Below are positions 1 to 64,000 of a stretch of DNA of 64,000 nucleotides, piece by piece. A model generated the notes under the pieces. The model had not been told where the DNA came from, made no database searches, and saw only the letters and a list, made by a program, of their open reading frames with translations. The translations under genes were made by a program, and so were the position numbers. How positions within the stretch are numbered: the first letter of the stretch is position 1; each line of letters opens with the position of its first letter. Source of the stretch: Rhodobacterales bacterium (GTDB taxonomy: Bacteria > Pseudomonadota > Alphaproteobacteria > Rhodobacterales > CAZPXZ01); contig OZ244777.1 in the NCBI GenBank assembly GCA_965219495.1, forward strand, positions 4,150,419 through 4,214,418, in the 5' to 3' direction.

Positions 1-352
1 CCAACTCTCCTATGGCCGGAGATCCGGTTCTTGAGGCATACAAGGCTAGACAGGTCTTTGGTTCCACATACGGACAGGGTAGTCGCGCCGCTCGGGCCGT
101 TCCGAAGCGGGTGGAACACGTTCAGGTGAAGATCGTGATCGCTTTGAAGGAGCCTTCGCATCAGCATCTCGTTGCACATTCGAGGATCGATGCCGAGCAT
201 TAATCACCGTCTCGCCTGCCGCCGCCAGGATTGCGGACAACGACGCCTTGATCCCCTATGGAGGCTGCACGGAAATGGTAAGTCGTAGCAGCGCTAGGCG
301 CGCGTACAGTCTCTGGCCCTAGCAGCTGGCTTACGAAAGTGCAGTTTGTAAA

Positions 353-1054
353 CTAAGCGCTAATTTCATGTGATGCGCGTGCGAGGGCCCGTGCATCTTC
401 GGCGAGGAGATCCAAGTGTCCTCCCATCGCACGTGACGCATCATCAGAGTCGTTCTGCTCAATCGCATTGAGGATAGCCTCGTGCTCGTCAATGGATTCT
501 TCGACACGTCCGGGCCTGAAAGTAATCAACCTTCGGTAGGGTGCAAGGCGTTTATCAAGGGCCATAATCGTTTCGTACAGTACGGAGTTGTGCGCCATGG
601 CGTAGATTTGTTCATGGAAAACCCGGTTCGCTGTAAAGAAGATCCCCGGGTCCTTTCTCTTTGCTGCATCCTTGCACTTCTTGTGTGCATTCCTAAGAGC
701 CGGTAGGTCCTCGCCCGTAGCTCGGCGAGCTGCTTGGGACGCCGCAAAAGCTTCCAGCATTGCCATCAACTCGAACATTTCCATGATTTTGTCTAACGCC
801 GGGCTAGCGACGAAAACGCCCGCATGAGGCCGAATGACCACCAGCCTTGCCGTGGCAAGGCCCTTCAAAGCCTCGCGGATCGGCGTGCGAGACACACCGA
901 AGCGCTGCGCCAGCCTCGATTCGTCCAAGCGCTCACCAGCACTGAACTCCCCCTGGACAATGGCCGTCTCGATGCGCTCTTGAAGTTCCAGTGCCTGAGT
1001 CTTTCCTTTCGTCGACAGAGGCTTGGAAGTGGAAAACCTTTCCGCTGTTGCCAT
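353..1054 (-). CDS. GntR family transcriptional regulator (FCD domain)
   Basis: 233 aa; wHTH RLDESRLAQRFGVSRTPIREAL; FCD-type C-terminus (NRVFH...EHEAILNAI). Confidence 0.95.
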   Translation of the reverse strand: MATAERFSTSKPLSTKGKTQALELQERIETAIVQGEFSAGERLDESRLAQRFGVSRTPIREALKGLATARLVVIRPHAGVFVASPALDKIMEMFELMAMLEAFAASQAARRATGEDLPALRNAHKKCKDAAKRKDPGIFFTANRVFHEQIYAMAHNSVLYETIMALDKRLAPYRRLITFRPGRVEESIDEHEAILNAIEQNDSDDASRAMGGHLDLLAEDARALARASHEISA

Positions 1055-1751
1055 CTACTGACTACTCCATGCATGCCTGATCTCCCGGGCTGATTGACTT
1101 TGGGCAAAGAATGCCGGACAGCACTGATTGCTGCTGCAGAGAAATGAAAAAAGTCCGCCCACGTCCCATTCTTGCAAATTGTTGGGCGACCTCCCAGGCT
1201 CTGTAGCGTTAACCAAGTTCCGTAGCAAAAGCATCCAAACGATTACCCCGTTCCTGATCGTTACATGCCTACCCGCTACGAAGTCCAAGAACCGGCCGAC
1301 CCTCCCAAGCAACCGGAACTTACCTTCTTGACCTCTTCAGGCAACATCAGCCAAGCCAGACCAGCACAACAATTGGATTCAAGGCAAGTTTTCTTGCATG
1401 AATCAGACATGGCGACGCGATGCAGTTTGACCAAATCGGTTTGGCCGGAGGTTTCTGTCAAAACAGCACAGATCATTGGACAACATATACAAAAAAGAAC
1501 TTGCTGTATGCGATCGTTCGAATTTTTCGGCCGAACATGGAGCCATCAACTCGTATGCGAAATTCGAAACTGACCGCTCGGGATCGAACGTAATTCGAGC
1601 CGCCAATCAGCATGGCTTTCGGCAATTGCTCTTGCTGTACGTGAACTTTGAAGGCATTCGAACGGCAAGACTTGCAGCCGAGGAAAGCAGAGCGGAAATA
1701 GCGGACCGCCTCCAAGACTGATCGGAAGTCACCTCCCCAGCCCTATTGCAT

Positions 1752-2063
1752 TCAGCCATCCGGGAAGGCGTCCGATACAATGTCCAGAGGCACTGGCCGT
1801 GCAGATATACGCGGTTGATTGAACAGGAGTTGCTTGCCTTCTGCGCCGAGATGATCTGCTAGTGCTGGCGCAGCGGCGTCACCACAGAAACGTCCTCGGC
1901 AGCGACCCATTTCAGCCCGGGGCCAGAGTTTGATGCCGTAGAGCCCATTCGCTCCATCTTCCGAGGCAGTCCACATGTCTCGCCAGGTAACCTCCTCGCA
2001 ACGACAGACATGCGCTTGGGAAGCATTTTGTCCGATGATTTTTGGAATCATGAGCCGGAACAA
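1752..2063 (-). pseudogene. C-terminal remnant of HcnB/OoxA-like FAD oxidoreductase (BFD-like 2Fe-2S domain)
   Basis: VCRCEEVT...MGRCRGRFCG...PRISARPVPL matches the C-terminus of opine-oxidase A/HcnB-like proteins; the FAD domain is missing. Confidence 0.7.
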
Positions 2064-2233
2064 CGGAATTGTTGCTGTCCCAATCGGCTTGGTCGATCCA
2101 GCACAGCAATCAGATCAACGGCAATCACTATTGCATAGCATGATCGAGAGAACGCGATGCAGTGCGGTTCCAATACTATACCACAGACACACCAAATCAT
2201 TGTCAAGTCATACGATTTCGATCGTATTGAACA

Positions 2234-2446
2234 CTATACATTGCGCCCGGTTCTTGATTTTGAGGCTGTTGCCTCGCATCCGACAATTGAAACTGACGCC
2301 ACTCGAAATTCCCTGCCGCACCCGGAAAGTCCCCTCGGTCCCATACGCCTGATCAGAAATCGATTGCCCGCTACCGCTTGGCCGGACGTAATTTGGCGTG
2401 GAGGTAGAACCAATGGTGGCGGCCGCTTCAGAGAGCATTGTATCAA
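2234..2446 (-). pseudogene. Possible degenerate HcnA/OoxB-like 2Fe-2S subunit remnant
   Basis: MGPRGLSGCG...SIVG..ASKSRT loosely resembles the GPRGxFCGMG..C...DG...RAC motif; lies directly upstream of the HcnB-like remnant. Confidence 0.35.
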
Positions 2447-2629
2447 CCTAACTCAGTCGTTTGTGACAGAAGGCGAGCGCCACGGGGAAATTGGACATAT
2501 CCCGCGCGATTTGAATGCACCAAAGCACACGACGAAGAGATCACGACGAAGAGATCATGCTTTGAACCGAACAGGCTTCCCAGGCTATTCGGACGTTAGA
2601 TCTCATCATGAAGTCGTATGTTGAGTGGG

Positions 2630-4024
2630 CTAGTCCGGCCGACTCTCCTTGACCCATGTGTAGGTTTCATCGAGAGTGTTCTCGAACCTTTCGCAAATCT
2701 CGTCGATCTGACCCTCAGTTGTGATCAGCGGGGGTGTTATCGCCATGGAATCATCTGCGAGAGGACGTACAATCAATCCGTGTTTCAGGCCATACTCGGA
2801 GCACCTGTGGCCGACCATTGAAGATGGCGCGAAGTTCGTGTGACGGGACGAAGACTTGTCCTTGACAAGTTCGATGCCGGCCAGCATACCCACTCCCCGC
2901 ACCTCACCGACTAACGGATGGTTCACCAACTCGGCCAGGCGATGCTGCATGTAATCGCCTATGCGCGCAGCATGAGAAATGATGTTTCGCTCCTCATAGA
3001 TCTTGATCGTCTCCAATGCCACTGCTGCCGTTACAGGATGAGCGGACGACGTAAAGCCCGTTCCAAGCACACCAAATTGGTCCCCTCCCGTTTTCAGACC
3101 CTCATAAATCCCATCGGAAATCAGCACGCTGGAAATCGGCAGATAAGCTGAGGAAAGCTGCTTGGCCAAAATCATGACATCAGGCGTGATACCGAAAGTT
3201 TCCGAGCCGAACAAATTGCCTGTCCGGCCAAACCCGCAGATCACTTCGTCTGCAACCATCAAGACATCGTGCTTCCTTAGAACTTCTTGCACTCTCTCGA
3301 AATAGGATTCCGGCGGGACGATCATTCCGCCGGCGGCAATTGCCGGTTCGGCAAAGAAGGCTGCGACGGTCTCTGGCCCTTCGTCTTCAATGAGCTTGTC
3401 AATTTGTAGCGCCAGACGACTTGCAAAGTCCTGTTCACTCTCTCCTTCTCGTCCCCCATGATAATAGTGTGGTGTCTCAACATGCAGGAACTCAGGAAGC
3501 GGAATGCCAAAACCATTGTGAGCAGACGGTATTCCGGTCATACTGGCCGTTACGGTCGTCGTTCCGTGATACCCCTTGATATGAGTGATGATCTTCCGTT
3601 TCTGCGGCATGCCCCGCGCAGTGTTATGGTACCAAATGAGCTTCACCGCAGTATCATTCGCTTCAGAACCCGAACTCGCAAAGTATGCTTTTGAAAGTGG
3701 CTCTGGCGCCATGTTTATTAGCTGTTCCGCAAGGCGAATGGCCGGTCCGTTAGCAAGGTGGTTAAAGCTGTGGTGGTAGGCGAGCTTCTTCATTTGATCG
3801 CACGCCGCCTCAATCAACCGATCTTCTCCCCACCCAAGACTGACGCATGACAAAGCTGCCACGCACTCCAGATATCGATTGCCGGCATTGTCGAAGACGT
3901 AGATTCCCTCACCTCGCTCAATGATCATCGGCCCGACTTCTTCATGGTGCCGCGGATTCGTGAAAGGATGCAAGCTAAAGGTTATGTCTTTGGACTGCAG
4001 AGAGTTAGGAGCACTGCGGTTCAT
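2630..4024 (-). CDS. Class III PLP aminotransferase (omega-amino acid/polyamine transaminase type)
   Basis: 464 aa; SGSEANDTA, DEVICGFGRTG, Schiff-base region LAKQLSSAYLP, GEVRGVGMLAGIEL. Confidence 0.95.
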   Translation of the reverse strand: MNRSAPNSLQSKDITFSLHPFTNPRHHEEVGPMIIERGEGIYVFDNAGNRYLECVAALSCVSLGWGEDRLIEAACDQMKKLAYHHSFNHLANGPAIRLAEQLINMAPEPLSKAYFASSGSEANDTAVKLIWYHNTARGMPQKRKIITHIKGYHGTTTVTASMTGIPSAHNGFGIPLPEFLHVETPHYYHGGREGESEQDFASRLALQIDKLIEDEGPETVAAFFAEPAIAAGGMIVPPESYFERVQEVLRKHDVLMVADEVICGFGRTGNLFGSETFGITPDVMILAKQLSSAYLPISSVLISDGIYEGLKTGGDQFGVLGTGFTSSAHPVTAAVALETIKIYEERNIISHAARIGDYMQHRLAELVNHPLVGEVRGVGMLAGIELVKDKSSSRHTNFAPSSMVGHRCSEYGLKHGLIVRPLADDSMAITPPLITTEGQIDEICERFENTLDETYTWVKESRPD

Positions 4025-4100
4025 TGTGTACCTCTATTGTCTATTGATCGGTCATGCCCTGAAGGGCCGCACGCATCCCCAATTCTCGTATTCATTGCGA

Positions 4101-5615
4101 TCACCCATAGCGCGTTCCGCCGCCGAACCAATCATCAAAATCAGGCTCTGTTCGCACTACAATGCTGCGCTTGCGCATATAGCTTTTGAGCGCATCCCAG
4201 CCGTTCTCCTTGCCATAACCACTGGCTCCAAACCCTCCCCAGATGGATCGGGGATCGTTCTTGTGGTGATCATTGATCCACATAACGCCCGAGCGTAACC
4301 GATTGGCGACACGATGTGCGCGAGTGACATCTCGTGTCCAGAGCGCCGCGCCCAGGGCGTATTCACTATTGTTCGCGATCGTGAGTGCCTCCTCCTCTGT
4401 CTTGAAAGGTGTGACAGAGACCACCGGGCCAAATATCTCGTTTTGAAATAGCGCCATATCCTGTGACACGTCGGCAAAGACTGTTGGCTCGACGTAATTC
4501 CCCTTGTCGAAGGGCGCAGGCATTTCAGGTCGCCCACCTCCCGCCACACAGCGCGCTCCCGCTGCGCGGGCCTCTGCGATTGCTTCCAAGCAACGCTCTA
4601 GCGAACTTGCGGATATAACTGGACCCATATCTGTTTCGGGGTCAGCCGGGTCCCCAAGTCGGATCGCTTTCGTGCGTTCAGCGAATAGTGCAACAAATTC
4701 TTCGTAGACTGGCTCTTCGACAATAAACCGCGTACCGGAAACACATGTCTGTCCCGCAGCAACGAATGCTGAAAAGACTGCCCCTGCGGCGGCCTCTTCA
4801 AGAGGTGTATCACCAAAGATCACAACGGGGGCCTTTCCACCCAATTCCAAGCTACAGGGGACCAGACGCTCGGCCGCGCGCGAAGCAACATGGCGACCCG
4901 TTGTGGTCCCTCCGGTCAAGTCAATGCGTGAGACCAGAGGATGGTCGCAAAGTGCCGTTCCAGCCACTGGCCCACCCGTTACAACATTGACAACGCCGGC
5001 CGGAAGTTCAGCCTCTGCAGCCCAGCTTGAGAGAAGCAACGGTGTTACAGGCGCCTGCGATGAGGGCTTCACGACACAGGTATTGCCAGCAGCAAGCGCT
5101 GCCGAGAGTTTCTTGATCAGAATAAGAACTGGATGATTCCAAGGCGTCAGCAACGCGCAGACACCGAGTGGTTCGTAACGGGTCAGTGTTAGGAACCCAC
5201 CTTTAACGTTGTTGGCTTCGGCTTCCAGCCCAACAGCAATTGAGGCAAAGTATTCGAGCCACTCCGGAACGCGGGCAAGCTGCGCCCGCATCTCCCGGAT
5301 CGGCCTCCCTGTGACCGCGGTTTCGAGCTCCACCAGCTCGTTCATGTGCTGCCTGACGACATCCGCAAAAGCGCGAAGATATCGGGCACGGTCAAAGGGA
5401 TCGAGGACGGACCATGTACTTAGGGCTTTGTCAGCTGCCCGAACGGCTGCGTCCACCACGCTCGGCCCGGCTTTTGGGACTGTCGCTAGATGGCCACCGT
5501 GGGCAGGCGAGCAAACTTCGATCACGGAATCCACTTCCGGCTCATACCAAAGCCCACCGACATGAATCTGGCGCGAAGGTACGGAACACCCCGCCGCCGC
5601 CAGTATCTCAGCCAT
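4101..5615 (-). CDS. Aldehyde dehydrogenase
   Basis: PWNHP, GGTTTG, LELGGK, catalytic GQTC, EIFGPV; ATG at 5615 (MAEILAA) preferred over 5657. Confidence 0.95.
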   Translation of the reverse strand: MAEILAAAGCSVPSRQIHVGGLWYEPEVDSVIEVCSPAHGGHLATVPKAGPSVVDAAVRAADKALSTWSVLDPFDRARYLRAFADVVRQHMNELVELETAVTGRPIREMRAQLARVPEWLEYFASIAVGLEAEANNVKGGFLTLTRYEPLGVCALLTPWNHPVLILIKKLSAALAAGNTCVVKPSSQAPVTPLLLSSWAAEAELPAGVVNVVTGGPVAGTALCDHPLVSRIDLTGGTTTGRHVASRAAERLVPCSLELGGKAPVVIFGDTPLEEAAAGAVFSAFVAAGQTCVSGTRFIVEEPVYEEFVALFAERTKAIRLGDPADPETDMGPVISASSLERCLEAIAEARAAGARCVAGGGRPEMPAPFDKGNYVEPTVFADVSQDMALFQNEIFGPVVSVTPFKTEEEALTIANNSEYALGAALWTRDVTRAHRVANRLRSGVMWINDHHKNDPRSIWGGFGASGYGKENGWDALKSYMRKRSIVVRTEPDFDDWFGGGTRYG

Positions 5616-5982
5616 CGCTGAACCCCCGGGGGACACGCGCCAGCACTTGCGCGGCAATATCGAGAGTCTCTGACTTCGCTCTTGTGCTGCAATCAGTCAC
5701 GGGCTTCTCCTGACCTTGCTTCATTTCACCGATCAATCCCGCATGTCGGGTCTTGCTCCGAAGTTTCGGATTGTGCACTACTAAAACCATCTTGTGTACA
5801 ATCTATGGACTCCGGTCAAGCCCCTATGCACGCAGGAAATGGGCAAATGCTGCGGCGAGTTCCGAAATAGGACCGAAGTGAAGAGCTGTTCCTTCCGTTT
5901 GTTGCCTCCGGGCCAACTTGTAGTCCGACTCGGCTTCCTGGAAAGGCGCGACGCCAATATTTCGCGACGAAATGCGCCCTCT

Positions 5983-6100
5983 TGCGAGTTCAGCCGGTCG
6001 CTGCAACACAAGCATTGAATCGCACTGCTGGTGTTTCGAAGTCTAATGTCTTCCTCGGCGTCCAACGGTTGTTGCACCACATCTTTGCCAGCGCAGATAC
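5983..6100 (-). mobile_element. IS30-family 3' end remnant
   Basis: Minus strand reads NNRWTPRKTLDFETPAVRFNACVAATG*, the typical IS30 transposase C-terminus, followed by TGAACTCGCA. Confidence 0.7.
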
Positions 6101-6131
6101 GCTGCAATGAGGTTTGAGGTCGTCTCTGGCA

Positions 6132-6458
6132 TTAGCCATCCGACTCGCCATCGGCGATGCCTGACAGTTTGACCGGAGGCCGGTCGGGGAACCTCGCGAT
6201 GAGCGAGAGGCGGCCGCCCATGGCCTCGACTGTCCTGCGCAGCGTCGAGAGCAGTAGATCGCTGCGCTGCTCGAGCCGCGAGACGCCGTCCTGGCTGATG
6301 CCCGACTCGCGCGCGACGCTGACTTGGGTGAGCTGGCGGGCTTCGCGCAGTTCGCGCAGCGTCATCTCCTCGGCGATGAGCTCCGCGGCTAGGTCCTCGA
6401 CCTTGCGGCGCTCGGCGAGGTCGAGCCCCGCGATCACGTCTTCAGCATTCAAAGCCAT
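6132..6458 (-). CDS. XRE-family HTH antitoxin (HigA-like)
   Basis: 108 aa; TLRELREARQLTQ...QDGVSRLEQRSDLLLSTL; ATG overlaps the toxin TGA (TGATG). Confidence 0.9.
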   Translation of the reverse strand: MALNAEDVIAGLDLAERRKVEDLAAELIAEEMTLRELREARQLTQVSVARESGISQDGVSRLEQRSDLLLSTLRRTVEAMGGRLSLIARFPDRPPVKLSGIADGESDG

Positions 6459-6819
6459 CACGACTCTCTTTCCTTCGCAAGCTGGGTGAGGCGCCGGTCG
6501 AATCGTTCGTCGGCCTTGCGGATGAGCGCGCGGTAGAAGCGTCTGGCTCCGCCGCCCGACTTGTCGCCTGTAACGAGCAGGACGGGGCGATGCGCGCAGG
6601 ATCGAAGGCGAACCCCCACTCCCCATCCGCCGCGCTGCACCGCATCTCCTTCATGTTGGTATGCCGCGAGCCGTTCAGTGTGTCCACTCGCGGTCGTCCC
6701 GATTGCCGTCCGAACTGCCGCAGGAGGCGCGACAGGGCGAGGATCGTCCCTCGCACGTCCTGCGGCAAACCGAAAAATTCAGGCTCGAACTCCTCGGCGA
6801 TCTCGACCCGCCGGCGCAT
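6458..6819 (-). pseudogene. RelE/HigB (Gp49-like) toxin, frameshifted
   Basis: GRPRVDTLNGSRHTNMKEMR...FAFDPAR in one frame, LLVTGDKSGG...FYRALIRKADERF in another; shift near 6595. Confidence 0.85.
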
Positions 6820-7254
6820 GGGCTCAATATGTAATGCTCGACATATGAATTCAAGACAAATTCCAAGACCTCCATACTGTGATTGGTTGAAGTGGGCGCC
6901 CCGGACGGCGGTTGCGAATTCGGAGGCGACCAGGTGCAGACCGGCCGGAGTCCTGGGCGGAAGCGTCGTCGCGGTCGCCGTTCTCGGTCCGGTCCGGGGC
7001 GTCGTCGAGAAGGCGTGCGGCATCGCGCAGCGTTGCCGCTCGGTCGCGTAGTTTGCGTACGCTCACGAAGGGTGCGGGTGGGCGATCGGAGCCGGCCGTC
7101 TACGACACCCCACCGCGAGAGCCGGGCGAGTCCCGGCGAGCACGTCGGAGAGCGCCCGGGCGGGGGCGCCGCGGAGCGCCCTGGTCACAATGCGGTCCTT
7201 CGGAAGCGGGCGGCATCGCAACGGCCGCAAAGCCCCACGCCGGGCTGAGAGGAT

Positions 7255-8071
7255 GTCCGGCAGCGCCGGCCGGGACTTCGCGCCAAAGCGCGCGGAATGC
7301 CGGAAGCGGACAGCCTCCGGCTGACGTCATGCGCTTCGCTGGCTCGCGCAATCACGACCCCGACAGACCGCATCGTCGGCGCAGGGCCGGCAGAAAGGAG
7401 CGTCCAGCAACCGCCGGCCCGCAGCGAAGGGAAATGCCGATGACGGCAGAGCCAACAACGCCGCCGCCAGGAACAACCCCCCAGCCCGGTCGAACCAGCG
7501 CCCGCGAATGCCGCCCGAACGCGCCCAGAGTGATCAGGCCGCAAAATCGCCGGTGGAAATGGCGCGACCCTCCGTCGCACGCCGGAACCGGCCCCGCACC
7601 GGCCGAACACCCTGCCGGGGGCGGATCGAAACCCGGCACGACCGAGCGCCCGACCGGCAGACATGCCGACCTGCCCCCAAGCCGCCACATCCAAGTCATC
7701 CGAGGTCCCTTCCCAACAGTGGAACCACCGAGTTCCGTGAATCCGGCTACGCCTCATCCACTAACCGGGTCCGGAGCAAACCAACACCGGCAGGCACGGT
7801 CCCACCGAATTGCACTCGCCTCAGGGAGAGCTGATGCGGGATCGTGCCCGGTCCGCGCCGCGACGGCCGGGGCGCATTAACGCGCCGCCAGACCGGCGTT
7901 CAACCCGGTCCGGCAGACCTTGCCCATTCAGGAAACAACACCCTGGACTGCACGCACGGATAGTGGGACCGCGCAGCGATCAATCGTCATCTCGCCTCGA
8001 GTCCATGGACGCAAAATGCGCCAGGTAAGTCGCCACCGAAAAGTTCGGCATGATAGTTGTCGCTGGTGGCC
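7255..8071 (+). repeat. ~820-bp non-coding repeat, copy 1 (diverged inverted copy at 56465-59790)
   Basis: Shared collinear blocks: GGAAGCGGACAGCC, GTGATCAGGCCGC..TCGCCGGTGGAAATG, CGAGTTCCGTGAA.CCGGCTACGCCTCATCCAC, GGCATGATAGTTGTCGCTGGTGGCCA. Confidence 0.8.
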
Positions 8072-8226
8072 AACGTAATTGACGCTTGTATGGACTAGCG
8101 GAAAACGGTGCAGGGAACTCGCTAGCGTGTTTCGCGCCAAAATACCTGAAAATATGTCCGCAACTCCGTTTCATCGGGGTAATTTTCAAATCCGGGTCAT
8201 CGAGAAACGGTTCGACTCGGCAGGCG

Positions 8227-8564
8227 TCACCCTGCAGCGCGGCTCAGAACTTCTTCGGCCCACTGGTTCAGGCTCTTGCCAGACAGTTCCGCCGCAAGCG
8301 CAGCCTTGCGATGAACGTCGGGACTGACACGAAACATCATCTGCCCCGAGTAAGATTTCTGGGGCTCCTTGCCGATCTTGGCGCAGGTTTGGATACAGTC
8401 GTCAACAGCATCGCGAAAGGCTGCCAGAAGAGCTTCAACGTTATCTGCGTGAAAACCGACGCCGTCGCGGATGCCGGCTATCCGTCCGGTGAAAATCCTT
8501 TCCTTTCTTCGTCGTCATAGCCGATACGAGCGGAGTAACCCTTGTACGTCATTGTGTTCATCAT
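8227..8564 (-). pseudogene. hicB: HicB antitoxin, frameshifted by a 5-bp duplication
   Basis: MMNTMTYKGYSARIGYDDEER then IFTGRIAGIRDGVGFHADNV...YSGQMMFRVSPDVHRKAALAAELSGKSLNQWAEEVL in the shifted frame; AAAGG duplicated near 8495-8505. Confidence 0.9.
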
Positions 8565-8804
8565 GGCGCGTGACTCCAATTCTCTCCAGAATCGTGCGGG
8601 CGGCGCGAACCTGGTAGCGCTTCGCCTCCTTTGCGGGATGCGGGCGGTAAAACGTCTCAGCCTCGCGATCCTTCGCGATCCCCGGCCTTCGATCAACCAC
8701 GCGCCTGCGGCAATGAGCAGCGCTTCCTCCGCCGGCCATTCGACGGCGCCGGAAACCGGATCACGAAAGACAAGTTCCAGTGTCTCGCGATGTTTGCCCC
8801 GCAT
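8565..8804 (-). pseudogene. hicA: HicA toxin, frameshifted
   Basis: MRGKHRETLELVFRDPVSG.VEW...EGRGSR, then FYRPHPAKEAKRYQVRAAR in another frame. Confidence 0.85.
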
Positions 8805-9610
8805 ATGGGAACCTTGGCAGATGCTTGCAATATCTGCAAGCGCAGTTCTTGGCACCCGGCTGACGCAGCCACGGCCCGACATCGCGTCCGAACCGTTCGG
8901 ACTCCTGCGCTTTCTCCGGCTTCCGGATTGGCTGCCAACGGAAATCCTGCGCTTCCTTTGTGCGCTCCGTGTCCCTTCCGGGCAGCAGTTCCCTCTCGCC
9001 GAACTTGACCTTCTCCTGTCCGACCGCTTGGAGTTCCGCCATCTGCTCGCCTGTGATGGCCTCCAGACGTATTCGCAGTACCGGATCGTCCCCTTGCCGT
9101 TGATGAAGAATGAAATACTCGCAGCCGCCTTTGTTTCGTGCGTGCTTTCCACCGCCCAATTCACGGCTTCCTTCCATACGTGCGGGCAAACGCAACCATG
9201 CTCCGTCTTGGTCGCGTCGGACTTCCGCTTCAATCTGTCGCCGAAACCCAACGCGCTCGCAATTCTGATCGTGCTCTTGAATATACTGACCTTGTTTGTC
9301 AACGAGTTGTTCCTCCGCCGTGCGATTCGGCGGCGAACAGGCACTGTCCCGCGTTCGTCTGCTGCGCAGCGCAGAGCGGCGTAGGGACCGCGCAGGGGAA
9401 AACCGGGCCGTGCTCAGGAAGAGGCGCGTTATCCGATCTTCCATTCTCCATGAATTCGGAGTTTCGGCAGCACGCGGCGGGATGCGGAAAACCTGCCGAA
9501 CGATTTCCGCGACGAACTGCAATGCGGGCTGGCGCAGGCCGAAGGGCGCGCCGGGCCAAGCCGGGTCAGTTGCCCTTCTGCTCTCCCGTTGGACGGACGT
9601 TCTCTGAGTT

Positions 9611-10860
9611 TTGGTCGTGCCGCGGGAGAATTGCCTGGAGCGATACGCTGGGGCGTTTGTGTTCAATCCGATGGTTCTTCCGGGTGCGGATTTTGGTTCC
9701 AGCCAATTGCGAATGCTGAACCTCTCCGTCGTCAAGGGTGCGCAAAGACTGATCGGTTCGTTGCCGGGCTATTGTCCTACGCCCTTGGTTTCCTTGCCGG
9801 GGCTTGCAACGGAAGCGCAGGTCGCGAGTCTCTTCTACAAGGATAAAAGCAATCGCTTCGGGTTCGAAGCTTCAAGCCCCGTGAAGGCACCTACGCGGTC
9901 GCGCGCATGCTCTTGCGGGAGCTGTCGAGAATTACGGGAAAGATCGATATCGAATGCGCTCACCTGCTAGACGGGCGCTTCCGGGAAGATGCGGCTCGAA
10001 TTGCGGTCACGGCTGCGACCGATGGCAATCACGGCCGGTCCGTCGCCTGGGGGTGTCGATGTTCGGCTGCCGCGCCGTCATATTCATCAACGAAGCCGTC
10101 AGCCGGGGCCGTGAGAGCACGATCCGGCACTATGGCGCCGAAGTGCGCCGCAATCCCGGGAACTTCGACGACGCGGTTCGAACGGCGGTGGCGACCGCGA
10201 AAGCGAAGGGGTGGCATGTCATATCCGACACTTCGATGAGCCTGACGGAGGAAGTCCCCTCGATGTCACCCGGGATTACGCCGTGATGGCCGCCGAAACG
10301 ATTGAACAACTGCCTGATGGGGAGCCGCCCACGCATATCTTCTTGCAGGCTGGCGTGGGCGGAATGGCCGCGGCGAGTTCCGCGCAATTCTGGCTGCGTT
10401 TCGGAGGGAGGCACCCGACGACGGTGCTCGTCGAGCTCGGAACTCGGCGTGCTGGTTCGAGAGCCTGAAAGCGCGTCGCCCGGTGGTTATCGGCGGGGAT
10501 CTTGAAACCGTAATGGGCGGGCTGGCTTGTGGGGAGATTTCGTGCATCGCGTGGGAAATACTCTCGGTCGGCACCCATGCGATGATCAAGATCCGGGACG
10601 AGGACGCTTGCGATTGCGTGTGCTTGCCGGTGGAAGGACGATAGGGCGATACGCAGATTGTCGGCGGGGAATCCGGAGTCGCCGGTTTGACGGGATTTCT
10701 GGCGGCGGCGGCGAATGGCGGCATGCGAGAGGCGCTCGGAATAAACGAAGAGATCCGTGTCGTCGTGTTTGGAACCGAAGGAGCGACCGATCCGGAGACC
10801 TACGCCAGGATTACCGGTGTCCGGCCGCAATTCCTGAAAGGGCAACCGATTCGGAAATCC
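9611..10860 (+). pseudogene. dpaL: Diaminopropionate ammonia-lyase, multiply frameshifted
   Basis: YCPTPLVSLPGLA..KDKSNRFG; ATDGNHGRSVAWG; THIFLQAGVGGMA; GLACGE; FGTEGATDPETY spread over several frames; end approximate. Confidence 0.9.
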
Positions 10861-10915
10861 CGCAAGGTAGCCTCGGAGATCGAGCCCACTCTCTTTCCGC
10901 AATCGGAGTTGGCAG

Positions 10916-11867
10916 ATGGCGAGGGAGAAGTGGCATGGCCAAGGTCTTGCCATTGCGGCCGGTGAAATGGGGCCGATCTCCCGCGACGAATCCCGCGCCT
11001 CGGCGATCCGCCGGATGACCGACATGATGCGGCAGGCCAAAAGCCTCATGGTAGAGTTGACGGTATTTCCGGAACTGGCGCTGACGACCTACTTTCCGAT
11101 GTGGTTTATAGAGGACCAAGCAGAGATTGATTTCTATTTCGAGCGGGAAATGCCGAACGAGTACGCGCGGCCGCTCTTCGGGACGGCTGCCGAGTCGGAA
11201 ATGGGGTTCTATCTCGAGTACGCGGAGATCTCCGAGGGGAATGGCGAGAGGCGGCGTTACAACGCGGCAATCCTGGTCGACGCAAGCGGGGTCATCATCA
11301 GCAAGTACCGGATCACCTTCCCGGTTACGCGGAGCACGAGCCCTGGCGTCTTTTCCAGCACTTGGAGAAGCGATTCTTTTTCACGGGGGACTCGGTATTC
11401 CGGTGTTCGACGCGTTCGGCGGGCGCGTGGGCATGTGTGTTTGCAACGACCGCCGGTGGCCTAGAACTTACAGGGTAATGGGATTGCGAGGCGTCGAAAT
11501 GCTGCTACTCGGCTACAACACGCCGTGTCACTACCCGCCAGTGCCCCAGCACGATCACTTGCAGGAATTTCACAATCACCTGGTCATGCAGGCGGGCGCG
11601 TACCAGAATGGCGCCTGGATCGTCGACGTGGCCAAGGCGGGCAGGGAGGAAGGCTGCGATTTGATCGGCGGGACTTGCATTCTTGCGCCCACTGGTGAAA
11701 TCCTTGCGGAATGCGAAACGCTATCCGACGAGGTGATCACTTTTACATGGAGTTTGGACCGCTGCCGCGAGATCCAAAGCCACATATTCGATTTCGCGCA
11801 GCATCGGGAACCCAGATTCTATTCATTGATCGCGGAAACCAACCTCTCTGGGTTCCGCAAGGAATAG
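10916..11867 (+). pseudogene. N-carbamoyl-D-amino-acid amidohydrolase (nitrilase superfamily), frameshifted
   Basis: FPELALTTYFP, YNAAILVD...KYR, VGMCVCNDRRWP, GYNTP, MQAGAYQNG; frameshifts around 11310-11400. Confidence 0.9.
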
Positions 11868-11877
11868 GGGCAAGGGG

Positions 11878-13380
<1,503 letters not shown>

Positions 13381-13524
13381 TTTCCTGGAGTTTGTCGTTG
13401 TCAAATTTTGGCACAATCGAATTGTTCGGATGTTCGACCAAATTTTGCACACGCTGCGGCTACACGCGCTCGGAACGCAAGAGATCCCATGCAGCAAAGG
13501 GCAGCACATATTGGTTTCCCAAAC

Positions 13525-13576
13525 CGTCAGGCTCATAACCTGAAGGTCGTAGGTTCAAGTCCTACCCCCGCAACCA
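13525..13576 (+). tRNA. 3' fragment of tRNA-fMet (att-site scar, not a complete tRNA)
   Basis: CGTCAGGCTCATAACCTGAAGGTCGTAGGTTCAAGTCCTACCCCCGCAACCA: anticodon arm (CAT), T-arm and CCA; 5' acceptor strand and D-arm absent. Confidence 0.9.
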
Positions 13577-13581
13577 AGATT

Positions 13582-13618
13582 AAGCCCTTGAAAACAATGA
13601 AGTTTTCAAGGGCTTTTT
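13582..13618 (+). terminator. Rho-independent terminator-like hairpin
   Basis: AAGCCCTTGAAAAC-aatgaa-GTTTTCAAGGGCTT: 14-bp perfect stem followed by Ts. Confidence 0.75.
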
Positions 13619-13648
13619 GATTCTTGAGAATCAGTCGAAAATTTGACA

Positions 13649-13667
13649 GTCAACACATGGTCAACAC
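13649..13667 (+). promoter_or_regulatory. Putative tyrosine-integrase arm-type site pair
   Basis: Direct repeat GTCAACACATGGTCAACAC; related GTCAACACATGCGACAACAC at 40754-40773 near the other tRNA fragment. Confidence 0.5.
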
Positions 13668-13984
13668 GAGAGTCTGAGCGCGAAATTTGTATTTGCCGTG
13701 GCCTCGTTGAGGACCCGTCTCCACGAATGCCGATATGTCGCCGATCGCTCCCCACGGCGAAGGCGTGAATTCGTGTCACCGGGGCCGAGTAACCAACCGG
13801 TGTTGACACTTGCGGCGGGCATCCGTGTTGACTCTCTCGCAGGCATGGCCGCGAACGGTTGGCGCAGTTCCCGCGAATGACGGGCGCCGCCCTTGCGGTT
13901 GATTGGGTGCGGGCGGCAGGAGTGGCCCACGAGTATGCGGTCGGCGCTTGAACACGCTGCCGATGTCCATCACGTTGCGGCGGC

Positions 13985-14896
13985 ATGGTCGCAGATTCGG
14001 AAAGAGGGCCGATGGGAATTTCCAGCTACTCGCCTGTTGCGCTCGCGGAAATGATAGCGGGCGACTTTTACCTTGATGGGTTAGACAATTCTTCGAGAGG
14101 CTTGGAGCCTGTCAAGCCTTGGTTACTGATCCCGGAGGTGGACGCCGCACACCGGGTGCGTGAGCTCGGCGCTTCGGAATAGGAAGTCCGGCGTTTCCTG
14201 ACACTGGTGTGCGCGGTGGACTACCAGTTCAATTCCGACCGGCTATGGAGAGCAGCGGCGCAGCTGTATTCGACGCGGCCCAAACTGTTCGATCCTGCCG
14301 TGGTTGCAGCCATGCTTCCGGAGAAATTGCATCGAGACCTGCATGGCGCGGGTGTGGCGGGGAGGTTCCATCAACGGAACGCGAAGAGCTGGCAGCGGAT
14401 CGCAGAGCGCCTGGTCACCCGCGATGGGTCGGCAGTACGACGCGTGATCGACGAGGGTATAGGCTGCGTGGACGCGCTGAGGAAGGACTTGAGGCATTTC
14501 CCTTTGCTGCGCGGGGAAAAGATCGGGCCGGTGTGGATTCGGATCATGGCGAATCCTGGCGGGGCCGAAATCACCCCGGTCGAAGCCATGACGGTCGGCG
14601 TGGACATCCATGTCCGCCGTCTCACCCGGAATCTGGGTTTGCTGGGCGACGGGAAGGCTATCGCGGCAATGGACACGGATGACGACAGCCGGGACACGGA
14701 CATCCGTCGAATCTGGTACGATGCCGCGAGCCGGGCGGGAATCGAAGGCCCGCCGGGGATCGGCCGCGGTGCCGGCGCCGTAGACCCGGCGCTTTGGTTC
14801 TTTGGTCGGTGGGGTTGCGGCCATTGCGAGAAGTTGGCGAGGCGGGTGCGTTTCGGGCGCGCGTGCGAGGCTTGCCGGATGTGCGCCGCTTCCTGA
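13985..14896 (+). pseudogene. HhH-type DNA glycosylase/lyase-like protein with Cys-rich tail, one in-frame TAG
   Basis: ORFs 13985-14182 and 14207-14896 share a frame, separated only by TAG 14180-14182; FPLLRGEKIGPVW, GVDIHVRR, DPALW..GCGHC...CEAC..C. Confidence 0.6.
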
Positions 14897-15358
14897 CAAC
14901 CGGTATTGCGCTTGGTGAGTTCGCCGTATGGTTTGCATGCAAACCCAAGCCTTCGGGTTGATGGGGCTACTTGACCCCGTCACCTGTTGCCTGTTCTCAG
15001 GGGCAAGCGTCGATGTTTATTGCCGTCAACCGGGCGATCGCTCGCTGAGCGGGTGATAAACGGATGGCGTGGCTGGTAGACGTTCCGGACGCAGGCGACA
15101 GGGAGGTCTCTTCATAGAGATACCGCGGTTGCAACCTGATCGAAACCGGTTTGTTTTCATTCGGATCGGCGCTATCGGCTCGACCTGAGCCGCATCTGAA
15201 GAGAACGGCGATGCGGTCGGAATACCGTGTTGACGGCAGACGGGCACGGCTGGCCTGGAAAGTTGTGATGGTGGCGAAGATCGAGCCGGATCAAGAACGC
15301 TCCGGTGGAATGCGATTGCCGGCAATTGAGTGGTGAGACGAATGAGTGGTGAGACGAA

Positions 15359-15919
15359 ATGATCGTGACGCCAGAGGACTGGCCGACCCAAAAGGCTGAA
15401 CCGGCATTCTGGGAGGAACTTGGCAGAGCGGTGGCCACGTTCGGGTTCTTGGAAGACCTGATTCCAAGGTTCCTGTTGGCACTCGAAGGAAGCAGGGATG
15501 CGAAAGAATATACCGAGGACGAGGTAGAGAAATGGGTAGGCTCGCTGGAACGGTCTCTGAGCGATCCCTTGGGGCCATTGGTGCGCAGGGTCAAACGAGC
15601 GGTTGAACGCGATGCACGAATCGCGGAGGAAAACGGTGTCGAATTTATCGGCCGTTTGCAGAAATTGAGCGAATGGCGCAATGCCCTGTGCCACGGGGCC
15701 TGGGTTCGTTTCGACCGAAGCGGTCGCGCACAGCTTCGGCACTTTTCGAGAAGAGGCAAGAAGGAAGTCATGCAGCTTTGCGATGAGCTGTCGAAGGAGG
15801 ACATTGCAGCCATCCGCAGTGAGACTGTCTCCGTGACGCATTGGTTGGTTCAGGAAATAGCGTCCATCGGTGTCCGGTTCCCTGGCTCCGAATTGCCTGG
15901 TACGGATTTGCGTGAATGA
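15359..15919 (+). CDS. Hypothetical protein, HEPN-like
   Basis: 186 aa; helical; WRNALCHG fits the R-x4-H motif. Confidence 0.65.
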   Translation: MIVTPEDWPTQKAEPAFWEELGRAVATFGFLEDLIPRFLLALEGSRDAKEYTEDEVEKWVGSLERSLSDPLGPLVRRVKRAVERDARIAEENGVEFIGRLQKLSEWRNALCHGAWVRFDRSGRAQLRHFSRRGKKEVMQLCDELSKEDIAAIRSETVSVTHWLVQEIASIGVRFPGSELPGTDLRE

Positions 15920-15946
15920 AGGTCGATCGACAAGCCGCTCACGACA

Positions 15947-16702
15947 TTGGGCAGCCAAGCTTGGTCGATGTCTGAAATAGCGGATTCTGCAGCAAGGGGT
16001 AGAGGTGGTTTAGCGAGCATGAACGTTGATGCCAATCCGGACGACGGTGCTTGGGAGCGGCTGCTCAGGGGCTTTCAGAAAAAAGATATCCCGCCGGCAG
16101 ACTGTCCTCAGTGCGGCCAGAAGAGCGCAGCCGCGCCTGTCGCGGGGCTTCCGAGACGGCAAACCTTCGGCGGCGGCGCCGATTACACGTTCGGTGTTTG
16201 CCGCGAATGCGGAGAGCTTTGCGGCCTTGAGGTCATGCTGGTGTCACTCGACGGTGACCTTTCGACCCGCGCGTACGGGTTTCCCCGACCGGCGATGTCC
16301 GGCGTTTTTCCAAAGCAGAAGCAGACGCTCAGCGCCGACGAGATCGTCGTTCCGCCGCACATGCCCGAACCGGTCGATGCCCTGTTCCGGCAAGCGCGCC
16401 ACAACCTCATTTTGCGGAACTGGGACGCGGCAGGGATGACCTACAGGAAAACCCTGGAGGTTGCCCTGCGCACGGAATTCGGTATCGAGGGCGGGACCCT
16501 AGCATCGACGATCGCGCATGTATCCCGGACGCAGCCCTCAGTTTTCAAGCTCTTCGCCTGGCTGACGCGCGTGGCTGGGAACGAAGCCGCCCACGAAACG
16601 CAGTTTTCGGAGGCGCTCGCCGTGCATCTGGACAGTCTCGTTGAACAACTAGTGGTCTACCTGTTCACCGTTCCCGAAGTGAAGGAACAGGTCGCTCGAT
16701 AG
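15947..16702 (+). CDS. DUF4145 (HEPN) domain protein with N-terminal Zn ribbon
   Basis: CPQC...CREC; AAGMTYRKTLE; RVAGNEAAH; true start may be downstream of 15947. Confidence 0.75.
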   Translation: MGSQAWSMSEIADSAARGRGGLASMNVDANPDDGAWERLLRGFQKKDIPPADCPQCGQKSAAAPVAGLPRRQTFGGGADYTFGVCRECGELCGLEVMLVSLDGDLSTRAYGFPRPAMSGVFPKQKQTLSADEIVVPPHMPEPVDALFRQARHNLILRNWDAAGMTYRKTLEVALRTEFGIEGGTLASTIAHVSRTQPSVFKLFAWLTRVAGNEAAHETQFSEALAVHLDSLVEQLVVYLFTVPEVKEQVAR

Positions 16703-17111
16703 TCTCCGTCAGATCCGCGGCTGACCACCCCCATGCCGGGGACGACGGCGAGATATGCGCATCTGGCGCGGGGTATTCGAGACATAGGCGGTGCGCCGGA
16801 CCGTGGACGGCAGTGGGGCGGGATGCCGATTGCCGGCCGCGCTGAACCGGGTGTCCGTCCTCGTACAGATGGGCTTTCCGGCGGATTTTTCGAGAACCGC
16901 CAGAGGCATGGCGGGGTCGGGGCGCCGCAGGCTGTCGGCTTCATGCTCTTGCGGCATGAATTTTACCTCAAGAGGCATTTTCTTTTTCGCTGCTGTGCCG
17001 CTAGTCGATTTCGCGGACTGCGCGGCGGTGAGAGGGTCCTGAGCGTTTCTCCGGACCGGAGCGCTTTCCCGTACCGGGACATTCGCCGGTTCCGCCGCGG
17101 GAGGCGGAACC

Positions 17112-17730
17112 ATGAGAGGTCAAGGGCAGCGGGCGTCGCGCGGACGCGGGGACGCCCGGTGGCTGGTCGTCGTCGAATCCCCGGCCAAGGCGCGGACGGT
17201 CGAGCGGTTTCTCGGGCGCGGCTGGCGGGTGCTCGCCTGCCACGGCCATGTGCGGGACCTGCCGACGACGGCTTCGCGATGGTCTACGAGACCGCGGGGC
17301 GGCGCGCGGCGCGGGCGCTGGGGGCGATCCGGGCGGCGCTCGGCGATGCCGAGGGGCTGATCCTCGCCACCGACCCGGACCGCAAGGGCGAGGCGATCGC
17401 CTGGCAGGTGCTGACCTGGCTGCGGGAGAAGGATGCGCTCGGGGACAAGCCGGTCGAGCGGGTCGCCTTCCGCGAGATCACGGCCGAGGGGGTGCGCGCG
17501 GCGATGGCGCGCCCGCGCGGCCTCGACATGGACCTGGTGCAGGCGCAGCAGGCGCGGCGCGCGCTCGACTACCTGGTCGGTTACGGGCTGTCGCCGCTGA
17601 TGTGGCGCAAGGCGCCGGTCGGCCGGTCGGGTGCAGTCGGTGGCGCTGCGCCTCGTCTGCGCGCGCGAGGCGGAGATCGAGGCCTTCGTCCCGCAGGAAT
17701 ACTGGACCGTGGAGGCGGCGGTCTCGGTCG
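17112..17730 (+). pseudogene. topA: DNA topoisomerase IA N-terminal fragment, frameshifted and truncated
   Basis: [44 protein letters not shown], then [23 protein letters not shown] in another frame. Confidence 0.9.
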
Positions 17731-17791
17731 AGCGCCGGACGGTGCGGCGGCGGTCGGCCTGTCACCGGTCACGGTTGCGGAGAGAGCGGCA

Positions 17792-18100
17792 ATGAAGAAG
17801 TCGGAGATGGCCGAGCGTGTGGCGGGCAGGATGGGGCTGAGCAAGTCCGCCGCCGAGGGTGCTGTCGACGCGGTGTTCGAGACGATCGTCGAGGCGCTGG
17901 CGAGGGAAGAGGCGGTGCGCATCGCCGGGTTCGGGACGTTCGCGACGAGGAGCCGGAGCGCGCGCACCGGACGGAACCCGCAGACCGGGGAGAGCATCGC
18001 GATCCCGGCGTCGAAAGCGCCGTCGTTCAAGGCGGGGAAGGCGCTCAGAGCGGCGGTCAACGAAGGGCGGGAGGCGAAGCCCGATAGGTGCGGAGAGTGA
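17792..18100 (+). CDS. hup: HU family DNA-binding protein
   Basis: [11 protein letters not shown]...VRIAGFGTF...[28 protein letters not shown]. Confidence 0.95.
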
Positions 18101-18291
18101 GGATACGGAGGCTGTGGCCGTGAGGAAGACGGATTGAGGCTCGGACGGGTCGTTTGAAGCGGCGTTGTGTGGCGACTGCATTGGGCGCAGCCGGTAAAAC
18201 GATCGAGTCTCCGAAGGACGGCGATCTCTATGTCAGGTCCGGGGCCAGATTAGCTCTTGTACGCTACAGCAGTACGGCTTTCCCTTGTCCG

Positions 18292-18918
18292 TTAGGTCAA
18301 GTATCTCCTGACAATGGCCTTCGCAGATTCGTCGAGGCCAGGAAAGAGCACCTCTTTGGTTACATGCAGGATTTCCAGCTCGTGAAGTATGTCTTTCTTT
18401 CTTGAAGCGGGCACTGTTACTTTGTGGTGGCAGTAGACTGGCACATTCTTTGTCCAGCTTCGAATAGTATCGCTTTCGTAGGTCTTGATGATAGATTTGG
18501 GTACTGCAAATATGTGGAATACACCATCCGTTTGATCATCTGACGATAGATTGGAAGACGCATCACAACAATGAAACAGGGCAACTAGCGGGTTTTTTGT
18601 GATGTCAAGAAGTCGGGTCTTCAGTCCATGGTGTTGAGCCAACACCCATTGAGACAGGGCCGATGACACATTGGTAAAGTCATCAGGCCTCCTTGACATC
18701 AGTTCCAGCAGCATTTCACCTTCCGAGTTGCGCAAGAGTGGCTTGTCCGTTTGCCCACGCATCACCGAAGGTATGAGGAGCCATTCATTCTCATATTGTC
18801 CGCGGAAATAAAGTGTATGTTCCTTGCTAACATCCCCGTGCTCCAACCGACGGTAATGATTCTCTAAGGTTAGACATACATCGACCAGAGATTTGACGTC
18901 ATTTACGTGGCTTATGTC
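18292..18918 (-). pseudogene. FRG-domain C-terminal half of an IS5-split pentapeptide-FRG gene
   Basis: LYFRGQ, AQHHGLKTRLLDITKNPLVALF; the frame stays open up to the IS5 target site at 18919. Confidence 0.85.
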
Positions 18919-18921
18919 TAA

Positions 18922-19883
18922 GAGTTTGACCTAAAACTATTGAGAGGCTTCGACATGTGGTATTTTCCATATAGCTTAAACACGAAATATGGAGAGCACC
19001 CATGCCCTGGAATGAAACCACTCGCGCTGAGTATAAGCGCCCCTCGTCTCGTTACGAGACGGATTTGACGGATGCGGAATGGTCACTGTTGGACCCCCAT
19101 CTTCCGGGACCGGCATCGACCGGTCGTCCCCGCACCACGGACCTTCGGGAAGTCTTGAACGCGATCCTGTACATGGCCAGCACAGGTTGCCAATGGCGCG
19201 CCTTACCCAAGGATTTTCCACCGTTTACGACGGTTCAGAACTATTTCTACGGCTGGTCGAAAGGGGGACGAATGGAGGTCATTCTGGCGTCGCTTCGGCG
19301 GGCGGCGCGCCTCGATGCGGGACGCGCGGAAGAGCCAACGGCGGGTGCGATTGATAGCCAGAGCGCCAAGACCACCGAGAGCGGAGGACCGCGCGGTTAC
19401 GACGCCGGCAAGAAGGTGAAGGGCCGCAAGCGCCACCTTGTGGTGGATACGGAAGGGAACCCTCTGACGGTGCAGATTCATGCGGCGAGCATTCAGGATC
19501 GGGACGGCGCGCCGGACGTGTTGGAAGAGGCGGTCGCGTGCTGCCCGACATTGCAGGCGTTGTTCGCGGATGGGGGCTACTCGGGGCCGAAACTTGCGGC
19601 GTCCCTGTGCGACCGCAGCCTGGATCTGGATCTCATCATCGTTTCCAAGCCCCCGGGAAGCAAGGGTTTTGCGGTTCTCCCCCGCCGCTGGGTGGTGGAA
19701 CGGACTCTTGCCTGGCTGAACCGCTGCCGACGATTGGCCAAGGACTTCGAGCGAACCATCGAGAGCGCCAAGGCGTGGGTGCTCTGGGCTGCGGTGCGGC
19801 TCTTGGTCCGTCGCCTCGGGCGGCGCGTAAGTGCCTGTGCAACAATGGGTTAAATGGACTTGCTAAAGTTTTGATTCAGACAC
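18922..19883 (+). mobile_element. IS5-family element (IS1031-like), 962 bp
   Basis: Imperfect IRs GAGTTTGACCTAAAACT / GTGTCTGAATCAAAACT; TAA duplication at 18919-21 and 19884-86. Confidence 0.9.
19002..19853 (+). CDS. IS5-family transposase
   Basis: 283 aa; YETDLTDAEW, GCQWRALPKDFPP, AIDSQS, GKKVKGRKRH, ADGGY, RWVVERTLAWL. Confidence 0.95.
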   Translation: MPWNETTRAEYKRPSSRYETDLTDAEWSLLDPHLPGPASTGRPRTTDLREVLNAILYMASTGCQWRALPKDFPPFTTVQNYFYGWSKGGRMEVILASLRRAARLDAGRAEEPTAGAIDSQSAKTTESGGPRGYDAGKKVKGRKRHLVVDTEGNPLTVQIHAASIQDRDGAPDVLEEAVACCPTLQALFADGGYSGPKLAASLCDRSLDLDLIIVSKPPGSKGFAVLPRRWVVERTLAWLNRCRRLAKDFERTIESAKAWVLWAAVRLLVRRLGRRVSACATMG

Positions 19884-20462
19884 TAAGATATGTGGTGCGT
19901 CTTGATCGTGGACTGTGCGGAAGAGTTTAGCGTTCCAGGGTTGTGTATCCGTGATGTCAACGGCAACCAGTTTGGTGCCACTGAAGTCTGTATCCTTGAT
20001 TTTCGATCTAACGAGATTTGCATTCGTTAGGTTGGAGTGGGTTAGGTCAACCCCTTCCAAGTCAGCGCCGCTTAGATTGGCACCGACAAATTTGACATGG
20101 CGCGTTAGCGCATCCACGAGGGTTGCGCAAAGGAGGACTGCGCCTGAGAAATCGGAATCGGTGAGATCGGCGCCGGTAAGGTCGGCGCTCCACAACTGAC
20201 AGTGTTGCATTTGAGCGGACTGAAGATTTGCGCGTCGAAGCCCAATACCGCTCAGACTGGCACCGCGAAAGGATGCGTTTTTCAAGTTAATTCCATCGAG
20301 ATGAGTGTCGGTACGTATAGTGGGTGGGTCATATAGAGGTCCCTGAAGTGCGGCGGGAATATTGGCGCCCGAAAAGTCCGGAAAGAAATCAGCTTTGTCG
20401 CGGCGAGCGTTCCAAGCTGCAACGCCCTCTTTGAGCCATTGGATGTGCTGTGGATTGGCCAT
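19884..20462 (-). pseudogene. Pentapeptide-repeat N-terminal half of the IS5-split gene
   Basis: MANPQHIQWLKEGVAAWN followed by A(D/N)LxGA-type repeats; frame runs into the IS end. Confidence 0.85.
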
Positions 20463-21786
20463 AGTATGAAGTCCTACTTTTCATGCTTGACGCGGTTAAT
20501 GGCTGCAACAGCGTTAGCCGAGCTGGTCAGGAAAAACTCCTCTGTAGGGTGCACATTTCATATGGAGTAAAGTAAACCGTTCGTTTGCAATCAGTTAGAC
20601 TAGCACTGGCGCATTCCGAGTCGTCGTTTGGTGACACGATTTCCCGGGTTTGACCGCTTATGCCGGATTTTCGCGAATTTCCTCCGGTTTCCCGGGGCAG
20701 GAGGGGGGGGTGAGTGCTCCTACCAACATGTGGTATATGGATTGAAGTTCACAACAATATCCGGGAGCACTCCGATGACAGTATTGCCGTTTCCTGCGCG
20801 AGAGTCCAGCATTGCGAGAGATGCGACCGCTGTGGAGATCGAGACGATTCTCTCGAAGTTCGGAACGAATGCGCGGGCGCTGTTTGCGTCCCTTGCGGAG
20901 GGGACCCAGTCTGCGGAGGGTTTCGAGCGTTCTCTGGCGGCGGTCTCGAACGCCGCCAGTTGTGCGTTCATGCGCCTGGCGATCGAGTCGGTTGACGAGG
21001 AGAGCGACCGATTGGTGGTGGACGGCAACGTGTATCACCGGATCGGCACATCGCCCCACACGATGCTGAGTTCGTTTGGTCCGGTTTGGTATGAGCGTTC
21101 CCGCTATCGCCGTCGGGGTTGCGATTCCGTTGTCCCGGCGGACCTCCGGTTTGGCCTGATCAACGGCTTTTGGTCGCCGCTTGCGGCGCGGCGTGGGACG
21201 TTGTTGATGGGGCTGGCGCCTGCCGGGGATTGCGTGCGGCTTTCCGAGGAGCTGGGCGGCATGTCGCCGTCTGCGACGGCGCTCAATCACCTCGTGGAAA
21301 CGGTTGGCGAAGCCTGGAATGTCGTGCAGGTCAAGGCCTTGCCCAGCATCCGCGCCGACGAGGACATCCCTGCGGGATCGTCGGCGCTTTCGATTTCGCT
21401 GGACGGCGTCATGCTTGGGATGCGCAACGAGAAAGGTGAAGGGCGGCAAGGAGATGCGGCGGCGACGGGTTTCCGCGAGGCGTCCTGCGGCGCGGTGTCG
21501 TTGCTGGATGCGGATGGCGAGCGTATCCGCACGGTCTATTCCGGGCGGATGCCGGAAGCCGGCAAGGCGACGCTGAAGCGCGGCCTGCTCGAGGAGGCCG
21601 GGCATGTGCTGCACATCCGCCCGGACCTGGAAGTGGTGATCCTCGCCGATGGGGCCGCCGACAACTGGAACTGGTTCTCCGAGGCCTTTCCGGAAGCCAC
21701 CGAAATCCTCGATTTCTGGCACGCCGCCCAGCATCTCAAGGCGGCGCTGGACAGCGCCTGTGGAACCGACAGCATGGAGGCGCGGC

Positions 21787-24293
21787 CTGCCCATTAGTCA
21801 GTTTTTAACTGGACGTATCCAATTGTACAGCGGGCTTTCCTCGCCATTCTTGATCAGGCGCTCCATTGCCTGCGTCGCGACAGCCAGGCGGGTGTAGCCT
21901 TCCCAGATCACCTGATGACCGGGTGGTGCGTCATGCTTCCGGTTGAGGTAGCCGCCCAGCCGCGCGATCAGCAGGATCGCGCAGCCAAGCGACAGCGGTG
22001 GAACCTCCCGGCCTTTGGCAACCGCCGTTGGAGCGCGGTCGCCGGGTTGCGCGGCAGTCGAGGGAAGAGCAATCCCGCGTTCGATCGCAAAATCGCACAA
22101 CACCGCGATTTCAACCTTCGAGAACATGGTTTCGGCAAGCAGTTCCGGGGTCTCGCGCCCGAGCAGGGTCAGCGCGGCCAGCCGGTAGGCGATGATCGCG
22201 TTGATGGTGACCGCGCGCTTGATCCGTTCCGCTGTCGTATGGGCAATCTTCTCGACATCGCAACCGCTCTTGAGGATCCGGTGATAGTCCTCGATGCGCC
22301 AGCGAAGGCCATACAGATCCACCACCTCCCGGGCCTGTTGGTCGGTCGTCACCGACACGGTGGTGATCAAGAGCCATTCGATCCCCTCCGCGCCTTTCGG
22401 CGGTTCCGCCTCGTGCACATGGACCACCGACAGCGGCGCCGGCGCCGCGCCAAGGCGCGCTTTCTGTTTCGCCGGCATCGGCATCTCGATGCGCTCCCAG
22501 CGCAGCGCGACGCGCGCCAGGCGCGCCTCGCGGCCCGCGAACGCTTTCTGACCGCGCGCCGCCTTGCGCGCAGAGGCCCGGTCAACCTTGACCTCCAGCG
22601 CCGCCCGAACCGGCGTCGCACGCATCGTCGCGAACAGCTTGCCGCCATCGCCGAGAACACGGTCGTGCTTCGCCCGCACGAGCAGCGCCGCGCCACCCTC
22701 ATCGCGATGCGCCGCGAACAGTTCAGCCAAGTCACCCTCGCGATCCATGACCGAAATCACCCGCGTATCCGCGAGATCCGCCACCAGCGCATTGGTGTCG
22801 CGCCAGCCCCGCAGCCAGCGCTGCGTCTTCTTCTCCGCCGCCGGCTTGTTCTTGTCCGACTTCCCGTCCGGGGCATCGAATTCGATGCGCGGGATGCCGA
22901 GCGGCACCCCCTCCGCGTTCACTGCAAAGGTCGTGTGCATATGCAGCCCCAACGTGCCCGAAGCCCCCTTGTTCTTCGAGATCACCCCGAGACCCGAACA
23001 GCCATGATGGGTCGCGAAGTTCAGGTCGCTGCCGTCCTGGATGCAAAGCACCGTCGGGTGTCCCCGCATGCGACGCAGCGTCCGCCCCCGGTGCGTCGCC
23101 AGCATCGCCTCCGGCGTCAACGCCGACTCGTCAGGCCGCTCGATCATTCGATAATATCCCTGCACCGCCGCCGCATCGCCACAGGCGGCGGAAAAGAACG
23201 TCTTCGCCGGCGCCGCCGCCTGGATTGCGGCGCTTTTCACCAGCCGCTTGCACAGCGCCGCATTGCCGACCGGCGCAGCGCCGAATTCATTTGCCGCCCA
23301 GTTCTCCCGGTCCAGCCCGTCACCCGGGCCAAGTACCCGCGGGGTCGGCCGCGGCGGCGCAGCGCCCAGCCCGGCAACCCCCAACTGCCGTCGCCAGTTC
23401 CGGGCCAGCGGGTACATGTAGATCGCCTTCGCCGGCACGCGGGCGCCCGCCGCAGCGCGCCGGCCGCGGCCCGCCGTCTCGCCGACATAGGTCCAGTTCG
23501 CCGCCCGCAGGCTGACCCCGCTCTGTCCCGGCCCGACAAAGGTCTCGACCAGAAGCGGTGCGACACCATAGCGCGCCGCGTAGTCACCGGCCATCGCACG
23601 CAGGCACAGGCTGAGCGCCTTCGAGGCCAGGTTCCGGCACCCGGTCCCGGGACGGACAAGAAAACGTGACAGCCCCACTACCCGGTCAAGATGCGCCTCG
23701 CGGCGGCCCGCGTCCCATCCGATCCAGCGGTCGCGCGGCTGCAGCGCCAGCGCCGAGGCGGCGAACAGGCAGCCGCCGAGCCAGCCGTGCTCCGAGCCGA
23801 TCAGATACCGAAGCTGCCGCCCCACATGCACAACCGCCCCCTGCGGATGTTCCCGCCGCATCATCTCGTTGAACCGGCGCCGATCCGCTTCCTCATCGAC
23901 CCGCAGCGCCACAAGACCGTCGATCCGGTCGACACGATCCGGAACATCGACCGCCGCCGGAACCGGCTCGGCCAAGCCTTGCGCCGTCCGCCCGACACCG
24001 GAACCGGGACCTGGCGGCGGCAGCACAATACCCCCCGCACGCTCAAGCTCCCGCAGCGCCGACAGGCATCCCGCCTCCTGCAGCCGGCCACGCGGATCGC
24101 GGAAATCGAAACGCGCGCAAACCTCGCGCACCAAAGCCGAGCGACCGGAAAACACATCCGGCGCCGGAAGCGCCGCCAATGTCTCCCGTCCTGCTTCCGA
24201 AAACAGGGTGCGGCGAATCAAATTCTGTGCAAGCATGCACCCTGATAACAGGTGAATTAAAAAAAGTCCAGCAGCAAAAAGCGCAATGGGCAG
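21787..24293 (-). mobile_element. IS4-family element, copy 1 (2507 bp)
   Basis: Terminal CTGCCCATT / AATGGGCAG; 8-bp flanks GGCGCGGC / GCCGCGGC (1 mismatch). Confidence 0.92.
21798..24236 (-). CDS. DUF4338 (DruA-like)-IS4 (Tn5/IS50-like) transposase fusion, 812 aa
   Basis: N-terminal RDRWIGW..SRFLV..NLAS..LLVETFV..AANWTYVGET; C-terminal IQDGSDL, VMDREGD, YGLRWRIEDYHRILKSGC, ARLGGYL...PG..VIWEG; start MLAQNL lies inside the IR. Confidence 0.88.
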   Translation of the reverse strand: MLAQNLIRRTLFSEAGRETLAALPAPDVFSGRSALVREVCARFDFRDPRGRLQEAGCLSALRELERAGGIVLPPPGPGSGVGRTAQGLAEPVPAAVDVPDRVDRIDGLVALRVDEEADRRRFNEMMRREHPQGAVVHVGRQLRYLIGSEHGWLGGCLFAASALALQPRDRWIGWDAGRREAHLDRVVGLSRFLVRPGTGCRNLASKALSLCLRAMAGDYAARYGVAPLLVETFVGPGQSGVSLRAANWTYVGETAGRGRRAAAGARVPAKAIYMYPLARNWRRQLGVAGLGAAPPRPTPRVLGPGDGLDRENWAANEFGAAPVGNAALCKRLVKSAAIQAAAPAKTFFSAACGDAAAVQGYYRMIERPDESALTPEAMLATHRGRTLRRMRGHPTVLCIQDGSDLNFATHHGCSGLGVISKNKGASGTLGLHMHTTFAVNAEGVPLGIPRIEFDAPDGKSDKNKPAAEKKTQRWLRGWRDTNALVADLADTRVISVMDREGDLAELFAAHRDEGGAALLVRAKHDRVLGDGGKLFATMRATPVRAALEVKVDRASARKAARGQKAFAGREARLARVALRWERIEMPMPAKQKARLGAAPAPLSVVHVHEAEPPKGAEGIEWLLITTVSVTTDQQAREVVDLYGLRWRIEDYHRILKSGCDVEKIAHTTAERIKRAVTINAIIAYRLAALTLLGRETPELLAETMFSKVEIAVLCDFAIERGIALPSTAAQPGDRAPTAVAKGREVPPLSLGCAILLIARLGGYLNRKHDAPPGHQVIWEGYTRLAVATQAMERLIKNGEESPLYNWIRPVKN

Positions 24294-24781
24294 GCCGCGG
24301 CGCCGGTTCGAGAGGCTCCGGGAAAAGCTGCGCGACGAGGAAGACGGCGTCGAGCGGATCGTGCGGGCGCTCCGCCATCTGGCCAGCAAACATCCGCGCC
24401 GGAAAGCCATCGCCCGGGAACTGGCCTTCTTCCGCAAGAACCGGCAACGCATGCGCTACGCCGCGTTCCAGAACCGGAAGCTGCCGATCGGCTCGGGGGT
24501 GGTCGAGGCTGCCAACAAGGTTCTCGTGACCCAGCGGCTTAAATGCTCCGGGATGCGCTGGAAGCTCGACGGAACCGGCCAATATGTTCTGAGCGTGCGG
24601 GCCTTATGGAAATCCCACCGATTTGAAGCGGCCTGGAGCGAAATCATCACCGCCCTGGAGCCTCCGGAATTCACGTTTCAAAATCGCAATAATGTCGTAA
24701 TAGCTGAAGTATTGCACTAAGCGCGCCCTTCAACTATTTACTCCATAGAAAATTTTCTCCCCCTCTGTATGCGCTTCACCT

Positions 24782-25810
24782 TTAGCTGACAGCTCTAATC
24801 GTATGCTTGATTAGGTTGGGTCGGTCGGAAAATGAAATCATCATCCCTCCTTGAAAGGTAAGCCAGTCTGGCTGGGAAGATTCCGCTTGTTCCGGCGCGC
24901 ACGCGACTCCCAGTGTGAGCTGGAAGATGTCGACGTCCGGAGGTGCGATCGAACTTTCGGTCAACAGTTTCTCGTACAGGTACAGCGCAGTCTCGATTAC
25001 GATGAGGTGCGCGTATGGGATTCCAAACATGGTGACGGCGTTGAGAATGTGAGGTGCTGGGTTCGTGGCTGCCTTGGAAGGCTGTTCACCCTCGACTGTG
25101 GCCAGACGGCCGACATTGATTGAATGGGCGCCCTCGTAGTTCACGACGGTCCGAATTATTTCCTTGAGGGAAATCCCCTTCCCATCAAACAAAACGACCT
25201 GCTGGCCTAGCCAGTCGTCGCAACTCAAACTGGAGTGCGCTCTTGACTGGAACAGTTGGTCGGAACCGATCAGCCAAGGTTCCTCTTCGGATGGTACTGC
25301 TGTCCAGTTTGCAGCTCCCGGTAGCGGCCATTCAAGGAGTATCGTCACCTCCTGGGGCCCGGCACGAAAACGATAGGTCTCCAAGGGTTCCCGCGTTTGG
25401 TCGTCTAGTCTCGTCATCACGAGGAGCCCCTCAGTGAGACGTAAGCCGATCTTCAGTTCTTTCCGCTTGTCCCGGGGGATTCTGCGCAATGGATCGAACC
25501 GCAAGTCCAGCGATGCTAGAACGCGATCGTCGAGCAACCGGGTCTCGCGCCTGCCGTGGTCTCCCAGGACGGCCTTACGGAGAAAGATCGAGCAAACCCG
25601 GGCAAATGAGCCCAATGCGGTTGCCCACCGACTCCCATCGTTCACGTCAAGCTGCCGTCCCCTTAACCCGTCGATTGCTAGCTGCACGTCGGAGATTGCG
25701 TCGGTGATCCGTGCGGTCTTCTCCTTGGCTATGCCTCCGATGAGACTCCCGCTGGTAGGAACGAACTTCACGCCCTGTTCCTCGGTGCCCTTGCATTGAC
25801 CACTGTTCAT
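24782..25810 (-). CDS. Hypothetical protein (342 aa)
   Basis: Long ORF with coding-like composition; no family recognised; start uncertain. Confidence 0.65.
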   Translation of the reverse strand: MNSGQCKGTEEQGVKFVPTSGSLIGGIAKEKTARITDAISDVQLAIDGLRGRQLDVNDGSRWATALGSFARVCSIFLRKAVLGDHGRRETRLLDDRVLASLDLRFDPLRRIPRDKRKELKIGLRLTEGLLVMTRLDDQTREPLETYRFRAGPQEVTILLEWPLPGAANWTAVPSEEEPWLIGSDQLFQSRAHSSLSCDDWLGQQVVLFDGKGISLKEIIRTVVNYEGAHSINVGRLATVEGEQPSKAATNPAPHILNAVTMFGIPYAHLIVIETALYLYEKLLTESSIAPPDVDIFQLTLGVACAPEQAESSQPDWLTFQGGMMISFSDRPNLIKHTIRAVS

Positions 25811-26330
25811 GTTCCCTCCTCTACAGGACGTCGGCGCTAAGCGATGACGATCAATGACTGGTGCCGCTCAGTGTTACCGAAATGACGACCTGGAGGGTAG
25901 CCTCGAACACGATGGCATTTCGCGGTTGGAAGACGGAGCATTGACGAAGGGCGAGGCGACAGAGGACGCGACTCGCGAGGTTGTCAATGCGCTCAACGGA
26001 GACCGGGGTCGGCATGAGCTTGCGGGGAGTAGCCGAGGACCTGCATGGCACCGAGCGTGTGGCGGCGGTGTGGTACGCAGACAGCGGTGGGCAATTGCTA
26101 ACGCGGCGCGTGGTGCGGATGGCGCGGGCGCATGCCGAACGGGACTAGCGCGACATTGCGGCTGCACGGCGGGTGGACGTTTGACTAAGAGGTGTTCCCG
26201 GTTCTGCGGGTCCCGCTTCTTCGCGGCGGGAGATAGCCAAGCGCACGGTTGGTGGATGGGCGAGTGTCAACGACCGAGGCATACCGCGCGAATATCGCGC
26301 GAATTCGGGATGGTCGCCGAAATCATGCGG

Positions 26331-26352
26331 CTGACGTGACATGTCACGTCAG
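26331..26352. promoter_or_regulatory. Perfect 22-bp palindrome
   Basis: CTGACGTGACATGTCACGTCAG equals its own reverse complement. Confidence 0.5.
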
Positions 26353-26612
26353 GAAGTGGATCAACTCCAGTTACGGTATGATTACGGAAGCCGATGTGGA
26401 CAATCTACGAGGGCACGAAAGGAACTAGAGATACATGTAAAAACAACAGGTTAGGAGGATTCAGGCAGCTAGACGATAGTCGAATGATGCAGAAGTGTGT
26501 CGTAGATCGTGAGTCGTGTATTTCGGCGGTCCGGGTTCGGGGCAGGCTTCGTTTCGTTAGCCGCGGCCATTCCGGGCAAGCAAGTATGAACGCGGTTCGG
26601 GGCGGATCGATG

Positions 26613-27185
26613 TCAGCGCCAGGGGTCGATCAGGATCTCGTCGACCACAGAGATCGTGCCGTCGCGCCCGATCCTGAGCAGGAAGACCTCGCCCGAGGCG
26701 GGGATTCGGCCCGTGAGCGCTGTGATGTTCACCTGATGGGTAACCAGGATGACGGTTTTCCCCGGCGGCAGGCCGAGCAGGAATTGCCGGAGTTCGGCGG
26801 TCTGAGAGCTGGCCCGGTCCCGGTTCCGGAAGAACGAGTTCAGCGCGGGCAGGTCCGCGACCGGACCGATGTGGAGGAATCGGGCCGTGTCGCGGCAGCG
26901 GCACCATTGGCTGGTGACGACCCGGTCGACGGTCACGCCTGCGGCGCGGATCGCCGCCCCGATTTTTCGCGCCTGTTCCCGGCCTTGCCCATCAAGATTG
27001 CGCTGGGTAGTGCAATCGTCGAGCTTGAACGATGTGGGGTCTCCGGTCCCTGGCGCGAAGGCGTGGCGCAGGATGGCGCCGACGCCGGGCTCGGACAGGC
27101 GGGCAAAGCGCGCGTCCGCGGCTGTCGGCAACGGGGAGAGAAGGAAGGCCGCCACCAGGGCGGCGGCGAGAAGCAGGCGCGTCAT
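26613..27185 (-). CDS. Histidine phosphatase family protein with signal peptide
   Basis: MTRLLLAAALVAAF signal; LRHA..PG.GDP; QRNL; SQWCRCRDTA; LVTHQVNI. Confidence 0.9.
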   Translation of the reverse strand: MTRLLLAAALVAAFLLSPLPTAADARFARLSEPGVGAILRHAFAPGTGDPTSFKLDDCTTQRNLDGQGREQARKIGAAIRAAGVTVDRVVTSQWCRCRDTARFLHIGPVADLPALNSFFRNRDRASSQTAELRQFLLGLPPGKTVILVTHQVNITALTGRIPASGEVFLLRIGRDGTISVVDEILIDPWR

Positions 27186-27324
27186 CGGCGGCTGTGTGAG
27201 ACGGAGTGGCGATCGGGGCCGGCTGGACGAAACTAGCGCCCGGATTCGGAAGCTTCCAGTCATGTTGAGCATGCAATGCGCCGGTTGACGATGGCCGATG
27301 CCGGTCCTAAGCCGTGTCGGGTAG

Positions 27325-28410
27325 TCACGCGCGCTCGGACAGAAGGGCCAGGAGCGGGGGGTTGATGTAGAGGTTCTCGCGCCCAGCCTTGATTTCCTCG
27401 AGGAGGCCTTCGGCTGCGAGGGCTTTCAGATAGACGGCGGCCGTCTGGCGCTTGGCGATGTCCGCTTCGACCACGTCACTGATCCGGCAGTAGGGATTCA
27501 CGAAGATCAGTTCCGCCAGTTCGCGGGAGTAGATTTTCGGCATCCCCTGTCGAATTGCGGCGCCTGTCTCGTCGAGAAGCTCCCGGATCGCGCGGATTTT
27601 CGCCGTCGTCCATTCCGCCGTCGTTCTGACAGCCTCCAGAATGAAGAGTATCCATGCTTCCCAGTCCTGTCGGGTCGTCACCTCGAGCAGATACCGGTAG
27701 TAGAGCGCCTTGTTCCGGATGATGTGCCGGCTGAGATAAAGGACGGGAACGTCGAGCAGGCCTTTGTCGACGAGATAGAGCAGGTTCAGCACGCGTCCGG
27801 TCCGGCCGTTTCCGTCGACGAACGGATGGATCGCCTCGAACTGATAATGCATGACCGCAAGCCGGATCAGCGGGTCGATCTCCTCAGCCTCGTGAATGTA
27901 GCGCTCCCAATTGGCCAGTTTGCTCCGGAGAACGTCCTCTCCCTCCGGCGGCGTGTAGATGACCTGCTTGGTTGCATCGTTCACCAACGCCGTTCCCGGC
28001 GTGTTGCGAATGTCCAGCTCCACTCCCTTGATCGTTCGACAGACTTCGACCGCAATGGCGGTCGAAACCGGCCGTTGGTTCAGCATCTCGAATCCGCGGT
28101 GCAATGCGGTGCGGTAGCGCAGAGCTTCCCTGGTGGCAGGGTCGGCTCGACCCGTCGCGTCGTTGGCATAGCGGAACAGCCGGTCGGCCGTCGTCACGAT
28201 GTTCTCGATCTCGGAACTCGCCTGCGCTTCGAGCAGGGGGATCGAGTTGATCAGCATCGCCTGGTTCGGGATGAGATTCCCGGAGACGCGGAGCTCTACC
28301 AGTGCCGCGCGCGCGGCAATGCAACTCCGAAGAATGGCCTTGGTCTCGGTTTCCGAAGCCGGTGGCAGGTTCGGGAGGTCATTGAAGGGACGACCGGGAT
28401 CGAAGGTCAT
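27325..28410 (-). CDS. fic: Fic family protein adenylyltransferase
   Basis: HPFVDGNGRTGR; EAQASSEIEN inhibitory-type motif; start MTFDPGRPFNDLP. Confidence 0.93.
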   Translation of the reverse strand: MTFDPGRPFNDLPNLPPASETETKAILRSCIAARAALVELRVSGNLIPNQAMLINSIPLLEAQASSEIENIVTTADRLFRYANDATGRADPATREALRYRTALHRGFEMLNQRPVSTAIAVEVCRTIKGVELDIRNTPGTALVNDATKQVIYTPPEGEDVLRSKLANWERYIHEAEEIDPLIRLAVMHYQFEAIHPFVDGNGRTGRVLNLLYLVDKGLLDVPVLYLSRHIIRNKALYYRYLLEVTTRQDWEAWILFILEAVRTTAEWTTAKIRAIRELLDETGAAIRQGMPKIYSRELAELIFVNPYCRISDVVEADIAKRQTAAVYLKALAAEGLLEEIKAGRENLYINPPLLALLSERA

Positions 28411-28471
28411 GTCGATGTATCCAGCTCCTGTCGACACATTTTCCGAACATGTCGATTCCGTCGACATGTCA

Positions 28472-28514
28472 CCGCAACGTGTCGATGAAAAGAATATACA
28501 TCAACACGTTGCGG
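28472..28514. promoter_or_regulatory. Inverted repeat upstream of fic
   Basis: CCGCAACGTGTCGATG-N11-CATCAACACGTTGCGG (15/16 match). Confidence 0.5.
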
Positions 28515-28534
28515 TATGGCAAGCAGGGGGATGG

Positions 28535-28603
28535 GCAATGCCGCGCGCTGTCGATCGGGCGCTCCTCGCTCTACTACGAGCCGAAGGGGGCGAGGGCCGC
28601 GAG
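28535..28603 (+). mobile_element. IS3-family orfB scrap
   Basis: GQCRALSIGRSSLYYEPKG resembles the IS3 OrfB start (RQC.LL.I.RSS.YY.P). Confidence 0.5.
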
Positions 28604-28673
28604 TGTAAGAATGGCGCCAGCGGTTTGTGCTCGTTGGGAACTTGTGGAGTGAGGCGGAGTGAACGGGGGCGGG

Positions 28674-29897
28674 TCACGCAGCGTCGGCGACGCTTTCCGG
28701 CCCGGCCAAAAGCGCCTCGATCCGGTCGGCGACATTCTGCGCCGGTTCTCGGAGTTGGGAGACGGTCCAGTCGGCGGCATAGCCTTCGGTGACGTCGTTG
28801 GGGCGGGCATGGTTGACGAGGCGCTTGGTGAGGGAGGAGGGCAGCATCAGCTCGCGCTCGGCGACGGTAATGAAGCAGTTGCGCAGGCCGTGGAACCAGA
28901 ACTTGGCGCCGCCGGCCTTGCTGATGCGGTGGTAGAGGTGATGGATGTCCTGCACATGGCCGGTGGCGCTGGTGGGCGAGGGAAACACCCAGTCGCGAAT
29001 GCCGGCAGGCAGGTTGTCGGCCGCCAGCCGGCGGCGCTCGAGAATGGCCGCGAGTTGCCGGGTGATCGGAAGCTCCAGGGGCGCGCCGGTCTTGGTCTCC
29101 TCGACCCGGAAGGTGAGCGCTGCCAGGTCGACCCGCTCCCAGCGGAGTGTGAGCACCTCCTCGCGGCGCATGCCGGTGTAGAGCCCGAACCAGAGAGCGT
29201 CCCGGATCGCCGGGTTGTGCACCTCCGCCTCGATCCCGGCGCGCCAGCACGGCAGCACCTCTGCCGGGGCCGAAATCTTGCGCCTTGTCTTTCGGTGGAA
29301 CTTGCCGCCGCCGGCGAGCCAGAGATCGACCGGATTGCGCAGCCCGTCCAGGTCGACGCAGGGCCTGCGGTAGACCGAGCGCAGAAGCGACATCGCCCGG
29401 TTGGCTGCAGACCAGCCGTGGTCGGCCGTGATGCTGTTGAAACGGGTCTCGACATCCTTGCGCGCGATAGCGTCGAGCGGGCGGGTGAGCCAGTCGCCCA
29501 GATACCGCTTCGCCTCGTAGCGGTAGAGCTCGTTGGTGCGCTTCGAGCGGTTGGGATTGGCCGCCATATACTCTTCGAAGGTATCTCCGAGCGAGGGCAT
29601 GCTGCGCGCCTCGGCGCGTTCCTCCGCCGGATTGTCGCCGTCGGCGACCTTGCCGAGGATCTTCTGTGCCTGTCGCCGCGCCTGGTCGGCCGTCACCTTG
29701 CCGTAGCGGCCGATGACGACGCGCTTGTTGGGCGCCTTCCGGCCACCGTCGCCGGCACGGTAGTTGACGATGAAGGACTTGGCGCCGCCGGGATGGACAC
29801 GGATGCCGAAGCCCACGAGCTTGTCGTCCCATGCGATCCATGACGTATCGGTCGGCTCAAGCGCTTCGATGATCCGCTTGGTGAGTGTCGTGCGCAC
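28674..29897 (-). CDS. Tyrosine integrase with N-terminal arm-binding domain (P4-like)
   Basis: 407 aa; WDDKLVGFGIRV..G.KSF; TGMRREE; KTG; HGLR; LVNH; GY. Confidence 0.93.
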   Translation of the reverse strand: MRTTLTKRIIEALEPTDTSWIAWDDKLVGFGIRVHPGGAKSFIVNYRAGDGGRKAPNKRVVIGRYGKVTADQARRQAQKILGKVADGDNPAEERAEARSMPSLGDTFEEYMAANPNRSKRTNELYRYEAKRYLGDWLTRPLDAIARKDVETRFNSITADHGWSAANRAMSLLRSVYRRPCVDLDGLRNPVDLWLAGGGKFHRKTRRKISAPAEVLPCWRAGIEAEVHNPAIRDALWFGLYTGMRREEVLTLRWERVDLAALTFRVEETKTGAPLELPITRQLAAILERRRLAADNLPAGIRDWVFPSPTSATGHVQDIHHLYHRISKAGGAKFWFHGLRNCFITVAERELMLPSSLTKRLVNHARPNDVTEGYAADWTVSQLREPAQNVADRIEALLAGPESVADAA

Positions 29898-30061
29898 CTT
29901 CGCGGTACGTTTTCCGGTGTTCGTTGTGAGCGCTCAGTTTGATTGCTGGATGTATTTTCACGCTGTCTGATGGAATGAGGGCTGTTGGGGCCGATTTTGC
30001 GCGGTTTGGACGCCGGCGGTCTTGGGTTGCGGACGTTGTCCGTTGGATAGTTTGATTTTTC

Positions 30062-31892
30062 GTAACTGCCCAGCACTCAGTCTCGCGCGTACGTGAAGGC
30101 TGCGCAAGGCTTGCGTTTGAAATTATACATGCTTGGGGCGGGACCGGCGTGGCGGCAGCGGGCAGGGCGTATGGAGCGGTTTAGCATTGGATTTTTCCGA
30201 TCAGTTGGTTCGGCGATGTCATCAAGGTTTCGATGATGTTCCAGCCCTGCTTTCTGGCGGTGGTGATGGCGCTGCGCAGGGTGGCGAAGTCTTGGGTGCC
30301 TTTTGGGGAGCGGAACCCGCCGGAGATTTTCTGGCGCAATTTCCCCATTCGACCATCGCGTTCGGCTTCATTATTGGTAAACGGAACGTCGGCGTCGGTG
30401 AGGAAACGCAAGGTCTCGGTTTTGTAGTCCTGGAGCCGGAGGGCGAGATTGTGTCCGGCGCGGCGTTTCTTTCGCCCGCGTTTGCCGGGCTCCGGCGGCG
30501 CGAGCGGTGGCTGCGCCTCATGAAAGGCGAGCGCCTCGGCGAGGATCCAATCATAGGTTCGCCCGATCCGGTCGAGCAGCGTTTCGGGGGGAGGTCTTGC
30601 CATTGTTCTGGCGAGATGAACGACCCGATTGGCGCGCGACAGGAGCCGGTGCATATGCCGGGCCCAGTCCTCTTTTTCGATGTCGATCAGGGCTTGAAGT
30701 TCGCGCAGGTGATGGGCGTTGCAGAGGGCGTGTGAAACGCCGCTGATCTTGAAACAGGGCTTCCAATGATCGTGAACGACACAACCGGAGAACCCCGCCA
30801 GCAAGTCGCCGCGCTTTTCGTGGACGCGAAACAAGGTCAGCCATGGCGTGCAGGCAATGTGGAGCCACTGCGTGCGCCCGCCAACCCGGAAGCCGGTCTC
30901 GTCGAGATGCTTCACCGGCGCCTTGCGGACGATCAGCTCCCGCACATGGTTGACGAAACCCTGGAACTGCTCGGCCATCCGGCGGCTCATCGCCGCCAGC
31001 GTCGCGGCGCACACGGGCGCGTTGAACAGGTCGGCCATCAGTTGCGACAAACGATCCTCGGGCAGGAAATGCGCATGGCTCAGATAGGCCGCCACCGCCG
31101 CCATGCGCGGACCATACTGCACCGGCGCCGTCACGCCTGCGGGAAACGCCGCCCGTGTCGTCGCGCCGCAATGACCGCAAACGCAACGGTGAGCGCGGTG
31201 CTCCGTGGCCTCGAGGGGGCGCGGCTCCGGCAGGTCGAAGACCTGTCTTGCGACATGGCTTTCATCCCCGTCCGCAGCCGACAGCGGCGCGCCGCAGCCC
31301 GCACAGTGCGACGGATGATGATCCTCGACATGGTCCGGCCTGTCGGTCCGGCGCAAGGTCGAGCCCGCGTGCCCGGGCTGCCCGCCGCTCGGCCTGCCCG
31401 ATTTGCCGCGCTGGCTCCTTGTCCGGGGCTCCGCCCGCGGCTTCTGCAGCCCGTCACTCGAAGGAGGCTTGCTGCTGTTCCGGCTGTTCCGGCCAAGCTG
31501 GCGCTCCAGCTCTTCAAGACGTTGCCGCAGGGTCGCGTTCTCGGCTTGCAAACCAGCGAGCTGTTCGCCTTGCGCCGCGAGTTGCTCGTCCTTTTGTTCG
31601 AGTTGCTCCCGCAAAGCCTCAATCTGTTTCGTTCCGCCATCATCATGCGGCGCCCCTTGCGCCGGGTGGGTCGGCCCTGAAAAAGCCGGCAAGAACCGTC
31701 GGGTCTGAAAGCGAATCGCCATGCCGCTATAAATAGCGCAGGTTGAATTCTGTTACCAGTCCCTGGTGTTACCAGTAATTTTTCGAGAAAGAACTGTTCT
31801 CGCCCGTGTAACCGTCACAACCGGGCAGCATCGACCTTGCGGCAGTGGCGGGCAATGCACTCCGTGGTGCACGCACTTACCTGGGCAGTTAC
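30062..31892 (-). mobile_element. IS66-family element, single-ORF type (1831 bp)
   Basis: IR GTAACTGCCCAG at both ends; 8-bp duplication GATTTTTC at 30054-61 and 31893-900. Confidence 0.93.
30181..31722 (-). CDS. IS66 transposase
   Basis: 513 aa; NSRNSSKPPSSD, GGQPGH.G, HLDETG, VHDHW, LCNAHHLREL, FTNNEAERD. Confidence 0.95.
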   Translation of the reverse strand: MAIRFQTRRFLPAFSGPTHPAQGAPHDDGGTKQIEALREQLEQKDEQLAAQGEQLAGLQAENATLRQRLEELERQLGRNSRNSSKPPSSDGLQKPRAEPRTRSQRGKSGRPSGGQPGHAGSTLRRTDRPDHVEDHHPSHCAGCGAPLSAADGDESHVARQVFDLPEPRPLEATEHRAHRCVCGHCGATTRAAFPAGVTAPVQYGPRMAAVAAYLSHAHFLPEDRLSQLMADLFNAPVCAATLAAMSRRMAEQFQGFVNHVRELIVRKAPVKHLDETGFRVGGRTQWLHIACTPWLTLFRVHEKRGDLLAGFSGCVVHDHWKPCFKISGVSHALCNAHHLRELQALIDIEKEDWARHMHRLLSRANRVVHLARTMARPPPETLLDRIGRTYDWILAEALAFHEAQPPLAPPEPGKRGRKKRRAGHNLALRLQDYKTETLRFLTDADVPFTNNEAERDGRMGKLRQKISGGFRSPKGTQDFATLRSAITTARKQGWNIIETLMTSPNQLIGKIQC

Positions 31893-31899
31893 GATTTTT

Positions 31900-32835
31900 C
31901 TACTTGGAAAGGAAGGCGCCGAGGGTTTCGGATTTGAGCAGCATTTCGCTCCAGTCTGCGGCGCCTTTGGGCCTGAGGCGGCGGATTCTGGGGTCGCTTT
32001 CGGCGAGATGGCGGGCTGCGCGGTCTCCGGGGATGTCGGCGTCGTAGCCACAGAGGATTTGGCTGGGGGTCCATTGGTTCATCCAGGTGGGGATGCGGCG
32101 TGCGAGTCCGGCGGTGGATGCGACGGTGACGGGCTGTTTGGCGAGCTGCCTTGCAGCGAGGGCGTCAACGGCGCTTTCGGCGATCAGGACGGTTTCGGGG
32201 GGGATCGGTCCGGCAGCGATCCAGAATGCGCCGAGGCTTTTGCGGGAACCTGGCGCCATTGTCTTGCGTCCGCCGGGCCGGGGTTCGGCGATTTCGGCGC
32301 CGTTCGGGCGTCCTTCGGCGTCGGCGCAGACGAACACGGCGCGGCCGTACTGGTCGGCGTGCAGCCGCTTGCGCCTGTGGCACTGTTCGAGGAGCGCGGG
32401 ATCGATGCCGCGTTCAGCGGCGAGGGCGTCGCGGAGACGGGGCCATTGCGCGGGGTCGGGGCCGGGAATCCGGATGCGGGGTTGCGGGGGATTGTCGGGT
32501 GCGACGGTTTCAGCCTGCATTCCGGCGAGCCATTCGAGCGCTTCGGGGAAGCTTCGTCCGGTCGCATGGATGACGAAGTCGAGGGCGCCTCCGCCGCCCT
32601 GTCCTGCGATGTGATCGAAGAATTTGGATCCGTTGATGCTGACGATGGAGCCATTGCGGGTCCATTTCGCGCGGTCGCGCGGGTGGGGTCGGAAGCCGAG
32701 GGATTTTGCGACCGTTTGGAGCGGGACGGTCCTTGCCCGGGCGGCTGCTGTGGGCGGTGTTTCCGGTTTCCGTTTCCCTGCGGTCCCGGCGGACCGGGGG
32801 AAACGGAACCGCTCAGGATGCGATCCGGCAGCCAT
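31900..32835 (-). CDS. Toprim/primase-like protein (DUF3991-toprim type)
   Basis: GGGGALDFV.H; VLIAESAVDAL; LCGYDADIPG; KGAADWSE; start uncertain. Confidence 0.75.
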   Translation of the reverse strand: MAAGSHPERFRFPRSAGTAGKRKPETPPTAAARARTVPLQTVAKSLGFRPHPRDRAKWTRNGSIVSINGSKFFDHIAGQGGGGALDFVIHATGRSFPEALEWLAGMQAETVAPDNPPQPRIRIPGPDPAQWPRLRDALAAERGIDPALLEQCHRRKRLHADQYGRAVFVCADAEGRPNGAEIAEPRPGGRKTMAPGSRKSLGAFWIAAGPIPPETVLIAESAVDALAARQLAKQPVTVASTAGLARRIPTWMNQWTPSQILCGYDADIPGDRAARHLAESDPRIRRLRPKGAADWSEMLLKSETLGAFLSK

Positions 32836-33778
32836 TCGGGGTGCTTTCGACGCGGCCCTCGTCGACCAGTTCCTTGAGCGCCTGGACCACGGCCTCGGCC
32901 CGGATGCCGGCCCGGGAGCGCAGCTCCCTTTGCGGCATCGGCGCCTTCGCCTTTGCGAGGACGGCCTCGATGCGCTGGCGGGGGGTGTCGGCGGGGGGTT
33001 GTTCGGCGTCTGCGTCGTCGACATGGAGCGCGAGTTCCGGGGGACGGGCCCTGAGTTCGAGGGCCAGTTCGGGGCCGCTGGGCAGCCCCCGGTGCTCGGC
33101 GTTGAGCAGGATGCGGCGGCTTCCGCGGCGCTGGAGGTAGAGCAGGGAGTCGGCCCAGGCGTGAAGCTCGGTGGAGCCGCGCAGCGCCTGTCCTCCGCGC
33201 CGGTGGCCGTCCTTGCGGGCGTGGTGGACCAGCAGCACGGCGCATCCGAAGCGGACCTGGAGTTCGCGCAGCGATCCGAGCAGGGGGGCGATCTCGCCGG
33301 CCTGGTTCTCGTCGACCGCGTGCAGCCGGACCAGCGGGTCGAGGGCGAGCAGCCGGGGCCGGACGCGTTCGACGGTTTCGGCCAGCCGGACCCGGTCGGC
33401 GGCGACATCGAGGCGCAGCCGGGGGGTGTCGATGATCTCGATGTCGAGGCTGTCCAGGGCGCGGCCTGCGGCGCGGGCGATGCCGCCGAGCCGTTCGCGG
33501 AGAATGTGCCGGGCGTCCTCGGCGGCGAACAGCAGCGCGGTTCCGGGGGCGGCGACGGCGAACCGCCGCAGGCAGCGGGCGCCGGTGGCGACGGCGACGG
33601 CGATGTCGAGCGCCAGGAAGGACTTGCAGCACTTCGGCTCGCCGCCGATGATGCCCACCGCCTGGTCGCCCCAGAGCTGCTCGACCAGCCACTTCTCCGG
33701 CTCCGGCCTGGCCTCCAGGTCGGCCGGGCGGAAGGTGGGGAAGCCGCGCCGCCTGGCGCCATTGCCGGGCGGACTCAT
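32813..33778 (-). CDS. RecA/RepA-like AAA_25 helicase with C-terminal wHTH
   Basis: WLVEQLW; GGEPKCCKS; LALDPL; LVHHARK; LRGSTELHAWAD; ATG overlaps the ExeA stop. Confidence 0.85.
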   Translation of the reverse strand: MSPPGNGARRRGFPTFRPADLEARPEPEKWLVEQLWGDQAVGIIGGEPKCCKSFLALDIAVAVATGARCLRRFAVAAPGTALLFAAEDARHILRERLGGIARAAGRALDSLDIEIIDTPRLRLDVAADRVRLAETVERVRPRLLALDPLVRLHAVDENQAGEIAPLLGSLRELQVRFGCAVLLVHHARKDGHRRGGQALRGSTELHAWADSLLYLQRRGSRRILLNAEHRGLPSGPELALELRARPPELALHVDDADAEQPPADTPRQRIEAVLAKAKAPMPQRELRSRAGIRAEAVVQALKELVDEGRVESTPNGCRIAS

Positions 33779-34599
33779 CGCCGCGCCCGGGCGGTGTCGG
33801 GATAGGCCTTGAAGTAGAGCGCCATGTCGATCCGGTCCTCTTCGCGTTCGGCGGCGGACCTGAGCAAGGCGTCGCCCATGATGGTGAGGGAACGCAGGTT
33901 GCCGCCGCAGTGGGCGCACAGGGTGTGCTTCAGTTCGGCGTCCATCAGGCCGGGGTTGCCGGCCTGCTCCAGCATGTGGTCGAGGCTGGCCTCGAGGTCG
34001 GCCGGCTCGGCGAAGCCGAGGTTGAGCCGCAGGCGGACGCGGGACAGCAGCGGCAGCAGGTCGGGCCGGCGCATGCGCGCCAGCAGTTGGGTGTCGCCGG
34101 CCAGGATGACGGCGAGGATGCTGCGCGAATCGAACTCGGTGGAGGACAGCAGCCGCAACTCGCCCAGCACTTCCGGGGCTGCCGCCTGGGCCTCGTCGAT
34201 CAGCAGCACGGGGCGCAAACGGGTGCCGTCGAGATGCGCCGCCCAACTCTCGCGGAGGCCCTTGAAGCCGGACCACAGGTTGCCGGCCAGCATGCCGACG
34301 CCGAACAGTTCCGCCATCTCCCGGTAGAAGTTCGAGAGGCTGGCGCTGGCGTGGCTCAGGGAGGCGGTCTTGAGGTCGGCGCGCCGGGACAGCGCCTCGC
34401 CGACGATGCGCAGCGCGGCGCTCTTTCCGGTGCCGGGTTCGCCGCTCACCATCGCGAAGCCGCCATGCGCCAGCAGGTGGTTCTCGACCTGCCAGCGGAA
34501 GCTGGCGATCTGCGGCGTCTCGCGCAGGGCCGAGGTCGGCGCATCCGGCAGGAACGGATTCCATTTGAGCCCGAAACGGGCGTGCAGCCTATGATCCAT
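33775..34599 (-). CDS. ExeA/TnsC-like AAA+ ATPase (transposition helper)
   Basis: 274 aa; FGLKWNPF; GEPGTGKS; LLIDEAQ; ILAGD; GNLRSL. Confidence 0.9.
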   Translation of the reverse strand: MDHRLHARFGLKWNPFLPDAPTSALRETPQIASFRWQVENHLLAHGGFAMVSGEPGTGKSAALRIVGEALSRRADLKTASLSHASASLSNFYREMAELFGVGMLAGNLWSGFKGLRESWAAHLDGTRLRPVLLIDEAQAAAPEVLGELRLLSSTEFDSRSILAVILAGDTQLLARMRRPDLLPLLSRVRLRLNLGFAEPADLEASLDHMLEQAGNPGLMDAELKHTLCAHCGGNLRSLTIMGDALLRSAAEREEDRIDMALYFKAYPDTARARR

Positions 34600-35198
34600 C
34601 GCCGTCCTCCTCTTCGATCTCGTCGCACGGAACGTAGGGCGGCGGCAGGCCGGTGGCCGCGAACTCCTCGAGCATCCGTTTCAGCAGCGGCGCGTCGTCG
34701 CCGCCATCCGCGCGTTCTTCCGGGGCGTCCGCTGCGGGATCGATCCGCCGTCGCCGGCCGTCGGCGTTGGCCGCCAGGTCGACCGGAAGCAGCCGGCACA
34801 TCTCCGCGCCGCGCGGGTCGACGGCGGTGGCCGTCGACAGGTCCCAGCGGGCGAAACGCACCCGCAGCTTGCGCAGGCGCCGGAAGCGGGAGGGAACCTC
34901 GAAGCGGACACCCCGGAGCGACACCGTGCCGTCCGTCCGCCGCTGGGTGCGGTACTCCTGCAGGCGGAACGACGCCCGCAGGGCCTCCGGGCCGGGACAC
35001 GGGCGACCGGCATCGGGGCCCGCGAGCAACCGCTCCAGCGGCGTCGAAGCGATGCTGCGGTGGCGGCGCCGGTTATAGTCGCCCTCGGCCCACACCGAAG
35101 TGATGCGGTTCAGTTCCGACAGCGTCAGCTCCCGGCAGCCGCCGATCATCGGAAGCAACCGGCTTTCAACCAAGCCCCGGAAGGCTTCCACTTTACCG
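34589..35198 (-). pseudogene. Mu/TnsB-like DDE transposase, C-terminal piece
   Basis: NGKVEAF..., YNRRRHRSI..TPL, RTQRRTDGTVSL.GVRFEVP (Mu-transposase C-like). Confidence 0.88.
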
Positions 35199-35199
35199 T

Positions 35200-35502
35200 T
35201 TGAGTGAACAGACAAGTGCACCTGAAGGTCACGGTGCGACGACGGCTTTCACGGTCACTCACCCGTTTCATCCGCTGAACGGCCGCACCTTCGATCTCCT
35301 GGAGATCAAGCTCTGCTGGGGTGAGATGCGCGTCTACTGGCTTGACGAGGCCGGTGGTGTGCGGCGCATCCCGTTGTGCTGGACCAGTCTGGAGACGCCG
35401 GACCCCTTTGTGGCGGTGTCGGCCGGACGCTCCGCGTTCCGTGTCCTGGATCTTCTGGCGCTGAGCGACCTTGTCGCCTCGCTGCGCGGGGACGTGTCAT
35501 GA
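35200..35502 (+). CDS. DUF5372 (Y4bD-like) small protein, lacks an ATG start in the integrated state
   Basis: VTHPFHPLNG..F...WTS..PDPF...AGRS.FRV.DLL.L. Confidence 0.75.
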   Translation: MSEQTSAPEGHGATTAFTVTHPFHPLNGRTFDLLEIKLCWGEMRVYWLDEAGGVRRIPLCWTSLETPDPFVAVSAGRSAFRVLDLLALSDLVASLRGDVS

Positions 35503-35709
35503 CTGTCAAAGAGATTATGCCGCAATATGTAAGAACATTTATGCCGATGTATGGTGACGTGCCCCAGGCGATCATCGGATCGGTTGATGTCGACTGCATC
35601 GCAACTCGCTGTTGTTGGCGTATAATCCCCAATGAACAGTGCGAGAAGCTTGACGACGCCCTCCTGGTGCGGCATATATATAATGACAGTTTCGCGAAAG
35701 GAACCCCCC

Positions 35710-36165
35710 ATGCCGAAGAGCGACGACAAGACATCAAACCTCAAGAAGCATGGCGCCCTCAACCGGCATCCCGAACAGGTGCGCGACCCCCTGTTCCTCG
35801 AAGAGGCCTTCTTCGATCCATGCGACCTCGTTCAGGTCCGCTACGAGATGCTGCGGCGGGTCACGAAGGACGGGCAGCCGGTGAGCAAGAGCGCGCGCAC
35901 CTTCGGTGTCTCCCGGCCCACCTGGTACCAGGCAGCAAAAGCCTTCGAGGCCGGGGGCCTGCCGGCCCTTCTCCCCGAGAGACCGGGACCAAGACGCGCC
36001 CACAAGCTCGACGAGGCCGTGGTCAGGGCGCTCATCAAGGCGCGCTCGGCAACGCCCGCCATCACCACCGCAGAACTCGTCGCCCTGGTACGCGAACGCT
36101 TCGCTCTTTCCGTTCACCGCCGCAGCATCGAACGGGCTCTGTCCCGTGCCAAAAAAAACCTCTGA
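35710..36165 (+). CDS. HTH protein of the LSR element
   Basis: FFDPCDLVQVRYEMLR; FGVSRPTWYQ; GPRRAHKL; VHRRSIERAL. Confidence 0.85.
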   Translation: MPKSDDKTSNLKKHGALNRHPEQVRDPLFLEEAFFDPCDLVQVRYEMLRRVTKDGQPVSKSARTFGVSRPTWYQAAKAFEAGGLPALLPERPGPRRAHKLDEAVVRALIKARSATPAITTAELVALVRERFALSVHRRSIERALSRAKKNL

Positions 36166-36449
36166 AGACACCGCCGCCGTGTGTCGACCCACAACACACG
36201 ACCGGGGAATACGAACATCTGCGCCAATCCAGAGAACACGCCGACAGCATCGCCAGACACCGCGGGCTCGCCATCCTGACCGGCCACGGCATGGCAGCGT
36301 GGCTCGCCATCCTCGGCCAGGCGGCAGCACCCCCGGAACGCCGTCACGATCCCGCAATGCGCCTTTCCCGGGATCTCGAAGCCGGTCTGATCGACATCAT
36401 CGTCGCCATTGCCATGAACCAGACAAGGGAGACCCGCCATGAGCCGTGA
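36150..36449 (+). CDS. Small accessory ORF without a clear start (possible -1 frameshift fusion to the HTH protein)
   Basis: YEHLR...GLAILTGHGMAAWL; opens in the -1 frame at an A8 run. Confidence 0.55.
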   Translation, partial: QKKPLKTPPPCVDPQHTTGEYEHLRQSREHADSIARHRGLAILTGHGMAAWLAILGQAAAPPERRHDPAMRLSRDLEAGLIDIIVAIAMNQTRETRHEP

Positions 36450-38523
36450 GAACCACAAGGTGACGGAGCGTCATCTGGCCCGCAACGCCTATCTCTACAT
36501 CCGCCAGTCGACCCTGCGACAGGTGGTCGAGAACACCGAGAGCACACGGCGCCAGTACGAACTGCGCGATCGTGCCCATGCGCTCGGATGGCCGATCGAG
36601 AAGGTCATGGTCATCGACTCCGATCTCGGTCAGTCGGGTGCGGACCGGGACCGCGCCGGCTTCAAGAACCTGGTCGGCGAAGTCTCCGTGGGTCATGCCG
36701 GCATCGTCCTCGGTCTCGAGGTCTCCCGGTTGGCCCGCAACTCCAGCGACTGGCACCGGCTGCTCGAGTTCTGCGCCCTGACCGACACCTTGATCCTCGA
36801 CGAGGACGGTGTCTATGACCCCTGTGACTTCAACGACCGCCTCATCCTGGGGCTCAAGGGCCAGATGTCGGAAGCCGAGCTTCACATGCTGCGGGCGCGC
36901 CTGCAGGGCGGCATTGCCAACCGGGCGAAGCGTGGCGAACTCAAGGTGCGCCTGCCCGTCGGCCTGGTCTATGATCCGCTCGACCGGGTGGTTCTCGATC
37001 CCGATGCCCAGGTGCGCAACAGTGTTACGCTGCTGTTCGAGACCTTCATGCGCACCGGATCGGCGATGGCCACCGTCAAGGCGTTCCGCGCCACCGGACT
37101 GAAGTTCCCCCGAAGGCCGTGGAGCGGCCCGCACAAGGGCACACTGCACTGGGACGAACTGTTGCATTCGCGGGTCCTGCAGGTTCTCCACAATCCCCGC
37201 TACGCTGGCGCCTTCGTGTTCGGCCGCCAACGAAGACGGCGTCTGCCTGACGGCACGTTCGCCTACAGGCGCGGATCCCACGAAGAGGCCACCGTGCTGC
37301 TGCGCGACTGTCATCCCGGCTACATCACCTGGGAGCGCTTCGAGGCCCACCAGCAACGCCTTGCCGAGAACCGGACATCCGGCGCGGACAGCCGGCGACC
37401 GCCGCGCGAGGGACCGGCTCTCCTCCAGGGCCTCGCGCTGTGCGGCCTGTGCGGCAGCAAGATGGCGGTCAGCTATCATCTGCGCCGCAACTGTCAGGTT
37501 CCGGACTACATCTGCCAGCGTCAGACCCTCGATCACAGCCTGAAGGCGTGCCAGCGTGTGCCGGGTCGGCGCATCGATCAGGCGATCGCAGAGTTGCTTG
37601 TCGACCTCATGACACCGACGACACTGGAAGTGGCGTTGCGCGTGCAACAGGACCTCGAGGCACAACTCGAGCAGATCGATGTCTGGCGCCGCCAGCAGGT
37701 GCAGCGTGCCCGCGAAGAGGTCGATCTCGCACGCCTGCGGTTCATGAACACCCATCCCGACAATCGCATGGTCGTCGATGCCCTGGAAGCTGAATGGGAC
37801 GCGAAGCTGCGCTATCTCGACACGGTGCGCCACGACTGCGACCGGCGCCGGGACGAACAGCGCAGGCAGCTCGAGACCGGCGAACGCGAGCGCATCCTCG
37901 AGCTTGCCTGCGACTTCCCGAAACTGTGGCGCGACCCGGCAACTCCGGACCGTGAACGCAAGCGCATGATCCGGCTCCTGGTCGAGGACATCACCATCAC
38001 CGGCGGTGAAGAGATCGGACTCGACATCCGGCTGCGTGGCGGCGCCACGCGCCGGATCGCTGTCACGCCGGACCCGCCGAGATGGAAGACGATGGTCACC
38101 CCGCCCGGCGTGATCGATCGGATCGATGCATTGCTCGACGCTCACAGCGACGGCGCGATTGCCGATCTCCTCAACCAGCAGGGCTATCGGAGCGGGACTG
38201 GCCAGCTCTTCAACAAGAAACTGATCCAGGCCTTGTGCTGGCGCCGTGGTCTGAAGACCCGTTACAAGCGTCTGCGCGAACGCGGCCTGTTGACGCGCGA
38301 GGAAATGGCGCAACGCCTCGACATCCAACCACTCACGGTGGTGCTATGGCGCCGACAGGGCCTGCTCGTCGGTCATCCATGGAACGACAGGAACCAGTGT
38401 CTCTACGAGATGCCGGACCCCCCACCCGTCAGAAACACGCACAAGCTCGCCCGGATGCAAAGAGCCGCGTCGGATCACGCTCACCAGAGTGCGCAGGATC
38501 CGGCCAGGCAGGAAGAACGATGA
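36439..38523 (+). CDS. Large serine recombinase (resolvase, recombinase and Zn-ribbon domains)
   Basis: 694 aa; AYLYIRQST, DSDLGQSG, EVSRLARN, HNPRYAG, CGLCG...C...C. Confidence 0.95.
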   Translation: MSRENHKVTERHLARNAYLYIRQSTLRQVVENTESTRRQYELRDRAHALGWPIEKVMVIDSDLGQSGADRDRAGFKNLVGEVSVGHAGIVLGLEVSRLARNSSDWHRLLEFCALTDTLILDEDGVYDPCDFNDRLILGLKGQMSEAELHMLRARLQGGIANRAKRGELKVRLPVGLVYDPLDRVVLDPDAQVRNSVTLLFETFMRTGSAMATVKAFRATGLKFPRRPWSGPHKGTLHWDELLHSRVLQVLHNPRYAGAFVFGRQRRRRLPDGTFAYRRGSHEEATVLLRDCHPGYITWERFEAHQQRLAENRTSGADSRRPPREGPALLQGLALCGLCGSKMAVSYHLRRNCQVPDYICQRQTLDHSLKACQRVPGRRIDQAIAELLVDLMTPTTLEVALRVQQDLEAQLEQIDVWRRQQVQRAREEVDLARLRFMNTHPDNRMVVDALEAEWDAKLRYLDTVRHDCDRRRDEQRRQLETGERERILELACDFPKLWRDPATPDRERKRMIRLLVEDITITGGEEIGLDIRLRGGATRRIAVTPDPPRWKTMVTPPGVIDRIDALLDAHSDGAIADLLNQQGYRSGTGQLFNKKLIQALCWRRGLKTRYKRLRERGLLTREEMAQRLDIQPLTVVLWRRQGLLVGHPWNDRNQCLYEMPDPPPVRNTHKLARMQRAASDHAHQSAQDPARQEER

Positions 38524-38597
38524 CGCCTCGAGCCTGCGCATCAACGACAACGTTATCGTGTGCTGCCGAAGCCGGGCACGCGGACAAGGAGAACACG

Positions 38598-38885
38598 ATG
38601 GCCCTCAGCCCCGCAGAGAAGCAGCGCCGCTACCGTGAGCGTCTCAAGGCCGGCGCCAGACCGGTCCACTATCGATGCCCCCGGGACAGGCGCTCAAGGC
38701 CGCAACGCTGGAAGGATGCCGTGGAGATCCTGATCGCCCTGCAGGAGCACTACAGGACATGGCTCGAAGCCCTGCCGGAGAGCCTCCACGACACGACGGT
38801 CCACGCGATGCTGGAGACGATCAGCGATCTCGACCTCGAGGAACTCCGGGACGTCGAACTGCCCCGCGGATATGGACGCGACTGA
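38598..38885 (+). CDS. Small hypothetical protein
   Basis: 95 aa; AGGAG RBS; MALSPAEKQRRYRER...LPRGYGRD. Confidence 0.7.
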   Translation: MALSPAEKQRRYRERLKAGARPVHYRCPRDRRSRPQRWKDAVEILIALQEHYRTWLEALPESLHDTTVHAMLETISDLDLEELRDVELPRGYGRD

Positions 38886-39072
38886 TGACACCCGATACGG
38901 TCACGTTACCATGTACGGTTGAAATCCCGGTCGCCACCAACGCAGTTCCAACCGACGGCGGGGCGGACGCGAACCTTGAGTACAACGGCACGGGAACGGC
39001 TCTGATCAATCAAACATGTTCCCATCGAACCCATGGAGTGCAGTATGAATCACAGTCCTTCTGCTGCGGACT

Positions 39073-39933
39073 CTAGGGACGCGTCGTCACCCGCAGAATG
39101 CCGAGTTCCTCAAGCCCGTTCACCACCTCGCCGGCCGCCATCGCCGAGCCGTTGTCGACCATCAGGGACCTGGGACAAGTGCGCTTGAGAAGCGCCTGCA
39201 CAAGGCCGTGAACAAAGCTCCGGGCGCTCTCCGAGAAGTACCATTGCCCATGGCAGAGAAGCCGCGAACGGTCGTCGATGAACGTCAGCAGCACCGGCTT
39301 GATCCATTCGCCGCTGCGCCGCAGCACCCGCAGCGAGCCCGTGTGGAAATCCGCATGCCACAGGCCATGCACCCGCTCGACCTCGTAGCCGCGGGTCTCC
39401 AGCTGCGAGCGCCGCCGCAGCGCCGCCGCCTCGCCGGCAAGCATGCGCCGTCCGGGCCGCGTCCGTCGCAACCCCTCCGCCCGCATGAAGCGCAGCACCG
39501 ACGGATAGGACGGAAGCGGGCTGAACGCCGGGTCGGCGCCGGCGACCACGACCAGGTTGTCGTAATGCAGCTGCACCGTCCAGCCGGGATGCGCGGCGTA
39601 CTGGCGGCGCAGCGTCTCCGCGATCCGCGGGGTGAACGAGCGCTGGAAGCCGGCGTCGGAGCGCCGGCGCTTGCAAAGCGCCCCCACCGGATCGCTGTCC
39701 TCCGCCCGCGCCAGGTAGTACCACCGCTCGATGGTCGCCGCCGCGAACCGCACCGGCTCCGCCGTCGCGGGGTGGCGCCAGTCCCGGGACGCCAGGCGCT
39801 CGAACTCGCGCCCCAGCCCGCCGGCCGCCGGCGGCGACGCCAGAAGCGGCCCCACGATCGAGAAGCGCAGCCGCGCCCAGCCGTCCCGTCCACCGTTGCC
39901 TCCGTCCATTCCGTCCCCCTTCCTTGCAAGCAA
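39073..39933 (-). pseudogene. Mu/TnsB-like DDE transposase, N-terminal piece
   Basis: LRFSIVGPLL; HTH; WHADF; FIDDRSR; VDNGSA; ends P*SPQQ with TAG in place of Tyr. Confidence 0.88.
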
Positions 39934-39947
39934 AGTCTCCGGAGAAC

Positions 39948-40568
39948 CTATGAAACGGAACCGGCCTCATGTCGCGCGGCAACTTCTGCGCGACCCCCGC
40001 CGGCCGCCGCCAGCCCGATCGAAACGGTCCACGGCAACAGCCACCGGAGCGCCCGCAGCAACCCGCCGCGGTCCCCCGCAACGCCGAACAACGCCAGCAG
40101 CGAAGCCGGAAGCGCGTCGCCCGCCGGAGGCCGCGCCAACCCGCCCCGCCGCGAGATCCATTGCGGCGTCCGCGGGAACGCCTCGCGCCACCACCGCCGC
40201 CAACGCCGAAGCGTCCGCCGGGCGATGCCGAGCCGCATGCGCAGCTTGCGCGCCGCCGCGCCGCAACCGCCGGAAAGCGCCGAAACCACCAGAAAGCATC
40301 CGGAGGCATAAACCCGCGAGCCGAAATAGCGCACCGAGGGCGGCGTCGACCGCCGCCGGCAGCCCTCCGAACCGCAGCAGAAGCTGAACCGCGTGAAGCC
40401 CTCACCCCGGCGGAAGCCGAGGCCACGGGGCTTGCGCGCATAATCCGCAACGTGAAGCCGCCCCCCGCAGTGGCCGCAGCCCGCCTCGCGAAACGCCTCC
40501 GCGATCGACGCGTCAATCCGGGTGAAAAGCGCCCACTCACTGGCGCCGACGAGGATTCCGTGCAACAT
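39948..40568 (-). CDS. Zn-finger/HTH protein upstream of the transposase (DUF6431-like)
   Basis: CGHCGGRLH, FSFCC...CRRR.TPPSVRYFG.RVY, RRTLRRWRRWW. Confidence 0.7.
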   Translation of the reverse strand: MLHGILVGASEWALFTRIDASIAEAFREAGCGHCGGRLHVADYARKPRGLGFRRGEGFTRFSFCCGSEGCRRRSTPPSVRYFGSRVYASGCFLVVSALSGGCGAAARKLRMRLGIARRTLRRWRRWWREAFPRTPQWISRRGGLARPPAGDALPASLLALFGVAGDRGGLLRALRWLLPWTVSIGLAAAGGGRAEVAARHEAGSVS

Positions 40569-40914
40569 TGATTCGTCTCTCCTGCGACATAACAAGAGAG
40601 ACAAACCCCCCGGGGATGCTTGTGCAAGCTCCCCGGGGGAACCGATCGACATTCATGCACGGAATCTGATCGGATCCACCCGATCCGGAATCAATCTATG
40701 TGAGCACGCACATTCGTCTCCATGAAGGGAGTATGGAATCGCACGAGAAACGCGTCAACACATGCGACAACACCAGAAAAGAAATGCTTGACACCCAATG
40801 GCCCTGTATGGCCGCATGGTCGAAGACTAGGAACCCCGTAACACCTTGGCTAACATGACTAAATGGCACTGTCTGGCATCGGTCGGCTTCCTCTGGCCCA
40901 ATATTGGAACGAGT

Positions 40915-40960
<46 letters not shown>

Positions 40961-41078
40961 GATAAACCATTGAAAATAAACACGTTTCCAGGGTTTTCGC
41001 TTCTCCAATCGGTTCATGACAATTCGATTGGGAATCTATTGGGAATCACGCGGAATCAATGTTCTGCGCATCTATATA

Positions 41079-42844
41079 GTGTCTGTGCAAAAATACCGGG
41101 TTTTGAACCCGGCGCGACGTTTCCGGCCCAGGCGCCCGGCGCGGAATTCGGCCCCTGGCGCCGTGAATGAGCGGTTCGGGGCGGGTTTCGCGCGAATGTC
41201 GAGGATGCCGACAATCTTCCGCCATGAGGACGGGGCCCCGGCCAGGGCCGGGGCGCATGCCGACGGCGTTGGCTCGGCCGGCCGCAGTCAGGCGGCGCGG
41301 CGAATGCCTTGGCGTCGCTGATTCTGGATCTTGTCCCGCTCGGTTCTCTGCAGCACCAGGCCGATCCGGTGCAGATTTGCGGCAAGGATTGCGAGAGCGA
41401 CCGTTCGAGCGAAGCCATCCCTGCCGTGCGCGCGGACCCGGTCCAGGCCGCGGCATTCCAGGTTGTGGATGGCGGATTCCACCGCCGGATGCTGCCGCCG
41501 CGCCGCGACGAATTCGGGGCGCGCCTCGCGCTCCCGCGCTTTCTGCGAAAGAGTGCCCTTCGCCGGCAGCGCGTTGCAATCCAGCAGCGCGTCCAGCCGC
41601 ACCCGGTTGGACGGGCTGTGGAAGCCCCGGTCGAAGCTGCAGCCCCGCACCGACGGAAACAGGGCGAGGGTTTCCGACAGCAGCGGAACCGCCGCATCGA
41701 CGTCGTCGTCCGCCCACGAGATGCGGTGGTGCAGAACCAATTGATGCTGGTCCTCGACGATGCAGACCGGAACCCCGAGTTCGACCATGCGCCCGGCCTT
41801 GCCCTTCGCGCACCAGCGGGTATGCGGCTCGAAGATGGAGAACACCTTCTCTTCATGCGGGATCGCTTCGCCCTGCAGCAGCCGCCGGTCGACCTGGTCG
41901 ATCTGGCGAAGCGCATGATCCATAAGGTCTTGCACGGCATCGATGTCCCATGTCTCCGCCCCGGCCGCCTCGAGTTCCCGCCGCAGCCGTTCCGCCCGCG
42001 CCACCAGCGACCGGCAAAGACCCAGGTAAGCGCATACGCGGTCCGGATGCCGCCTCTGCCGCCAGCCGCCAAGCCCGAAGGCCGAAGCCAGCTGCGCGGA
42101 AACCCGGATCAGGCACCGCATCGCGTCCCACAGCAAGTTGACGTCGGTCGGATAGTGCACGTCGGTTTCCACCACAAAGGAATCGGCCCGCGCCCGCAGC
42201 GGCGCTTCCGGCTCCTGCCCGAACAGCGCGTGGCCCGCCTTCACCACCAGTGCGTTGATCTCGTTCAGAAGTTCCGGCGTCAGCAGCGAGACATTGCGCA
42301 CCAGCGTCCGGTGCTCGTACCGGCGATGGTCGTCAAGCCCCGAATGGCCGAGCATCTCCCGAACCGTCCCATGGCAATTGGCAAGATCCTGCAGACGGTC
42401 GTAGTCGCACCGGATGCCCTGCTTCAGCGTCGCCAGCACGAAGATCCGCCACAAATCCATGCCCGGGCGCCCAAGCCCCCGGTCCACGCCCGGAAGAAAA
42501 TGCGCGTCCAGCAGGTCGAAAACCTGCCGGCGCAACGCTTCGTCGCAGTACAGGTGCTGGATGCCCCGCAACACCGCCGGGATGTCATCCCGGCAGACCG
42601 GGTCAATCGCAATGTCCTCGATGGCGATTTCGCCAAGCCGAACAAACGGTTCCTGGATTGCCCTCATGCTCTCGCCCTCGTCTCTGCTCTGCCGGAACGA
42701 GCGACCCATCGCGAAGATTCCGCCCATTCGACCAATTTCGCCTGAATTTTGCCTGGAATTATACGCCTGGGACCAATCTTCGCAACCCAAAACCGACCAC
42801 AACCTGTTGATATGAAACGAATTGCGACCTTTTTGCACAGGCAC
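41079..42844 (-). mobile_element. IS with ISNCY/IS5-like transposase, flanked by TATATA
   Basis: IRs GTGTCTGTGCAAAAA / TTTTTGCACAGGCAC; TATATA at 41073-78 and 42845-50. Confidence 0.85.
41288..42667 (-). CDS. DDE transposase (ISNCY-type), 459 aa
   Basis: GRPGMDLWRIFVL, ADSFVVETDVHYPTD, KVFSIFEPHT, FDRGF, RRQHPAVESAI. Confidence 0.88.
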   Translation of the reverse strand: MRAIQEPFVRLGEIAIEDIAIDPVCRDDIPAVLRGIQHLYCDEALRRQVFDLLDAHFLPGVDRGLGRPGMDLWRIFVLATLKQGIRCDYDRLQDLANCHGTVREMLGHSGLDDHRRYEHRTLVRNVSLLTPELLNEINALVVKAGHALFGQEPEAPLRARADSFVVETDVHYPTDVNLLWDAMRCLIRVSAQLASAFGLGGWRQRRHPDRVCAYLGLCRSLVARAERLRRELEAAGAETWDIDAVQDLMDHALRQIDQVDRRLLQGEAIPHEEKVFSIFEPHTRWCAKGKAGRMVELGVPVCIVEDQHQLVLHHRISWADDDVDAAVPLLSETLALFPSVRGCSFDRGFHSPSNRVRLDALLDCNALPAKGTLSQKAREREARPEFVAARRQHPAVESAIHNLECRGLDRVRAHGRDGFARTVALAILAANLHRIGLVLQRTERDKIQNQRRQGIRRAA

Positions 42845-42850
42845 TATATA

Positions 42851-42957
42851 GTGTCCGTGCCAAAATACCGGGTTTTGAACCCGGCGCGACGTTTCCGGCC
42901 CAGGCGCCCGGCGCGGAATTCGGCCCCTGGCGCCGTGAATGAGCGGTTGGGGGCGGG
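42851..42957 (-). repeat. Isolated second copy of the IS right end (107 bp)
   Basis: Near-identical to 41079-41185. Confidence 0.9.
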
Positions 42958-42968
42958 CGGACGAGATT

Positions 42969-45531
42969 ATGCAGCTCAATGAGCAGCGGATCGCGGTTCG
43001 CAGTGGGCGGGAAGACCTGCCTAAGCGGCGGGATGAATATCGTCTCGAGTTGGAGTCGCTGACCAGGTTGGGCGCTGAGATCGGTTGGGATATTGAGGAA
43101 CCAAGCGAGCTGATCGAGCGGATACCGCCTAGGAGCAACGTTGAGACAGTACGGAAACTACTGGCACGGGATGGGGAACTGGCAGTAGAGCTACGCGGCG
43201 CGCGAAGGGCGTTGGAGGAGTCGCAGGCGGCGTTTCAGGACAAGACAGAGCGTCTGGAGGAAATTGGACAGGCGACGGACGTGTCCGAGCTGGCCGCTGT
43301 GTTGAATGCCGTTCGGGATATCGGCGACGTGGCAGGCCGTATTCGGACGGCACAGGGGCAGGTGGCCGAGATTTCCGGAGGGATTGAGAAGAAGCTCCGG
43401 TCAATGAAGCCGGTTCTGCCTGTAGGCACCGATATCGAAGCACTGGCGGTACCGCCGAGGGATATGGTCACCGCGCATCGGGACGATGTACGGAATTGGG
43501 CGCTGCGCCAAGGCGAGACGAAGCAGCGGCTCACCGAGGCGCGCAATGACGTGGAACGGGATCAAATGGCGCTGGAGCGGCGCGTGCGGGTTGAAGGCGT
43601 CGTGGGACCGGGAGCGGTGGAAGAAGCCCGCGGCTATCGGGAGACGCTGTGGGAGCTGGTCAAGGCTCGGTACATTGCGTGTTCGGAGATCCCGGCCGAA
43701 GAGGCACAGGCCCATGCCAAGGCCTTGGAAGATCTACCAGCGTCTCTCGAAGGAGCGGTTGAACAGGCGGACAGCATTGCCGACCGCCGCTTCGACAAGG
43801 CCCAGGCGGCGGGGGAGTTGGCGGTGCTGGCACACAACATCGCCGGACACGAGACGCGGATCCGCCAACTGGAGACGGATGAAGCGGCACTGAAGGCTGA
43901 GGGCGAGCAACTCGATCAGGCGTGGCGCGCGCTGTGGGCTAAAGTGCCCATTGAGGTGGTTGCACCCGATGTCATGTTGGCATGGCTGGAAGCCCGTGAA
44001 GACGTCGTGAGACTGATCGACCGTGAGCGCGACGTGCAGCGTCAGCTGGACGACAGTAGGCGAGAAGAACAGGAGGCAATTGCTCAGATTCACGCGGCGC
44101 TGACAAAAGTCGGCCGGGGTGCCGAGGAGGCCGAGGCAAATGAGCTGCGAGTGACGGTCGAACGGGCGGACGTGTATCGGAGGGAGCAGGAGGCAAAGGC
44201 CGAGAAGATTGTTGAGATGCGCGAAGCGGTGCGGACGGCCAAGTCTGAGGTGGCAAGGTGAATTGGAACGAGCGGAGGCGGAGCGGAAAGGCTGGCAGGC
44301 AGATTGGGCCAAGGCGGTTGCGGCGATTGACCTCCAATGTGACGACAAGCCTGACATTGTGTCCGCAAATATCAACGTCATCGAAGAGATGCGCGAGCAT
44401 GCGGCGGCGGCGAGAGAGCTCAGGGATAGACGCATTGCCACGATTGAGCGGGACATTGGGACATTTGAGCGAGCTGTGGCGGAGGTTGTCGCAGAATTGG
44501 CGCCGGACCTGACCAACGGCGATGCCGATGCTTCCGTGGTGGCGCTGGATCGTCGGCGGGAAGAGGCGTTGAAGCTGCATCAACAGCATCGGGAACTGAC
44601 GGATGCGGTGGGCGAGCGGCGGAAGAAGATCGAGGAGCTGGAGGAAGACCGAAAGGCCGCGTGGACCCTGGTGCAGCCGCTCCTGGAGACTGCCGGAGTT
44701 GAGGAGGTCGAGAAGCTATTCAAGGTGATCGAGCGGTCGGACCAGTTGAGGACGTTAAAGGAGAAGCTGGACGGCGTCATTGAAACGCTCGGTCAGCAGG
44801 GTGACGGACTCGCGATCGAAGTTATTGAGGAGGAGTGCCGGGATGTCGACATTGACGCGGCGCGGGTCAGGGAAGAAGCGGCCGAGGCCGAAATAAAGGC
44901 GCTCGGCGAACAGCTGGAGGAAGCCGTTGTAGCGCAGAGCGAGGCGCGGAAGGCCTTCGAAGCGATCGGGGGAGACGACGCGGCGGCCAGGGCGGCGGCC
45001 GATTGTGAGGAAGCACTGGCTGCCATGCAGGATGTTGCCGGGCGGTATGTGCGAGTACGGGCGTCGGGAATGCTGCTGCGCTGGGCGGTCGACCGATATA
45101 GGAAGGAAAAGCAGGGGCCGCTGCTGAAGCGGGCCGGTGAGTTGTTCCGAGTGCTGACACGGAATTCCTTTGAAAGACTGGAGGTAATGTTCGACGAACA
45201 AGACACCATGCATCTGACGGGAGTGCGACCAGACGGAGAAGTGGTAGCGGTGCCGGGTCTGAGTACGGGGACGGAGGATCAGCTGTTTCTAGCGCTGCGA
45301 ATTGCGGCGGTAGAGGACTACCTGACGCGGGCCGTAGCGCTGCCCTTTGTGGCGGACGACCTGTTTATCAACTTTGATCCGGAGCGGTCGGCGGCTGGGT
45401 TTGAGGTGCTGGGGCAGCTGGCCGAGCAGACGCAGGTGCTGTTCTACACTCATCACCCGCATCTGGTGGATGTGGCGCGGGAGACGTTGGGTCTCGACGT
45501 GGATGTAGTGACGTTGGCCGACGCCGCGTAG
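42969..45531 (+). pseudogene. YhaN-like SMC/AAA_27 ATPase, N-truncated and frameshifted
   Basis: Coiled coil; LSTGTEDQLFLALR, PFVADDLFINFD, FYTHH; no Walker A; frameshift near 44258. Confidence 0.85.
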
Positions 45532-45940
45532 AGTTTAAACTTTGAATCTAGAATCTTGTTCGGCGTGGCTGTTGGGCGCCGATTAGCATTCTAACCCGTT
45601 GCGATCGATACGAACTGAGGGGTCAAAGGGCTGCGATGAATAACACTCGTGCCCACCATTTCCATCAACCAGGGCACAAAGAGCACGTATCGCAGCCGAG
45701 TGTGCAGGACGGACGTTCCGGGAAAGAATCTGTCCGCGAACCGTTGGTGGAGCGAGAGAAACCCACTTCGTCGCGTACGCCACTGTCGTTCGCCGCGAGC
45801 GTTTCCTCGGCCCGCGCCACTGCTTCTCGCGAAAGGAGGACCACCCTACCGGTTCGTTTTGCCCTCGCGTCAGCAGATCCTCCGCTCGGCTCGACTTCGC
45901 CCGTTAATAAGCGTGAAATATTGACCCCCTAACGGGGTTG

Positions 45941-48637
45941 TTACAGCAGCACGGCTTCGACACCGGCTTCATAAGAAGGACGCTTTCCCAATTGCTTGCG
46001 GCGCTCAAGTGCCATCTTGGCAAACGCCTCAAGTTCCGCGATGTCCCTGTCAACCTGGTCGGGCTCTGGAAGGTCTGGCGGCAGGTCTGGGGCTCGGTCA
46101 TGTCCGGAATAGTGAGAGCACCGCTTCATGCCTTCAAAAATAGCGGGGTAGTCGGCTGCGGGATCGACACAGGCTTGTTCGATGCTTTTCGTCATGACCT
46201 CCGGTCGGAAACGCTGCACAACATTATTGAACAAGATTTCTTCGACAATGCGCTCCCAGGATTCCCGCATTTTCGCGTAGAGCCCAACAATGCTGGACCG
46301 GAATTGCTGGTCTGTATGGTCGTACCCATCACGAATGAGTGCTGCAAAGTCTTGTCGGACATTGTGAAGGCGCTCGAGAACACGCTTCATCTGCCAAGGC
46401 TTTTGGGAGTCATCGATCAGGCCGAACCGGTCGTTCCCTGCGCTGCTCATCCATTCGCAGTGCCGGCCAACCCGGGCACGGCGGGCCTCTGTCCACAGCA
46501 TGTGATGGAACAGGATGTTGTGGGTGAAGACAATCACCTGACGGCCATTGGAAGCTTCCTCCGCGAGGCGTTCGGCCACAGCTTGCATGCGGCTATGATC
46601 TAGCGAAGAAACCGGGTCATCGACAATGATGCCGTGATCGCTGCCGATTTCCTGCAGTTCTGCCAGAAAGCAGGCGAGTGCGAGGGCGCGCTGTTCGCCC
46701 TCACTCAGGACATCGCTGTTGTTGGCGACGCGCTGCTGGGCATCGAGCGCAATCTCGATGATGCTCTCGCCACCTCGGCCGCGATCAGCCAGATCCAGCG
46801 GAATATGGGTAAGCCGCAACCTCTCCAGTTCCTTTTTCAAGGCAGCTCGTAGGCTCGGAGTGAGGATCTCACGACGACGGTCGGTGATTCTGCGCGTGAT
46901 CGCGGTCAAGCGGCACTGCTGTGTACAGGCGTGGAGCCGGCGACGCTCCTCCAGACGGTTGCGCCGCTCGACGATGATTTCGATCTGTTCGCTTAGCTGC
47001 TTCTGGTCCGCGAGTTCGGCGTGACGTGCCTTCAGCCTGGCCAGAGCCTCCTCGTCACGTTCGGCGATTTCCAGCTCGGCAATCTCGGCATCGAGGCGGC
47101 CGATTTCGTCTTCGATGAACGGAGTTGGCGAGGCGGGTAGCGGATCCAGATCCTGGAGAGCGTCGTACCGATTTTCGCGCAGGGCGCCCTTGACAGCTTC
47201 CAGACGCTCGCCGGCCTTCTCGACGAAGGTAGCCATCGTGGTCGCGCCCTCCTTGCAGGCAACCGAAAGGGCAGCGTAACCGGCAAGCAAGATTTCGATT
47301 TCGCGGCAGGGCCTAACTCTGAATGCCAGGAGCCTGTCGCGATGCTCGGCAATAGCCCGATCAGCGGCGACGCTCTCCTCGGCGGCTCGGCCAGCGATGT
47401 AGTCGTCGAATGCCGCCATGCGGGTCGTAGCATTCTCGTCGAGATCCTGCTGACACAGGACGCACAGGCCTCCGTTGGCGAGCTGGGGAGGCGGCACATC
47501 CGGAAATACGGTGACTGCAAACTCCCGCGCATATGTGAGCATCTGGCGCCAAGTCTCAGATCCGAGATCGGAGATGGGCTGATCACTGAAGAGATCTCTG
47601 GCAGCAGCTTCCACGGCTCGATTTGTAGTCTCGGCCTCCTGATGTTTTCGACGGATGGCGGCGAGCGCCCCATCGGCGAGATCGGCCTCGATCGCCGAAA
47701 CTTCTTCCCTGACAGTTTCGAGGGCCCGCTTTGCCTCGGACCGCAGCCGGATCATGACCTGCGGGTCTTGCTTCAGTTTTTCTTCAGCAGCGTCGAACTC
47801 AGCCTGCTTCTCAGCCGTCCAGCCACCGAGTTCGCGCAGGTGGGGTTCGCTTGGAAGGTCCGCGAGCGCGGTCTGAGTGACGAGGCTGGCAAGCGCTGCG
47901 TGAACGGTCGAGCCTTCGTGGTACCCTTCCGGCAGGCGGGTATTGACCGCTGCGTTGACGGCGTCCAGCCGTTCTCTGAAGTCTTCGTCGAGTGCCCGGC
48001 AGGTGAGGCCGAGCTTGTTCATGAGATCGAGTTCGTAAGGGAGGAACTCGATCTTTCGTTCCTTGTCGACATAGACGCGTGCGGTAGCGGTGTCGAATAC
48101 TGAGATTCGCGACAGCTCGCCGGGTGGGTCCTGGTCAGCGTACCAGGTCACCTCTTCCTTGGGTTGATCGTCGCCCCCGACACGAAAGGCGACAGCCACT
48201 TCGGTGCGATCTGCAGCCGCGCCGTCATACACGTTGCCGCGAAGTGAAACCGGGCTCAGCGATCGGCAGAGCTGCCTTGCGATACGGCAGTAGCCACTCT
48301 TGCCGGAAGCGTTAGCGCCATAAACGAGAGTGACACCGTTGACCGCAAATTGAAGAGGCGGCTGGTTGGAGGACAGCCGGTCAACATGGCGGATGGGGCC
48401 AAGCGAGGCGAGCACGGTTGTGGGGTTGTTGCTGGCCGCTTGATTGAGATGCTCCTCGGCAAGCGGTACAGGATCCGAAACGTTTTCGGCGGGGAGGCCT
48501 GCGGCCCGCTGAATTTGCAGCCGGAGTGCCGAAAGGTCGTCGGTCGTCAGTTCGCCCTGCGAGGCGAGGCGACGCAGGGCGTCCTGTTGCCAGGGCAATC
48601 TGCCGGCGGCCCAGCCGAGTAGTTCCTCATGCGCCAT
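45941..48637 (-). CDS. RloC/PrrC-like ABC ATPase (AAA_13-type) with C-terminal HEPN-like domain
   Basis: 898 aa; GANASGKS, CVLC hook, LSEGEQRAL, DDPVSSLDH, VFTH, RCSHYSGHD. Confidence 0.75.
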   Translation of the reverse strand: MAHEELLGWAAGRLPWQQDALRRLASQGELTTDDLSALRLQIQRAAGLPAENVSDPVPLAEEHLNQAASNNPTTVLASLGPIRHVDRLSSNQPPLQFAVNGVTLVYGANASGKSGYCRIARQLCRSLSPVSLRGNVYDGAAADRTEVAVAFRVGGDDQPKEEVTWYADQDPPGELSRISVFDTATARVYVDKERKIEFLPYELDLMNKLGLTCRALDEDFRERLDAVNAAVNTRLPEGYHEGSTVHAALASLVTQTALADLPSEPHLRELGGWTAEKQAEFDAAEEKLKQDPQVMIRLRSEAKRALETVREEVSAIEADLADGALAAIRRKHQEAETTNRAVEAAARDLFSDQPISDLGSETWRQMLTYAREFAVTVFPDVPPPQLANGGLCVLCQQDLDENATTRMAAFDDYIAGRAAEESVAADRAIAEHRDRLLAFRVRPCREIEILLAGYAALSVACKEGATTMATFVEKAGERLEAVKGALRENRYDALQDLDPLPASPTPFIEDEIGRLDAEIAELEIAERDEEALARLKARHAELADQKQLSEQIEIIVERRNRLEERRRLHACTQQCRLTAITRRITDRRREILTPSLRAALKKELERLRLTHIPLDLADRGRGGESIIEIALDAQQRVANNSDVLSEGEQRALALACFLAELQEIGSDHGIIVDDPVSSLDHSRMQAVAERLAEEASNGRQVIVFTHNILFHHMLWTEARRARVGRHCEWMSSAGNDRFGLIDDSQKPWQMKRVLERLHNVRQDFAALIRDGYDHTDQQFRSSIVGLYAKMRESWERIVEEILFNNVVQRFRPEVMTKSIEQACVDPAADYPAIFEGMKRCSHYSGHDRAPDLPPDLPEPDQVDRDIAELEAFAKMALERRKQLGKRPSYEAGVEAVLL

Positions 48638-48922
48638 TCGTACACCCGATGTTCACGTTATTCGTTCAGGAGATGCTGATGTCACTAGTGGACCAGGGCA
48701 GGCAACACGCCACAGACGTCGCGGAATTCTGGCCCTTTGGAAGAAAAGAGGTGTTCTGGTGAGGGTCGGCGATCCGTCGATTGAAAACAATGCCCGGGAC
48801 CAATGGCAAAAGCAGGAATTTGGCAATCACGAATGAGAAATGCGACTGGGTGGGACAGCGAGGTCCGTGACTGCGATGCCGAGGGCGGCATGGAGAACCT
48901 TCGGAGTGGAGGCCGGAACCAA

Positions 48923-49492
48923 TCAGAGCAACGCCGAAAACTGAGCCATTTCGGCGGCGGTAGCGACGAGCCCCAACCCGCCGAGGGTGGTGAGATAGTC
49001 TTGTACAGAGACGGGCGGTGCTGTCAGCCGCGCTCGTATCTTGCGGACGGCGTCGCAGAAGGGGCCGGGCATCAGGTCAAGGTGATTGGCAAGAAAGTCA
49101 TCGGGGTGCTGGACTTCGATTCCGTAGGGCACGACCGCGGCTTCTGGGAAGTCCCGCAGGTTGGAGGTGACGATCACGTCGCAGCGTCCGACTATTGCTG
49201 CTGCGAGAACATGACAGTCGTCGGGGTCGGGAAGGTCGAGTGTGGAGATAATCGTTTCGTATCCGGTGATCAGGCAATCCCGTGTTGCCCGATCCATGAG
49301 ATCGCGCGTCCGTTCCAGGGCTGCTCGATCACGGTGCGGTTCGTTGCGGATCAGGGCGTCGATCCACTCCCGATGGATGTCTGCGGTCCATTTCGCGCGA
49401 AAGAGATCGTCAACGGCCAATTGCAGAAAAATATCCCGCATCGGTGCGGGATAGAGAATGTTGGCGTCAAGGAGAGCCGTGAAGGCCGTCAC
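48923..49492 (-). CDS. PIN domain protein
   Basis: LLDANIL...LPDPDDCHVLAAA...IVTSNLRDFP. Confidence 0.9.
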   Translation of the reverse strand: MTAFTALLDANILYPAPMRDIFLQLAVDDLFRAKWTADIHREWIDALIRNEPHRDRAALERTRDLMDRATRDCLITGYETIISTLDLPDPDDCHVLAAAIVGRCDVIVTSNLRDFPEAAVVPYGIEVQHPDDFLANHLDLMPGPFCDAVRKIRARLTAPPVSVQDYLTTLGGLGLVATAAEMAQFSALL

Positions 49493-49953
49493 CGAGGGCC
49501 ATATCCCATATCATGGGCCTGAGCTTCGCGGGTCAGCTGTTCGAGCACCTGCTCTCGTTCCCGGTCGATGGCATTCTTGTATGCCATGACATCCTCCATG
49601 CGAATACGGCGGTGCTTGCCGACTTTCCGATGCGGGATGGCTTTCTGCTCAAGGAGTTTGATCAGGAAGGGACGGGAGACGTTCAGCACGTCGGCTGCCT
49701 GGACGGTGGTGAGCTCGGCGCTCTCCGGAATCAACGTAAGGCCCTGTCCCGCGGCCATGGCTTCCAGAACATGCATGAGCAGGTCGACCGCGCCTGCCGG
49801 GAGATCGATCGGTTGTTCCTGTTCGCTGTCTCTGACGCGCAGCTTCAAGGGCCGGTCCGTCCCGCCGTACGGCGAAAGAGCCTGGTAGGTGCTTCGTGCG
49901 ATCGCTGCGTCCCGCGGCGTGGGCGGGAGCTGTCGGTGAGCTAGCGTGATCAT
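49489..49953 (-). CDS. Excisionase-like HTH_17 protein (putative antitoxin of the PIN gene)
   Basis: ELTTVQAADVLNVSRPFLIKLL...KVGKHRRI; 4-bp overlap with the PIN gene. Confidence 0.9.
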   Translation of the reverse strand: MITLAHRQLPPTPRDAAIARSTYQALSPYGGTDRPLKLRVRDSEQEQPIDLPAGAVDLLMHVLEAMAAGQGLTLIPESAELTTVQAADVLNVSRPFLIKLLEQKAIPHRKVGKHRRIRMEDVMAYKNAIDREREQVLEQLTREAQAHDMGYGPR

Positions 49954-50735
49954 GTATGCCTCCCTGGAAGGCGTGACCCAACAGGGTCAAGATACGTATA
50001 TGAAATAAATGAAGCAAGCGAAGCAAATGTCAATAGGGGAGTTCTGCGTTGACATGCCGGCCGGATGGTCGACCGGGTTCATTCGGAAGGCGAGAATCTG
50101 TCAGTTTCCTGATCCACCAACAGATCCCCCCCCCCAATGCTCCCAGTGATCCGTGCGGCCGCCGTTTGGATGGAATCTCGTGCGAGGTGGGCGTAGCGGG
50201 CGGTCGTCTGGACTTGGGTATGCCCCAGGAGCTTGCCGAGTAGCAATGGCCAGCTTCCACTCTGAGGGTGGGAACAGGATTTTTACGATAGATTATAATA
50301 CCTTACAAGCTGAACTCGCATTTCACACCCTCAGTCCATTTTGCTTTGGGTACCGTATGGGTACCATTTCATTTCCAGTCCCAGCGCGTCGTTGGCTACA
50401 TGTGCCGCCTTTTGTCCACCCCATATTTCCACCATCGTGTTCGTTCGGTCATCGGGTGATGCCATCGCGTGGCGATCGCCTCGATTCTCGACATAGCGGT
50501 CACGAAAGTGCGGGTTCGCTCGACCGTGTCGTCCGAGACCTCGGATGGCGCATTCTCCAGGATCGGATCGAACGGGAGTCCGATACGGAAGGCGAGACGT
50601 AGTCTGAGGAGGTTGCGCCCGACCGGCCGTGACTGAGATGGGTGGGAGAGGGCCGTGACCCGACCCGCTCAACAGCGTGTCCATCGGCTCCCCACGTCGG
50701 GAATACAGCAAACAAAGCTACACTACATCTCCCGA

Positions 50736-53700
50736 CTAAGCTGCCGCCGTCCGCCGCTCCGGCGGAATCGAGACGTCCACCACGCAGATCGAGATCAGCC
50801 ACCGCTCTTCCTCAGGCAGCGACTCCTCAAGCCGCCGCCTAACGTCCTCGGACGTCTCCGGCGACCAATCGCCGTGCTTGGTCGGTCGGCACTTCTCCGT
50901 GTCTCCGAACCAGAGCACCAGATAGATTCCGAAGCCGGCCGCGCCGGGATCCCGCGTGTACTTCGCAATCAATTGCTCCCCGACAGCCTCCCAGAGATCG
51001 TCATGGCAGCTTCGCTTGATCTCCACCGGAACATTGAAACCCGCGAAGCTCACTCGAATGTCCGCCCGCTTATCCTCGGCGTAGACGCTTTCCGGCTGCG
51101 CGTCGATCCCGAGACGCGCGAGCCGCAGCTCGAGATCTGATAACAGCGCGTCCCGGCATGCGTCCTCGGGCCTCGGATCCGTTGGACGCCTGTACCCGTC
51201 CAAGTTCCAGTGCTGCCGCCAGTCCGACGTACTTCCGTCCCGAATCCTCCTGGCGAGACCCTCCAGTTCGTCCAAGACCAGCGCCGCCAAATCCGACGGG
51301 TTCGCCGGCCTGCGGTTGGCCAGCGTCTCGAGCACGCTGCCAATGTCGCAATGCCGGTACTCGTCCTCCCTGCGCTTTCCCGCCTGCCGCCCGCGCGCGT
51401 CCCTGATCGCCGGCAACCACGGTGCCGCCTCCGGTTTCTCTTCGAGCGCCGCAAGTGCTTCCCCTGCCGACCTGCTCGTGTCGTCCCCGAACTTGGCGAT
51501 CAGTTCCGCCACGAACCAGAACGCCCTGTTCGTCAGGATGTTCCTGCGGTACGCCGCCCCAAGCGCGGCGACCAGCGGTTCAATGTCACTCGCGGATAAA
51601 CTCCGCCAGACATCCGATCGCGGGACGCTCGCCAATTCCACGAACATCACCAGCCAAGTCAGCCCTTCGTCGTCGTCCGCCAAAGCCCGGATGTCCGCCC
51701 CGTAGCGGTCCGGTGCCGTGAAGTATCCGGCAGACACCCAGCAGGCCCGCTCCCCCGCCGGCTGGCCCCCTCTTTCGAGCCGCTCAACGATCACCCGATC
51801 CACGTCCGCCTGGCCGCATCGCTCCAGCGCCGCGTGCAGCGCCCAGCAGAGCGACACCAGCGACGCCGCTGTATCCGCCCTCGGGAACCGCTTAAGAACC
51901 GGCAGCGCCGCCAGCGCGGCGACCTCGCGGTGGTCGTCGACATCCGCCAATTCGCGTAGTTCCCGCGCTTGCCGCACGCCCGACGCGAGTTTCCGCGCCG
52001 CAGTGCGGCAAACCACGTCGGCCACCAGCGCCGGATCGTCGCGGAGCAGCGCTCGGAACCACTCCGGCCGGTAGATCCCCGCCCCGTCCGTGCTGTCCGG
52101 GTCCACCAGCCGGCGCGGGAGCGTGTAGAGAATCGTCAACGCCAGCCGGATCTGCCAGTCCTCCAGGTTGCCCACCGCGAGCCGCCCCGACCGTTCCAAG
52201 CTGTGCAGTCCGGCCGCGAACGGCAGCACGCGCCAATCGACTCGATCTCTGTCGGCCAGCCGCACCACATCGTCGCCACCGGGCAGATCTTCGCCCCCGA
52301 CCGCCTCTTCGAGCGCGGCCACCAGAACATCGACCAGTTCCTCCGAACCGCCAACCAGACTCCCCAGACGGTCCCGGGGCGTATTCCCCGCAGCGTCCTC
52401 GCGGTTCCCAAGATACGCCTCGGCCACCCGATGCAGGGCCTCGGGCGTCGCGCGCAACGCCGCATTCCATGCCGCCGCCATGTCCTCCCGCGAGTCCTCC
52501 TCCTGCGCATCCGCCAGCGATGCCCCCTCCGCGCTGACCTCGCGCGGGGTGCCCGGTCCTTCTCGGCGTCGCACAACCGCCTCGAACCGATTCAGCAACG
52601 GCTCGTTGTCCGCCAGCTCCGCCCGGACGCTCTCCACCGTCAGCCCGCGCGCGCCGCTCCTCTCCGCCACGCTGTCGAGCAGTTCCCCGAGATAGAAGGA
52701 CGCGGCCCGTCCGTCCTCGGCGCCGAGCGCCATCTCGAGGCACCACGGCGCGTAGTCGAACGGGCGTGCCCCGAACAGCCGCCGGTCGACCAGTCCCAAG
52801 CAGTCTTCGCCGTTCTCGAGGGACCTCTCCACACCCCGCACGATCAGGACCTTTAGCGCGTCCTGGTTCCACCGCAGATCGAACCCTACGAGGCTCCTTT
52901 CCCGCTCCGGCAGACCGAGCCCCGGATCCGAAACCACGCCCAGCCAGTCGTACATGCGGTCCGGTGCAATCTCGGCGTCCTTGTCCCTGAAGATTTGTTT
53001 CAGCAGCTCCACCGGCAGATTTCCCATCCGGGTGTACAGCGCCACGCGGCGGACCATGAACGGCCTGAAATCCTCGAACCTGGCCACAATCCCGTCCAGC
53101 AGGTCGGCCAGCTGTTCGGGTGCGGACTCCCTCGGGACATGGTTCACCCAGAATCGCGAGTACTCACCACCTGTCTCCACCAGCTTCGGTGCCCTCAGGT
53201 ACCGCAACGCTTCGGCAACCAACAGCACCTCCGGGTAGAGCGCCTTCAGCAGAATGCCCAGCAGTTCGTCCTGGGGATCGTCCAGCCTCCCCTCGTGGAT
53301 CTCGGCCGCCATCCCCGCGAGCGCATCGAAGCCGAGTCGATCCTGCACCGCATAGCCGGTCAACACGTCGAGTGCGGCGCACCGGACGCCCTGCCCCCAG
53401 CTCGGATCGCGCACCGTCTCCTCCAGAACGCACGCGAGCGCCGGCAACGGCTCCCCGTCCGCCAGCAACTGCATCAGCAGCATCACGTAGGACTGGTGCT
53501 CGTGGTCGCGCTCCGGGTCCGACAGGATCTCCAGGAACATTCCTTCAAGCTCCGCCGATACGATCGCGCCGATGCCGGACACCTTCCCCATCGATCGCGA
53601 GCACCACGGATTCCACGCAGTCTCCCGGCGCAGGTTTCGCACAATCTCCCGCTTCTCGTCGGCCGAATAGGTGTCGCGTTCGCCCGCGTAGATCAGCCCG

Positions 53701-54830
53701 CTCGCGTCGAACCGGCTGAGCCTTTTCCGCGACGCCTTGTTGTGCACCGCCAGCCAGGAGACGAAGTTCTGGAAGGCCGCCAGCAGACCGCCGTCCGACC
53801 CGGTGATCAGGGCAAGAACCCGCTCCAGCGGCAGCCCTGCGTCCAAGAGCCCCGAGACATGCTTGGCCGCGAGGAACTCGGCGATCTGCCGGTGCGCCGG
53901 CGCCAGCCTCCCCTCCGACACGCCCTCGAACAGGCGCGTGCCCAGCACCTGCCACGGCCCGCGCCGCGGGTCGCCGTCGACCTCTGCGACCGATGGGTAG
54001 TCGGCCTTGGGCACCGCCCGGTCCGGCAGCGTGTAGCCCGCCCCGCCGGAAAGCAGTTGCCCGGCGCACAGCCGACCGGCCGCCTCAATGAGGGACTCGG
54101 TGTCGGTGGCAGCCGGGTTTGCGGCCCGATGCTCCCCGTTCGTCTCCCGGGCGAGCATGCGGCAGGCGTTCTCGAACGTCTCCGTGCGGGAATCCGGCCA
54201 CTTTCCCACCGCCACCGATTTCGCGAGCAGGTCGAGGTTCTGCGGGTTCCGCAGCAGCCGGTCGACTCCCCGCTTCCGCGCTGCGGCGATGAACCCGTCG
54301 CCGTCCTCCACGCCGTGGTTCTTAGCGAGAATGTCCTTGATGTCGCGTTCGGACAGGGGATCCAGGCGGACCACCACGACCGTCCCGTCCGGTGAGACCT
54401 TCTCCAATCCTTCCTTGTCGTTCGCCGCCAGCCAGTCGGCCCACCGGCACGACAGCCGAAAGCGCGGGCGTCCCAGACCGTCGAGCTTTCTTCGGACCTC
54501 GTCTAGCGGCGTCCGCCCGTCCTCCGTGCCGGCGCGGGACTCGTCGAGCCCGTCCAGAAACAAGGTGACGCCATGCCACTCTGGATCGTCGTCAAAGGTC
54601 CGAAAATCCCGCACGGTCACGTACGCGGCCCCTTCCCTGGCGGCCTCGCTCCTGAACGCCGTCGTCTTGCCAGCACCCGGTTCCGCGATCAAAACGTACG
54701 CCCCCGCACCCGCGTGGTCGATCAGCACCGTCGACTTTCCGGCCGCCCGCTCTCGCTCGCTCTCGTCCACCACCGTGCAGGTTCTCGGAGCAACGTAGCT
54801 CGTTGGCGCGCCCATGTGCTGCTCACTCAT
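50736..54830 (-). CDS. STAND/NACHT NTPase with C-terminal PD-(D/E)xK nuclease-like domain
   Basis: 1364 aa; AEPGAGKTT, LFLDGLDE, LSCR, NPQNL, HRQIAEFLAA; C-terminal KRADI...VEIK...QLIAKY...GIYLVLWFG. Confidence 0.85.
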   Translation of the reverse strand: MSEQHMGAPTSYVAPRTCTVVDESERERAAGKSTVLIDHAGAGAYVLIAEPGAGKTTAFRSEAAREGAAYVTVRDFRTFDDDPEWHGVTLFLDGLDESRAGTEDGRTPLDEVRRKLDGLGRPRFRLSCRWADWLAANDKEGLEKVSPDGTVVVVRLDPLSERDIKDILAKNHGVEDGDGFIAAARKRGVDRLLRNPQNLDLLAKSVAVGKWPDSRTETFENACRMLARETNGEHRAANPAATDTESLIEAAGRLCAGQLLSGGAGYTLPDRAVPKADYPSVAEVDGDPRRGPWQVLGTRLFEGVSEGRLAPAHRQIAEFLAAKHVSGLLDAGLPLERVLALITGSDGGLLAAFQNFVSWLAVHNKASRKRLSRFDASGLIYAGERDTYSADEKREIVRNLRRETAWNPWCSRSMGKVSGIGAIVSAELEGMFLEILSDPERDHEHQSYVMLLMQLLADGEPLPALACVLEETVRDPSWGQGVRCAALDVLTGYAVQDRLGFDALAGMAAEIHEGRLDDPQDELLGILLKALYPEVLLVAEALRYLRAPKLVETGGEYSRFWVNHVPRESAPEQLADLLDGIVARFEDFRPFMVRRVALYTRMGNLPVELLKQIFRDKDAEIAPDRMYDWLGVVSDPGLGLPERERSLVGFDLRWNQDALKVLIVRGVERSLENGEDCLGLVDRRLFGARPFDYAPWCLEMALGAEDGRAASFYLGELLDSVAERSGARGLTVESVRAELADNEPLLNRFEAVVRRREGPGTPREVSAEGASLADAQEEDSREDMAAAWNAALRATPEALHRVAEAYLGNREDAAGNTPRDRLGSLVGGSEELVDVLVAALEEAVGGEDLPGGDDVVRLADRDRVDWRVLPFAAGLHSLERSGRLAVGNLEDWQIRLALTILYTLPRRLVDPDSTDGAGIYRPEWFRALLRDDPALVADVVCRTAARKLASGVRQARELRELADVDDHREVAALAALPVLKRFPRADTAASLVSLCWALHAALERCGQADVDRVIVERLERGGQPAGERACWVSAGYFTAPDRYGADIRALADDDEGLTWLVMFVELASVPRSDVWRSLSASDIEPLVAALGAAYRRNILTNRAFWFVAELIAKFGDDTSRSAGEALAALEEKPEAAPWLPAIRDARGRQAGKRREDEYRHCDIGSVLETLANRRPANPSDLAALVLDELEGLARRIRDGSTSDWRQHWNLDGYRRPTDPRPEDACRDALLSDLELRLARLGIDAQPESVYAEDKRADIRVSFAGFNVPVEIKRSCHDDLWEAVGEQLIAKYTRDPGAAGFGIYLVLWFGDTEKCRPTKHGDWSPETSEDVRRRLEESLPEEERWLISICVVDVSIPPERRTAAA

Positions 54831-55108
54831 CGCTCGTCTTCCTAACCTCCAGCTCCTTCACGCATTGCCAGGGACCTACTGGGACCGCGTTCTCAGATCG
54901 CGCCGCGTGCTCTCCTGCGCGCGCTGCCTTCGCAAGCCCGCGTCCAGACCAACCGGACCATCTCGTCACGTGATAGATCGCAACCCTTCCCGTCGGGGAC
55001 ACTCGGGCCGGCGGTAGTAGAGCCCCGGCGCCAGGTAGCCCGCTACGCAGTCCACCGGTTGTCACCTTCACTCAACCCTCGTCAGATGCCAACGCACACT
55101 TGCCGCAT

Positions 55109-55879
55109 TCAGGGCACTTCTTGGAATCGGATCTCGAAACGCGCGTCGTCGAGTACTGCCCAAAGCATCGGCAACTCCCGATACTCCTCGCTCAAACTCC
55201 CTACCACCGTCCCGTCCACTCGTGCACCGACCAACAACCGCGTGATGGCGTGCTTTGGGAATTCGAAGCAATGCAATGGCTTGTGTCCCACTTCCACAAC
55301 TGAGCAATTACCACTTTCGTTAGCTGAGTTCCCTTCCGGCTCCAAACCGCCCAGACACTTGGCAACCCTTACTTCTTCCTCGTAGGCCCATTCCAACGGC
55401 TTCGTCAGAAACAATCTCTGCCATTTCTCGTAATGGCTCAGAACGAAATGATGCGTAGCACCAACCACGACACCTTCCGTGAAGTTCGAAACGAGCGCTG
55501 CATTTGCTCTGACCCGAGAATAGATAACAGTCCCGAATTGGGCGGGAATCATATTTCTCCTCACATCCATGAAACCCGCAAGCTCCGTATCGATCTCCAG
55601 TACGGCACCATGGTGACCATCAGCATAGTGCGCCCACATCAACGCATTTGTGGATGAACGGGTAAGCGAAAGAATTGCGGTTCTTTCCTCCCACAAGTGG
55701 TTCTTCATGTCCGTTCGAACTTTCTCAAAGACTCCGCTTATCGGGTCCGCTTCTGCCCCCAATGGCATACGTGGTCTATCAAATGGGTCATTGAAGAACC
55801 CAGGCCGCCTAAATTCCATCTGTCCAACAGAAATGATCCTTCGGGCTGACTCAATTGAAGTGTATTTGTAGAGGATCAT
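55109..55879 (-). CDS. DUF2971 domain protein
   Basis: LYKY, FNDPFD, LMWAHYADGHHG, TKPLEWAYEEEVR. Confidence 0.85.
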   Translation of the reverse strand: MILYKYTSIESARRIISVGQMEFRRPGFFNDPFDRPRMPLGAEADPISGVFEKVRTDMKNHLWEERTAILSLTRSSTNALMWAHYADGHHGAVLEIDTELAGFMDVRRNMIPAQFGTVIYSRVRANAALVSNFTEGVVVGATHHFVLSHYEKWQRLFLTKPLEWAYEEEVRVAKCLGGLEPEGNSANESGNCSVVEVGHKPLHCFEFPKHAITRLLVGARVDGTVVGSLSEEYRELPMLWAVLDDARFEIRFQEVP

Positions 55880-56928
55880 CGCAGTGGCTCCATGCAGTCG
55901 GCACTACCCAAAAGCAGTGCTTGACCGCTTTCATCTGGAGTTCGCCACGTATTGCGGGCAGTCGCTACTCGTCCCATCGCTTGTCCCAACCCGTCCGAAT
56001 CGTTGAAGCCAGGTACATCGAGATTTCCTGTATGCCGTTTGGTCGCTCATGTGGCAGCCTGCACGTTGCAGAAACGTGCACTCCGCCCCCTATTCTTGCT
56101 CCACGCTATCTTCGTCATGGCGCACCTTCGAGAGACCCGCAGCCACCAGTCCAGCCGGCACTGCGACGATTCTCAACCCACACATCAGGATTATGAACGT
56201 GAATATCTTGCCACCTGCCGTGATGGGATAAACATCACCGTTGACCTGCCCCTGGCGACTGGTCCAGTGCGGTAGTCAACCCGTCCTTCCGGTCACTCAT
56301 TGCCAGTAGGCCTTCATCACCGCCAGCCTCGATCACGCGATCGAAGAACTCTCCGTATTCGACCTCCTTCTCGCGGTCTGCGGGTTCCGTGTGGACCACC
56401 TCGCCCTCCACCGTGTACCGAAACGTCCCTTTCACGCTAACCACGATGTGTCAAACGACAACTATGATGGCCACCAGCGACAACTATCATGCCGCACATT
56501 TGCGGGGCGATTTGGTCGGCGTTTTTCCGGTTCCCGGTTCCTGGCGGGTTGGCGTCTTGTCGCCGGACGATCCCATTATTCGTGCATGACGTTCGCCGTA
56601 CCGGTTCCCTGAAGGGCGCGATGCGGGCGACCGTGCGCAATGCGTGTGTTTCTTGACGGTGTCAGGATCCGGTGACGCCGATTGCCGGAGCGGCGCCCTG
56701 GTTTCGGCGTGTGGCACCCTGCCTGCGGGGGTTGGCGGCTTGCTGCCTGGCCGGGTGGGTGGATGAGGCGTAGCCGGGTTCACGGAACTCGATGGCGCCA
56801 CCGCTTGGCGGGTGCTTCGGATGCCCGCGATATGACGGCTTGCGGGGAGGCCGGCATGGCTGCCGGTCGGCAGCGGGGGCGGCGCCGGATTTCGGGCTGC
56901 CCCCGGCAGGGGGTTGAGCTGGTGCGGG

Positions 56929-59435
56929 CTGCCCATTAGTCAGTTTTTAACTGGACGTATCCAATTGTACAGCGGGCTTTCCTCGCCATTCTTGATCAGG
57001 CGCTCCATTGCCTGCGTCGCGACAGCCAGGCGGGTGTAGCCTTCCCAGATCACCTGATGACCGGGTGGTGCGTCATGCTTCCGGTTGAGGTAGCCGCCCA
57101 GCCGCGCGATCAGCAGGATCGCGCAGCCAAGCGACAGCGGTGGAACCTCCCGGCCTTTGGCAACCGCCGTTGGAGCGCGGTCGCCGGGTTGCGCGGCAGT
57201 CGAGGGAAGAGCAATCCCGCGTTCGATCGCAAAATCGCACAACACCGCGATTTCAACCTTCGAGAACATGGTTTCGGCAAGCAGTTCCGGGGTCTCGCGC
57301 CCGAGCAGGGTCAGCGCGGCCAGCCGGTAGGCGATGATCGCGTTGATGGTGACCGCGCGCTTGATCCGTTCCGCTGTCGTATGGGCAATCTTCTCGACAT
57401 CGCAACCGCTCTTGAGGATCCGGTGATAGTCCTCGATGCGCCAGCGAAGGCCATACAGATCCACCACCTCCCGGGCCTGTTGGTCGGTCGTCACCGACAC
57501 GGTGGTGATCAAGAGCCATTCGATCCCCTCCGCGCCTTTCGGCGGTTCCGCCTCGTGCACATGGACCACCGACAGCGGCGCCGGCGCCGCGCCAAGGCGC
57601 GCTTTCTGTTTCGCCGGCATCGGCATCTCGATGCGCTCCCAGCGCAGCGCGACGCGCGCCAGGCGCGCCTCGCGGCCCGCGAACGCTTTCTGACCGCGCG
57701 CCGCCTTGCGCGCAGAGGCCCGGTCAACCTTGACCTCCAGCGCCGCCCGAACCGGCGTCGCACGCATCGTCGCGAACAGCTTGCCGCCATCGCCGAGAAC
57801 ACGGTCGTGCTTCGCCCGCACGAGCAGCGCCGCGCCACCCTCATCGCGATGCGCCGCGAACAGTTCAGCCAAGTCACCCTCGCGATCCATGACCGAAATC
57901 ACCCGCGTATCCGCGAGATCCGCCACCAGCGCATTGGTGTCGCGCCAGCCCCGCAGCCAGCGCTGCGTCTTCTTCTCCGCCGCCGGCTTGTTCTTGTCCG
58001 ACTTCCCGTCCGGGGCATCGAATTCGATGCGCGGGATGCCGAGCGGCACCCCCTCCGCGTTCACTGCAAAGGTCGTGTGCATATGCAGCCCCAACGTGCC
58101 CGAAGCCCCCTTGTTCTTCGAGATCACCCCGAGACCCGAACAGCCATGATGGGTCGCGAAGTTCAGGTCGCTGCCGTCCTGGATGCAAAGCACCGTCGGG
58201 TGTCCCCGCATGCGACGCAGCGTCCGCCCCCGGTGCGTCGCCAGCATCGCCTCCGGCGTCAACGCCGACTCGTCAGGCCGCTCGATCATTCGATAATATC
58301 CCTGCACCGCCGCCGCATCGCCACAGGCGGCGGAAAAGAACGTCTTCGCCGGCGCCGCCGCCTGGATTGCGGCGCTTTTCACCAGCCGCTTGCACAGCGC
58401 CGCATTGCCGACCGGCGCAGCGCCGAATTCATTTGCCGCCCAGTTCTCCCGGTCCAGCCCGTCACCCGGGCCAAGTACCCGCGGGGTCGGCCGCGGCGGC
58501 GCAGCGCCCAGCCCGGCAACCCCCAACTGCCGTCGCCAGTTCCGGGCCAGCGGGTACATGTAGATCGCCTTCGCCGGCACGCGGGCGCCCGCCGCAGCGC
58601 GCCGGCCGCGGCCCGCCGTCTCGCCGACATAGGTCCAGTTCGCCGCCCGCAGGCTGACCCCGCTCTGTCCCGGCCCGACAAAGGTCTCGACCAGAAGCGG
58701 TGCGACACCATAGCGCGCCGCGTAGTCACCGGCCATCGCACGCAGGCACAGGCTGAGCGCCTTCGAGGCCAGGTTCCGGCACCCGGTCCCGGGACGGACA
58801 AGAAAACGTGACAGCCCCACTACCCGGTCAAGATGCGCCTCGCGGCGGCCCGCGTCCCATCCGATCCAGCGGTCGCGCGGCTGCAGCGCCAGCGCCGAGG
58901 CGGCGAACAGGCAGCCGCCGAGCCAGCCGTGCTCCGAGCCGATCAGATACCGAAGCTGCCGCCCCACATGCACAACCGCCCCCTGCGGATGTTCCCGCCG
59001 CATCATCTCGTTGAACCGGCGCCGATCCGCTTCCTCATCGACCCGCAGCGCCACAAGACCGTCGATCCGGTCGACACGATCCGGAACATCGACCGCCGCC
59101 GGAACCGGCTCGGCCAAGCCTTGCGCCGTCCGCCCGACACCGGAACCGGGACCTGGCGGCGGCAGCACAATACCCCCCGCACGCTCAAGCTCCCGCAGCG
59201 CCGACAGGCATCCCGCCTCCTGCAGCCGGCCACGCGGATCGCGGAAATCGAAACGCGCGCAAACCTCGCGCACCAAAGCCGAGCGACCGGAAAACACATC
59301 CGGCGCCGGAAGCGCCGCCAATGTCTCCCGTCCTGCTTCCGAAAACAGGGTGCGGCGAATCAAATTCTGTGCAAGCATGCACCCTGATAACAGGTGAATT
59401 AAAAAAAGTCCAGCAGCAAAAAGCGCAATGGGCAG
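56929..59435 (-). mobile_element. IS4-family element, copy 2 (2507 bp)
   Basis: Same ends as copy 1; exact 8-bp duplication GGTGCGGG. Confidence 0.93.
56940..59378 (-). CDS. DUF4338 (DruA-like)-IS4 transposase fusion, copy 2
   Basis: Translation appears identical to 21798-24236. Confidence 0.88.
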   Translation of the reverse strand: MLAQNLIRRTLFSEAGRETLAALPAPDVFSGRSALVREVCARFDFRDPRGRLQEAGCLSALRELERAGGIVLPPPGPGSGVGRTAQGLAEPVPAAVDVPDRVDRIDGLVALRVDEEADRRRFNEMMRREHPQGAVVHVGRQLRYLIGSEHGWLGGCLFAASALALQPRDRWIGWDAGRREAHLDRVVGLSRFLVRPGTGCRNLASKALSLCLRAMAGDYAARYGVAPLLVETFVGPGQSGVSLRAANWTYVGETAGRGRRAAAGARVPAKAIYMYPLARNWRRQLGVAGLGAAPPRPTPRVLGPGDGLDRENWAANEFGAAPVGNAALCKRLVKSAAIQAAAPAKTFFSAACGDAAAVQGYYRMIERPDESALTPEAMLATHRGRTLRRMRGHPTVLCIQDGSDLNFATHHGCSGLGVISKNKGASGTLGLHMHTTFAVNAEGVPLGIPRIEFDAPDGKSDKNKPAAEKKTQRWLRGWRDTNALVADLADTRVISVMDREGDLAELFAAHRDEGGAALLVRAKHDRVLGDGGKLFATMRATPVRAALEVKVDRASARKAARGQKAFAGREARLARVALRWERIEMPMPAKQKARLGAAPAPLSVVHVHEAEPPKGAEGIEWLLITTVSVTTDQQAREVVDLYGLRWRIEDYHRILKSGCDVEKIAHTTAERIKRAVTINAIIAYRLAALTLLGRETPELLAETMFSKVEIAVLCDFAIERGIALPSTAAQPGDRAPTAVAKGREVPPLSLGCAILLIARLGGYLNRKHDAPPGHQVIWEGYTRLAVATQAMERLIKNGEESPLYNWIRPVKN

Positions 59436-59798
59436 GGTGCGGGCCCGGTTCTCGAGTACGCCGGAGGGCCGGGTCATTTCCACCGGCGAGTTCGCGGCCT
59501 GATCACCCCGGGCGCGATGCGCTCGACATGCGCGGGCGTCGGTTCGGGTGGAAGTGGGGGCTGCTGGTGGGGGCGCCGATGGCGGCTCTACCGCGGTCGG
59601 CATTTGCGTTCGCGGCGCGCCGGCGGTTGCGGCATGTGGGGTTTGGTCGGCATGCGCCGGCGATGCGGTCTTCGGGGTGGTATGGGTGCGAGCCCGCGAA
59701 CCGCATGACGGCAGCCGAAGGCTGTCCGCTTCCTCCTCCGACCGGCTTCGGCGCAGGGTCCTGCCCGGCGCTGCCGGGCGGGCGTGCGGCGTTGGTGG

Positions 59799-60112
59799 TG
59801 TTGTTTTTCACTTTATTTCGGCACGTTTTTCCCAAAACATACCGTGCGCGTTTCTCGCAATGCTCCGTAACTGCCGGATGGTGTTGTCACGCGCTCGGTG
59901 CCGCGTGAACGCGCAAGGCTTCGCTACGGTTCAGGGGACAAGGACAATGGGCATCGTGCGTAAGGCATTCTACTGGCGGACAGCCTCCTGGAAAGATGCC
60001 CTGCCTGGAGAAGAATCCTGATCACGCTTTCCCGGATTAATCCAACAGTTCGCGCGCGAAACAATCTGGGACAATTCGCCCTATTTCTGCCGAGATAATT
60101 AGAAAAACAACA
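59799..60112. mobile_element. 314-bp MITE-like segment with TG...CA inverted ends
   Basis: TGTTGTTTTTCactttatttcggca vs TGTTGTTTTTCtaattatctcggca (reverse complement of the right end); no target duplication seen. Confidence 0.45.
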
Positions 60113-60513
60113 CGCTTCGCCGCGAGGTCCTTCAGGAACAGCGCGTTCATCGTGCCCTTGACCCCGACGTGAAGCTCGCTGATCTCGCCCTCGGCCAGCG
60201 TGACGACCGTCACGCCGGCGAAGCGCAGGTGCTTGTACAGCACCGCCACATCCACCTGGTCGCGGCTCACCCTGTCGAGGGCCTCGGCCACCACAACGTC
60301 GGACACGCCGCGCCGCGCGTCCTCCAGAAGCGCCTGCACGGCGGGGCGCAGGATCACGCTGTCGCCCGAGATGGCGGCGTCGCGGTAGCACCCGCCAATC
60401 TTCCAGTCCTCCCGCTCCGCATGCTCGCGGCAGACCCGGAACTGGTCCTCGATCGACGCCGCCCGCTGCTGGTCGGACGAATGGCGGGAATAGAGCGCGG
60501 CGCGCATGGTCAT
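60113..60513 (-). pseudogene. Serine recombinase, only the N-terminal catalytic domain left
   Basis: RAALYSRHSSDQQ..SIEDQ, DAAISG, EALDRVSRD; breaks after FLKDLAAK at the 60112 inverted end. Confidence 0.9.
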
Positions 60514-60526
60514 GGGGCAGGGTCTC

Positions 60527-60724
60527 CTATCTCTCGCCGGCGTCCTTCGTCGGCGCGTTGTCGTTGGCGGCCTCCCGCCGCCCGCATTCCTCGCGCGCGA
60601 TCCGGCGCCCGAGCAGCCGGGCCAGCGTCATGACGGCGGCCTCGATCCGGGCTTCGGCCCCGCCATTGTCGTTCGCCGGCAAGCCTCGCGCGGCGGCAAA
60701 CTCGCGATCCTCCCAGTCGGCCAT
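60527..60724 (-). CDS. Small hypothetical protein
   Basis: 65 aa with two ANDN motifs; GGAGAG RBS; directly upstream of the recombinase. Confidence 0.55.
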   Translation of the reverse strand: MADWEDREFAAARGLPANDNGGAEARIEAAVMTLARLLGRRIAREECGRREAANDNAPTKDAGER

Positions 60725-60917
60725 CTCTCCATGTCTCCCTCGACATGTCGCTCCCGGGAGTGGATTTGAACCGCGATTTAGCGGGAGTCAAACCGCTCCG
60801 ATAGGGAAGTTCCTGCATGGAATCATACACTTGCGTAAATCCGGGTGGACATGTCGGGACAGGCGGCGTCTGGAGTGCGATGAAAAAAATCTGTCGGACT
60901 TTGCGGAGCCATGCGGC

Positions 60918-61319
60918 TCACGACTCTTCCAGTTCGAAGACAGGAATATCCATGGCGCGGGCGACGGCGATCATTCGGCGGTCGTAGGCCGCGAGTTCGA
61001 CAGCCTGACCGTGATCGAGCAAATACGCGCATGATGCCAGATGCAGCGCATCGAGCGTCCGCAACGGGGCAGGACCGGGAAAGGCGTCCAGCGCCCGCGC
61101 GAGCACCGACGGGGCAAGCTCTAGCATCGCAACCCGTCCGATCAGCCAGCGGGCCGCCTCGCCGTGGGAATCGGCGAGCCCGCGCGCATGCAACGGCGTC
61201 CATAGCTCGTACTCCAGCAATCGGCTGGAAACCAAGGTCTCGTTCCAGAGCGAAACCGGAGGGCGGCGATCTTCGACCAGCAGATGCGCGAGCGCGACGG
61301 ACGTGTCGAGGTAGATCAC
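60918..61319 (-). CDS. vapC: VapC PIN toxin
   Basis: MIYLDTS...LRTLDALHLAS...AYDRRM. Confidence 0.9.
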   Translation of the reverse strand: MIYLDTSVALAHLLVEDRRPPVSLWNETLVSSRLLEYELWTPLHARGLADSHGEAARWLIGRVAMLELAPSVLARALDAFPGPAPLRTLDALHLASCAYLLDHGQAVELAAYDRRMIAVARAMDIPVFELEES

Positions 61320-61609
61320 CGGTCGCGCCGGTTCTCGTCCAGTTCGTCGAGAATCTCGTCCAGCCGGGCGATCGGCTCCGGCGTTGGCGGTGGCCCCGAG
61401 GCGGTCAGCGCCGGTGGTGTAAGCACGCCGGACCGCACCGCGTCAGCCAGGAATGCGTCGGCCAGGATCGGACTCCGTGTCTCCCTGAGCGGGCCAAGCT
61501 CCGCCACCACCTGGTCACGGTCCGTCACCAGGATGGTTTCCCCCGACGCCGCGAGCCGGACGTACTCGCTCAACCGGCTGTTCAGAACCTTGATCCCGAC
61601 CGATCTCAT
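61316..61609 (-). CDS. Phd/YefM-type antitoxin
   Basis: MRSVGIKVLNSRLSEYVRLAASGETILVTDRDQVVAEL; overlaps vapC. Confidence 0.9.
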   Translation of the reverse strand: MRSVGIKVLNSRLSEYVRLAASGETILVTDRDQVVAELGPLRETRSPILADAFLADAVRSGVLTPPALTASGPPPTPEPIARLDEILDELDENRRDR

Positions 61610-62016
61610 AGGCAGAAAAGTAGCAACCGATTGCTACCTTGTCAATCTCCATCGCACGAAAGGTTCCGCAAACTGGGAAACCGACGCCACAAGAGGCGCT
61701 CAATCGCCCCCTCGGGCTACTCGACGGTTATCCGGCGCGAGCCCGTTGGGTACGGGCAATCGCACCCCTACATCCCACGGAGGTTTGCGCGTCACACTCA
61801 ACCGTATCGGTCCCGACGGAGGGCACCGCTTTGGCTGGAGCGAATTATAGACTAGGTCGACGCTGGTATTTTGTCGGTCCCACCGAGGAGGCCCGTAGTT
61901 TCCGCGGAGCAACGGCTCGTGAGTGTCGCTTCGATGAGACTCTGCGGCGCCATATCGCCCGAAAATGATGCCCCCGTTAGGTGGGGCGTGCCCGGTGGCG
62001 AGGTTCGAGGTTCAGG

Positions 62017-62724
62017 ATGAGCAAACGACCGAGGAAACTACCGCGCGTCGAACTCCTGAACGTTCCCTCTCACCGCCAAGGAGCATTCGACAATCTTTGC
62101 GTCTACTACACGGCCGCGATGATGCTGTCCGCGCTGTTTCCAGAGTACACGAGGCGATCCGGTGAGAACGCTCGGGAGAGAGCGACCAGGAACCTGTCCA
62201 ACGATCCACTCATCACGAACTACGGTGGCCAAGACGACCACCAGCGGATTCTGGCGAGATGGTACTATCAGGGAGAATACATCAGCAAGGCTTCGACCAT
62301 CTTGAATCGGATCAGGCAATAGGACGGCAAGAGCACGAGGTTCAAGTGCGAAGACGAGACCGCCCATGACAATACGTTCCGCGATGTGATCGCGGGCAGT
62401 ATTGATCTCGGCTTGTCGGTCATGCTCGGGTGGAGCACACCCGACTACGGTAACCACGCTGTTTTGGTAACCGGGTACCGGGAAGGTAGCGAGAAATGGC
62501 TTCTCATCAACGATCCGGCGGGAGACGCACATCAGATCAGCTGGGATTCGCTCAAGCAGCAGAAAAGGGAAAATCTTGAGGTCGGCCTGTGCGATCCGAC
62601 GACCCATGTTGGCTACCGACCGCTGAAGAGATGCGAAGCCGCTCCAGGCCGGGCGCCGATCATCAGTCGTTGGACGTGCAAGGGGTACAAGCCGGTCGAG
62701 CACGATTTTGGCGGATACTCGTGA
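62017..62724 (+). pseudogene. C39/papain-like cysteine peptidase with one in-frame TAG
   Basis: Q...LCVY, NHAVLVTGY, INDP; the two ORFs share a frame across TAG 62320-22. Confidence 0.7.
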
Positions 62725-62915
62725 ACCAGACACTCAGTCAGCATCGGACACAGTTCGACCGTCGAATGTTGTCAGCACTCGACCATCGCCGTCAATTCAC
62801 CAGACTGCGATGGCTCAGATATCGGTGTGCCCAGAACCGCAGCGACCGGAACGCTCGCCTCCCCGCGATCCCGGACGCAATGCTTGTCCGCGCTCACGAC
62901 TTAGAATATGTCAAC

Positions 62916-63205
62916 TTAGTCGGGGTCTTGAATCCCCTTCGCGAGACAGGCTCTGAGTTTCCTTGCTTGGCAAATCGGCGATAGTTCGTCGTCCTCCAGA
63001 ACCTTCAGGTTGAATTCGAAGAATTGATTCTTCACCAGCGGGTACGCATCGGCTGCGCACCACTTGTGCCATATCATCGTTGCCAGTTCTGCTAACGCGC
63101 TGAAGTAGTCCTCATCCATTCCCTGGGGGAAACCGCCCAGTTCGATATCCGCCAACCGCGTAGGGAGGTCATTGTGAGCGATGATCTTGTCGCGGGCAGG
63201 TCTTA
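62916..63205 (-). pseudogene. C-terminal piece of an AbiU2/HEPN-like gene cut by IS5
   Basis: RDKIIAHND R-x4-H motif; frame begins at the IS5 end. Confidence 0.55.
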
Positions 63206-64000
63206 GAGTTTGACCCAAAACTATTGAGTGGCTTCGACATGTGGTATTTTCCATACAGTTTAAACACGAAATATGGAGAGCACCCATGCCTTGGAATGAA
63301 ACCACTTGCGTTGAGTATAAGCGCCCCTCGTCTCGTTACGAGTCGGATTTGATGGATGCGGAATGGTCGCTGTTGGAACCCCATCTTCCGGGACCGGCTT
63401 CGACCGGTCGTCCCCGCACCACGGACCTTCGGGAAGTCTTGAACGCGATCCTGTACATGGCCAGCACAGGTTGCCAATGGCGCGCCTTACCCAAGGATTT
63501 TCCACCGTTTACGATGGTTCAGAACTATTTCTACGGCTGGTCGAAAGGGGGACGGATGGGGGTCATTCTGCGGTCGCTTCGGCGGGCGGCGCGTCTCGAT
63601 GCGGGACGCGCGGAAGAGCCGACGGCGGGTGCGATTGATAGCCAGAGCGCCAAGACCACCGAGAGCGGAGGACCGCGCGGTTACGACGCCGGCAAGAAGG
63701 TGAAGGGCCGCAAGCGCCACCTTGTGGTGGATACGGAAGGGAACCCGCTGGCGGTTCAGATTCATGCGGCGAGCATTCAGGATCGGGACAGCGCGCCGGA
63801 CGTGTTGGAAGAGGCGGCCGCGTGCTGCCCGACGTTGCAGGCGTTGTTCGCGGATGGGGGCTACACGGGCTCGAAACTTGCGGCGTCCCTGCGCGACCGC
63901 AGCCTGGATCTGGATCTCATCATCGTTTCCAAGCCCCCGGGAAGCAAGGGTTTTGCGGTTCTCCCCCGCCGTTGGGTGGTGGAACGGACTCTTGCCTGGC
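63206..64000 (+). mobile_element. IS5-family element, copy 2 (runs off the window; transposase starts at 63286)
   Basis: Same left end GAGTTTGACC and a closely related transposase to 19002-19853, with scattered substitutions. Confidence 0.9.

Follow-up and report, generated by a model that had tools for sequence, protein, structure and literature searches.

The window, the whole 64,000-nucleotide stretch of DNA analysed here, carries two copies of an active, autonomous insertion sequence (IS) of the IS4 family, IS50/Tn5 group. Its only gene encodes an 812-aa protein in which a complete Tn5-like transposase is preceded by a module of about 300 residues that includes a GNAT-fold domain of the DruA/DUF4338 family. 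The preferred explanation, to which we assign a probability of roughly 45%, is that this module is an integral, nucleic-acid-directed working part of the Tn5-type transposase and not a free-standing defence cargo. The copies, their ends and their flanks are located as follows:

21787..24293, minus strand: IS copy 1, single-gene IS4-family (IS50/Tn5-group) element, 2,507 bp (100% identity to copy 2; in silico excision with 8 bp restores the host ORF)
56929..59435, minus strand: IS copy 2, the same in sequence as copy 1, CDS 56940-59378 (ORF listing, direct comparison)
24285..24293, no strand: gene-proximal terminal inverted repeat CTGCCCATT, read on the gene strand (terminus conserved in relatives)
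21787..21795, no strand: gene-distal terminal inverted repeat CTGCCCATT (end comparison)
21779..21786, no strand: copy 1 target-site duplication, left, GGCGCGGC (flank comparison, excision)
24294..24301, no strand: copy 1 target-site duplication, right, GCCGCGGC, with one mismatch (flank comparison, excision)
56921..56928, no strand: copy 2 target-site duplication, left, GGTGCGGG (flank comparison)
59436..59443, no strand: copy 2 target-site duplication, right, GGTGCGGG (flank comparison)
20628..24720, plus strand: ISKra4-like transposase gene split by IS copy 1, halves 20628-21786 and 24302-24720 (reconstruction)

Direct comparison of the two copies, each of 2,507 bp, gives 100% identity, and the identical stretch extends over 2,508 bp (21787-24294 against 56929-59436). 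The earlier note was thus right about two identical copies with equal 812-aa products; the interval 21787-24293 that it gave for the fusion is that of the whole IS and not of the CDS, and the strand, which it did not give, is minus. The termini form a perfect inverted repeat of 9 bp, followed by scattered, imperfect matches to about 28 bp. The target duplication is a perfect 8 bp around copy 2 and matches at 7/8 positions around copy 1. Removal of copy 1 together with 8 bp in silico yields a 525-codon ISKra4-like transposase ORF with 27% identity to an annotated ISKra4 transposase (E 4e-33), and this restoration proves both the boundaries of copy 1 and a genuine insertion event. The IS transposed recently by the usual cut-and-paste DDE route, in which the 8-bp duplications were made; identical copies, duplications and the restored host ORF all uphold the claim that it moved with its N-terminal domain intact. 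A scan of the gene-proximal end for sigma-70 promoters gave no convincing candidate, and a DNA search of PLSDB with the whole IS gave no match. A relative at 98% (P0001) sits nested within another element of the same kind.

The protein divides into three regions:

21798..24236, minus strand: CDS of the 812-aa fusion transposase (ORF listing, Pfam; start conserved in homologues)
24039..24236, minus strand: aa 1-66, small helical N-terminal domain (AF2 secondary structure and pLDDT, conservation)
23382..23912, minus strand: aa 109-285, GNAT-fold domain, Pfam DruA/DUF4338 (Pfam, AF2 model, fold search, conservation)
21840..23312, minus strand: aa 309-799, complete Tn5-like transposase (Pfam, NCBIfam, 1MUS alignment, conservation)

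The first ATG inside the element, at 24236 in copy 1 and 59378 in copy 2, gives the 812-aa product, and homologues share this start position. Longer ORFs of 884 and 887 aa were rejected as the true product: they read into unrelated flanks, and their N-termini differ between the copies. Pfam recognises DruA/DUF4338 at residues 113-259 (E 9e-24), as had been proposed from the sequence, followed by Tnp_DNA_bind (312-366), DDE_Tnp_1 (496-682) and Dimer_Tnp_Tn5 (751-788). The Tnp_DNA_bind score (20.0 bits) lies under the Pfam curated cut-off of 24, so the assignment of the end-binding domain rests mainly on the alignment with Tn5. An exact-sequence look-up of the window protein returned no record.

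Residues 309-799 hold all the parts of a Tn5 transposase, namely an end-binding N-terminal domain, a DDE core, a YREK motif and a C-terminal dimerisation domain. They align with residues 10-456 of the Tn5 transposase 1MUS (E 2e-32) and match the NCBIfam model transpos_IS4_3 (E 5e-88). The triad D401, D498 and E649 and the YREK residues Y642, R645, E649 and K656, the Y(2)R(3)E(6)K signature, all align to Tn5 and are at least 95% conserved. Elements of the IS50 subgroup have ends beginning 5'-CT/CW, direct repeats of 8-9 bp and a length of 1,350-1,550 bp (PMC2266710). The window IS resembles them in ends that begin CT and in an 8-bp duplication, whereas its 2,507 bp exceed their length, the excess being the N-terminal module. 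The roughly 300 additional residues, described in the earlier note and absent from Tn5, are confirmed as a helical domain and a GNAT domain joined by a linker, and the motifs listed there (SRFLV, NLAS, ETFV, LRAANW and VGET) are present within residues 190-254.

The helical domain, with near-invariant residues R32, C40, D47, G50 and C57, has a putative DNA-binding role. The AF2 model of the N-terminus (pLDDT 87.9) follows the GNAT order beta1-alpha1-alpha2-beta2-4-alpha3-beta5-alpha4-beta6-7, and a Foldseek search of the PDB produced 103 matches at E <= 1e-3, the 50 listed all being GNAT-type acyl- or acetyltransferases; a sequence search of the PDB with the N-terminal 310 aa found nothing. 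Invariant positions of the domain are H130, Q141, R143, Y144, R168, D169, W174, R191, R195, S205, D218, E231, T232, R257 and K270. A conserved insertion of its own, with R168, D169, W174 and R179, separates beta3 from beta4 in this domain. Conservation in the GNAT region matches that in the catalytic core, at 0.53-0.66 identity in segments of 30 residues. Strong purifying selection has preserved the extra module in a large family of multicopy elements that spans many phyla.

Within the GNAT superfamily, the earlier note had singled out the phage Mu protein Mom, which acts on double-stranded DNA using Gly-tRNA (PMC13219725). In the fold comparison that it suggested, Mom (8bv8) is the first PDB match of the window-protein model at E 4e-6, ordinary GNATs following at 1e-5 with similar TM-scores, and Mom-like phage proteins stand on top in BFVD. 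A second, independent model, that of a 31%-identical homologue fused to an ISAs1 transposase, also has Mom as its top match (E 1.7e-8, with the runner-up at 4e-6), so that the margin is small for the window protein and clearer for its ISAs1-fused relative. Alignment by hhalign sets R191 and S205, both invariant, opposite R111 and S124 respectively, two essential residues of Mom, in an alignment of low statistical confidence. The same alignment pairs the motifs CRNLAS and AANWxxVG with PRNSES and ASNFxFIG of Mom, in the common forms [PC]RNxxS and A[AS]N[FW]xx[VI]G. Equivalents of R111 and S124 and, by position, of H58 are invariant. Sequence comparison as such is not significant: profile-profile hhalign in local mode gives E 0.004-0.08 against Mom, and a Thiodictyon relative reaches a sub-threshold E of 0.0078 against the Mom profile. 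The Pfam Mom model PF25680 has no match to residues 1-310 at E <= 10, and a DUF4338 profile search of PDB sequences missed Mom and returned chance matches only. A relationship to Mom is therefore suggested by modelled fold and motifs. The GNAT fold proposed in the earlier note stands, with Mom as best PDB match and R111 and S124 aligned, but D149, R151, Y159 and most of an essential Mom insertion are without equivalents.

Since ordinary GNATs come close behind Mom in the fold search, and most characterised GNATs have small molecules or proteins as substrates, the domain might instead be a protein acetyltransferase acting on the transposase or on a host factor such as a nucleoid protein, transposition being tuned to the level of acetyl-CoA. 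The serine of alpha3, S205, is a general CoA-contacting residue of GNATs (PMC7261163) and would fit such an activity. Yet the canonical Q/R-x-x-G-x-G/A pyrophosphate loop between beta4 and alpha3 is replaced by the family consensus R-P-x-V-x-C-R-N-L-A-S, positions 196-199 are variable in the DUF4338 family, with glycines at 197 and 199 not conserved, and L or F stands in place of the alpha4 tyrosine in the IS4-type fusion family. Moreover, R111, whose counterpart is invariant here, is reported as specific to Mom and not general to GNATs (PMC7261163), and Mom is the top match in both models. On this balance an acetyltransferase is an unlikely account of the module.

A bolder proposal takes the Mom resemblance literally. 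The transposase-tethered DUF4338 would be a catalytically active Mom-type transferase, with an acyl-CoA or aminoacyl-tRNA donor, that places a covalent mark on DNA, either where the element inserts or at the element ends, and transposition would depend on, or be recorded by, DNA hypermodification. The idea could be extended to DruA of type I Druantia and to the DUF4338 fused to DndF, which would likewise be DNA-modifying enzymes of this kind. Only 3 of the 7 Mom active-site positions are retained in the window protein, which has G235, G237, L243 and P131 where Mom has D149, R151 (essential), Y159 and Y59. The essential helix-turn-helix-like insertion of Mom (175-209) is mostly absent, a 17-residue loop with a conserved GRGR standing in its place. 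Owing to these losses, the window domain may be non-catalytic or use another chemistry. In addition, the window-clade targets GGTGCGGG and GGCGCGGC are GC-rich with little or no adenine, which makes a Mom-style adenine reaction at the target unlikely there. Mom also differs in being a free phage late protein, while the window domain is fused to a transposase and has its own beta3-beta4 insertion. Mom-type catalysis by the tethered domain is rated as quite improbable.

The same loss of 4 of the 7 Mom positions in the window clade invites a purely structural interpretation, in which the GNAT would be a pseudo-enzyme that provides a second interface for dimerisation or synapsis, or a spacer controlling the Tn5-type autoinhibition between N- and C-termini. 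Mom itself is a dimer through its GNAT domain (PMC13219725). Against this, about 15 polar residues of the GNAT cleft do not vary among sequences with overall identities of 45-70%, and many of them recur in the ISAs1-fused version at 31% identity. An invariant polar cleft is typical of ligand or substrate binding and not of a scaffold, and a structural role alone therefore appears rather doubtful.

The distribution of the fusion bears directly on its function. A search for relatives gave 2,598 matches at E <= 1e-5, and the architecture was read from the best 120 of these 2,598: all carry PF14236, their lengths range from 620 to 831 aa (most 770-830 aa), and in the majority Tn5-type transposase domains are precomputed as well. 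The IS4-type fusion thus comprises at least 120 protein clusters. The relatives are spread over Paracoccaceae, Acidobacteriota, Bryobacterales, Binatia, Pseudomonadales, Verrucomicrobia, Planctomycetota and further groups, as many as about 28 copies being present in a single genome, and the fusion is common in environmental bacteria. Recurrence of this architecture in different phyla, as a single-gene IS in multiple copies, speaks for a role in transposition and not for cargo. The termini of the relatives are conserved as CTGCCC[A/T]TT, with 8-bp duplications at 30 of 40 loci, and one clade inserts almost only into GGCTAGCC (29 independent insertions). Tn5 has only a weak target preference, whereas these related fusion elements are near-absolute for an 8-bp palindrome. 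The link between the N-terminal domain and target specificity is a correlation, drawn from fused elements. No paper describing the fusion was found in the literature searched; a named ISfinder entry may exist.

A second transposase family carries the same domain. The ISAs1-fused DUF4338 proteins also form a large family (at least 120 clusters among those listed), represented by WP_216644545 of Thiodictyon pTs417, whose GNAT is homologous to that of the window protein (hhalign E 1.6e-41, 32% identity) and again lies N-terminal to a DDE transposase. This fusion differs in its transposase (DDE_Tnp_1_assoc plus DDE_Tnp_1), which is split over two overlapping frames, in having no N-terminal helical domain, and in keeping the Mom-type D, R and Y residues and an HHY motif. 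Fusion of DUF4338 to a second family of transposases argues for a transposition-linked role. Some DndF proteins likewise have an N-terminal GNAT (DUF4338) fused to a DNA-directed machine (PMC10853773). Their domain, likened here by description, belongs to the same Pfam family as that of the window, although the partner is a defence ATPase and not a transposase.

Under the explanation preferred here, the module would be an integral working part of the transposase whose action on nucleic acid takes place in cis, inside the transposition complex. As the likeliest mechanism, DNA at the target or at the element ends would be engaged by the GNAT cleft together with the conserved basic loops (R168/D169/W174/R179 and G256-R-G-R), and this contact could contribute to the unusually strict target choice of the fusion family. 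The module might perhaps also tie the reaction to an acyl or aminoacyl donor, or mark its substrate covalently.

It could alternatively be supposed that the IS carries a DNA-modifying or Druantia-like defence or anti-restriction activity that works in trans, to the benefit of the host or of the element, independently of transposition. DruA of Druantia gives the Pfam family its name, and the window protein matches PF14236 at 84.5 bits against a cut-off of 27, covering profile positions 55-222 of 297. The domain has a Mom-like fold, Mom being a protein that shields DNA from restriction (PMC13219725), and the window is a mobile island with a PDC-S06 candidate defence gene. In contrast, the PADLOC DruA models do not match the fusion protein at E <= 0.01, on which ground membership of Druantia was rejected. 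The 29 larger window ORFs scanned by Pfam or PADLOC, among about 50 of at least 120 aa, include no DruB-E or other Druantia component and no DruE-type helicase. The defence-related activity envisaged in the earlier note thus found no backing. In the best 120 of 2,598 relatives the domain is covalently fused to the transposase and is not a separate cargo gene, and transposases, normally scarce and cis-acting, fit poorly with genome-wide modification. No fused copy was found in phage or plasmid collections: the N-terminal domain had no match in the former and two in the latter, and a plasmid protein search matched only unfused IS4 transposases, over residues ~309-799 at 30-35% identity. A trans-acting role is consequently very unlikely. 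That the long ORF is an artefact, a chimera of assembly or a chance read-through joining two genes, has practically no probability and is refuted by two identical copies in different contexts, by an architecture common to 120 listed homologues (most 770-830 aa) and by conservation that continues unbroken across the junction.

It is uncommon for a bacterial DDE transposase to bear an accessory enzymatic domain. In this case two transposase families, each with at least 120 listed clusters, are fused to a GNAT that is related to the only enzyme known to aminoacylate DNA and that is kept across phyla. Were it a structural add-on only, the outcome would be an ordinary IS annotation with well-defined limits. 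Should the domain act on DNA, Tn5-type transposition would have a new layer of control or of targeting, and the near-absolute specificity for 8-bp targets, in a scaffold widely used as a tool, might find its explanation. DUF4338/DruA, which is encoded by the first gene of type I Druantia and is uncharacterised, would then also gain its first functional handle.

The two copies of the insertion sequence (IS), copy 1 at 21787-24293 and copy 2 at 56929-59435, show 100% identity across 2,508 bp when compared directly within the window (21787-24294 versus 56929-59436). The element proper measures 2,507 bp and carries its gene on the minus strand. An earlier note had described two identical copies of an IS4 transposase fused to a DUF4338 domain; this identity and the Pfam domains bear it out, the strand being the one item it left unstated. 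At its ends the element has an inverted repeat, CTGCCCATT, that is perfect over 9 bp and continues as scattered matches to ~28 bp. Copy 2 sits between perfect 8-bp direct repeats, GGTGCGGG, and copy 1 between GGCGCGGC and GCCGCGGC, which match at 7 of 8 positions. Since in-silico excision of copy 1 plus 8 bp restores a single unbroken 525-codon ORF, 27% identical (E 4e-33) to an annotated ISKra4-family transposase, the element boundaries and a genuine transposition event are demonstrated. The one mismatch in the target duplication of copy 1 (21779-21786 and 24294-24301), found despite the identity of the two IS copies, may reflect either a later point mutation or imprecise repair. The mechanically called ORFs, 884 and 887 aa long, diverge upstream of the element end; the first in-element ATG gives 812 aa, and homologue starts coincide with it. 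In both copies the transposase frame stays open upstream of this ATG, past the IS end into the flank (24237-24452, 59379-59603), so read-in translation from outside the IS is formally possible.

The window forms a mobile region of mosaic make-up, with the following features around the two copies:

19002-19853, IS5-type transposase
20628-24720, split ISKra4-like gene
27325-28467, Fic protein
28674-29897, tyrosine integrase
30181-31722, IS66 transposase
31900-33762, Toprim/DUF3991 protein
36439-38523, large serine recombinase
45941-48637, minus strand, PDC-S06 candidate defence gene (898-aa AAA_13-type ATPase, end-to-end PADLOC match, E 8e-166)
50736-54830, minus strand, 1,364-aa orphan ORF (third-position GC 0.84, strongly coding-like; no match in Pfam or PADLOC)
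55109-55879, DUF2971 protein
60037-60513, resolvase fragment

The region 27325-40660 together with 60037-60513, of mosaic GC (0.52-0.71) and with Fic, integrase, IS66, Toprim, recombinase and resolvase content, looks like an integrative mobile island. An ORF on the plus strand at 16733-18100 joins a Toprim fragment and a topoisomerase fragment to a complete C-terminal HU-type DNA-binding domain, and may be a chimeric or remnant gene. One rival reading takes the N-terminal domain of the transposase as trans-acting defence cargo; no Druantia components were found among the window ORFs scanned, and the fusion protein gives no hit with the DruA models of PADLOC.

The C-terminal part of the protein is of Tn5 type. 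Pfam places Tnp_DNA_bind at residues 312-366 (20.0 bits, below the curated cut-off of 24), DDE_Tnp_1 at 496-682 and Dimer_Tnp_Tn5 at 751-788, while NCBIfam transpos_IS4_3 spans 360-788 (E 5e-88) and the last 512 residues align to residues 10-456 of the 477 of Tn5 transposase (E 2e-32). D401, D498 and E649, with the motif Y642-x2-R645-x3-E649-x6-K656, are at least 95% conserved in 100 homologues, and plasmid-borne unfused IS4 transposases match at ~309-799 only. An entire Tn5-type enzyme is therefore present, preceded by ~300 residues that have been cleanly added. The IS50 subgroup is defined by ends beginning CW, direct repeats of 8-9 bp and a length of 1,350-1,550 bp (PMC2266710); the window element agrees in its CT ends and 8-bp duplication and differs in length only.

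The added module matches Pfam DruA/DUF4338 (PF14236) at residues 113-259 (E 9e-24), a family earlier identified as GNAT by Aravind's group (PMC10853773). In an AlphaFold2 model of residues 1-310 that used 78 sequences (mean pLDDT 87.9, pTM 0.76), residues 1-66 form a helical domain, which a linker joins to a GNAT core at 109-285. The earlier note had seen a resemblance to Mom-like GNATs; Foldseek put the phage Mu DNA-modifying enzyme Mom (8bv8) first in the PDB (E 4e-6, 192 columns, TM 0.60 normalised to Mom), followed by ordinary GNATs from E 1e-5; the top BFVD matches are phage NAT_SF or Mom-like proteins, one named Mom. With a replicate model of a 31%-identical ISAs1-fused DUF4338 domain (pLDDT 79.8), Mom again ranked first (E 1.7e-8 versus 4e-6 for the runner-up). 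The GNAT fold is solid, and family-level kinship with Mom is probable.

Mom attaches glycine, donated by Gly-tRNA, to N6 of adenine in dsDNA. Its essential residues are R111, S124 and R151; H58, Y59 and Y159 are important, and a helix-turn-helix-like insertion (residues 175-209) is needed (PMC13219725). According to PMC7261163, which numbers it R101, R111 is kept among Mom homologues and not in GNATs generally. Profile-profile alignment against 107 Mom homologues, weak in itself (E 0.004-0.08), equates R111 with R191 and S124 with S205 of the window protein, and the Mom motifs PRNSES, QSF and ASNFxFIG with CRNLAS, ETF and AANWxxVG of the protein and its family; H130 occupies the place of H58 by position only. 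The Pfam Mom model does not match the window protein, and a profile search of PDB sequences with DUF4338 did not recover Mom. In contrast to Mom, the window protein has G235, G237 and L243 for D149, R151 and Y159 (across the IS4-type family, D/E in about half, variable, and L or F, respectively) and P131 for Y59, and a short loop carrying a conserved GRGR motif stands in for most of the insertion, whereas ISAs1-fused DUF4338 domains retain the D, R and Y and the HHY residues. Mom-type catalysis in the window protein itself is uncertain. Two further rivals cast the domain as a pseudo-enzyme scaffold or as a protein acetyltransferase; the DUF4338 family has not preserved the canonical glycine-rich CoA loop.

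Conservation of the GNAT region equals that of the catalytic core (0.53-0.66 identity per 30-residue window), and ~15 of its polar residues are invariant among 45-70%-identical homologues, many being kept in the ISAs1-fused version too. A protein search gave 2,598 matches (E <= 1e-5); the best 120 are proteins of 620-831 aa (most 770-830) that all carry PF14236, in most cases together with precomputed Tn5-type transposase domains. Genomes with relatives belong to Paracoccaceae, Acidobacteriota, Bryobacterales, Binatia, Pseudomonadales, Verrucomicrobia, Planctomycetota, Anaerolineae and Gemmatimonadales, reaching ~28 copies in one Acidobacteriota genome and at least 11 in one Bryobacterales genome. 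Their elements are 2.40-2.48 kb long, with a single gene, conserved ends CTGCCC(A/T)TT and, in 30 of 40, exact 8-bp duplications. The GNAT domain alone has 4,462 cluster representatives (50% identity, E <= 1e-3), and at least 120 clusters (~442 aa) join it to ISAs1-family transposases. Recurrent fusion to two transposase families argues that it serves transposition.

In the ISAs1 fusion of Thiodictyon plasmid pTs417 (L083:3947-5708), the DDE domain continues in another frame, in a downstream 131-aa ORF (DKGHGR in the +1 frame), which suggests a conserved frameshift or split transposase. Elements of the family are often themselves struck by other insertions (relatives' loci L084:3118-7388 and L082:5902-10674), and a 98%-identical relative is nested inside another DruA-Tn5-like IS. 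In one Thiodictyon copy, an integrase/IS91 insertion separates the GNAT and transposase parts and so creates a spurious 'stand-alone DUF4338 protein'.

Tn5 has a weak target preference. Relatives in Acidobacteriota and Bryobacterales genomes (loci L017-L080) are much stricter, the duplicated octamer being almost invariably the palindrome GGCTAGCC in 29 independent insertions (for example L034:2932-2939 and 5362-5369), against only 5 occurrences in 403 kb of flanking DNA. The window element and its clade use GC-rich octamers: GGTGCGGG, GGCGCGGC, GGCGCGGT and CGCGCCGG.

The element is not new as sequence, since the family is common; its members are public and annotated simply as IS4-family transposases (one listed member is named 'IS4 family transposase' at NCBI). 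The literature searched yielded no link of DUF4338 to Mom or transposases; as far as it extends, four points are new: a large lineage of IS50-group elements bearing a DUF4338 GNAT at the N-terminus, a parallel lineage of ISAs1 type, the octamer specificity, and the link to Mom reproduced in predicted structures. The analysis establishes the structure of the element, its mobility, homology, fold, conservation and distribution, and the target bias. In the best-supported reading, this is an active IS of the IS50 group, and a Mom-type GNAT module gained by its transposase works in cis within the transposition machinery. The module would contact DNA and may contribute to target choice; most plausibly it would act on nucleic acid to engage the target or the ends, perhaps by acyl or aminoacyl chemistry, should it have any catalysis.

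Follow-up and report, generated by a model that had tools for sequence, protein, structure and literature searches.

Do six co-oriented genes for a Zn-ribbon/HTH protein, a DDE transposase, an ATPase, a helicase, a primase and a tyrosine integrase constitute one mobile element, and what would replication proteins do inside a transposon? This question is raised by a locus in a 64,000-nucleotide stretch of Rhodobacterales DNA (the whole stretch analysed, hereafter the window). We found the six genes in the order given by a first-pass annotation, all on the minus strand (Table 1). As that annotation proposed, the DDE transposase/AAA+ ATPase pair, the helicase-like gene and the primase gene form one mobile unit, in which the transposase and ATPase genes share 11 nt, the ATPase and helicase genes share an ATGA, and the helicase and primase genes overlap by 23 nt. 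Positions 29925–40712 hold a five-gene DDE transposon of a large family, in a copy that is now defective and whose native length is about 5.09 kb. We are highly confident of the anatomy of this transposon and of the exclusion of the tyrosine integrase from it.

Boundaries of the element and later insertions

The genes are bounded by imperfect terminal inverted repeats of the form TGTG...CACA (5'-TG...CA-3') and by a 5-bp target duplication, TTCGT. The left repeat is matched by the other window end and by the ends of a related multi-copy element in L004 (TGAGCGTGCTCAC). The first-pass annotation had placed ends at 28604 and 40712 and had seen no target duplication. Its end at 40712 is correct, as it pairs with 29925 and TTCGT abuts both of these ends, whereas 28604 has no inverted-repeat partner, and the true second end is 29925. 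The position of this right end is independently proven by a copy in a Paracoccaceae MAG (L008) that is 98–100% identical to the window copy, because homology stops exactly at 29925 and the flank beyond it differs. The absence of TniQ, Cas and phage structural genes noted earlier holds within these ends, between which no TnsA or resolvase is encoded either.

Table 1 Features of the transposon locus (window coordinates)
Feature	Position	Strand	Basis or remark
P4-type tyrosine integrase, 407 aa, outside the transposon	28674..29897	-	Arm-DNA-bind_3 8.5e-19; Phage_integrase 2e-12
Target-site duplication TTCGT, gene-downstream side	29920..29924	.	Directly abuts right end
Right terminal inverted repeat	29925..29955	+	Plus-strand reading 5'-TGTGAGCGCTCAGTTTGATTGCTGGATG; pairs with 40712 end
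IS66-family element, not part of the transposon	30062..31892	-	Single ORF: DUF6444 + zf-IS66 + DDE_Tnp_IS66
DnaG/T7 gp4-type primase (DUF3991 + Toprim), 311 aa	31900..32835	-	Pfam DUF3991, Toprim_2
RepA-like RecA-fold ATPase (AAA_25) with C-terminal winged helix, 321 aa	32813..33778	-	Putative hexameric helicase
MuB/TnsC-like AAA+ ATPase, 274 aa	33775..34599	-	AAA_22 5.4e-18
DDE transposase, C-terminal 208 codons with E288	34589..35215	-	Comparison with intact orthologue
Large-serine-recombinase element, about 3.86 kb, not part of the transposon	35216..39075	+	Pfam Resolvase, Recombinase, Zn_ribbon_recom, DUF5372
DDE (rve) transposase, N-terminal 278 codons with D187, D252	39076..39909	-	Pfam rve 31.6 bits
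Zn-ribbon + HTH protein, first transposon gene, 206 aa	39948..40568	-	Start ATG 40568
Left terminal inverted repeat	40683..40712	-	Minus-strand reading 5'-TGTGCGTGCTCACATAGATTGATTCCGGAT
Target-site duplication TTCGT, gene-upstream side	40713..40717	.	Same 5-mer as 29920–29924
tRNA-fMet gene 3' fragment (anticodon loop to CCA)	40916..40959	+	Direct sequence reading

Two later insertions, both recognized by the first-pass annotation and confirmed here, disabled and lengthened this copy. The large-serine-recombinase element, whose boundaries are accurate to within a few bases, splits the transposase gene between the codons for D252 and E288; it carries genes for a DUF5372 protein (35200–35502), an HTH protein (35632–36165) and the recombinase (36439–38523), and a small ORF (38595–38885). 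The IS66-family element lies just past the primase gene, has the terminal inverted repeat GTAACTGCCCAG and is flanked by an 8-bp duplication, GATTTTTC, at 30054–30061 and 31893–31900. It is missing from the otherwise identical L008 copy.

Transposition proteins

Orthologues of the Zn-ribbon/HTH protein, 40–50% identical to it, open every four- and five-gene element. Residues C31, C34, H39, C64, C65 and C70 are invariant (CxxC...CC...C), and HTH_23 is matched in 11 of 12 orthologues, the HTH_23 and HTH_28 matches being only weak. The label DUF6431 used in the first-pass annotation was not borne out, since the window protein and 11 of its orthologues all failed to match that family.

Comparison with an intact 491-aa orthologue allowed the transposase to be rejoined across the insertion: the N-terminal part is 57% identical to it up to residue 278, and the C-terminal part is 50% identical to residues 279–478. 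The joined 486-aa protein matches phrog_310 ('transposase', 6e-32). The DDE residues are invariant and intact in orthologues, and the protein matches the cores of retroviral integrase, TnsB and IstA. No Mu-transpos_C domain was matched in the window transposase; its best NCBIfam match, IS481, falls below threshold, as do the IS3 and IS21 models. The ATPase profile matches MuB (8xvb, 8.4e-13) and ShCAST TnsC (9.5e-6), and the protein matches phrog_296 ('DNA transposition protein', 5.5e-20) but not IstB_IS21.

A putative helicase and a primase

The third protein after the Zn-ribbon/HTH protein matches AAA_25 (7e-36), with weak GntR/MarR matches at residues 267–315 and invariant Walker A, Walker B and HHxRK motifs. 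Among solved structures, its profile matched RSF1010 RepA only (1g8y, 8.7e-12), and its best phage-family matches are the helicase modules of phage primase-helicases. A fold search with its structural model, which has a pLDDT of only 70, scored Rad51/RadA, DnaB, RepA and KaiC about equally. Because this search does not discriminate, the term helicase leans on the RepA sequence-profile match and on the adjoining primase.

The primase gene has a single available start codon upstream of its conserved domains, the ATG at 32835. Its AF2 model (pLDDT 82.7) retrieved DnaG-type primases or their homologue Twinkle as all 40 of its top 40 PDB fold matches, led by T7 gp4 (1nui, 5.6e-7). In the Toprim domain, the acidic residues E220 and D265 are invariant and D267 nearly so; the N-terminal domain resembles a zinc-binding domain without the zinc cysteines.

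A multi-copy transposon family

In each of the 80 loci retrieved with the AAA_25 protein, its gene comes immediately after that for the ATPase, and a transposase lies upstream of this pair wherever the contig extends far enough. In 22 loci, from six assemblies, a primase gene follows in fifth place. Over these 80 loci the helicase and primase genes travel with the transposase pair, as the first-pass annotation had supposed. The five window proteins are 45–64% identical to their counterparts in multi-copy elements, which measure 4.3–4.4 kb with four genes and about 5.19 kb with five, reach at least 22 copies per genome and are flanked by 4–5-bp duplications.

Comparing copies, the approach suggested earlier for defining the ends, revealed terminal inverted repeats and 4–5-bp duplications in other genomes. 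Perfect 5-bp duplications flank 21 of the 49 copies inspected, which come from four MAG families; most of the others, as judged by eye, have a 4-bp duplication with a one-base offset. One 4,310-bp element occupies at least six sites in a single assembly; at a clean site, it is bordered by a CATGC duplication. Two short-read contigs, of 5,192 bp and 5,185 bp, each consist of essentially a single element: the former starts and stops exactly at the element termini, and the latter has 1–4 extra bases per end.

Primase divergence (45–52%) parallels that of the core genes. Together with the interspersion of primase-bearing lineages among four-gene lineages, this suggests an old linkage followed by repeated loss. 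Since most lineages have no primase, the protein is dispensable.

A transposon-borne primosome as the favoured model

How might these proteins work together? Our best reading, towards which we lean, is a transposon-borne primosome that drives replicative transposition. The transposase would nick the 3' ends and join them to a target prepared by the ATPase, with a 4–5-bp stagger. As no TnsA-like 5'-end nuclease is encoded, the expected product is a branched strand-transfer intermediate of the Mu type. The RepA-like helicase would load on this intermediate, possibly guided by its winged helix, and the primase would prime the lagging strand; a host polymerase could then copy the element with no need for PriA, DnaB, DnaC and DnaG, which make up the host restart primosome. 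A role of the helicase and primase in replicating the element is plausible, a proposition that we regard as evenly balanced. The element has no resolvase to resolve cointegrates. The term 'self-synthesising' offered in the first-pass annotation is too strong, because no polymerase is encoded, and its alternative, 'satellite-like', finds no packaging or phage-interaction gene to support it.

Another possibility, which we consider unlikely, is that the AAA_25–wHTH protein is a target selector or adaptor, a counterpart of TniQ, TnsD or TnsE rather than a replicative helicase, and that the primase is an optional accessory. In that case its task would be to direct the MuB/TnsC-like ATPase to specific kinds of DNA structure, for example forks, ssDNA gaps or the nucleoprotein complexes found at integrative-element ends. 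A targeting role is made possible by the position of its gene, which follows the transposase–ATPase pair where Tn5053 has tniQ. The protein has a DNA-binding wHTH domain, is structurally as close to Rad51/RadA as to helicases, and is 58% identical across two transposase/ATPase lineages that are themselves only 25–28% identical, a modularity typical of Tn7 target selectors. Moreover, at 6 of the 10 other sites with an integrase gene within 8 kb, the insertion lies less than 1 kb from it. However, the sole solved structure matched by its sequence profile is the RSF1010 RepA helicase, the phage families that it matches best are the helicase portions of primase-helicases, and the adjoining, co-diverging DnaG-type primase fits a primosome and not a selector. 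The sampled sites also have no obvious common target.

It is improbable, in our judgement, that the element moves by copy-out-paste-in, like IS3, IS481 and IS21, with the helicase and primase driving copy-out replication that yields a circular intermediate or, in a variant, keeping this intermediate as a short-lived episome, to whose origin the wHTH would bind. High copy numbers would suit such a mechanism, as would the transposase, for which the closest curated models, all sub-threshold, are IS481, IS3 and IS21, which matches IstA of IS21 among PDB structures and which lacks a Mu-transpos_C match. A helicase with a C-terminal wHTH may also recall initiator-helicases such as P4 alpha. Yet the ATPase is MuB/TnsC-like rather than IstB-like, both contigs of element size (about 5.19 kb) represent linear repeats whose termini do not overlap, and none of the loci read contains the abutted ends of a circle junction. 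Nor did the AAA_25 protein have any match among 72,556 plasmid records.

The primosome reading concerns the five genes within the inverted repeats, and the neighbouring integrase is not one of them. With the IS66-family element removed, the integrase begins 163 bp after the primase stop, in keeping with the distance of about 160 bp given earlier. Its start codon (GTG 29897) lies 23 nt outside the target duplication. The gene belongs to a tRNA-fMet island, and the transposon has inserted into this island on the upstream side of the gene, at that 23-nt distance from the start codon. With the transposon removed, about 1 kb separates the tRNA-fMet 3' fragment from the integrase start; the fragment has a second copy at 13527–13576, is matched in many alphaproteobacterial replicons and is likely the att site of the island. 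ARAGORN detected no complete tRNA in the window. The integrase is co-oriented with the transposon genes, several other copies have integrase genes nearby, and tyrosine recombinases serve as resolvases in some TnsA-less Tn7-like clades (PMC8649781), a precedent for the composite view of the first-pass annotation, in which the integrase belongs as resolvase or integrase to a self-replicating or satellite-like integrative element. This view is contradicted, and in our estimate very nearly untenable, as the integrase is P4-type with an arm-binding domain and lies near the tRNA-fMet fragment beyond both duplication and inverted repeat, the near-identical L008 copy stops at 29925 before a different flank with no integrase alongside, integrases near other copies show no fixed linkage (either side, either strand, 0.2–7 kb away), and no repeat joins 28.4–28.7 kb with 40.6–41.1 kb.

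Relation to known systems

Like Mu, with its MuA and MuB, the element pairs an rve DDE transposase with a downstream AAA+ target-DNA activator, of which MuB is the best solved relative. The best phage families of the two proteins are annotated for transposition, and the element shares with Mu its TG...CA termini, a 5-bp duplication and the lack of an encoded 5'-end nuclease, so that a branched intermediate needing replication is expected. Mu depends on the host PriA/DnaB/DnaC/DnaG primosome, whereas members of this family encode a RepA-like helicase and, in many cases, a primase of their own. Unlike the phage Mu, the element is a transposon of only about 5 kb that encodes no phage structural, lysis or regulatory proteins, and no Mu-transpos_C domain was detected in the window transposase. 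Nested self-insertions suggest that the family lacks Mu-like target immunity.

The order of transposase, AAA+ ATPase and third protein, the 5-bp duplication and the absence of TnsA are shared with Tn5053/Tn402 (TniA-TniB-TniQ-TniR) and with TnsA-less Tn7-like elements (type V-K CAST). A related three-gene variant has Mu-transpos_C and TniB Pfam matches, and the ATPase profile can be aligned from end to end with ShCAST TnsC. Unlike those systems, the family has no TniQ, resolvase, res site or CRISPR module; its third gene encodes a RecA-fold AAA_25 ATPase with a wHTH, an additional Zn-ribbon/HTH gene precedes the transposase, and the elements are IS-like, cargo-free and highly multi-copy. In being small, cargo-free and multi-copy, and in combining an rve transposase with a helper ATPase, they resemble IS21 (IstA + IstB), and IstA is among the PDB matches. 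However, the transposase scores only 28.9 bits against the IS21 model (cut-off 160 bits), the ATPase is of the MuB/TnsC rather than the IstB_IS21 type, and there are two or three further genes.

The combination of a RecA-fold hexameric-helicase homologue with a primase is found in RSF1010 RepA and RepB', T7 gp4 and P4 alpha. RepA is the sole solved sequence relative of the AAA_25 protein, whose C-terminal wHTH resembles that of initiator-helicases such as P4 alpha, and the predicted structure of the primase matches both T7 gp4 and DnaG. What sets the family apart from these plasmid and phage primosomes is that a DDE transposon encodes the helicase and the primase, as two distinct proteins, and has no RepC-like initiator, recognizable origin or polymerase; the zinc-binding-like domain of the primase also lacks the cysteines.

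As in casposons, pipolins and Polintons, and with the IS-excision enhancer IEE, replication proteins are supplied by the mobile element itself or by a partner of an IS. IEE is a host- or prophage-borne PrimPol-helicase outside the IS. Casposons, pipolins and Polintons have a DNA polymerase of their own (PolB or piPolB) and integrate by means of Cas1 or of tyrosine or retroviral-type integrases, whereas this family encodes a helicase-like protein, in some lineages accompanied by a DnaG-type primase, and no polymerase. We found neither a curated family model nor a paper describing these transposons, and they appear to constitute an undescribed family that is widespread in bacteria.

Nested mobile elements around the transposon

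We found that the genes read in the first-pass annotation as one composite element belong to four nested mobile elements, in which an island contains a transposon and the transposon contains an IS element and a serine-recombinase element (see table). The six genes lie in the order originally described, all on the minus strand, and the overlapping stop/start junctions proposed for the transposase, ATPase, helicase and primase genes are present. The transposase and ATPase genes overlap by 11 nt, an ATGA overlap joins the ATPase and AAA_25 genes, and the AAA_25 and primase genes share 23 nt; no start codon but the ATG at 32835 precedes the conserved primase domains.

Features of the nested elements and of the surrounding window, in window positions
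Feature	Position	Strand	Remarks
tRNA-fMet gene 3′ fragment, second copy	13527–13576		Slightly different; same orientation as the copy at 40916–40959
Toprim/topoisomerase-IA ORF	16733–18100		Toprim and topoisomerase-IA N-terminal fragments; C-terminal HU (Bac_DNA_binding) domain
DruA-like/IS4/Tn5-type transposase ORF, copy 1	21798–24452		~885 aa
Fic-family gene	27325–28560		Fic_N, Fic, SoFic-like_C
TGTCGA(T/C) repeats	28428–28556		Several; precede the Fic-family gene
Tyrosine integrase	29897–28674	−	Arm-DNA-bind_3 and Phage_integrase domains; outside the transposon
IS66-family element	30062–31892		Single ORF (DUF6444, zf-IS66, DDE_Tnp_IS66), just past the primase stop
Primase	32835–31900	−	DUF3991 and Toprim domains (Pfam)
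AAA_25 ATPase	33778–32813	−	Pfam domain; C-terminal winged helix
AAA_22 ATPase	34599–33775	−	Pfam domain
rve DDE transposase, two pieces	39909–39076 and 35215–34589	−	Split by insertion
Serine-recombinase element	~35216–39075		~3.86 kb; DUF5372, HTH protein, large serine recombinase, small ORF; interrupts the transposase gene after the codon for the second catalytic Asp and before that for Glu
Zn-ribbon/HTH protein	40568–39948	−	206 aa; first in gene direction
tRNA-fMet gene 3′ fragment	40916–40959	+	~200 bp beyond the transposon left end
Cluster of three genes	45941–55879		898-aa AAA_13/AAA_21/SMC_N ATPase, 1,364-aa ORF without Pfam match, DUF2971 protein
DruA-like/IS4/Tn5-type transposase ORF, copy 2	56940–59603		~885 aa

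The transposon runs from 29925 to 40712, as defined by its paired ends and a flanking 5-bp duplication. Its left end, TGTGCGTGCTCAC in the minus-strand reading, terminates at 40712, where the junction reads ...GTGAGCACGCACA followed directly by TTCGT; this end is of the same kind as those of the multi-copy relatives, which bears out the end first placed there. The right end lies in the short spacer between the IS66 element and the integrase gene, and from 29925 the plus strand reads TTCGT and then TGTGAGCGCTCAG.... The end previously placed at 28604 does not hold, as a mismatch search and an inverted-repeat scan found no partner of 40712 there, and the true partner is 29925. The termini are thus TGTG...CACA, with an imperfect inverted repeat of ~30 bp and shared GATCGG/GATTA-type motifs 30–60 bp inside the ends, where no clear array of subterminal repeats is apparent, and the target duplication TTCGT, thought earlier to be lacking, flanks both. 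An independent copy agrees with this boundary. A 22-kb contig from a Paracoccaceae MAG (L008/L014) carries the right half of the transposon at 98–100% nucleotide identity, and its homology to the window ends exactly at 29925, after ...CTCACA, beyond which the flank differs. An exact 24-mer across the reconstructed target gave no match to an empty site in metagenome contigs.

The IS66-family element has the TIR GTAACTGCCCAG and an 8-bp duplication, GATTTTTC, and spans 30054–31900 with its duplications. Its insertion is recent, since the same transposon in the Paracoccaceae MAG lacks it. Subtracting this element with one duplication copy (1,839 bp) and the serine-recombinase element (3,860 bp) leaves a transposon of ~5,089 bp. 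The Paracoccaceae copy is truncated ~12 bp or less from the insertion point of the recombinase element (homology begins at window position 35200), and this point may be a recombination hot spot.

The integrase and its island

The start codon of the integrase gene, GTG at 29897, lies 23 nt outside the target duplication of the transposon, and the flank of the Paracoccaceae copy carries no integrase gene, so the composite with the integrase inside the element is effectively excluded. The tRNA-fMet fragment nearest to the integrase instead relates that gene to an island. Without the transposon, the integrase gene would begin ~1 kb from the 40.9-kb fragment, a placement that points to a P4-type island and indicates that insertion of the transposon separated the integrase gene from its upstream region. 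The integrase, the one part of the block to which this island type applies, has both arm-binding and catalytic tyrosine-recombinase domains and lies beside a tRNA 3′ end that is repeated in direct orientation. The two tRNA-fMet fragments are direct, non-identical repeats with compensatory differences in the T-stem, and no complete tRNA gene is present within the window. This arrangement suggests a ~27-kb island or stacked islands, with the tRNA-proximal end outside the window or rearranged. Rfam gave no match near 40.5–41.4 kb. Elsewhere, the window consists of a mosaic of IS elements.

Mobilization of the whole block by the integrase was also considered and rejected, as a search for direct and inverted repeats between 28.2–28.76 kb and 40.6–41.1 kb returned only one 10-nt inverted match.

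Tyrosine-integrase genes also lie close to the transposon in other genomes. At the ten other insertion sites with an integrase gene within 8 kb, the gene was ~1 kb or less from the transposon end at six (L013/L040, L081, L092, L048, L074 and L005, compared with L010, L053, L057 and L090; crude binomial test, ~5e-4). The integrase at L081 is 74% identical to that of the window, yet lies on the opposite side of the transposon. These transposons may prefer, or home to, the borders of integrase-bearing islands or integrative elements.

Several other features of the window were recorded. The two copies of the ~885-aa ORF fuse a DruA-like domain (Druantia) to an IS4/Tn5-type transposase, and separate DruA-domain ORFs adjoin IS66 transposases in the unrelated loci L002, L003, L008, L011 and L013; DruA-like domains seem to be regular transposase partners. 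The Toprim/topoisomerase ORF could have arisen by gene fusion or could be a remnant, and the three-gene cluster that includes the 898-aa ATPase is possibly defence-like. The TGTCGA(T/C) repeats may be an operator; one of them gave the sole inverted match to the left-end region of the transposon.

Protein assignments

The Zn-ribbon/HTH protein has no significant Pfam family, only weak HTH matches and an invariant CxxC...CC...C pattern; the DUF6431 label it had been given matched neither the window protein nor any of 11 orthologues. All 17 orthologues compared share D187, D252 and E288 of the transposase, and the Pfam rve match of the window protein scores 31 bits against a cut-off of 32.6 bits. 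Profile searches with the transposase recovered retroviral integrase cores (~1e-8), Tn6677 TnsB (4.5e-7, running beyond the catalytic core), IS21 IstA (9e-5) and the phage family phrog_310, 'transposase' (6e-32). Mu-transpos_C had no Pfam match in the window transposase or in that of locus L009. The ATPase matched MuB (8.4e-13) and ShCAST TnsC (9.5e-6), each over nearly its full length, and phrog_296, 'DNA transposition protein' (5.5e-20). Given these profile matches to MuB, TnsC and phrog_296, the initial description as a Mu/TnsBC-like core is fair at the superfamily level.

The AAA_25 protein is likely a helicase, as judged from its sequence relationships. Conservation is complete at K52/S53 (Walker A), D147 (Walker B) and H186/R188/K189 of the HHxRK motif and almost complete at H185. 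Among solved structures, profile search found a single relative, the hexameric helicase RepA from RSF1010 (8.7e-12); in phages, the protein is related to the helicase modules of primase-helicases. The structural model is mediocre (pLDDT 70) and matches the Rad51/RadA, DnaB, RepA and KaiC folds about equally, so that it does not separate helicase from recombinase. The AF2 model of the primase has a pLDDT of 82.7, and the 40 best PDB fold matches consist entirely of DnaG-type primases and their homologue Twinkle, headed by T7 gp4 (1nui, 5.6e-7) and including the DnaG proteins of Aquifex, E. coli and other bacteria and the T4 primase. Within the Toprim domain, E220 and D265 (the first Asp of DxD) never vary and D267 very rarely does. 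The N-terminal domain has a ZBD-like fold, with a weak match to 1d0q, and no conserved Cys4/CHC2 zinc ligands.

A widespread multi-copy family

We identified at least 5,040 homologues of the ATPase and at least 4,902 of the AAA_25 protein, both lower bounds taken from the best 8,000 candidates, and just 53 of the primase; a scan of one genome per species contained 513 AAA_25 relatives. In each of the 80 loci kept, the AAA_25 gene comes immediately after the ATPase gene, and the transposase and Zn-protein genes lie upstream wherever the contig extends that far; 22 of these loci, from six assemblies, have the primase as a fifth gene. The helicase and primase genes therefore do travel with the transposase pair, the primase in a subset of loci. 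Primase-bearing hosts include Paracoccaceae, Rhodobacterales, other Alphaproteobacteria and one Acidimicrobiales MAG, and other members of the family occur in Dehalococcoidia, Chloroflexota, Acidobacteria and Deltaproteobacteria MAGs.

The ends and target duplications could be defined from multiple copies. A four-gene element of 4,310 bp (Zn protein, transposase, ATPase and AAA_25) occupies many sites in one assembly, with some copies nested and one clean insertion site showing a CATGC duplication, and a five-gene element with the primase occupies at least five different sites in another MAG. Four-gene elements measure 4,310–4,421 bp and five-gene elements 5,185–5,192 bp; among the loci kept, the full copies in a single MAG number at least 17 in one case and at least 22 in another. 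The termini of these relatives are 5′-TGAGCG...CGCTCA-3′. Among 49 copies from four MAG families, 21 have a perfect 5-bp target duplication, and most of the remainder, judged by eye, show one of 4 bp shifted by a single base.

Extrachromosomal copies had been suggested as a check. Two short-read contigs are each essentially one element: one of 5,192 bp starts and stops exactly at the element termini, and one of 5,185 bp has 1–4 extra bases at each end. Both are linear and without terminal overlap, which identifies them as collapsed-repeat contigs; they provide no evidence of circles. Megablast of the region against plasmids matched only the recombinase and the tRNA fragment, and tblastn of the AAA_25 protein found no match in 72,556 plasmids (PLSDB).

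All five window proteins are 45–64% identical to their multi-copy orthologues. The divergence of the primase is about equal to that of the core genes, and in the transposase tree lineages with the primase are dispersed among those with four genes; together, these data suggest an old linkage of the primase followed by repeated loss. A three-gene variant couples the family's AAA_25 protein (58% identity) to a transposase/ATPase pair of just 25–28% identity. Its transposase matches Mu-transpos_C (27.4 bits against a cut-off of 21.7 bits), its ATPase matches TniB, and no Zn-protein gene is detectable in it. Its loci (L035, L041, L089–L093, L070 and L074) are multi-copy, and one MAG contains both it and the four-gene element.

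Copies of the 4,310-bp element lie repeatedly inside other copies in assembly ERZ26694896 (L002, L003, L005, L006 and L007). Target immunity is typical of Mu, Tn7 and Tn3. From these repeated self-insertions, the family seems to lack it.

Comparison with known transposon families

The transposon shares with the Mu/Tn7 superfamily the rve DDE triad (in the window, within a gene split by insertion), an adjacent ATPase of the MuB/TnsC/TniB kind whose start overlaps the transposase stop, and 5′-TG...CA-3′ ends with a 5-bp target duplication. It differs from strict Tn7-like elements in having no TnsA or TniQ/TnsD among its five genes, as searched with Pfam and NCBIfam models, and from Tn5053/Tn402 in having neither TniQ nor the TniR resolvase with its res site inside its ends; the one serine recombinase found in the window copy belongs to the separate element that interrupts the transposase gene. 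Unlike IS21, it scores 28.9 bits against the 160-bit cut-off of the NCBIfam model transpos_IS21, and its ATPase has no IstB_IS21 match. Unlike IS481, it scores 83.6 bits against the 224-bit cut-off of transpos_IS481 and has four or five genes instead of one. The primase shares the Toprim fold and the conserved Glu and DxD with DnaG and T7 gp4 but lacks the zinc ligands, and the AAA_25 protein shares the RecA-fold core, Walker A and B and an HHxRK-type motif with the RepA/DnaB (SF4) helicases.

No NCBIfam model scored above its cut-off for any of the five proteins, whose public records bear generic names such as 'AAA family ATPase', 'general secretion pathway protein A' and 'toprim domain-containing protein'. 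Full-text searches of the literature gave no description of this architecture, and the family may already have a name in ISfinder or TnCentral; a survey of Tn7-like elements mentions primases and helicases just as cargo or defence genes (PMC8649781). We class the family as a Mu/Tn7-superfamily transposon with a built-in putative primosome module.

Possible role of the helicase and primase

The transposon ends enclose no TnsA, TniQ or resolvase gene; a RepA-like gene is a constant feature of the family and a DnaG-type primase gene a frequent one. The explanation that we favour is that the transposase would transfer the 3′ ends into a target readied by the ATPase, and that this strand transfer would yield a branched intermediate needing replication, which the element's own helicase, together with the primase where there is one, would start in place of the host restart primosome. 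We put this replacement of the host primosome at roughly an even chance. It is unlikely that the AAA_25 winged-helix protein has a targeting role instead, a reading favoured by the location of its gene in the tniQ position, its swaps between transposase lineages and the clustering of insertions beside integrase genes. A copy-out-paste-in or episomal route appears less probable still.

Returning to replication started by the element itself, we propose, more tentatively than that step, that the family is an abundant, unnamed class of replicative DDE elements with its own primosome, consisting of a RepA-like helicase, a winged helix that would bind the ends or an origin and, in some members, a DnaG-type primase, and independent of host PriA, DnaB, DnaC and DnaG. 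If so, this independence could explain the spread of the family across at least Alphaproteobacteria, Actinomycetota, Chloroflexota, Acidobacteriota and Deltaproteobacteria and its bursts of at least 22 copies per genome, and the family would occupy a place between plain transposons and elements that replicate themselves.

For annotation, the family matters because the ATPase and AAA_25 proteins each have ~5,000 or more relatives, with dozens of copies in some genomes. To our knowledge, the handover from strand-transfer intermediate to replisome has been worked out for phage Mu alone, where it relies entirely on restart proteins of the host. With a replicative-type helicase homologue in every case and a primase in many, a small family of cargo-free transposons like this one would be a natural experiment on this handover, and the five-gene system offers a tractable setting for asking whether a mobile element brings its own fork-loading machinery.

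What the first reader, a model, noticed from the sequence alone, without database searches (positions are those of the whole stretch)
35190..39080. The LSR element sits in the catalytic-Glu motif of another element's transposase
Seen: the crossover lies within P(Y)SPQQ-N-GKVE, the conserved motif carrying the E of the DDE triad. Known: some LSRs target conserved genes of other mobile elements. Inference: a hyperparasite using the most conserved codons of rve-type transposases as a multi-copy attB, which disarms the host element.
Basis: partly seen in the sequence, partly recalled or inferred. Interest (0 to 1): 0.65.

Follow-up and report, generated by a model that had tools for sequence, protein, structure and literature searches.

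The report
Recombinase element that splits transposase genes
A 3.9-kb mobile element moved by a large serine recombinase sits exactly in the codons for the catalytic glutamate motif of another transposon's transposase, and about 30 related elements in other bacteria sit at the same codon of quite different transposases, so this family is a site-specific parasite of other jumping genes.

Summary

**The element.** Window 35199-39060 is a 3,860-bp element. It carries DUF5372, an HTH gene, a large serine recombinase (LSR) and a 95-aa ORF.

**Where it sits.** It splits a Mu-like rve transposase on the minus strand between ...RP(Y→stop)SPQQ and NGKVEAF. The 2-nt crossover (AA) is the first two bases of the Asn codon, four codons before the DD(35)E glutamate.

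**Empty site.** Contigs from two other public runs join 35198 directly to 39059, with 2 ambiguous bases. They read RPYSPQQNGKVE, so the element's boundaries are exact.

**Relatives.**
- 31 independent insertions share this K/N codon, four residues before the catalytic Glu. Their LSRs are 48-59% identical to the window's.
- They come from Proteobacteria, Actinomycetota and Acidobacteriota. Three copies are on pNGR234a and six on other plasmids.
- The transposases hit are IS21, IS3, Mu-like, ISNCY-annotated, other rve_3-type and ISL3.
- Identical recombinases hit different transposase families within one genome.

**Other targets.** Sister clades have switched target: group II intron RT genes (…LGI|P) and AAA-ATPase/PDDEXK_9 genes. 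Two copies lie in a palindromic repeat.

**Prior description.** The family includes the element that earlier scan notes and my memory call NGRIS-4 (1997). I found no paper describing its attB logic.

The parts
35199..35200 (+). Crossover dinucleotide TT (AA on the target's coding strand) at the left junction
   Evidence: The same dinucleotide stands at both junctions. The empty-site joint in runs X2 and X4 is ambiguous by exactly 2 nt.
35201..35221 (+). Left 21-nt attP arm, TGAGTGAACAGACAAGTGCAC
   Evidence: Unique in the window and in the genome. Its position and the ...CAAxTGCAC end are conserved in relatives.
35200..35502 (+). DUF5372 gene. In the integrated state it lacks its own ATG and Shine-Dalgarno sequence.
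   Evidence: Pfam PF17342, E=2e-24. In the circularised form the ORF gains a Shine-Dalgarno sequence, an ATG and 5 codons from the right arm. This holds in all 29 elements tested. The AF2 model has pLDDT 80 and shows a small beta-barrel plus a helix, with no significant PDB match.
35632..36165 (+). HTH protein (177 aa), resembling the N-terminal DNA-binding part of IS481/IS630 transposases
   Evidence: Pfam HTH_32, HTH_29, HTH_23 and HTH_28. NCBIfam transpos_IS481 model positions 2-106, below cut-off. 48% identical to the pNGR234a homologue.
36166..36449 (+). Open stretch in the -1 frame between the HTH and LSR genes. It stands where pNGR234a and the Burkholderia and Rhodococcus plasmid copies (H1, H6) have an 88-95-aa ORF.
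   Evidence: Frame translation. A gene is annotated at this position in relatives. No detectable similarity to the pNGR234a ORF.
36439..38523 (+). Large serine recombinase, 694 aa, intact
   Evidence: Resolvase 17-167, Recombinase 196-311, Zn_ribbon_recom 328-386. It has the YIRQSTLRQ serine motif. 50 homologous loci were found, at 35-71% identity over the best matched segment.
38598..38885 (+). Extra 95-aa ORF, absent from the roughly 3.3-kb relatives. Function unknown.
   Evidence: ORF listing. No Pfam or NCBIfam hit. The window's element is about 0.5 kb longer than its relatives.
38885..38912 (+). Promoter-like site pointing across the right end
   Evidence: Consensus scan found ATGACA-16-TACCAT, 9 of 12 matches. 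This is weak evidence.
39038..39058 (+). Right 21-nt attP arm, GTGCAGTATGAATCACAGTCC. It holds the ATG (39045-39047) that heads DUF5372 in the circle.
   Evidence: The motif G[TC]GCAGT[AG]TGAA is conserved in relatives. It is the only bona fide copy in the genome.
39059..39060 (+). Crossover dinucleotide TT at the right junction
39061..39909 (-). N-terminal part of the split host transposase (rve, both Asp residues). It carries a TAG (39075-39073) in place of the conserved Tyr codon.
   Evidence: Pfam rve. Alignment to intact homologues. Runs X2, X4 and X6 read TAC here.
34589..35198 (-). C-terminal part of the split host transposase, starting (with the core) at NGKVEAF, which holds the catalytic Glu
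   Evidence: rve_3 spans the rebuilt junction.
33775..34599 (-). AAA_22 ATPase, partner gene of the host transposon
   Evidence: Pfam AAA_22, E=5e-18.
29925..40712 (-). The invaded host transposon (repeated, decayed copies elsewhere in the genome). A further IS is nested at 30058-31893.
   Evidence: blastn of window 25000-46000 against the whole genome.

Best explanation
The feature is an IS-sized, cargo-poor integrative element whose only mobility enzyme is a large serine recombinase.

**Proposed cycle.**
- The element excises as a circle carrying a roughly 44-bp, nearly symmetric attP: 21-nt arms ending in GTGCA, with a central TT.
- It reintegrates by conservative site-specific recombination into an attB. 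There is no target duplication and the crossover is 2 nt.
- The attB is the DNA that encodes the [K/N]-[G/A]-x-[V/I/A]-E stretch of DDE transposases. The crossover dinucleotide AA is the first two bases of the K/N codon, four codons before the catalytic Glu.
- These codons are constrained in almost all RNase-H-fold transposases. The DNA motif AA-nG...GTCGAG-nG therefore recurs in unrelated IS families and in many copies per genome and plasmid. This gives the element a ubiquitous, harmless-to-the-cell, multi-copy landing site.
- Integration separates the two Asp residues from the Glu, so it should inactivate the invaded transposase.

**Circle-dependent gene.** The first gene (DUF5372) has its Shine-Dalgarno sequence and start codon on the opposite end of the element. 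It is complete only in the circle. This probably couples expression of the DUF5372-HTH-LSR operon to the excised state and drives reintegration.

**Shown here:** the anatomy, the exact boundaries, the empty site, target conservation across families, recent mobility in other genomes, and the split gene.

**Inferred:** recognition of attB by the LSR itself, loss of transposase activity, the role of the junction-spanning gene, and which protein (if any) is the directionality factor.
For: - Domain content and order.
- Junction sequences and attP arms.
- Empty site in runs X2 and X4, with a 2-nt overlap and an intact RPYSPQQNGKVE reading.
- Colinear rebuilt transposase with the junction in rve/rve_3.
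- 31 independent insertions at the same codon in IS21, IS3, Mu-like, ISNCY-annotated, rve_3-type and ISL3 transposases.
- attB logo.
- Identical or 99% identical LSR elements in different transposase families within one genome: the Paracoccaceae MAG, Streptomyces A5-4 and MFD06092.
- An independent empty-site check in the Paracoccaceae MAG.
- A second, diverged element remnant in this same genome abuts ...DKGKIERFF of another Mu-like transposase.
- The attP-spanning DUF5372 ORF is conserved in 29 of 29 elements across all clades.
Against: - No recombination was observed directly. No circle junction was seen, because only assembled contigs were available.
- The window's genome holds one intact copy and no intact attB of this transposase, so activity in this strain is unproven.
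- Close relatives use other targets: AAA-ATPase/PDDEXK_9, group II intron RT and a palindromic repeat. The specificity is therefore lineage-dependent, not a fixed family trait.
- The left half of attB is poorly conserved. How a dimeric LSR tolerates this is unexplained.
- Many loci come from MAGs. Complete plasmids and genomes give the same answer.
Confidence: 0.88

Rival explanations
1. The recombinase has low sequence specificity, like the clostridial transposon recombinases TnpX and TndX. On this view, insertions are seen in transposase genes only because insertions elsewhere are removed by selection ('safe havens').
For: - The left attB half-site is weakly conserved.
- Two copies lie outside genes in a palindromic repeat.
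- Some clades have variable cores, CC/GG/GC.
Against: Selection could explain enrichment in transposase genes. It cannot explain the same codon and codon phase in 31 of 31 transposase insertions, nor the conserved +8..+13 GTCGAG and the AA core. No DUF4368 domain is present.
Confidence: 0.04
2. The element is a reversible switch that benefits its host transposon or the cell. Like sigK/skin-type intervening elements, it would keep the transposase off until excision restores the gene.
For: LSR excision is conservative, so excision would restore an intact reading frame. The empty site reads an intact motif.
Against: - The same element invades unrelated transposases, intron RTs and other genes, and is multi-copy. 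That is the behaviour of an autonomous parasite, not of a co-evolved regulator.
- In the window the interrupted gene has since acquired a stop codon and the host transposon another IS. No selection is keeping it restorable.
Confidence: 0.05
3. Target choice is made not by the recombinase but by an accessory protein. The candidates are the HTH protein, which resembles transposase N-terminal DNA-binding domains, and DUF5372. The accessory protein would bring the circle to transposase genes or to transposase-bound DNA.
For: - The HTH protein matches positions 2-106 of the IS481 transposase model.
- DUF5372 is present in every element examined, and an HTH gene is annotated in the plasmid copies examined.
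- In one MAG an IS21 carrying the element landed 3 bp from another transposase's empty attB.
Against: - The crossover is base-precise, with attP arms and a core typical of LSR sites.
- Target switches track the LSR tree and the attP arm sequences.
- LSRs are known to need only attP and attB for integration (established knowledge).
Confidence: 0.1

Closest known systems
The repeated four-gene element of Sinorhizobium fredii NGR234 plasmid pNGR234a. Earlier scan notes call it NGRIS-4, genes y4bA-D / y4pH-K. The name and the remark in Perret et al. 1997 (J Bacteriol 179:7488) that all its copies lie in other ISs are from memory. That paper (PMC179701) is not held in the library.
   Same: - Same gene order, DUF5372 - HTH - small ORF - LSR.
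- Proteins 43%, 48% and 50% identical to the window's.
- Same 21-nt arms and TT core.
- All three pNGR234a copies sit at K|[G/A][K/R][V/L]E of rve transposases: one annotated ISNCY and two IS21 istA.
   Different: - The window's element is about 0.5 kb longer, with an extra 95-aa ORF after the LSR.
- Its third small ORF shows no detectable similarity.
- Its victim is a Mu-like transposase with an AAA_22 partner.
- I found no paper that states the attB logic or the LSR mechanism for this element.
Serine integrases of phages and islands that interrupt conserved genes (phiC31, Bxb1, A118, SPbeta; LSR survey of Durrant et al. 2022, PMC10083194)
   Same: - Resolvase + Recombinase + zinc-ribbon architecture.
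- attP x attB recombination with a 2-nt crossover.
- No target duplication, and precise restoration of the site.
   Different: - No phage or conjugation cargo; the element is IS-sized.
- One recombinase accepts sites in unrelated genes that share only a protein motif.
- The victims are other mobile elements.
- Durrant et al. do not report transposase targets, in the main text or in the supplements held.
TnpX / TndX serine-recombinase transposons (Tn4451, Tn5397) and the DUF4368 'multi-targeting' LSR clade
   Same: An LSR acts as the transposase of a small element, through a circular intermediate, with many target sites per genome.
   Different: - No DUF4368 domain.
- The target is a long motif tied to a catalytic-site coding sequence, not a short degenerate sequence.
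Elements that home to other mobile elements' sites (Tn5053/Tn402 'res hunters'; IS110/IS1111 in attC or REP sites). Recalled from established knowledge.
   Same: A mobile element uses a conserved feature of other mobile DNA as its landing site.
   Different: Different enzymes (DDE with TniQ, or DEDD with a guide RNA). Their targets are recombination sites or repeats, not the enzyme's active-site codons.
Circle-junction promoters of IS911, IS30 and IS21. Recalled from established knowledge.
   Same: Expression signals are assembled only when the element's two ends are joined.
   Different: Here a complete translation start (Shine-Dalgarno plus ATG) and the first codons of a gene are supplied across attP of a serine-recombinase element.

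Membership tests
Large serine recombinase integrative elements | Recombinase with an N-terminal resolvase catalytic domain, a recombinase domain and a zinc-ribbon domain | tested here: met
   Pfam PF00239, PF07508 and PF13408, all above cut-off. The serine motif YIRQSTLRQ is present.
Large serine recombinase integrative elements | Conservative integration: a shared central dinucleotide, no target duplication, and an attP with imperfect inverted arms | tested here: met
   TT at both junctions and 21-nt arms. The empty site in other runs has a 2-nt overlap. The rebuilt protein is colinear with homologues.
Large serine recombinase integrative elements | Catalysis of attP x attB, and directionality controlled by an RDF | not testable with these tools
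   This needs recombination assays. No candidate RDF could be assigned: the DUF5372 fold search was uninformative.
pNGR234a-type (NGRIS-4-like) DUF5372-HTH-LSR elements | Gene order DUF5372 - HTH - (small ORF) - LSR, with homologous proteins | tested here: met
   Annotation of NC_000914. tblastn gives 43%, 48% and 50% identity. The small ORF is not detectably similar.
pNGR234a-type (NGRIS-4-like) DUF5372-HTH-LSR elements | Insertion inside other insertion sequences' transposase genes | tested here: met
   The window, three pNGR234a copies and six further plasmid copies.
pNGR234a-type (NGRIS-4-like) DUF5372-HTH-LSR elements | DUF5372 reading frame running across attP, with its start codon in the right arm | tested here: met
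   29 of 29 elements, including the window. In pNGR234a the arm has a GTG at the same place.
TnpX/TndX-type multi-targeting LSR transposons | DUF4368 domain in the recombinase (typical of that clade according to PMC10083194) | tested here: not met
   No PF14287-type hit. Only the three standard LSR domains were found.
DD(35)E rve transposases (the invaded gene) | rve fold with D, D and an E about 35 residues after the second D, followed by a conserved basic residue region | tested here: met
   rve 198-300 and rve_3 293-352 in the rebuilt protein. 35 residues lie between the D of VDNG and the E of GKVE. E288 is invariant in the alignment. That this Glu is the catalytic one rests on established knowledge of the family.

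The most novel reading that the evidence does not exclude
DUF5372-LSR elements may form a large, essentially undescribed superfamily of hyperparasites. Their attachment sites would have radiated along conserved motif-coding sequences of other selfish elements' enzymes. Two such targets were seen here: the DDE glutamate motif and a conserved motif in the group II intron RT. Earlier scan notes add the IstB P-loop.

Three properties would define them:
- One recombinase reads a protein motif through its codons, and so crosses transposase families.
- A gene split across attP acts as a topological switch, expressed only in the excised circle.
- They could act as natural suppressors of IS load, and as drivers of rearrangement. 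A possible example is the second host-transposon copy cut exactly at the crossover.
Probability: 0.5. Interest if true: 0.85.

Novelty: new variant of a known kind. Interest (0 to 1): 0.72.

Why it matters
- **A parasite of parasites.** The element lives by knocking out the active-site codons of other mobile elements. This could limit IS expansion. It also explains the 'IS islands' noted long ago in rhizobial plasmids.
- **Motif-level targeting.** A serine integrase can be tuned to a degenerate, protein-motif-defined site present in nearly every bacterial genome and plasmid. Homologues occur in 476 PLSDB plasmids, 284 of them conjugative. This bears on how integrases recognise DNA, and on broad-host-range integration tools for bacteria.
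- **A possible switch.** The gene split across attP may be a simple topological switch for expression only after excision.
- **Annotation.** Pipelines currently label the pieces 'recombinase family protein', 'DUF5372' and fragmentary transposases. They miss the unit.

Tried and rejected
- **Second intact copy or intact attB in the window's genome:** none. There is only one element, a decayed remnant, and truncated copies of the host transposon.
- **DNA search for the rebuilt empty site in the six genomes of the family:** no intact copy. The question was settled instead by public-run contigs and by protein homologues.
- **Origin of the DNA left of the truncated second copy:** absent from all relatives. 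No orphan attP arms exist in the genome. It remains unexplained.
- **DUF5372 function:** the AF2 model is decent, but the best PDB matches have E>0.01 (KOW/Tudor/PsaE-like small barrels), so no function was assigned. NCBIfam has nothing for DUF5372, the small ORFs or the 95-aa ORF.
- **Literature:** 'DUF5372' and 'NGRIS-4' return no papers. 'y4bA', 'y4bD' and 'y4pH' return nothing relevant. Perret et al. 1997 is not held. Durrant et al. 2022 does not mention transposase targets.
- **Similarity between the attP outer motif and attB shifted by 5 bp:** checked by hand, not convincing, and dropped.
- **L072 (ISKra4-like flank, core not TT) and the own-genome remnant (core position unclear):** not counted as sites.
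- **Circle junction:** not seen, because only assembled contigs (no raw reads) were available.
Full report
**1. What is at the coordinates**

On the plus strand, window 35199-39060 carries the following:
- a DUF5372 gene (35200-35502; PF17342, E=2e-24);
- a 177-aa HTH_32 protein (35632-36165);
- an open stretch in the -1 frame (36166-36449);
- a 694-aa large serine recombinase, LSR (36439-38523; Resolvase, Recombinase, Zn_ribbon_recom);
- a 95-aa ORF (38598-38885).

On the minus strand the flanks are the two halves of one rve transposase. The N half ends ...LGILRVTTRP-TAG-SPQQ at 39061. The C half begins NGKVEAFRG at 35200. An AAA_22 ATPase gene follows at 33775-34599.

On the target's coding strand the junctions read CCGCAGCAG-AA-GGACTGTGATTCATACTGCAC and GTGCACTTGTCTGTTCACTCA-AA-CGGTAAAGTGGAAGCC. 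This is a roughly symmetric attP with 21-nt arms, and a single shared dinucleotide.

**2. Is the split real and precise?**

Yes, on three lines of evidence.
- With the element removed, the 486-aa protein aligns over 96-100% of its length with more than 4,800 full-length proteins at 52-57% identity. No gap falls at the junction. The consensus there is TTLPYSPYQN[AG]K.E.FW.
- Pfam places the end of rve at residue 300 and rve_3 across the junction at residue 302. Thirty-five residues separate the second Asp (VDNG) from the Glu of GKVE. This is the DD(35)E spacing.
- Assembled contigs of two other public runs (X2, X4) contain the empty site. They join 35198 to 39059, skipping 3,860 nt, with a 2-nt ambiguity. 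Runs X1 and X6 contain the filled site, and X2 contains both.

In X2, X4 and X6 the codon that is TAG in the window reads TAC. The intact site is therefore RPYSPQQNGKVE, and the stop codon is a later mutation. The crossover AA is the first two bases of the Asn codon, four codons before the catalytic Glu.

**3. Is it more than one case?**

A scan of one genome per species returned 50 loci with LSR homologues, at 35-71% identity over the best matched segment. Several genomes hold multiple copies. Copies within a genome are 98.6-100% identical yet have different flanks, which indicates recent movement.

The right arm G[TC]GCAGT[AG]TGAA and the left arm ...CAAxTGCAC are conserved. I used them to place the crossover in each locus and rebuilt the uninterrupted targets.

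Target sites in the clade with a TT core ("|" marks the crossover, before the K/N codon):

| Locus | Site | Target type |
|---|---|---|
| L024 | PYHASG\|KGKIERWF | rve + Mu-transpos_C |
| L049 | CRPYRAKT\|KGKVERLI | IS21 |
| L026 | PWP\|KGKVERLI | IS21 |
| L036 | RPAD\|KAQVERP | IS21 |
| L048 | GPTE\|KGGVEG | IS21 |
| L038, L062 | PRDPE.\|KG[ML]VER.NGYLE | IS21 |
| L028 | PGSPWE\|NGYVEW | HTH_21 + rve + rve_3 |
| L032, L035, L071 | RA\|NAYAERW | rve_3-type |
| L041, L042, L043, L045, L064, L040 | six Streptomycetaceae sites of type D\|K[FAG]xVE | Mu-like |
| L044, L033 | DN\|AMAE type | IS3 |
| L037 | \|NAATEGYN | DDE_Tnp_ISL3 |

Pfam confirmed these assignments.

Plasmids of cultured strains give the same result:
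- three copies on pNGR234a: TPQA|KGRVER, PRD|KAKVEA and PQA|KAKLEN;
- S. meliloti pSymA, and Mesorhizobium, Paraburkholderia and Aromatoleum plasmids, all in IS21 istA;
- Burkholderia and Rhodococcus plasmids, in IS3 orfB, at CYD|NAPMES and SAD|NAAMES.

This totals 31 independent insertions, all at positions 1-2 of the K/N codon four residues before the Glu.

The nucleotide logo is AA, +2 G (17/19), +8..+13 GTCGAG (G11 19/19, A12 18/19) and +15 G. The left half is weak, with CC at -9/-8.

An independent empty-site check exists in the Paracoccaceae MAG. A copy of the Mu-like transposon that lacks the LSR element at this site reads exactly the predicted CGCTCTATTTTACCC-TT-TCCGGATGCG once an IS21 and its 5-bp duplication are removed.

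**4. Limits of the rule**

- Two copies (L046, L066) lie in a palindromic repeat, GGCAGGCC-AA-GGCCTGCC.
- The Arenicellales elements are sister to the window's LSR in the tree (98/96 support). They sit in AAA-ATPase_like + PDDEXK_9 genes at FVTGISMYS|KVNLFSGLNN.
- A planctomycete clade (about 2.8 kb, LSR about 40% identical) sits in group II intron RT genes at R.LGI|[PA]xVxDR. Its core CC, GG or GC forms positions 1-2 of the Pro or Ala codon.

Specificity is therefore a property of lineages. The targeting of DDE transposases is the commonest state in this sample, and it is the window's state.

**5. The same genome**

- There is one intact element.
- There is also a decayed relative at genome position 3233133-3234720: DUF5372 at 40% identity, HTH at 44%, and the first 139 residues of an LSR at 56%. 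Its left end abuts ...ATEDKGKIERFFRT of a different Mu-like transposase. Its exact core could not be fixed.
- Few candidate sites remain unoccupied, for example an IS21 istA at 2909273.

**6. How it probably works**

*Shown:*
- conservative insertion with a 2-nt crossover;
- a symmetric attP;
- a motif-defined attB shared by unrelated transposases;
- identical recombinases using different transposase families in one genome.

*A further conserved feature.* When the ends are joined, as in an excised circle, the right arm supplies a Shine-Dalgarno sequence, an ATG or GTG, and about five codons in frame with DUF5372. This holds in 29 of 29 elements of all clades. A promoter-like site points across the right end (weak).

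*Inferred:*
- the LSR itself reads the attB;
- the DUF5372-HTH-LSR operon is boosted in the circle and drives reintegration;
- insertion inactivates the victim by separating D,D from E.

The directionality factor is unknown. DUF5372 folds as a small beta-barrel plus a helix, with no informative structural match. The HTH protein resembles the N-terminal DNA-binding region of IS481/IS630 transposases.

**7. Comparison with what is known**

The family includes the four-gene repeat of pNGR234a. Earlier notes of this scan name it NGRIS-4. From memory, Perret et al. 1997 remarked that all its copies lie in other ISs. I could not read that paper.

Searches of the held literature found nothing on DUF5372, on NGRIS-4, or on serine recombinases that target transposase genes. 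The large LSR survey PMC10083194 does not report such targets.

The element passes the LSR membership tests that could be run. It lacks the DUF4368 domain typical of the TnpX/TndX multi-targeting clade.

**8. Verdict**

- The element family was named long ago. Its attachment-site logic, breadth and split gene appear undescribed in the literature I could search.
- I rate it a new variant of a known kind, with interest 0.72.

Noticed in passing
Genome position 1338807 (copy of window 31893-35200); junction ...GTCCACGGAGC-AA-CGGGAAAGTGGAAGCC: A second, 98% identical copy of the host transposon ends exactly at the LSR crossover dinucleotide and continues into an unrelated phasin-promoter region. 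No LSR element or attP arm is nearby. Runs X1 and X6 also hold this junction. The upstream 11 nt share GTCC at -11..-8 with true attB left halves. One possible cause is an LSR-mediated rearrangement or deletion.
   Followed up: partly
window 39038-39060 joined to 35199-35502 (circular form): The DUF5372 ORF is complete only across attP: the Shine-Dalgarno sequence GGAG and the ATG at 39045 lie in the right arm. This is conserved in 29 of 29 elements of all clades.
   Followed up: yes
L049 3203-3222 and 8945-8955 (Paracoccaceae MAG): There is three-level nesting: the LSR element lies inside an IS21, which lies inside a Mu-like transposon. The IS21 (5-bp duplication TTTCC) landed 3 bp from the empty LSR attB of the Mu-like transposase. 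This is an unlikely coincidence.
   Followed up: partly
L024 and L025, 2161-9812: Two 99.99% identical copies of a 7.65-kb composite (Mu-like transposon with the LSR element nested in its transposase) lie at different sites. Each is flanked by 4-5-bp direct repeats. Either the disrupted transposon was mobilised in trans with its passenger, or two identical copies were invaded separately.
   Followed up: partly
L051-L073 (Planctomycetota): Related 2.8-kb elements sit in group II intron RT genes at R.LGI|[PA]. Their attP cores are CC, GG or GC. Elements with CC and GG cores are inserted in opposite orientations relative to the same motif.
   Followed up: yes
L027, L029, L030, L065 (Arenicellales MAG): Four copies of a 3.5-kb sister element each sit at FVTGISMYS|KVNLFSGLNN of different paralogues of an AAA-ATPase_like + PDDEXK_9 gene family.
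   Followed up: yes
window 36140-36449: The HTH gene ends in an A8 run, and the -1 frame stays open up to the LSR start. Relatives annotate a separate 88-95-aa ORF at this position, with no detectable similarity to the window's stretch. Whether frameshifting occurs was not tested.
   Followed up: no
window 35632-36165: The element's HTH protein matches the N-terminal DNA-binding part of the IS481 and IS630 transposase models (below cut-off). It may have been borrowed from the kind of gene the element attacks.
   Followed up: no
window 30058-31893 and 41073-42957; whole genome: The genome is very rich in ISs. Dozens of 94-98% identical copies exist of the IS nested in the host transposon and of the IS to the right of it. 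Many truncated left ends of the host transposon all stop at window 40712.
   Followed up: no
runs X1-X11: The stretch is held by runs labelled with four different organisms and from several studies. This suggests the bacterium is found in association with different hosts or sample types.
   Followed up: no

Follow-up and report, generated by a model that had tools for sequence, protein, structure and literature searches.

A DUF5372 gene split by the attP crossover of a serine-recombinase element and probably complete in the excised circle alone

An IS-like element that is moved by a large serine recombinase (LSR) and is widespread among bacteria probably carries an accessory gene of the DUF5372 family that is intact in the excised circle alone and whose product would act as an integration-biasing cofactor, giving control over the direction of recombination. 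The sequence shows that the attP crossover falls between codons 5 and 6 of this gene, with the Shine-Dalgarno (SD) motif, the start codon and codons 1–5 at the right end of the element. The copy described here lies in a window of 64,000 nt, the whole stretch of contig OZ244777.1 that was analysed, and all coordinates are positions within it. In the window sequence, the LSR element occupies 35201–39060 (3.86 kb) and is flanked by a TT core. Its left junction reads ...actttaccg TT tgagtgaacag, and its right junction comprises GGAG (39035–39038), the spacer tgcagt, ATG (39045–39047) and AAT CAC AGT CC TT, with the core at 39059–39060. The features at the two junctions are:

34589–35198, minus strand: C-terminal part of the target DDE (rve) transposase, from ...NGKVEAFRG; left arm of attB; Pfam rve and rve_3.
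35199–35200, plus strand: crossover core TT of attL, identical to the dinucleotide at 39059–39060.
35200–35502, plus strand: body of the DUF5372 gene from codon 6 through the stop, PF17342 match; when integrated it has the junction TTG alone and no SD.
39035–39038, plus strand: SD motif GGAG, 6 nt 5' of the ATG; similar motif and same spacing in nearly all relatives (counts below).
39045–39060, plus strand: DUF5372 start and codons 1–5 (ATG AAT CAC AGT CCT), ending one base into codon 6; the attR core TT forms the final two bases.
39061–39933, minus strand: N-terminal part of the target transposase, with an in-frame TAG at 39073–39075; right arm of attB.

The boundaries are exact: deletion of 35201–39060 restores the minus-strand rve transposase ORF in frame (...GILRVTTRP-stop-SPQQ running into NGKVEAFRG...), 34589–35198 and 39061–39933 being fused without the element. 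In the empty site, the core TT corresponds to the AA of the Asn codon preceding G-K-V-E. The ends are fixed independently by identical copies with different flanks (L001/L002 and L014/L020/L021), and 37 reconstructed empty sites mostly contain recognisable DDE transposase motifs across the join, so that both ends are validated independently of the start codon. In the window copy and in relatives, each end carries one identical 2-bp core, the target is not duplicated, and it is restored on removal of the element; AT and CT cores are rare among relatives, each again identical at both ends. The insertion target of the family is the catalytic-glutamate motif, the (N/K)-G-K-V-E region, in DDE transposase genes of many IS families. 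Insertions of relatives into transposase genes are always antisense in the empty-site reconstructions.

When the ends are joined via one TT, the frame of DUF5372 is kept and a protein of 105 aa results (MNHSPLSEQTSAPEG...): the circle junction reads GGAG, 6 nt, ATG AAT CAC AGT CCT and, beyond the crossover, TTG..., in frame with the gene body. In the integrated window copy, the sole in-frame start of the ORF is the TTG at 35200–35202, the following in-frame ATG lying inside the domain. The PF17342 (DUF5372) match scores 85.8 bits, where 25 is the gathering cut-off, and covers residues 19–95 of the TTG ORF (E 2e-24). The first-pass annotation had proposed a gene permuted across attP; its statements about the sequence all agree with the letters of the window, and the ends of relatives establish the permutation as a conserved family trait and not a quirk of this copy.

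Relatives were drawn from the best 80 of 480 matches, with a mild ascertainment bias as the query included the N-terminus. Start codon, spacing and frame are kept in all 46 distinct right ends. The start position holds ATG in 34, GTG in 11 and, in one, a lost start with an in-frame TTG one codon downstream, and a GAGG/GGAG-type SD stands at a spacer of 6 in 43 of 46. No stop interrupts the four codons after the start in any of the 46, whereas the other two frames are free of stops there in only 14 and 25. The left ends complement this pattern: over the 60 nt that separate the core and the DUF5372 domain (HPFHP), in-frame stops occur in 0/76 left ends compared with 48/76 and 60/76 in the other frames, i.e., the stretch is stop-free in 76/76 versus 28/76 and 16/76. 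Among loci matched without the N-terminus, the corresponding stop counts are 0/12 in frame and 10/12 out of it. Where the core-to-domain length varies, it does so by entire codons, with 3 nt fewer in the L028 group and 3 nt more in S. meliloti. As start, spacing and frame are conserved at the right ends and the core-to-domain frame is stop-free at every left end, the in-frame junction is more than chance; the frame across attP is thus not random among homologues; a random frame had been named as the outcome that would refute the idea. An intact DUF5372 junction also occurs in nature, in two metagenome contigs, one with an ATGA overlap of LSR stop and DUF5372 start (L081) and one with an LSR ending in ...DEVQYEA (L082), although tandem dimers instead of circles could be their source.

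Part of this conservation lies within the recombinase-binding site, whose two arms are:

39021–39058, plus strand: attP P half-site, with TGCA at 39039–39042, N16 and the TT core, from the right-end alignment.
35201–35238, plus strand: attP P' half-site, TT-N16-TGCA with TGCA at 35217–35220, inside the 5' coding part of DUF5372; conserved to ~38 nt.

The attP site consists of two imperfectly inverted half-sites with GTGCA.T at 15–21 nt and A26/C33/A35/C38 in both arms, P' being taken from an ungapped alignment of 76 left ends. Since GGAG and the start codon are embedded in the half-site, next to its GTGCA motif, their conservation partly reflects LSR binding, and with the geometry fixed, the constant frame is inherited rather than re-evolved independently. 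The suggested "VQYE tail" of related recombinases proved real, with 14 of 44 LSRs ending in ...EVQ(Y/C)EA read from the start-region bases; other LSRs read the same bases in other frames, so conservation acts at the DNA level. The information at the SD positions nevertheless amounts to 1.5–1.7 bits in the P arm and only 0.4–0.6 bits at the corresponding sites of the P' arm. In the right-end alignment, start codons begin exclusively with A or G, and two relatives (L063 and L065) retain AAGGAG and ATG despite loss of the TGCA half-site motif.

Most integrated copies are, by their sequence, without a usable DUF5372 start. Upstream of the core, the flanks offer no in-frame ATG, GTG or TTG before a stop in 43/68 cases, and a start with an SD-like motif in 4/68. 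Between core and domain, no in-frame ATG was found in any of the 76 left ends, and no in-frame start of any kind is present in 41/76 loci. The conserved V/I codon two codons before HPFHP (the V of VTHPFHP) is GTG in 27/76 and a non-start codon in 49/76. Some translation from integrated copies is conceivable given these GTG codons and the junction TTG of the window copy. In S. meliloti GR4, RefSeq called a non-canonical ATA start for DUF5372.

Between the DUF5372 gene body and the right end lie the remaining features, all on the plus strand:

35503–35709, plus strand: AT-richer intergenic, presumed promoter region of the HTH–X–LSR operon (TTGACG-N18/19-TATATA by eye).
35710–36165, plus strand: 151-aa HTH protein, akin to the DNA-binding domain at the N-terminus of IS481/IS630 transposases.
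36151–36158, plus strand: A8 run with the slippery heptamer A_AAA_AAC (36153–36159), candidate −1 programmed frameshift site.
36159–36449, plus strand: coding segment "X", read in the −1 frame and conserved (YE.LR ... G(M/V)AAW), with a stop codon that overlaps the start of the LSR gene.
36439–38523, plus strand: LSR, 694 aa; Resolvase, Recombinase and Zn_ribbon_recom domains and a long C-terminal extension.
38598–38885, plus strand: extra 95-aa ORF outside the family core; relatives have 0–138 nt here.
38885–38912, plus strand: promoter-like site ATGACA-16-TACCAT, directed toward the right end; weak (1 found in the scan, 0.4 expected).

The LSR matches PF00239 (1.4e-19), PF07508 (9.7e-13) and PF13408 (2.4e-06), and its translation contains the Y-x-R-x-S motif (YIRQST) and SRLAR. 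The promoter scan did not call the presumed operon promoter in 35503–35709; a gap of ~150–200 nt is kept at this position in relatives. An A7–A9 run stands at the place equivalent to the A8 run in most relatives, and elsewhere an SD and ATG are found instead. The open −1 frame extends as far as the LSR start and carries conserved motifs, which by the standard of IS3-type slippery heptamers makes the site a sequence-level frameshift candidate. The X segment has invariant Y, E, R, G and W residues (45 loci) and no Pfam or NCBIfam family, and protein family profile searches gave no family match for the 95-aa ORF.

Contrary to what had been supposed, DUF5372 in the circle is the last gene of this operon rather than the first: the LSR stop overlaps or abuts the DUF5372 start in 34 of 44 elements, at −11 nt in 14, −4 nt in 9 and +7/+8 nt in 11. 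As the LSR stop overlaps the start in most relatives, DUF5372 is probably transcribed from the operon promoter, and what the joining of the ends assembles here is, as far as the sequence tells, a translation start and not a promoter. In the window copy, the LSR stop lies 521 nt from the DUF5372 start with the extra ORF between them, so that coupling as in relatives is impossible.

We propose that in the circular form (or in a dimer joined head to tail) HTH, X, LSR, attP and DUF5372 would follow one another as one unit, with X reached via −1 frameshifting or coupling and DUF5372 translation coupled to that of the recombinase, roughly one for one. Integration into attB would separate DUF5372 from promoter, SD and start and leave little or no protein to be made from integrated copies, so that its presence would report the excised state. 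Acting as a recombinase cofactor, it would favour attP × attB integration and/or block immediate re-excision, and it would vanish after integration has destroyed its gene, an outcome amounting to hard-wired direction control for a one-enzyme transposon. We favour such an integration-biasing cofactor, as a classical excision factor would be a poor fit to the timing of expression. More tentatively, DUF5372 could represent a novel type of directionality factor, available or not according to the recombination state because its gene is whole on attP alone, which would allow one serine recombinase to carry out excision and then reintegration with no outside regulation, in a hyperparasite family that homes to the catalytic-glutamate codons of DDE transposases of many IS families; this broader reading is possible but doubtful.

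The protein itself was predicted to fold as an SH3-like barrel with two helices. Its best fold matches are eS4/PsaE-type barrels (E ~0.01), none of them informative; a profile search of the PDB, which includes the SPbeta recombination directionality factor (RDF) YotN/SprB (9dxd), gave no similarity to solved proteins at E ≤0.1, and no NCBIfam or PHROG family was found. Disorder is predicted for the tail that the junction encodes (pLDDT ~46, residues 1–10), so a truncated DUF5372 might still fold.

This disordered tail would also suit an unlikely alternative, in which the gene is truly divided, but only because attP happened to move into the beginning of the operon's final gene in the course of its history. 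DUF5372 would then have a role unrelated to direction control; for example, it might repress its own expression, bend DNA, help to capture the target or regulate the host IS. The conserved S-T/N-A-P of the tail is explained by the half-site DNA, its third codon positions being conserved too, and direction control could be supplied by the HTH and X proteins of the element. However, the split arrangement is kept without exception across >12 phyla, changes of the start codon lead to other start codons (ATG to GTG, or a compensating TTG), and an internal SD and ATG evolved in no lineage, though few substitutions would suffice; from this last point we argue that circle-restricted expression is itself selected. 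Less probable still is that DUF5372 acts as a classical RDF that stimulates attL × attR, blocks attP × attB and, being made once excision has taken place, delays re-integration, e.g., until the carrier replicon has been transferred. Coupled production with the LSR at ~1:1 is expected of a recombinase-binding protein such as an RDF, and the element needs an accessory factor because LSRs alone are normally unidirectional integrases (PMC10083194). Yet excision cannot be started by a factor that the integrated copy cannot make, the element has no replication gene, so that a block on integration would defeat its own purpose in a circle that cannot replicate, and DUF5372 lacks sequence or fold similarity to solved proteins, YotN/SprB included. 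That the right-end GGAG and ATG are recombinase-binding sequence alone, joined in frame by coincidence, with DUF5372 started internally or from the flank in integrated copies, is very improbable: it would account for the mirrored GTGCA.T flanked by ATG and SD, for the GTG before HPFHP and for short proteins that gene callers do annotate from an internal GTG, but the frame-specific absence of stops before the domain is explained by translation from upstream of the core alone, most V/I codons and most flanks offer no start, and the bias of SD conservation towards P, the two relatives without TGCA and the restriction of the first start base to A or G also contradict it.

The split gene has partial parallels in known systems. 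Promoters of circular forms exist in IS911/IS3-type elements (Pjunc) and in IS110/IS1111. Others are the circle-junction promoter of tnpX in Tn4451/Tn4453 (Lyras & Rood 2000, as cited in PMC13023037), Pcirc of ICEclc and P3'end of ICEKp1 (PMC13023037). As in these systems, expression of a recombination gene would depend here on the integrated or excised state through ends that are joined in the circle alone, and Tn4451 is likewise LSR-driven. However, circle-promoter systems assemble or reposition a promoter and leave the coding sequence intact in both states, whereas here the crossover lies inside the ORF, SD, start and five codons are physically apart from the rest of the gene, and the regulated gene encodes an accessory protein and not the recombinase. 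In Myxococcus phage Mx8 (intP/intX), attP reportedly lies within the coding sequence of a tyrosine integrase, and integration is said to swap the 3' end, and thus the C-terminus, of int. The crossover within a gene of the element alters the protein made in both cases, but here the recombinase is of the serine type and a separate gene loses its translation start, which would give an on/off switch instead of a change of isoform. Inversion by Mu Gin, P1 Cin and shufflons exchanges one C-terminal segment for another in tail-fibre or pilin genes. The serine invertases Gin and Cin share with our element a recombinase site inside an ORF, with recombination deciding which ORF is complete; in contrast, excision and integration here join or separate a 5' end, and the outcome would in turn affect the mobility of the element itself.

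Multi-targeting LSR transposons of the TnpX/TndX clade resemble the element in their many insertion sites, TT core and lack of cargo beyond mobility genes. A DUF4368 domain is found in 63% of that clade (PMC10083194); in the window LSR, Pfam matched Resolvase, Recombinase and Zn_ribbon_recom alone and no DUF4368. Unlike that clade, the element targets a transposase coding motif in antisense and not AT-rich pseudo-sites, and it carries DUF5372, the HTH protein and X. The RDFs described for LSRs include phiC31 gp3, Bxb1 gp47, SPbeta SprB/YotN and C. difficile skin CD1234 (PMC5025042). Like these, DUF5372 is a small accessory protein encoded beside the LSR and probably made in step with it, but it differs in having no sequence or structural similarity in the PDB profile and fold searches and a predicted expression logic opposite to the need of an excision factor.

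The layout is common to related elements in >12 bacterial phyla, and the DUF5372 family, which is not mentioned in the literature searched, is abundant, with 480 matches when each species is represented by a single genome, and 96 plasmids, 60 of which come from Sinorhizobium. Intact copies are carried by S. meliloti, a common laboratory species, so that the model is directly testable in this organism. The split gene explains why annotation pipelines mis-call DUF5372 starts, yielding truncated proteins and non-canonical starts. So far, the documented cases of state-dependent expression in mobile elements concern promoters (Tn4451, ICEclc, ICEKp1, IS circles). With the crossover inside a reading frame, recombination itself would build or destroy a complete gene, a compact and purely sequence-encoded memory of the excised versus integrated state. 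Control of direction by DUF5372, if confirmed, would account for the ability of an LSR, as a rule a unidirectional integrase, to work as a transposase, and the small protein and att architecture would then offer self-limiting or reversible LSR integration for genome engineering. As the family disrupts the transposase genes of other mobile elements, it bears on IS dynamics on rhizobial symbiosis plasmids and elsewhere.

The large serine recombinase (LSR) element, at 35201-39060, carries a compact gene set that lies entirely on the plus strand, as read from 34900-39400 together with the ORF listing:

Features of the LSR element
35200-35502, plus strand: DUF5372 (PF17342) ORF, with TTG (35200) as its sole start and the Pfam domain from residue 19 onwards
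35710-36165, plus strand: HTH protein, from the ORF listing
36439-38523, plus strand: LSR of 694 aa with Resolvase, Recombinase and Zn_ribbon_recom domains
38598-38885, plus strand: extra 95-aa ORF (MALSPAEKQRRYRERL...PRGYGRD) without a family match
Right end, plus strand: 175 bp of non-coding DNA after the 95-aa ORF, terminating in GGAG-tgcagt-ATG AAT CAC AGT CC TT

Both flanks are fragments of a single minus-strand DDE (rve) transposase, and removal of 35201-39060 with one TT kept rejoins this gene in frame (...GILRVTTRP*SPQQ|NGKVEAFRG...), which fixes both element boundaries and the TT core exactly. Joining the element ends via TT gives MNHSPLSEQTSAPEG..., a 105-aa protein in frame with DUF5372. 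The sequence statements of the first-pass annotation (the junction TTG, GGAG 6 nt before ATG, the in-frame joint and the 105 aa) were all correct. In the target transposase a Tyr codon of relatives is replaced by an in-frame TAG at 39073-39075 (minus strand; RP*SPQQ|NGKVE), at a distance of 13 nt from the junction; the gene therefore has a second defect beyond the insertion. Located 3' of the interrupted transposase is an AAA_22 ATPase of the TniB/MuB kind (33775-34599, minus strand), and 31900-34599 (minus strand) holds overlapping long ORFs matching AAA_25 and Toprim/DUF3991. The insertion thus sits in a host element that is itself a larger module of transposon- or plasmid-like kind.

Scanning a single genome for each species returned 480 related loci, the best 80 of which were studied. 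These 80 are spread over Alpha-, Beta-, Gamma- and Deltaproteobacteria, Actinomycetota, Chloroflexota, Acidobacteriota, Gemmatimonadota, Planctomycetota, Bacteroidota, Nitrospirota, Spirochaetota, Verrucomicrobiota and Armatimonadota. The element was also found on 96 plasmids, 60 of them from Sinorhizobium; plasmid matches number 147 places. Left ends align without gaps: the P' arm (the left attP half-site) reads TT-N16-T(G/A)CA, nearly every locus has its core 59 nt upstream of the His codon of HPFHP, and the exceptions depart from this by whole codons (+3 in S. meliloti). The 60 nt from core to HPFHP contain an in-frame stop in none of 76 loci, whereas stops interrupt the other two frames in 48 and 60 of them; for 12 loci whose search match did not reach this stretch, the counts are 0/12 in frame vs 10/12 in each other frame. 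This lack of in-frame stops argues that the stretch is translated, from a start that would necessarily lie upstream of the core; an in-frame ATG occurs within these 60 nt in none of the 76 loci.

Right ends were found by the symmetric framework T(G/A)CA-N16-TT immediately 3' of the LSR gene. They were validated independently by near-identical copies in different flanks (loci L001/L002 and L014/L020/L021) and by reconstruction of 37 empty sites, most of them restoring recognisable transposase motifs across the joint. Their consensus is (A/G)GAGGTGCA(G)T(A/G)TG AAG CGT AGC CC TT. Among 46 distinct right ends the start position is ATG in 34 and GTG in 11, and the remaining one (L039) has CAC, with a TTG in frame behind it. 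In 43 of the 46, a GAGG/GGAG-type motif precedes the start by 6 nt; the four codons behind the start are stop-free in all 46, vs 14 and 25 in the other frames. Every reconstructed junction runs from start through four codons, core and about 20 codons to HPFHP. Thus the frame across attP is not random among homologues (0/76 in-frame stops on the left, 46/46 right ends stop-free); a random frame, which the first-pass annotation had named as refuting its proposal, is not what the homologues show.

Counts of paired ends exclude four loci with truncated or disrupted recombinase genes (L004, L003, L035, L036) and L010, whose right end is disrupted. In L010 (about 3350-3480) the right end is broken after GTG AAG CAT by a short insertion between TTAAGGTGGA(C/A)CC repeats; no other right end has a stop directly behind the start, and L010 is probably a decayed copy. 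A plus-strand remnant in S. meliloti (L084) was dropped as an out-of-frame case: this truncated copy had been matched to the wrong right end, and the complete S. meliloti copy, L085, is in frame. The GR4 element occupies 180.56-183.88 kb of pRmeGR4b, and to judge by protein accessions pSymA of strain 1021 probably has one too. Cores other than TT, the same at both ends, occur as AT in L042 and CT in L059; L041, 94% identical to L059, has TT.

Conservation of the right end might reflect nothing but recombinase binding. A position matrix showed GTGCA.T at 15-21 nt from the core and A26, C33, A35 and C38 to be common to both arms, which makes attP a long symmetric site in which the Shine-Dalgarno (SD) motif and start are embedded. 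Furthermore, the LSR gene reads the P arm (the right half-site) in all three frames across elements, so what is conserved in the arm is the DNA, not the LSR protein encoded there. Judged from these alignments, binding would account for the conservation in part. However, information content at the three SD positions is 1.5-1.7 bits in the P arm, vs 0.4-0.6 bits at their mirror images in P', and the start position reads [A/G]TG in P, the first base of the start never being C or T, vs [T/C]GA in the reverse complement of P'. In L063 and L065 the TGCA motif is lost and AAGGAG and ATG are retained. The stop-free frame is inexplicable by DNA binding. The idea that the TG of ATG is mirrored in the P' arm was abandoned, as the position matrix indicates that mirroring would need a 1-nt shift. 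Conserved bases reach 38 nt from the core in both arms (35201-35238; 39021-39058), giving an attP of about 80 bp; LSR attP sites are usually ~50 bp. The greater length hints at an extra DNA-binding module, e.g., a MerR-like HTH at the LSR C-terminus or the HTH protein.

In the circle, the joined ends place DUF5372 as the last gene, right behind the recombinase and, to judge from the reading frames, mostly coupled to it. Relative to the DUF5372 start, 14 elements have the LSR stop at -11 nt, with an LSR ending in ...EVQ[Y/C]EA* (the VQYE tail of related LSRs raised in the first-pass annotation is real), 9 have it at -4 nt (...GGAV*, ATGA overlap), 11 at +7 or +8 nt, with the TGA within aTGAGG, and 9 at 20-138 nt. 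The window copy is atypical in having the 95-aa ORF and a promoter-like site between LSR and right end, where relatives have 0-138 nt; as a result, 521 nt separate its LSR stop from the DUF5372 start and the two do not overlap. That site (38885-38912) was the one weak match of a promoter scan and was not used as evidence; terminator matches were no more than chance level. The proposal of a gene permuted across attP therefore holds as regards the split, which is conserved in relatives, but not as regards a first gene, DUF5372 being last in the circle. The DUF5372-HTH gap of about 150-200 nt is conserved and probably harbours the operon promoter.

Natural junctions were sought by an exact-pattern scan of metagenome contigs for assembled attP, using a pattern that fits 24 of 43 reconstructed junctions. 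Two contigs contained an intact attP. In L081 the LSR C-terminus leads via GAGGTGCAGTATGA... into a full DUF5372, with overlapping stop and start; in L082 a complete 701-aa LSR ending in ...DEVQYEA* overlaps the ATG of a full DUF5372 (MKPDPWLKLSTT...ITHPFHP). Both contigs derive from circles or head-to-tail dimers. In viral contigs the pattern had no matches.

In the integrated state, an in-frame ATG, GTG or TTG 5' of the core before a stop is absent in 43 of 68 loci, and only 4 of the 68 have one with an SD-like motif. Between core and domain an in-frame start is absent in 41 of 76 loci; the conserved V/I codon at the second position ahead of His reads GTG in 27 loci and is no start codon in the other 49. 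Most integrated copies are without a usable DUF5372 start. DUF5372 proteins are truncated in RefSeq annotation, and most homologues in the protein database begin exactly at (M/V)THPFHP; a few are longer, with N-terminal sequence that is unrelated and diverges where the junction is presumed to lie. RefSeq starts the DUF5372 of L085 (S. meliloti GR4 pRmeGR4b, NC_019847.2 180606-180869) at a non-canonical ATA, and the database protein of the window copy (P0001) opens with M where the DNA has ACG. Annotation pipelines have trouble with the missing start.

In the 37 loci compared, the family inserts at TT inside a codon for N or K directly ahead of G-K-(V/I/L)-E(R), which in DDE transposases is the catalytic-glutamate motif, and invariably antisense to the transposase gene (in the window, 35185-35200 and 39061-39075). 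Transposases hit in this way include those of the IS481, IS21, IS3 and ISL3 types; at a few sites, namely L041, L053 and L040, no transposase can be recognised. The family resembles a hyperparasite living on other mobile elements. In models of IS481 and IS630 transposases, the HTH protein aligns with the first ~105 residues (E 2e-14 and 2e-13), the DNA-binding domain of the type of gene into which the element inserts. Its ORF stops just past an A8 run, with a heptamer A_AAA_AAC at 36153-36159; the -1 frame, open to 36449 (36151-36449), overlaps the start codon of the LSR gene, and the segment of ~90 aa that it encodes, X (YE.LR ... G(M/V)AAW), is conserved. Most relatives have an A7-A9 run at the HTH-X boundary, and others have an SD and ATG there; the run is a conserved, frameshift-like candidate -1 site. 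Scans of 36 X sequences matched no Pfam family, X has no NCBIfam family, and a homologue search with the window segment found nothing; in S. meliloti RefSeq lists X as a separate 'hypothetical protein'.

X in relatives
L001: 7484-7756
L014: 7491-7763
L040: 7529-7807

State-dependent expression is known for the junction promoters of IS circles, and crossover sites lie within coding sequences in serine invertases and Mx8 int. Promoter-level state-dependent expression through joined ends has been described for Tn4451 tnpX, ICEclc and ICEKp1 (PMC13023037), whereas here attP splits the DUF5372 start signals and first codons from the body. We found no described case of an attP that cuts the body of an accessory gene off from its SD, start codon and first codons; no paper in the searched literature library mentions DUF5372, and a literature search for serine recombinases inserted in transposase genes found nothing. 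The window LSR lacks DUF4368, unlike the TnpX/TndX multi-targeting clade that this domain marks (PMC10083194), and its nearest solved relative is SPbeta YokA/SprA (E about 1e-8).

The AlphaFold model of DUF5372 (pLDDT 79.5) predicts a five-stranded SH3-like barrel with two helices and a disordered junction-encoded tail. A fold search with it gave weak matches only, to SH3/KOW-like barrels (eS4, PsaE), uninformative on function, and PDB sequence and profile searches were empty. At the level of sequence, the split, its conservation, the operon order, the want of usable starts in most integrated copies and the existence of the joint are shown, and the split could still be a by-product of operon history. 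That DUF5372 is a classical RDF (recombination directionality factor) is another reading; as the factor is missing from integrated copies, it would not be the excision trigger. Synthesis of DUF5372 would be practically confined to excised copies and would parallel that of the recombinase, and coupled 1:1 synthesis suggests a binding partner of the LSR. Tentatively, DUF5372 may be a cofactor of the LSR that biases it towards integration or blocks re-excision; an integration-side role is favoured because a non-replicating circle must integrate quickly.
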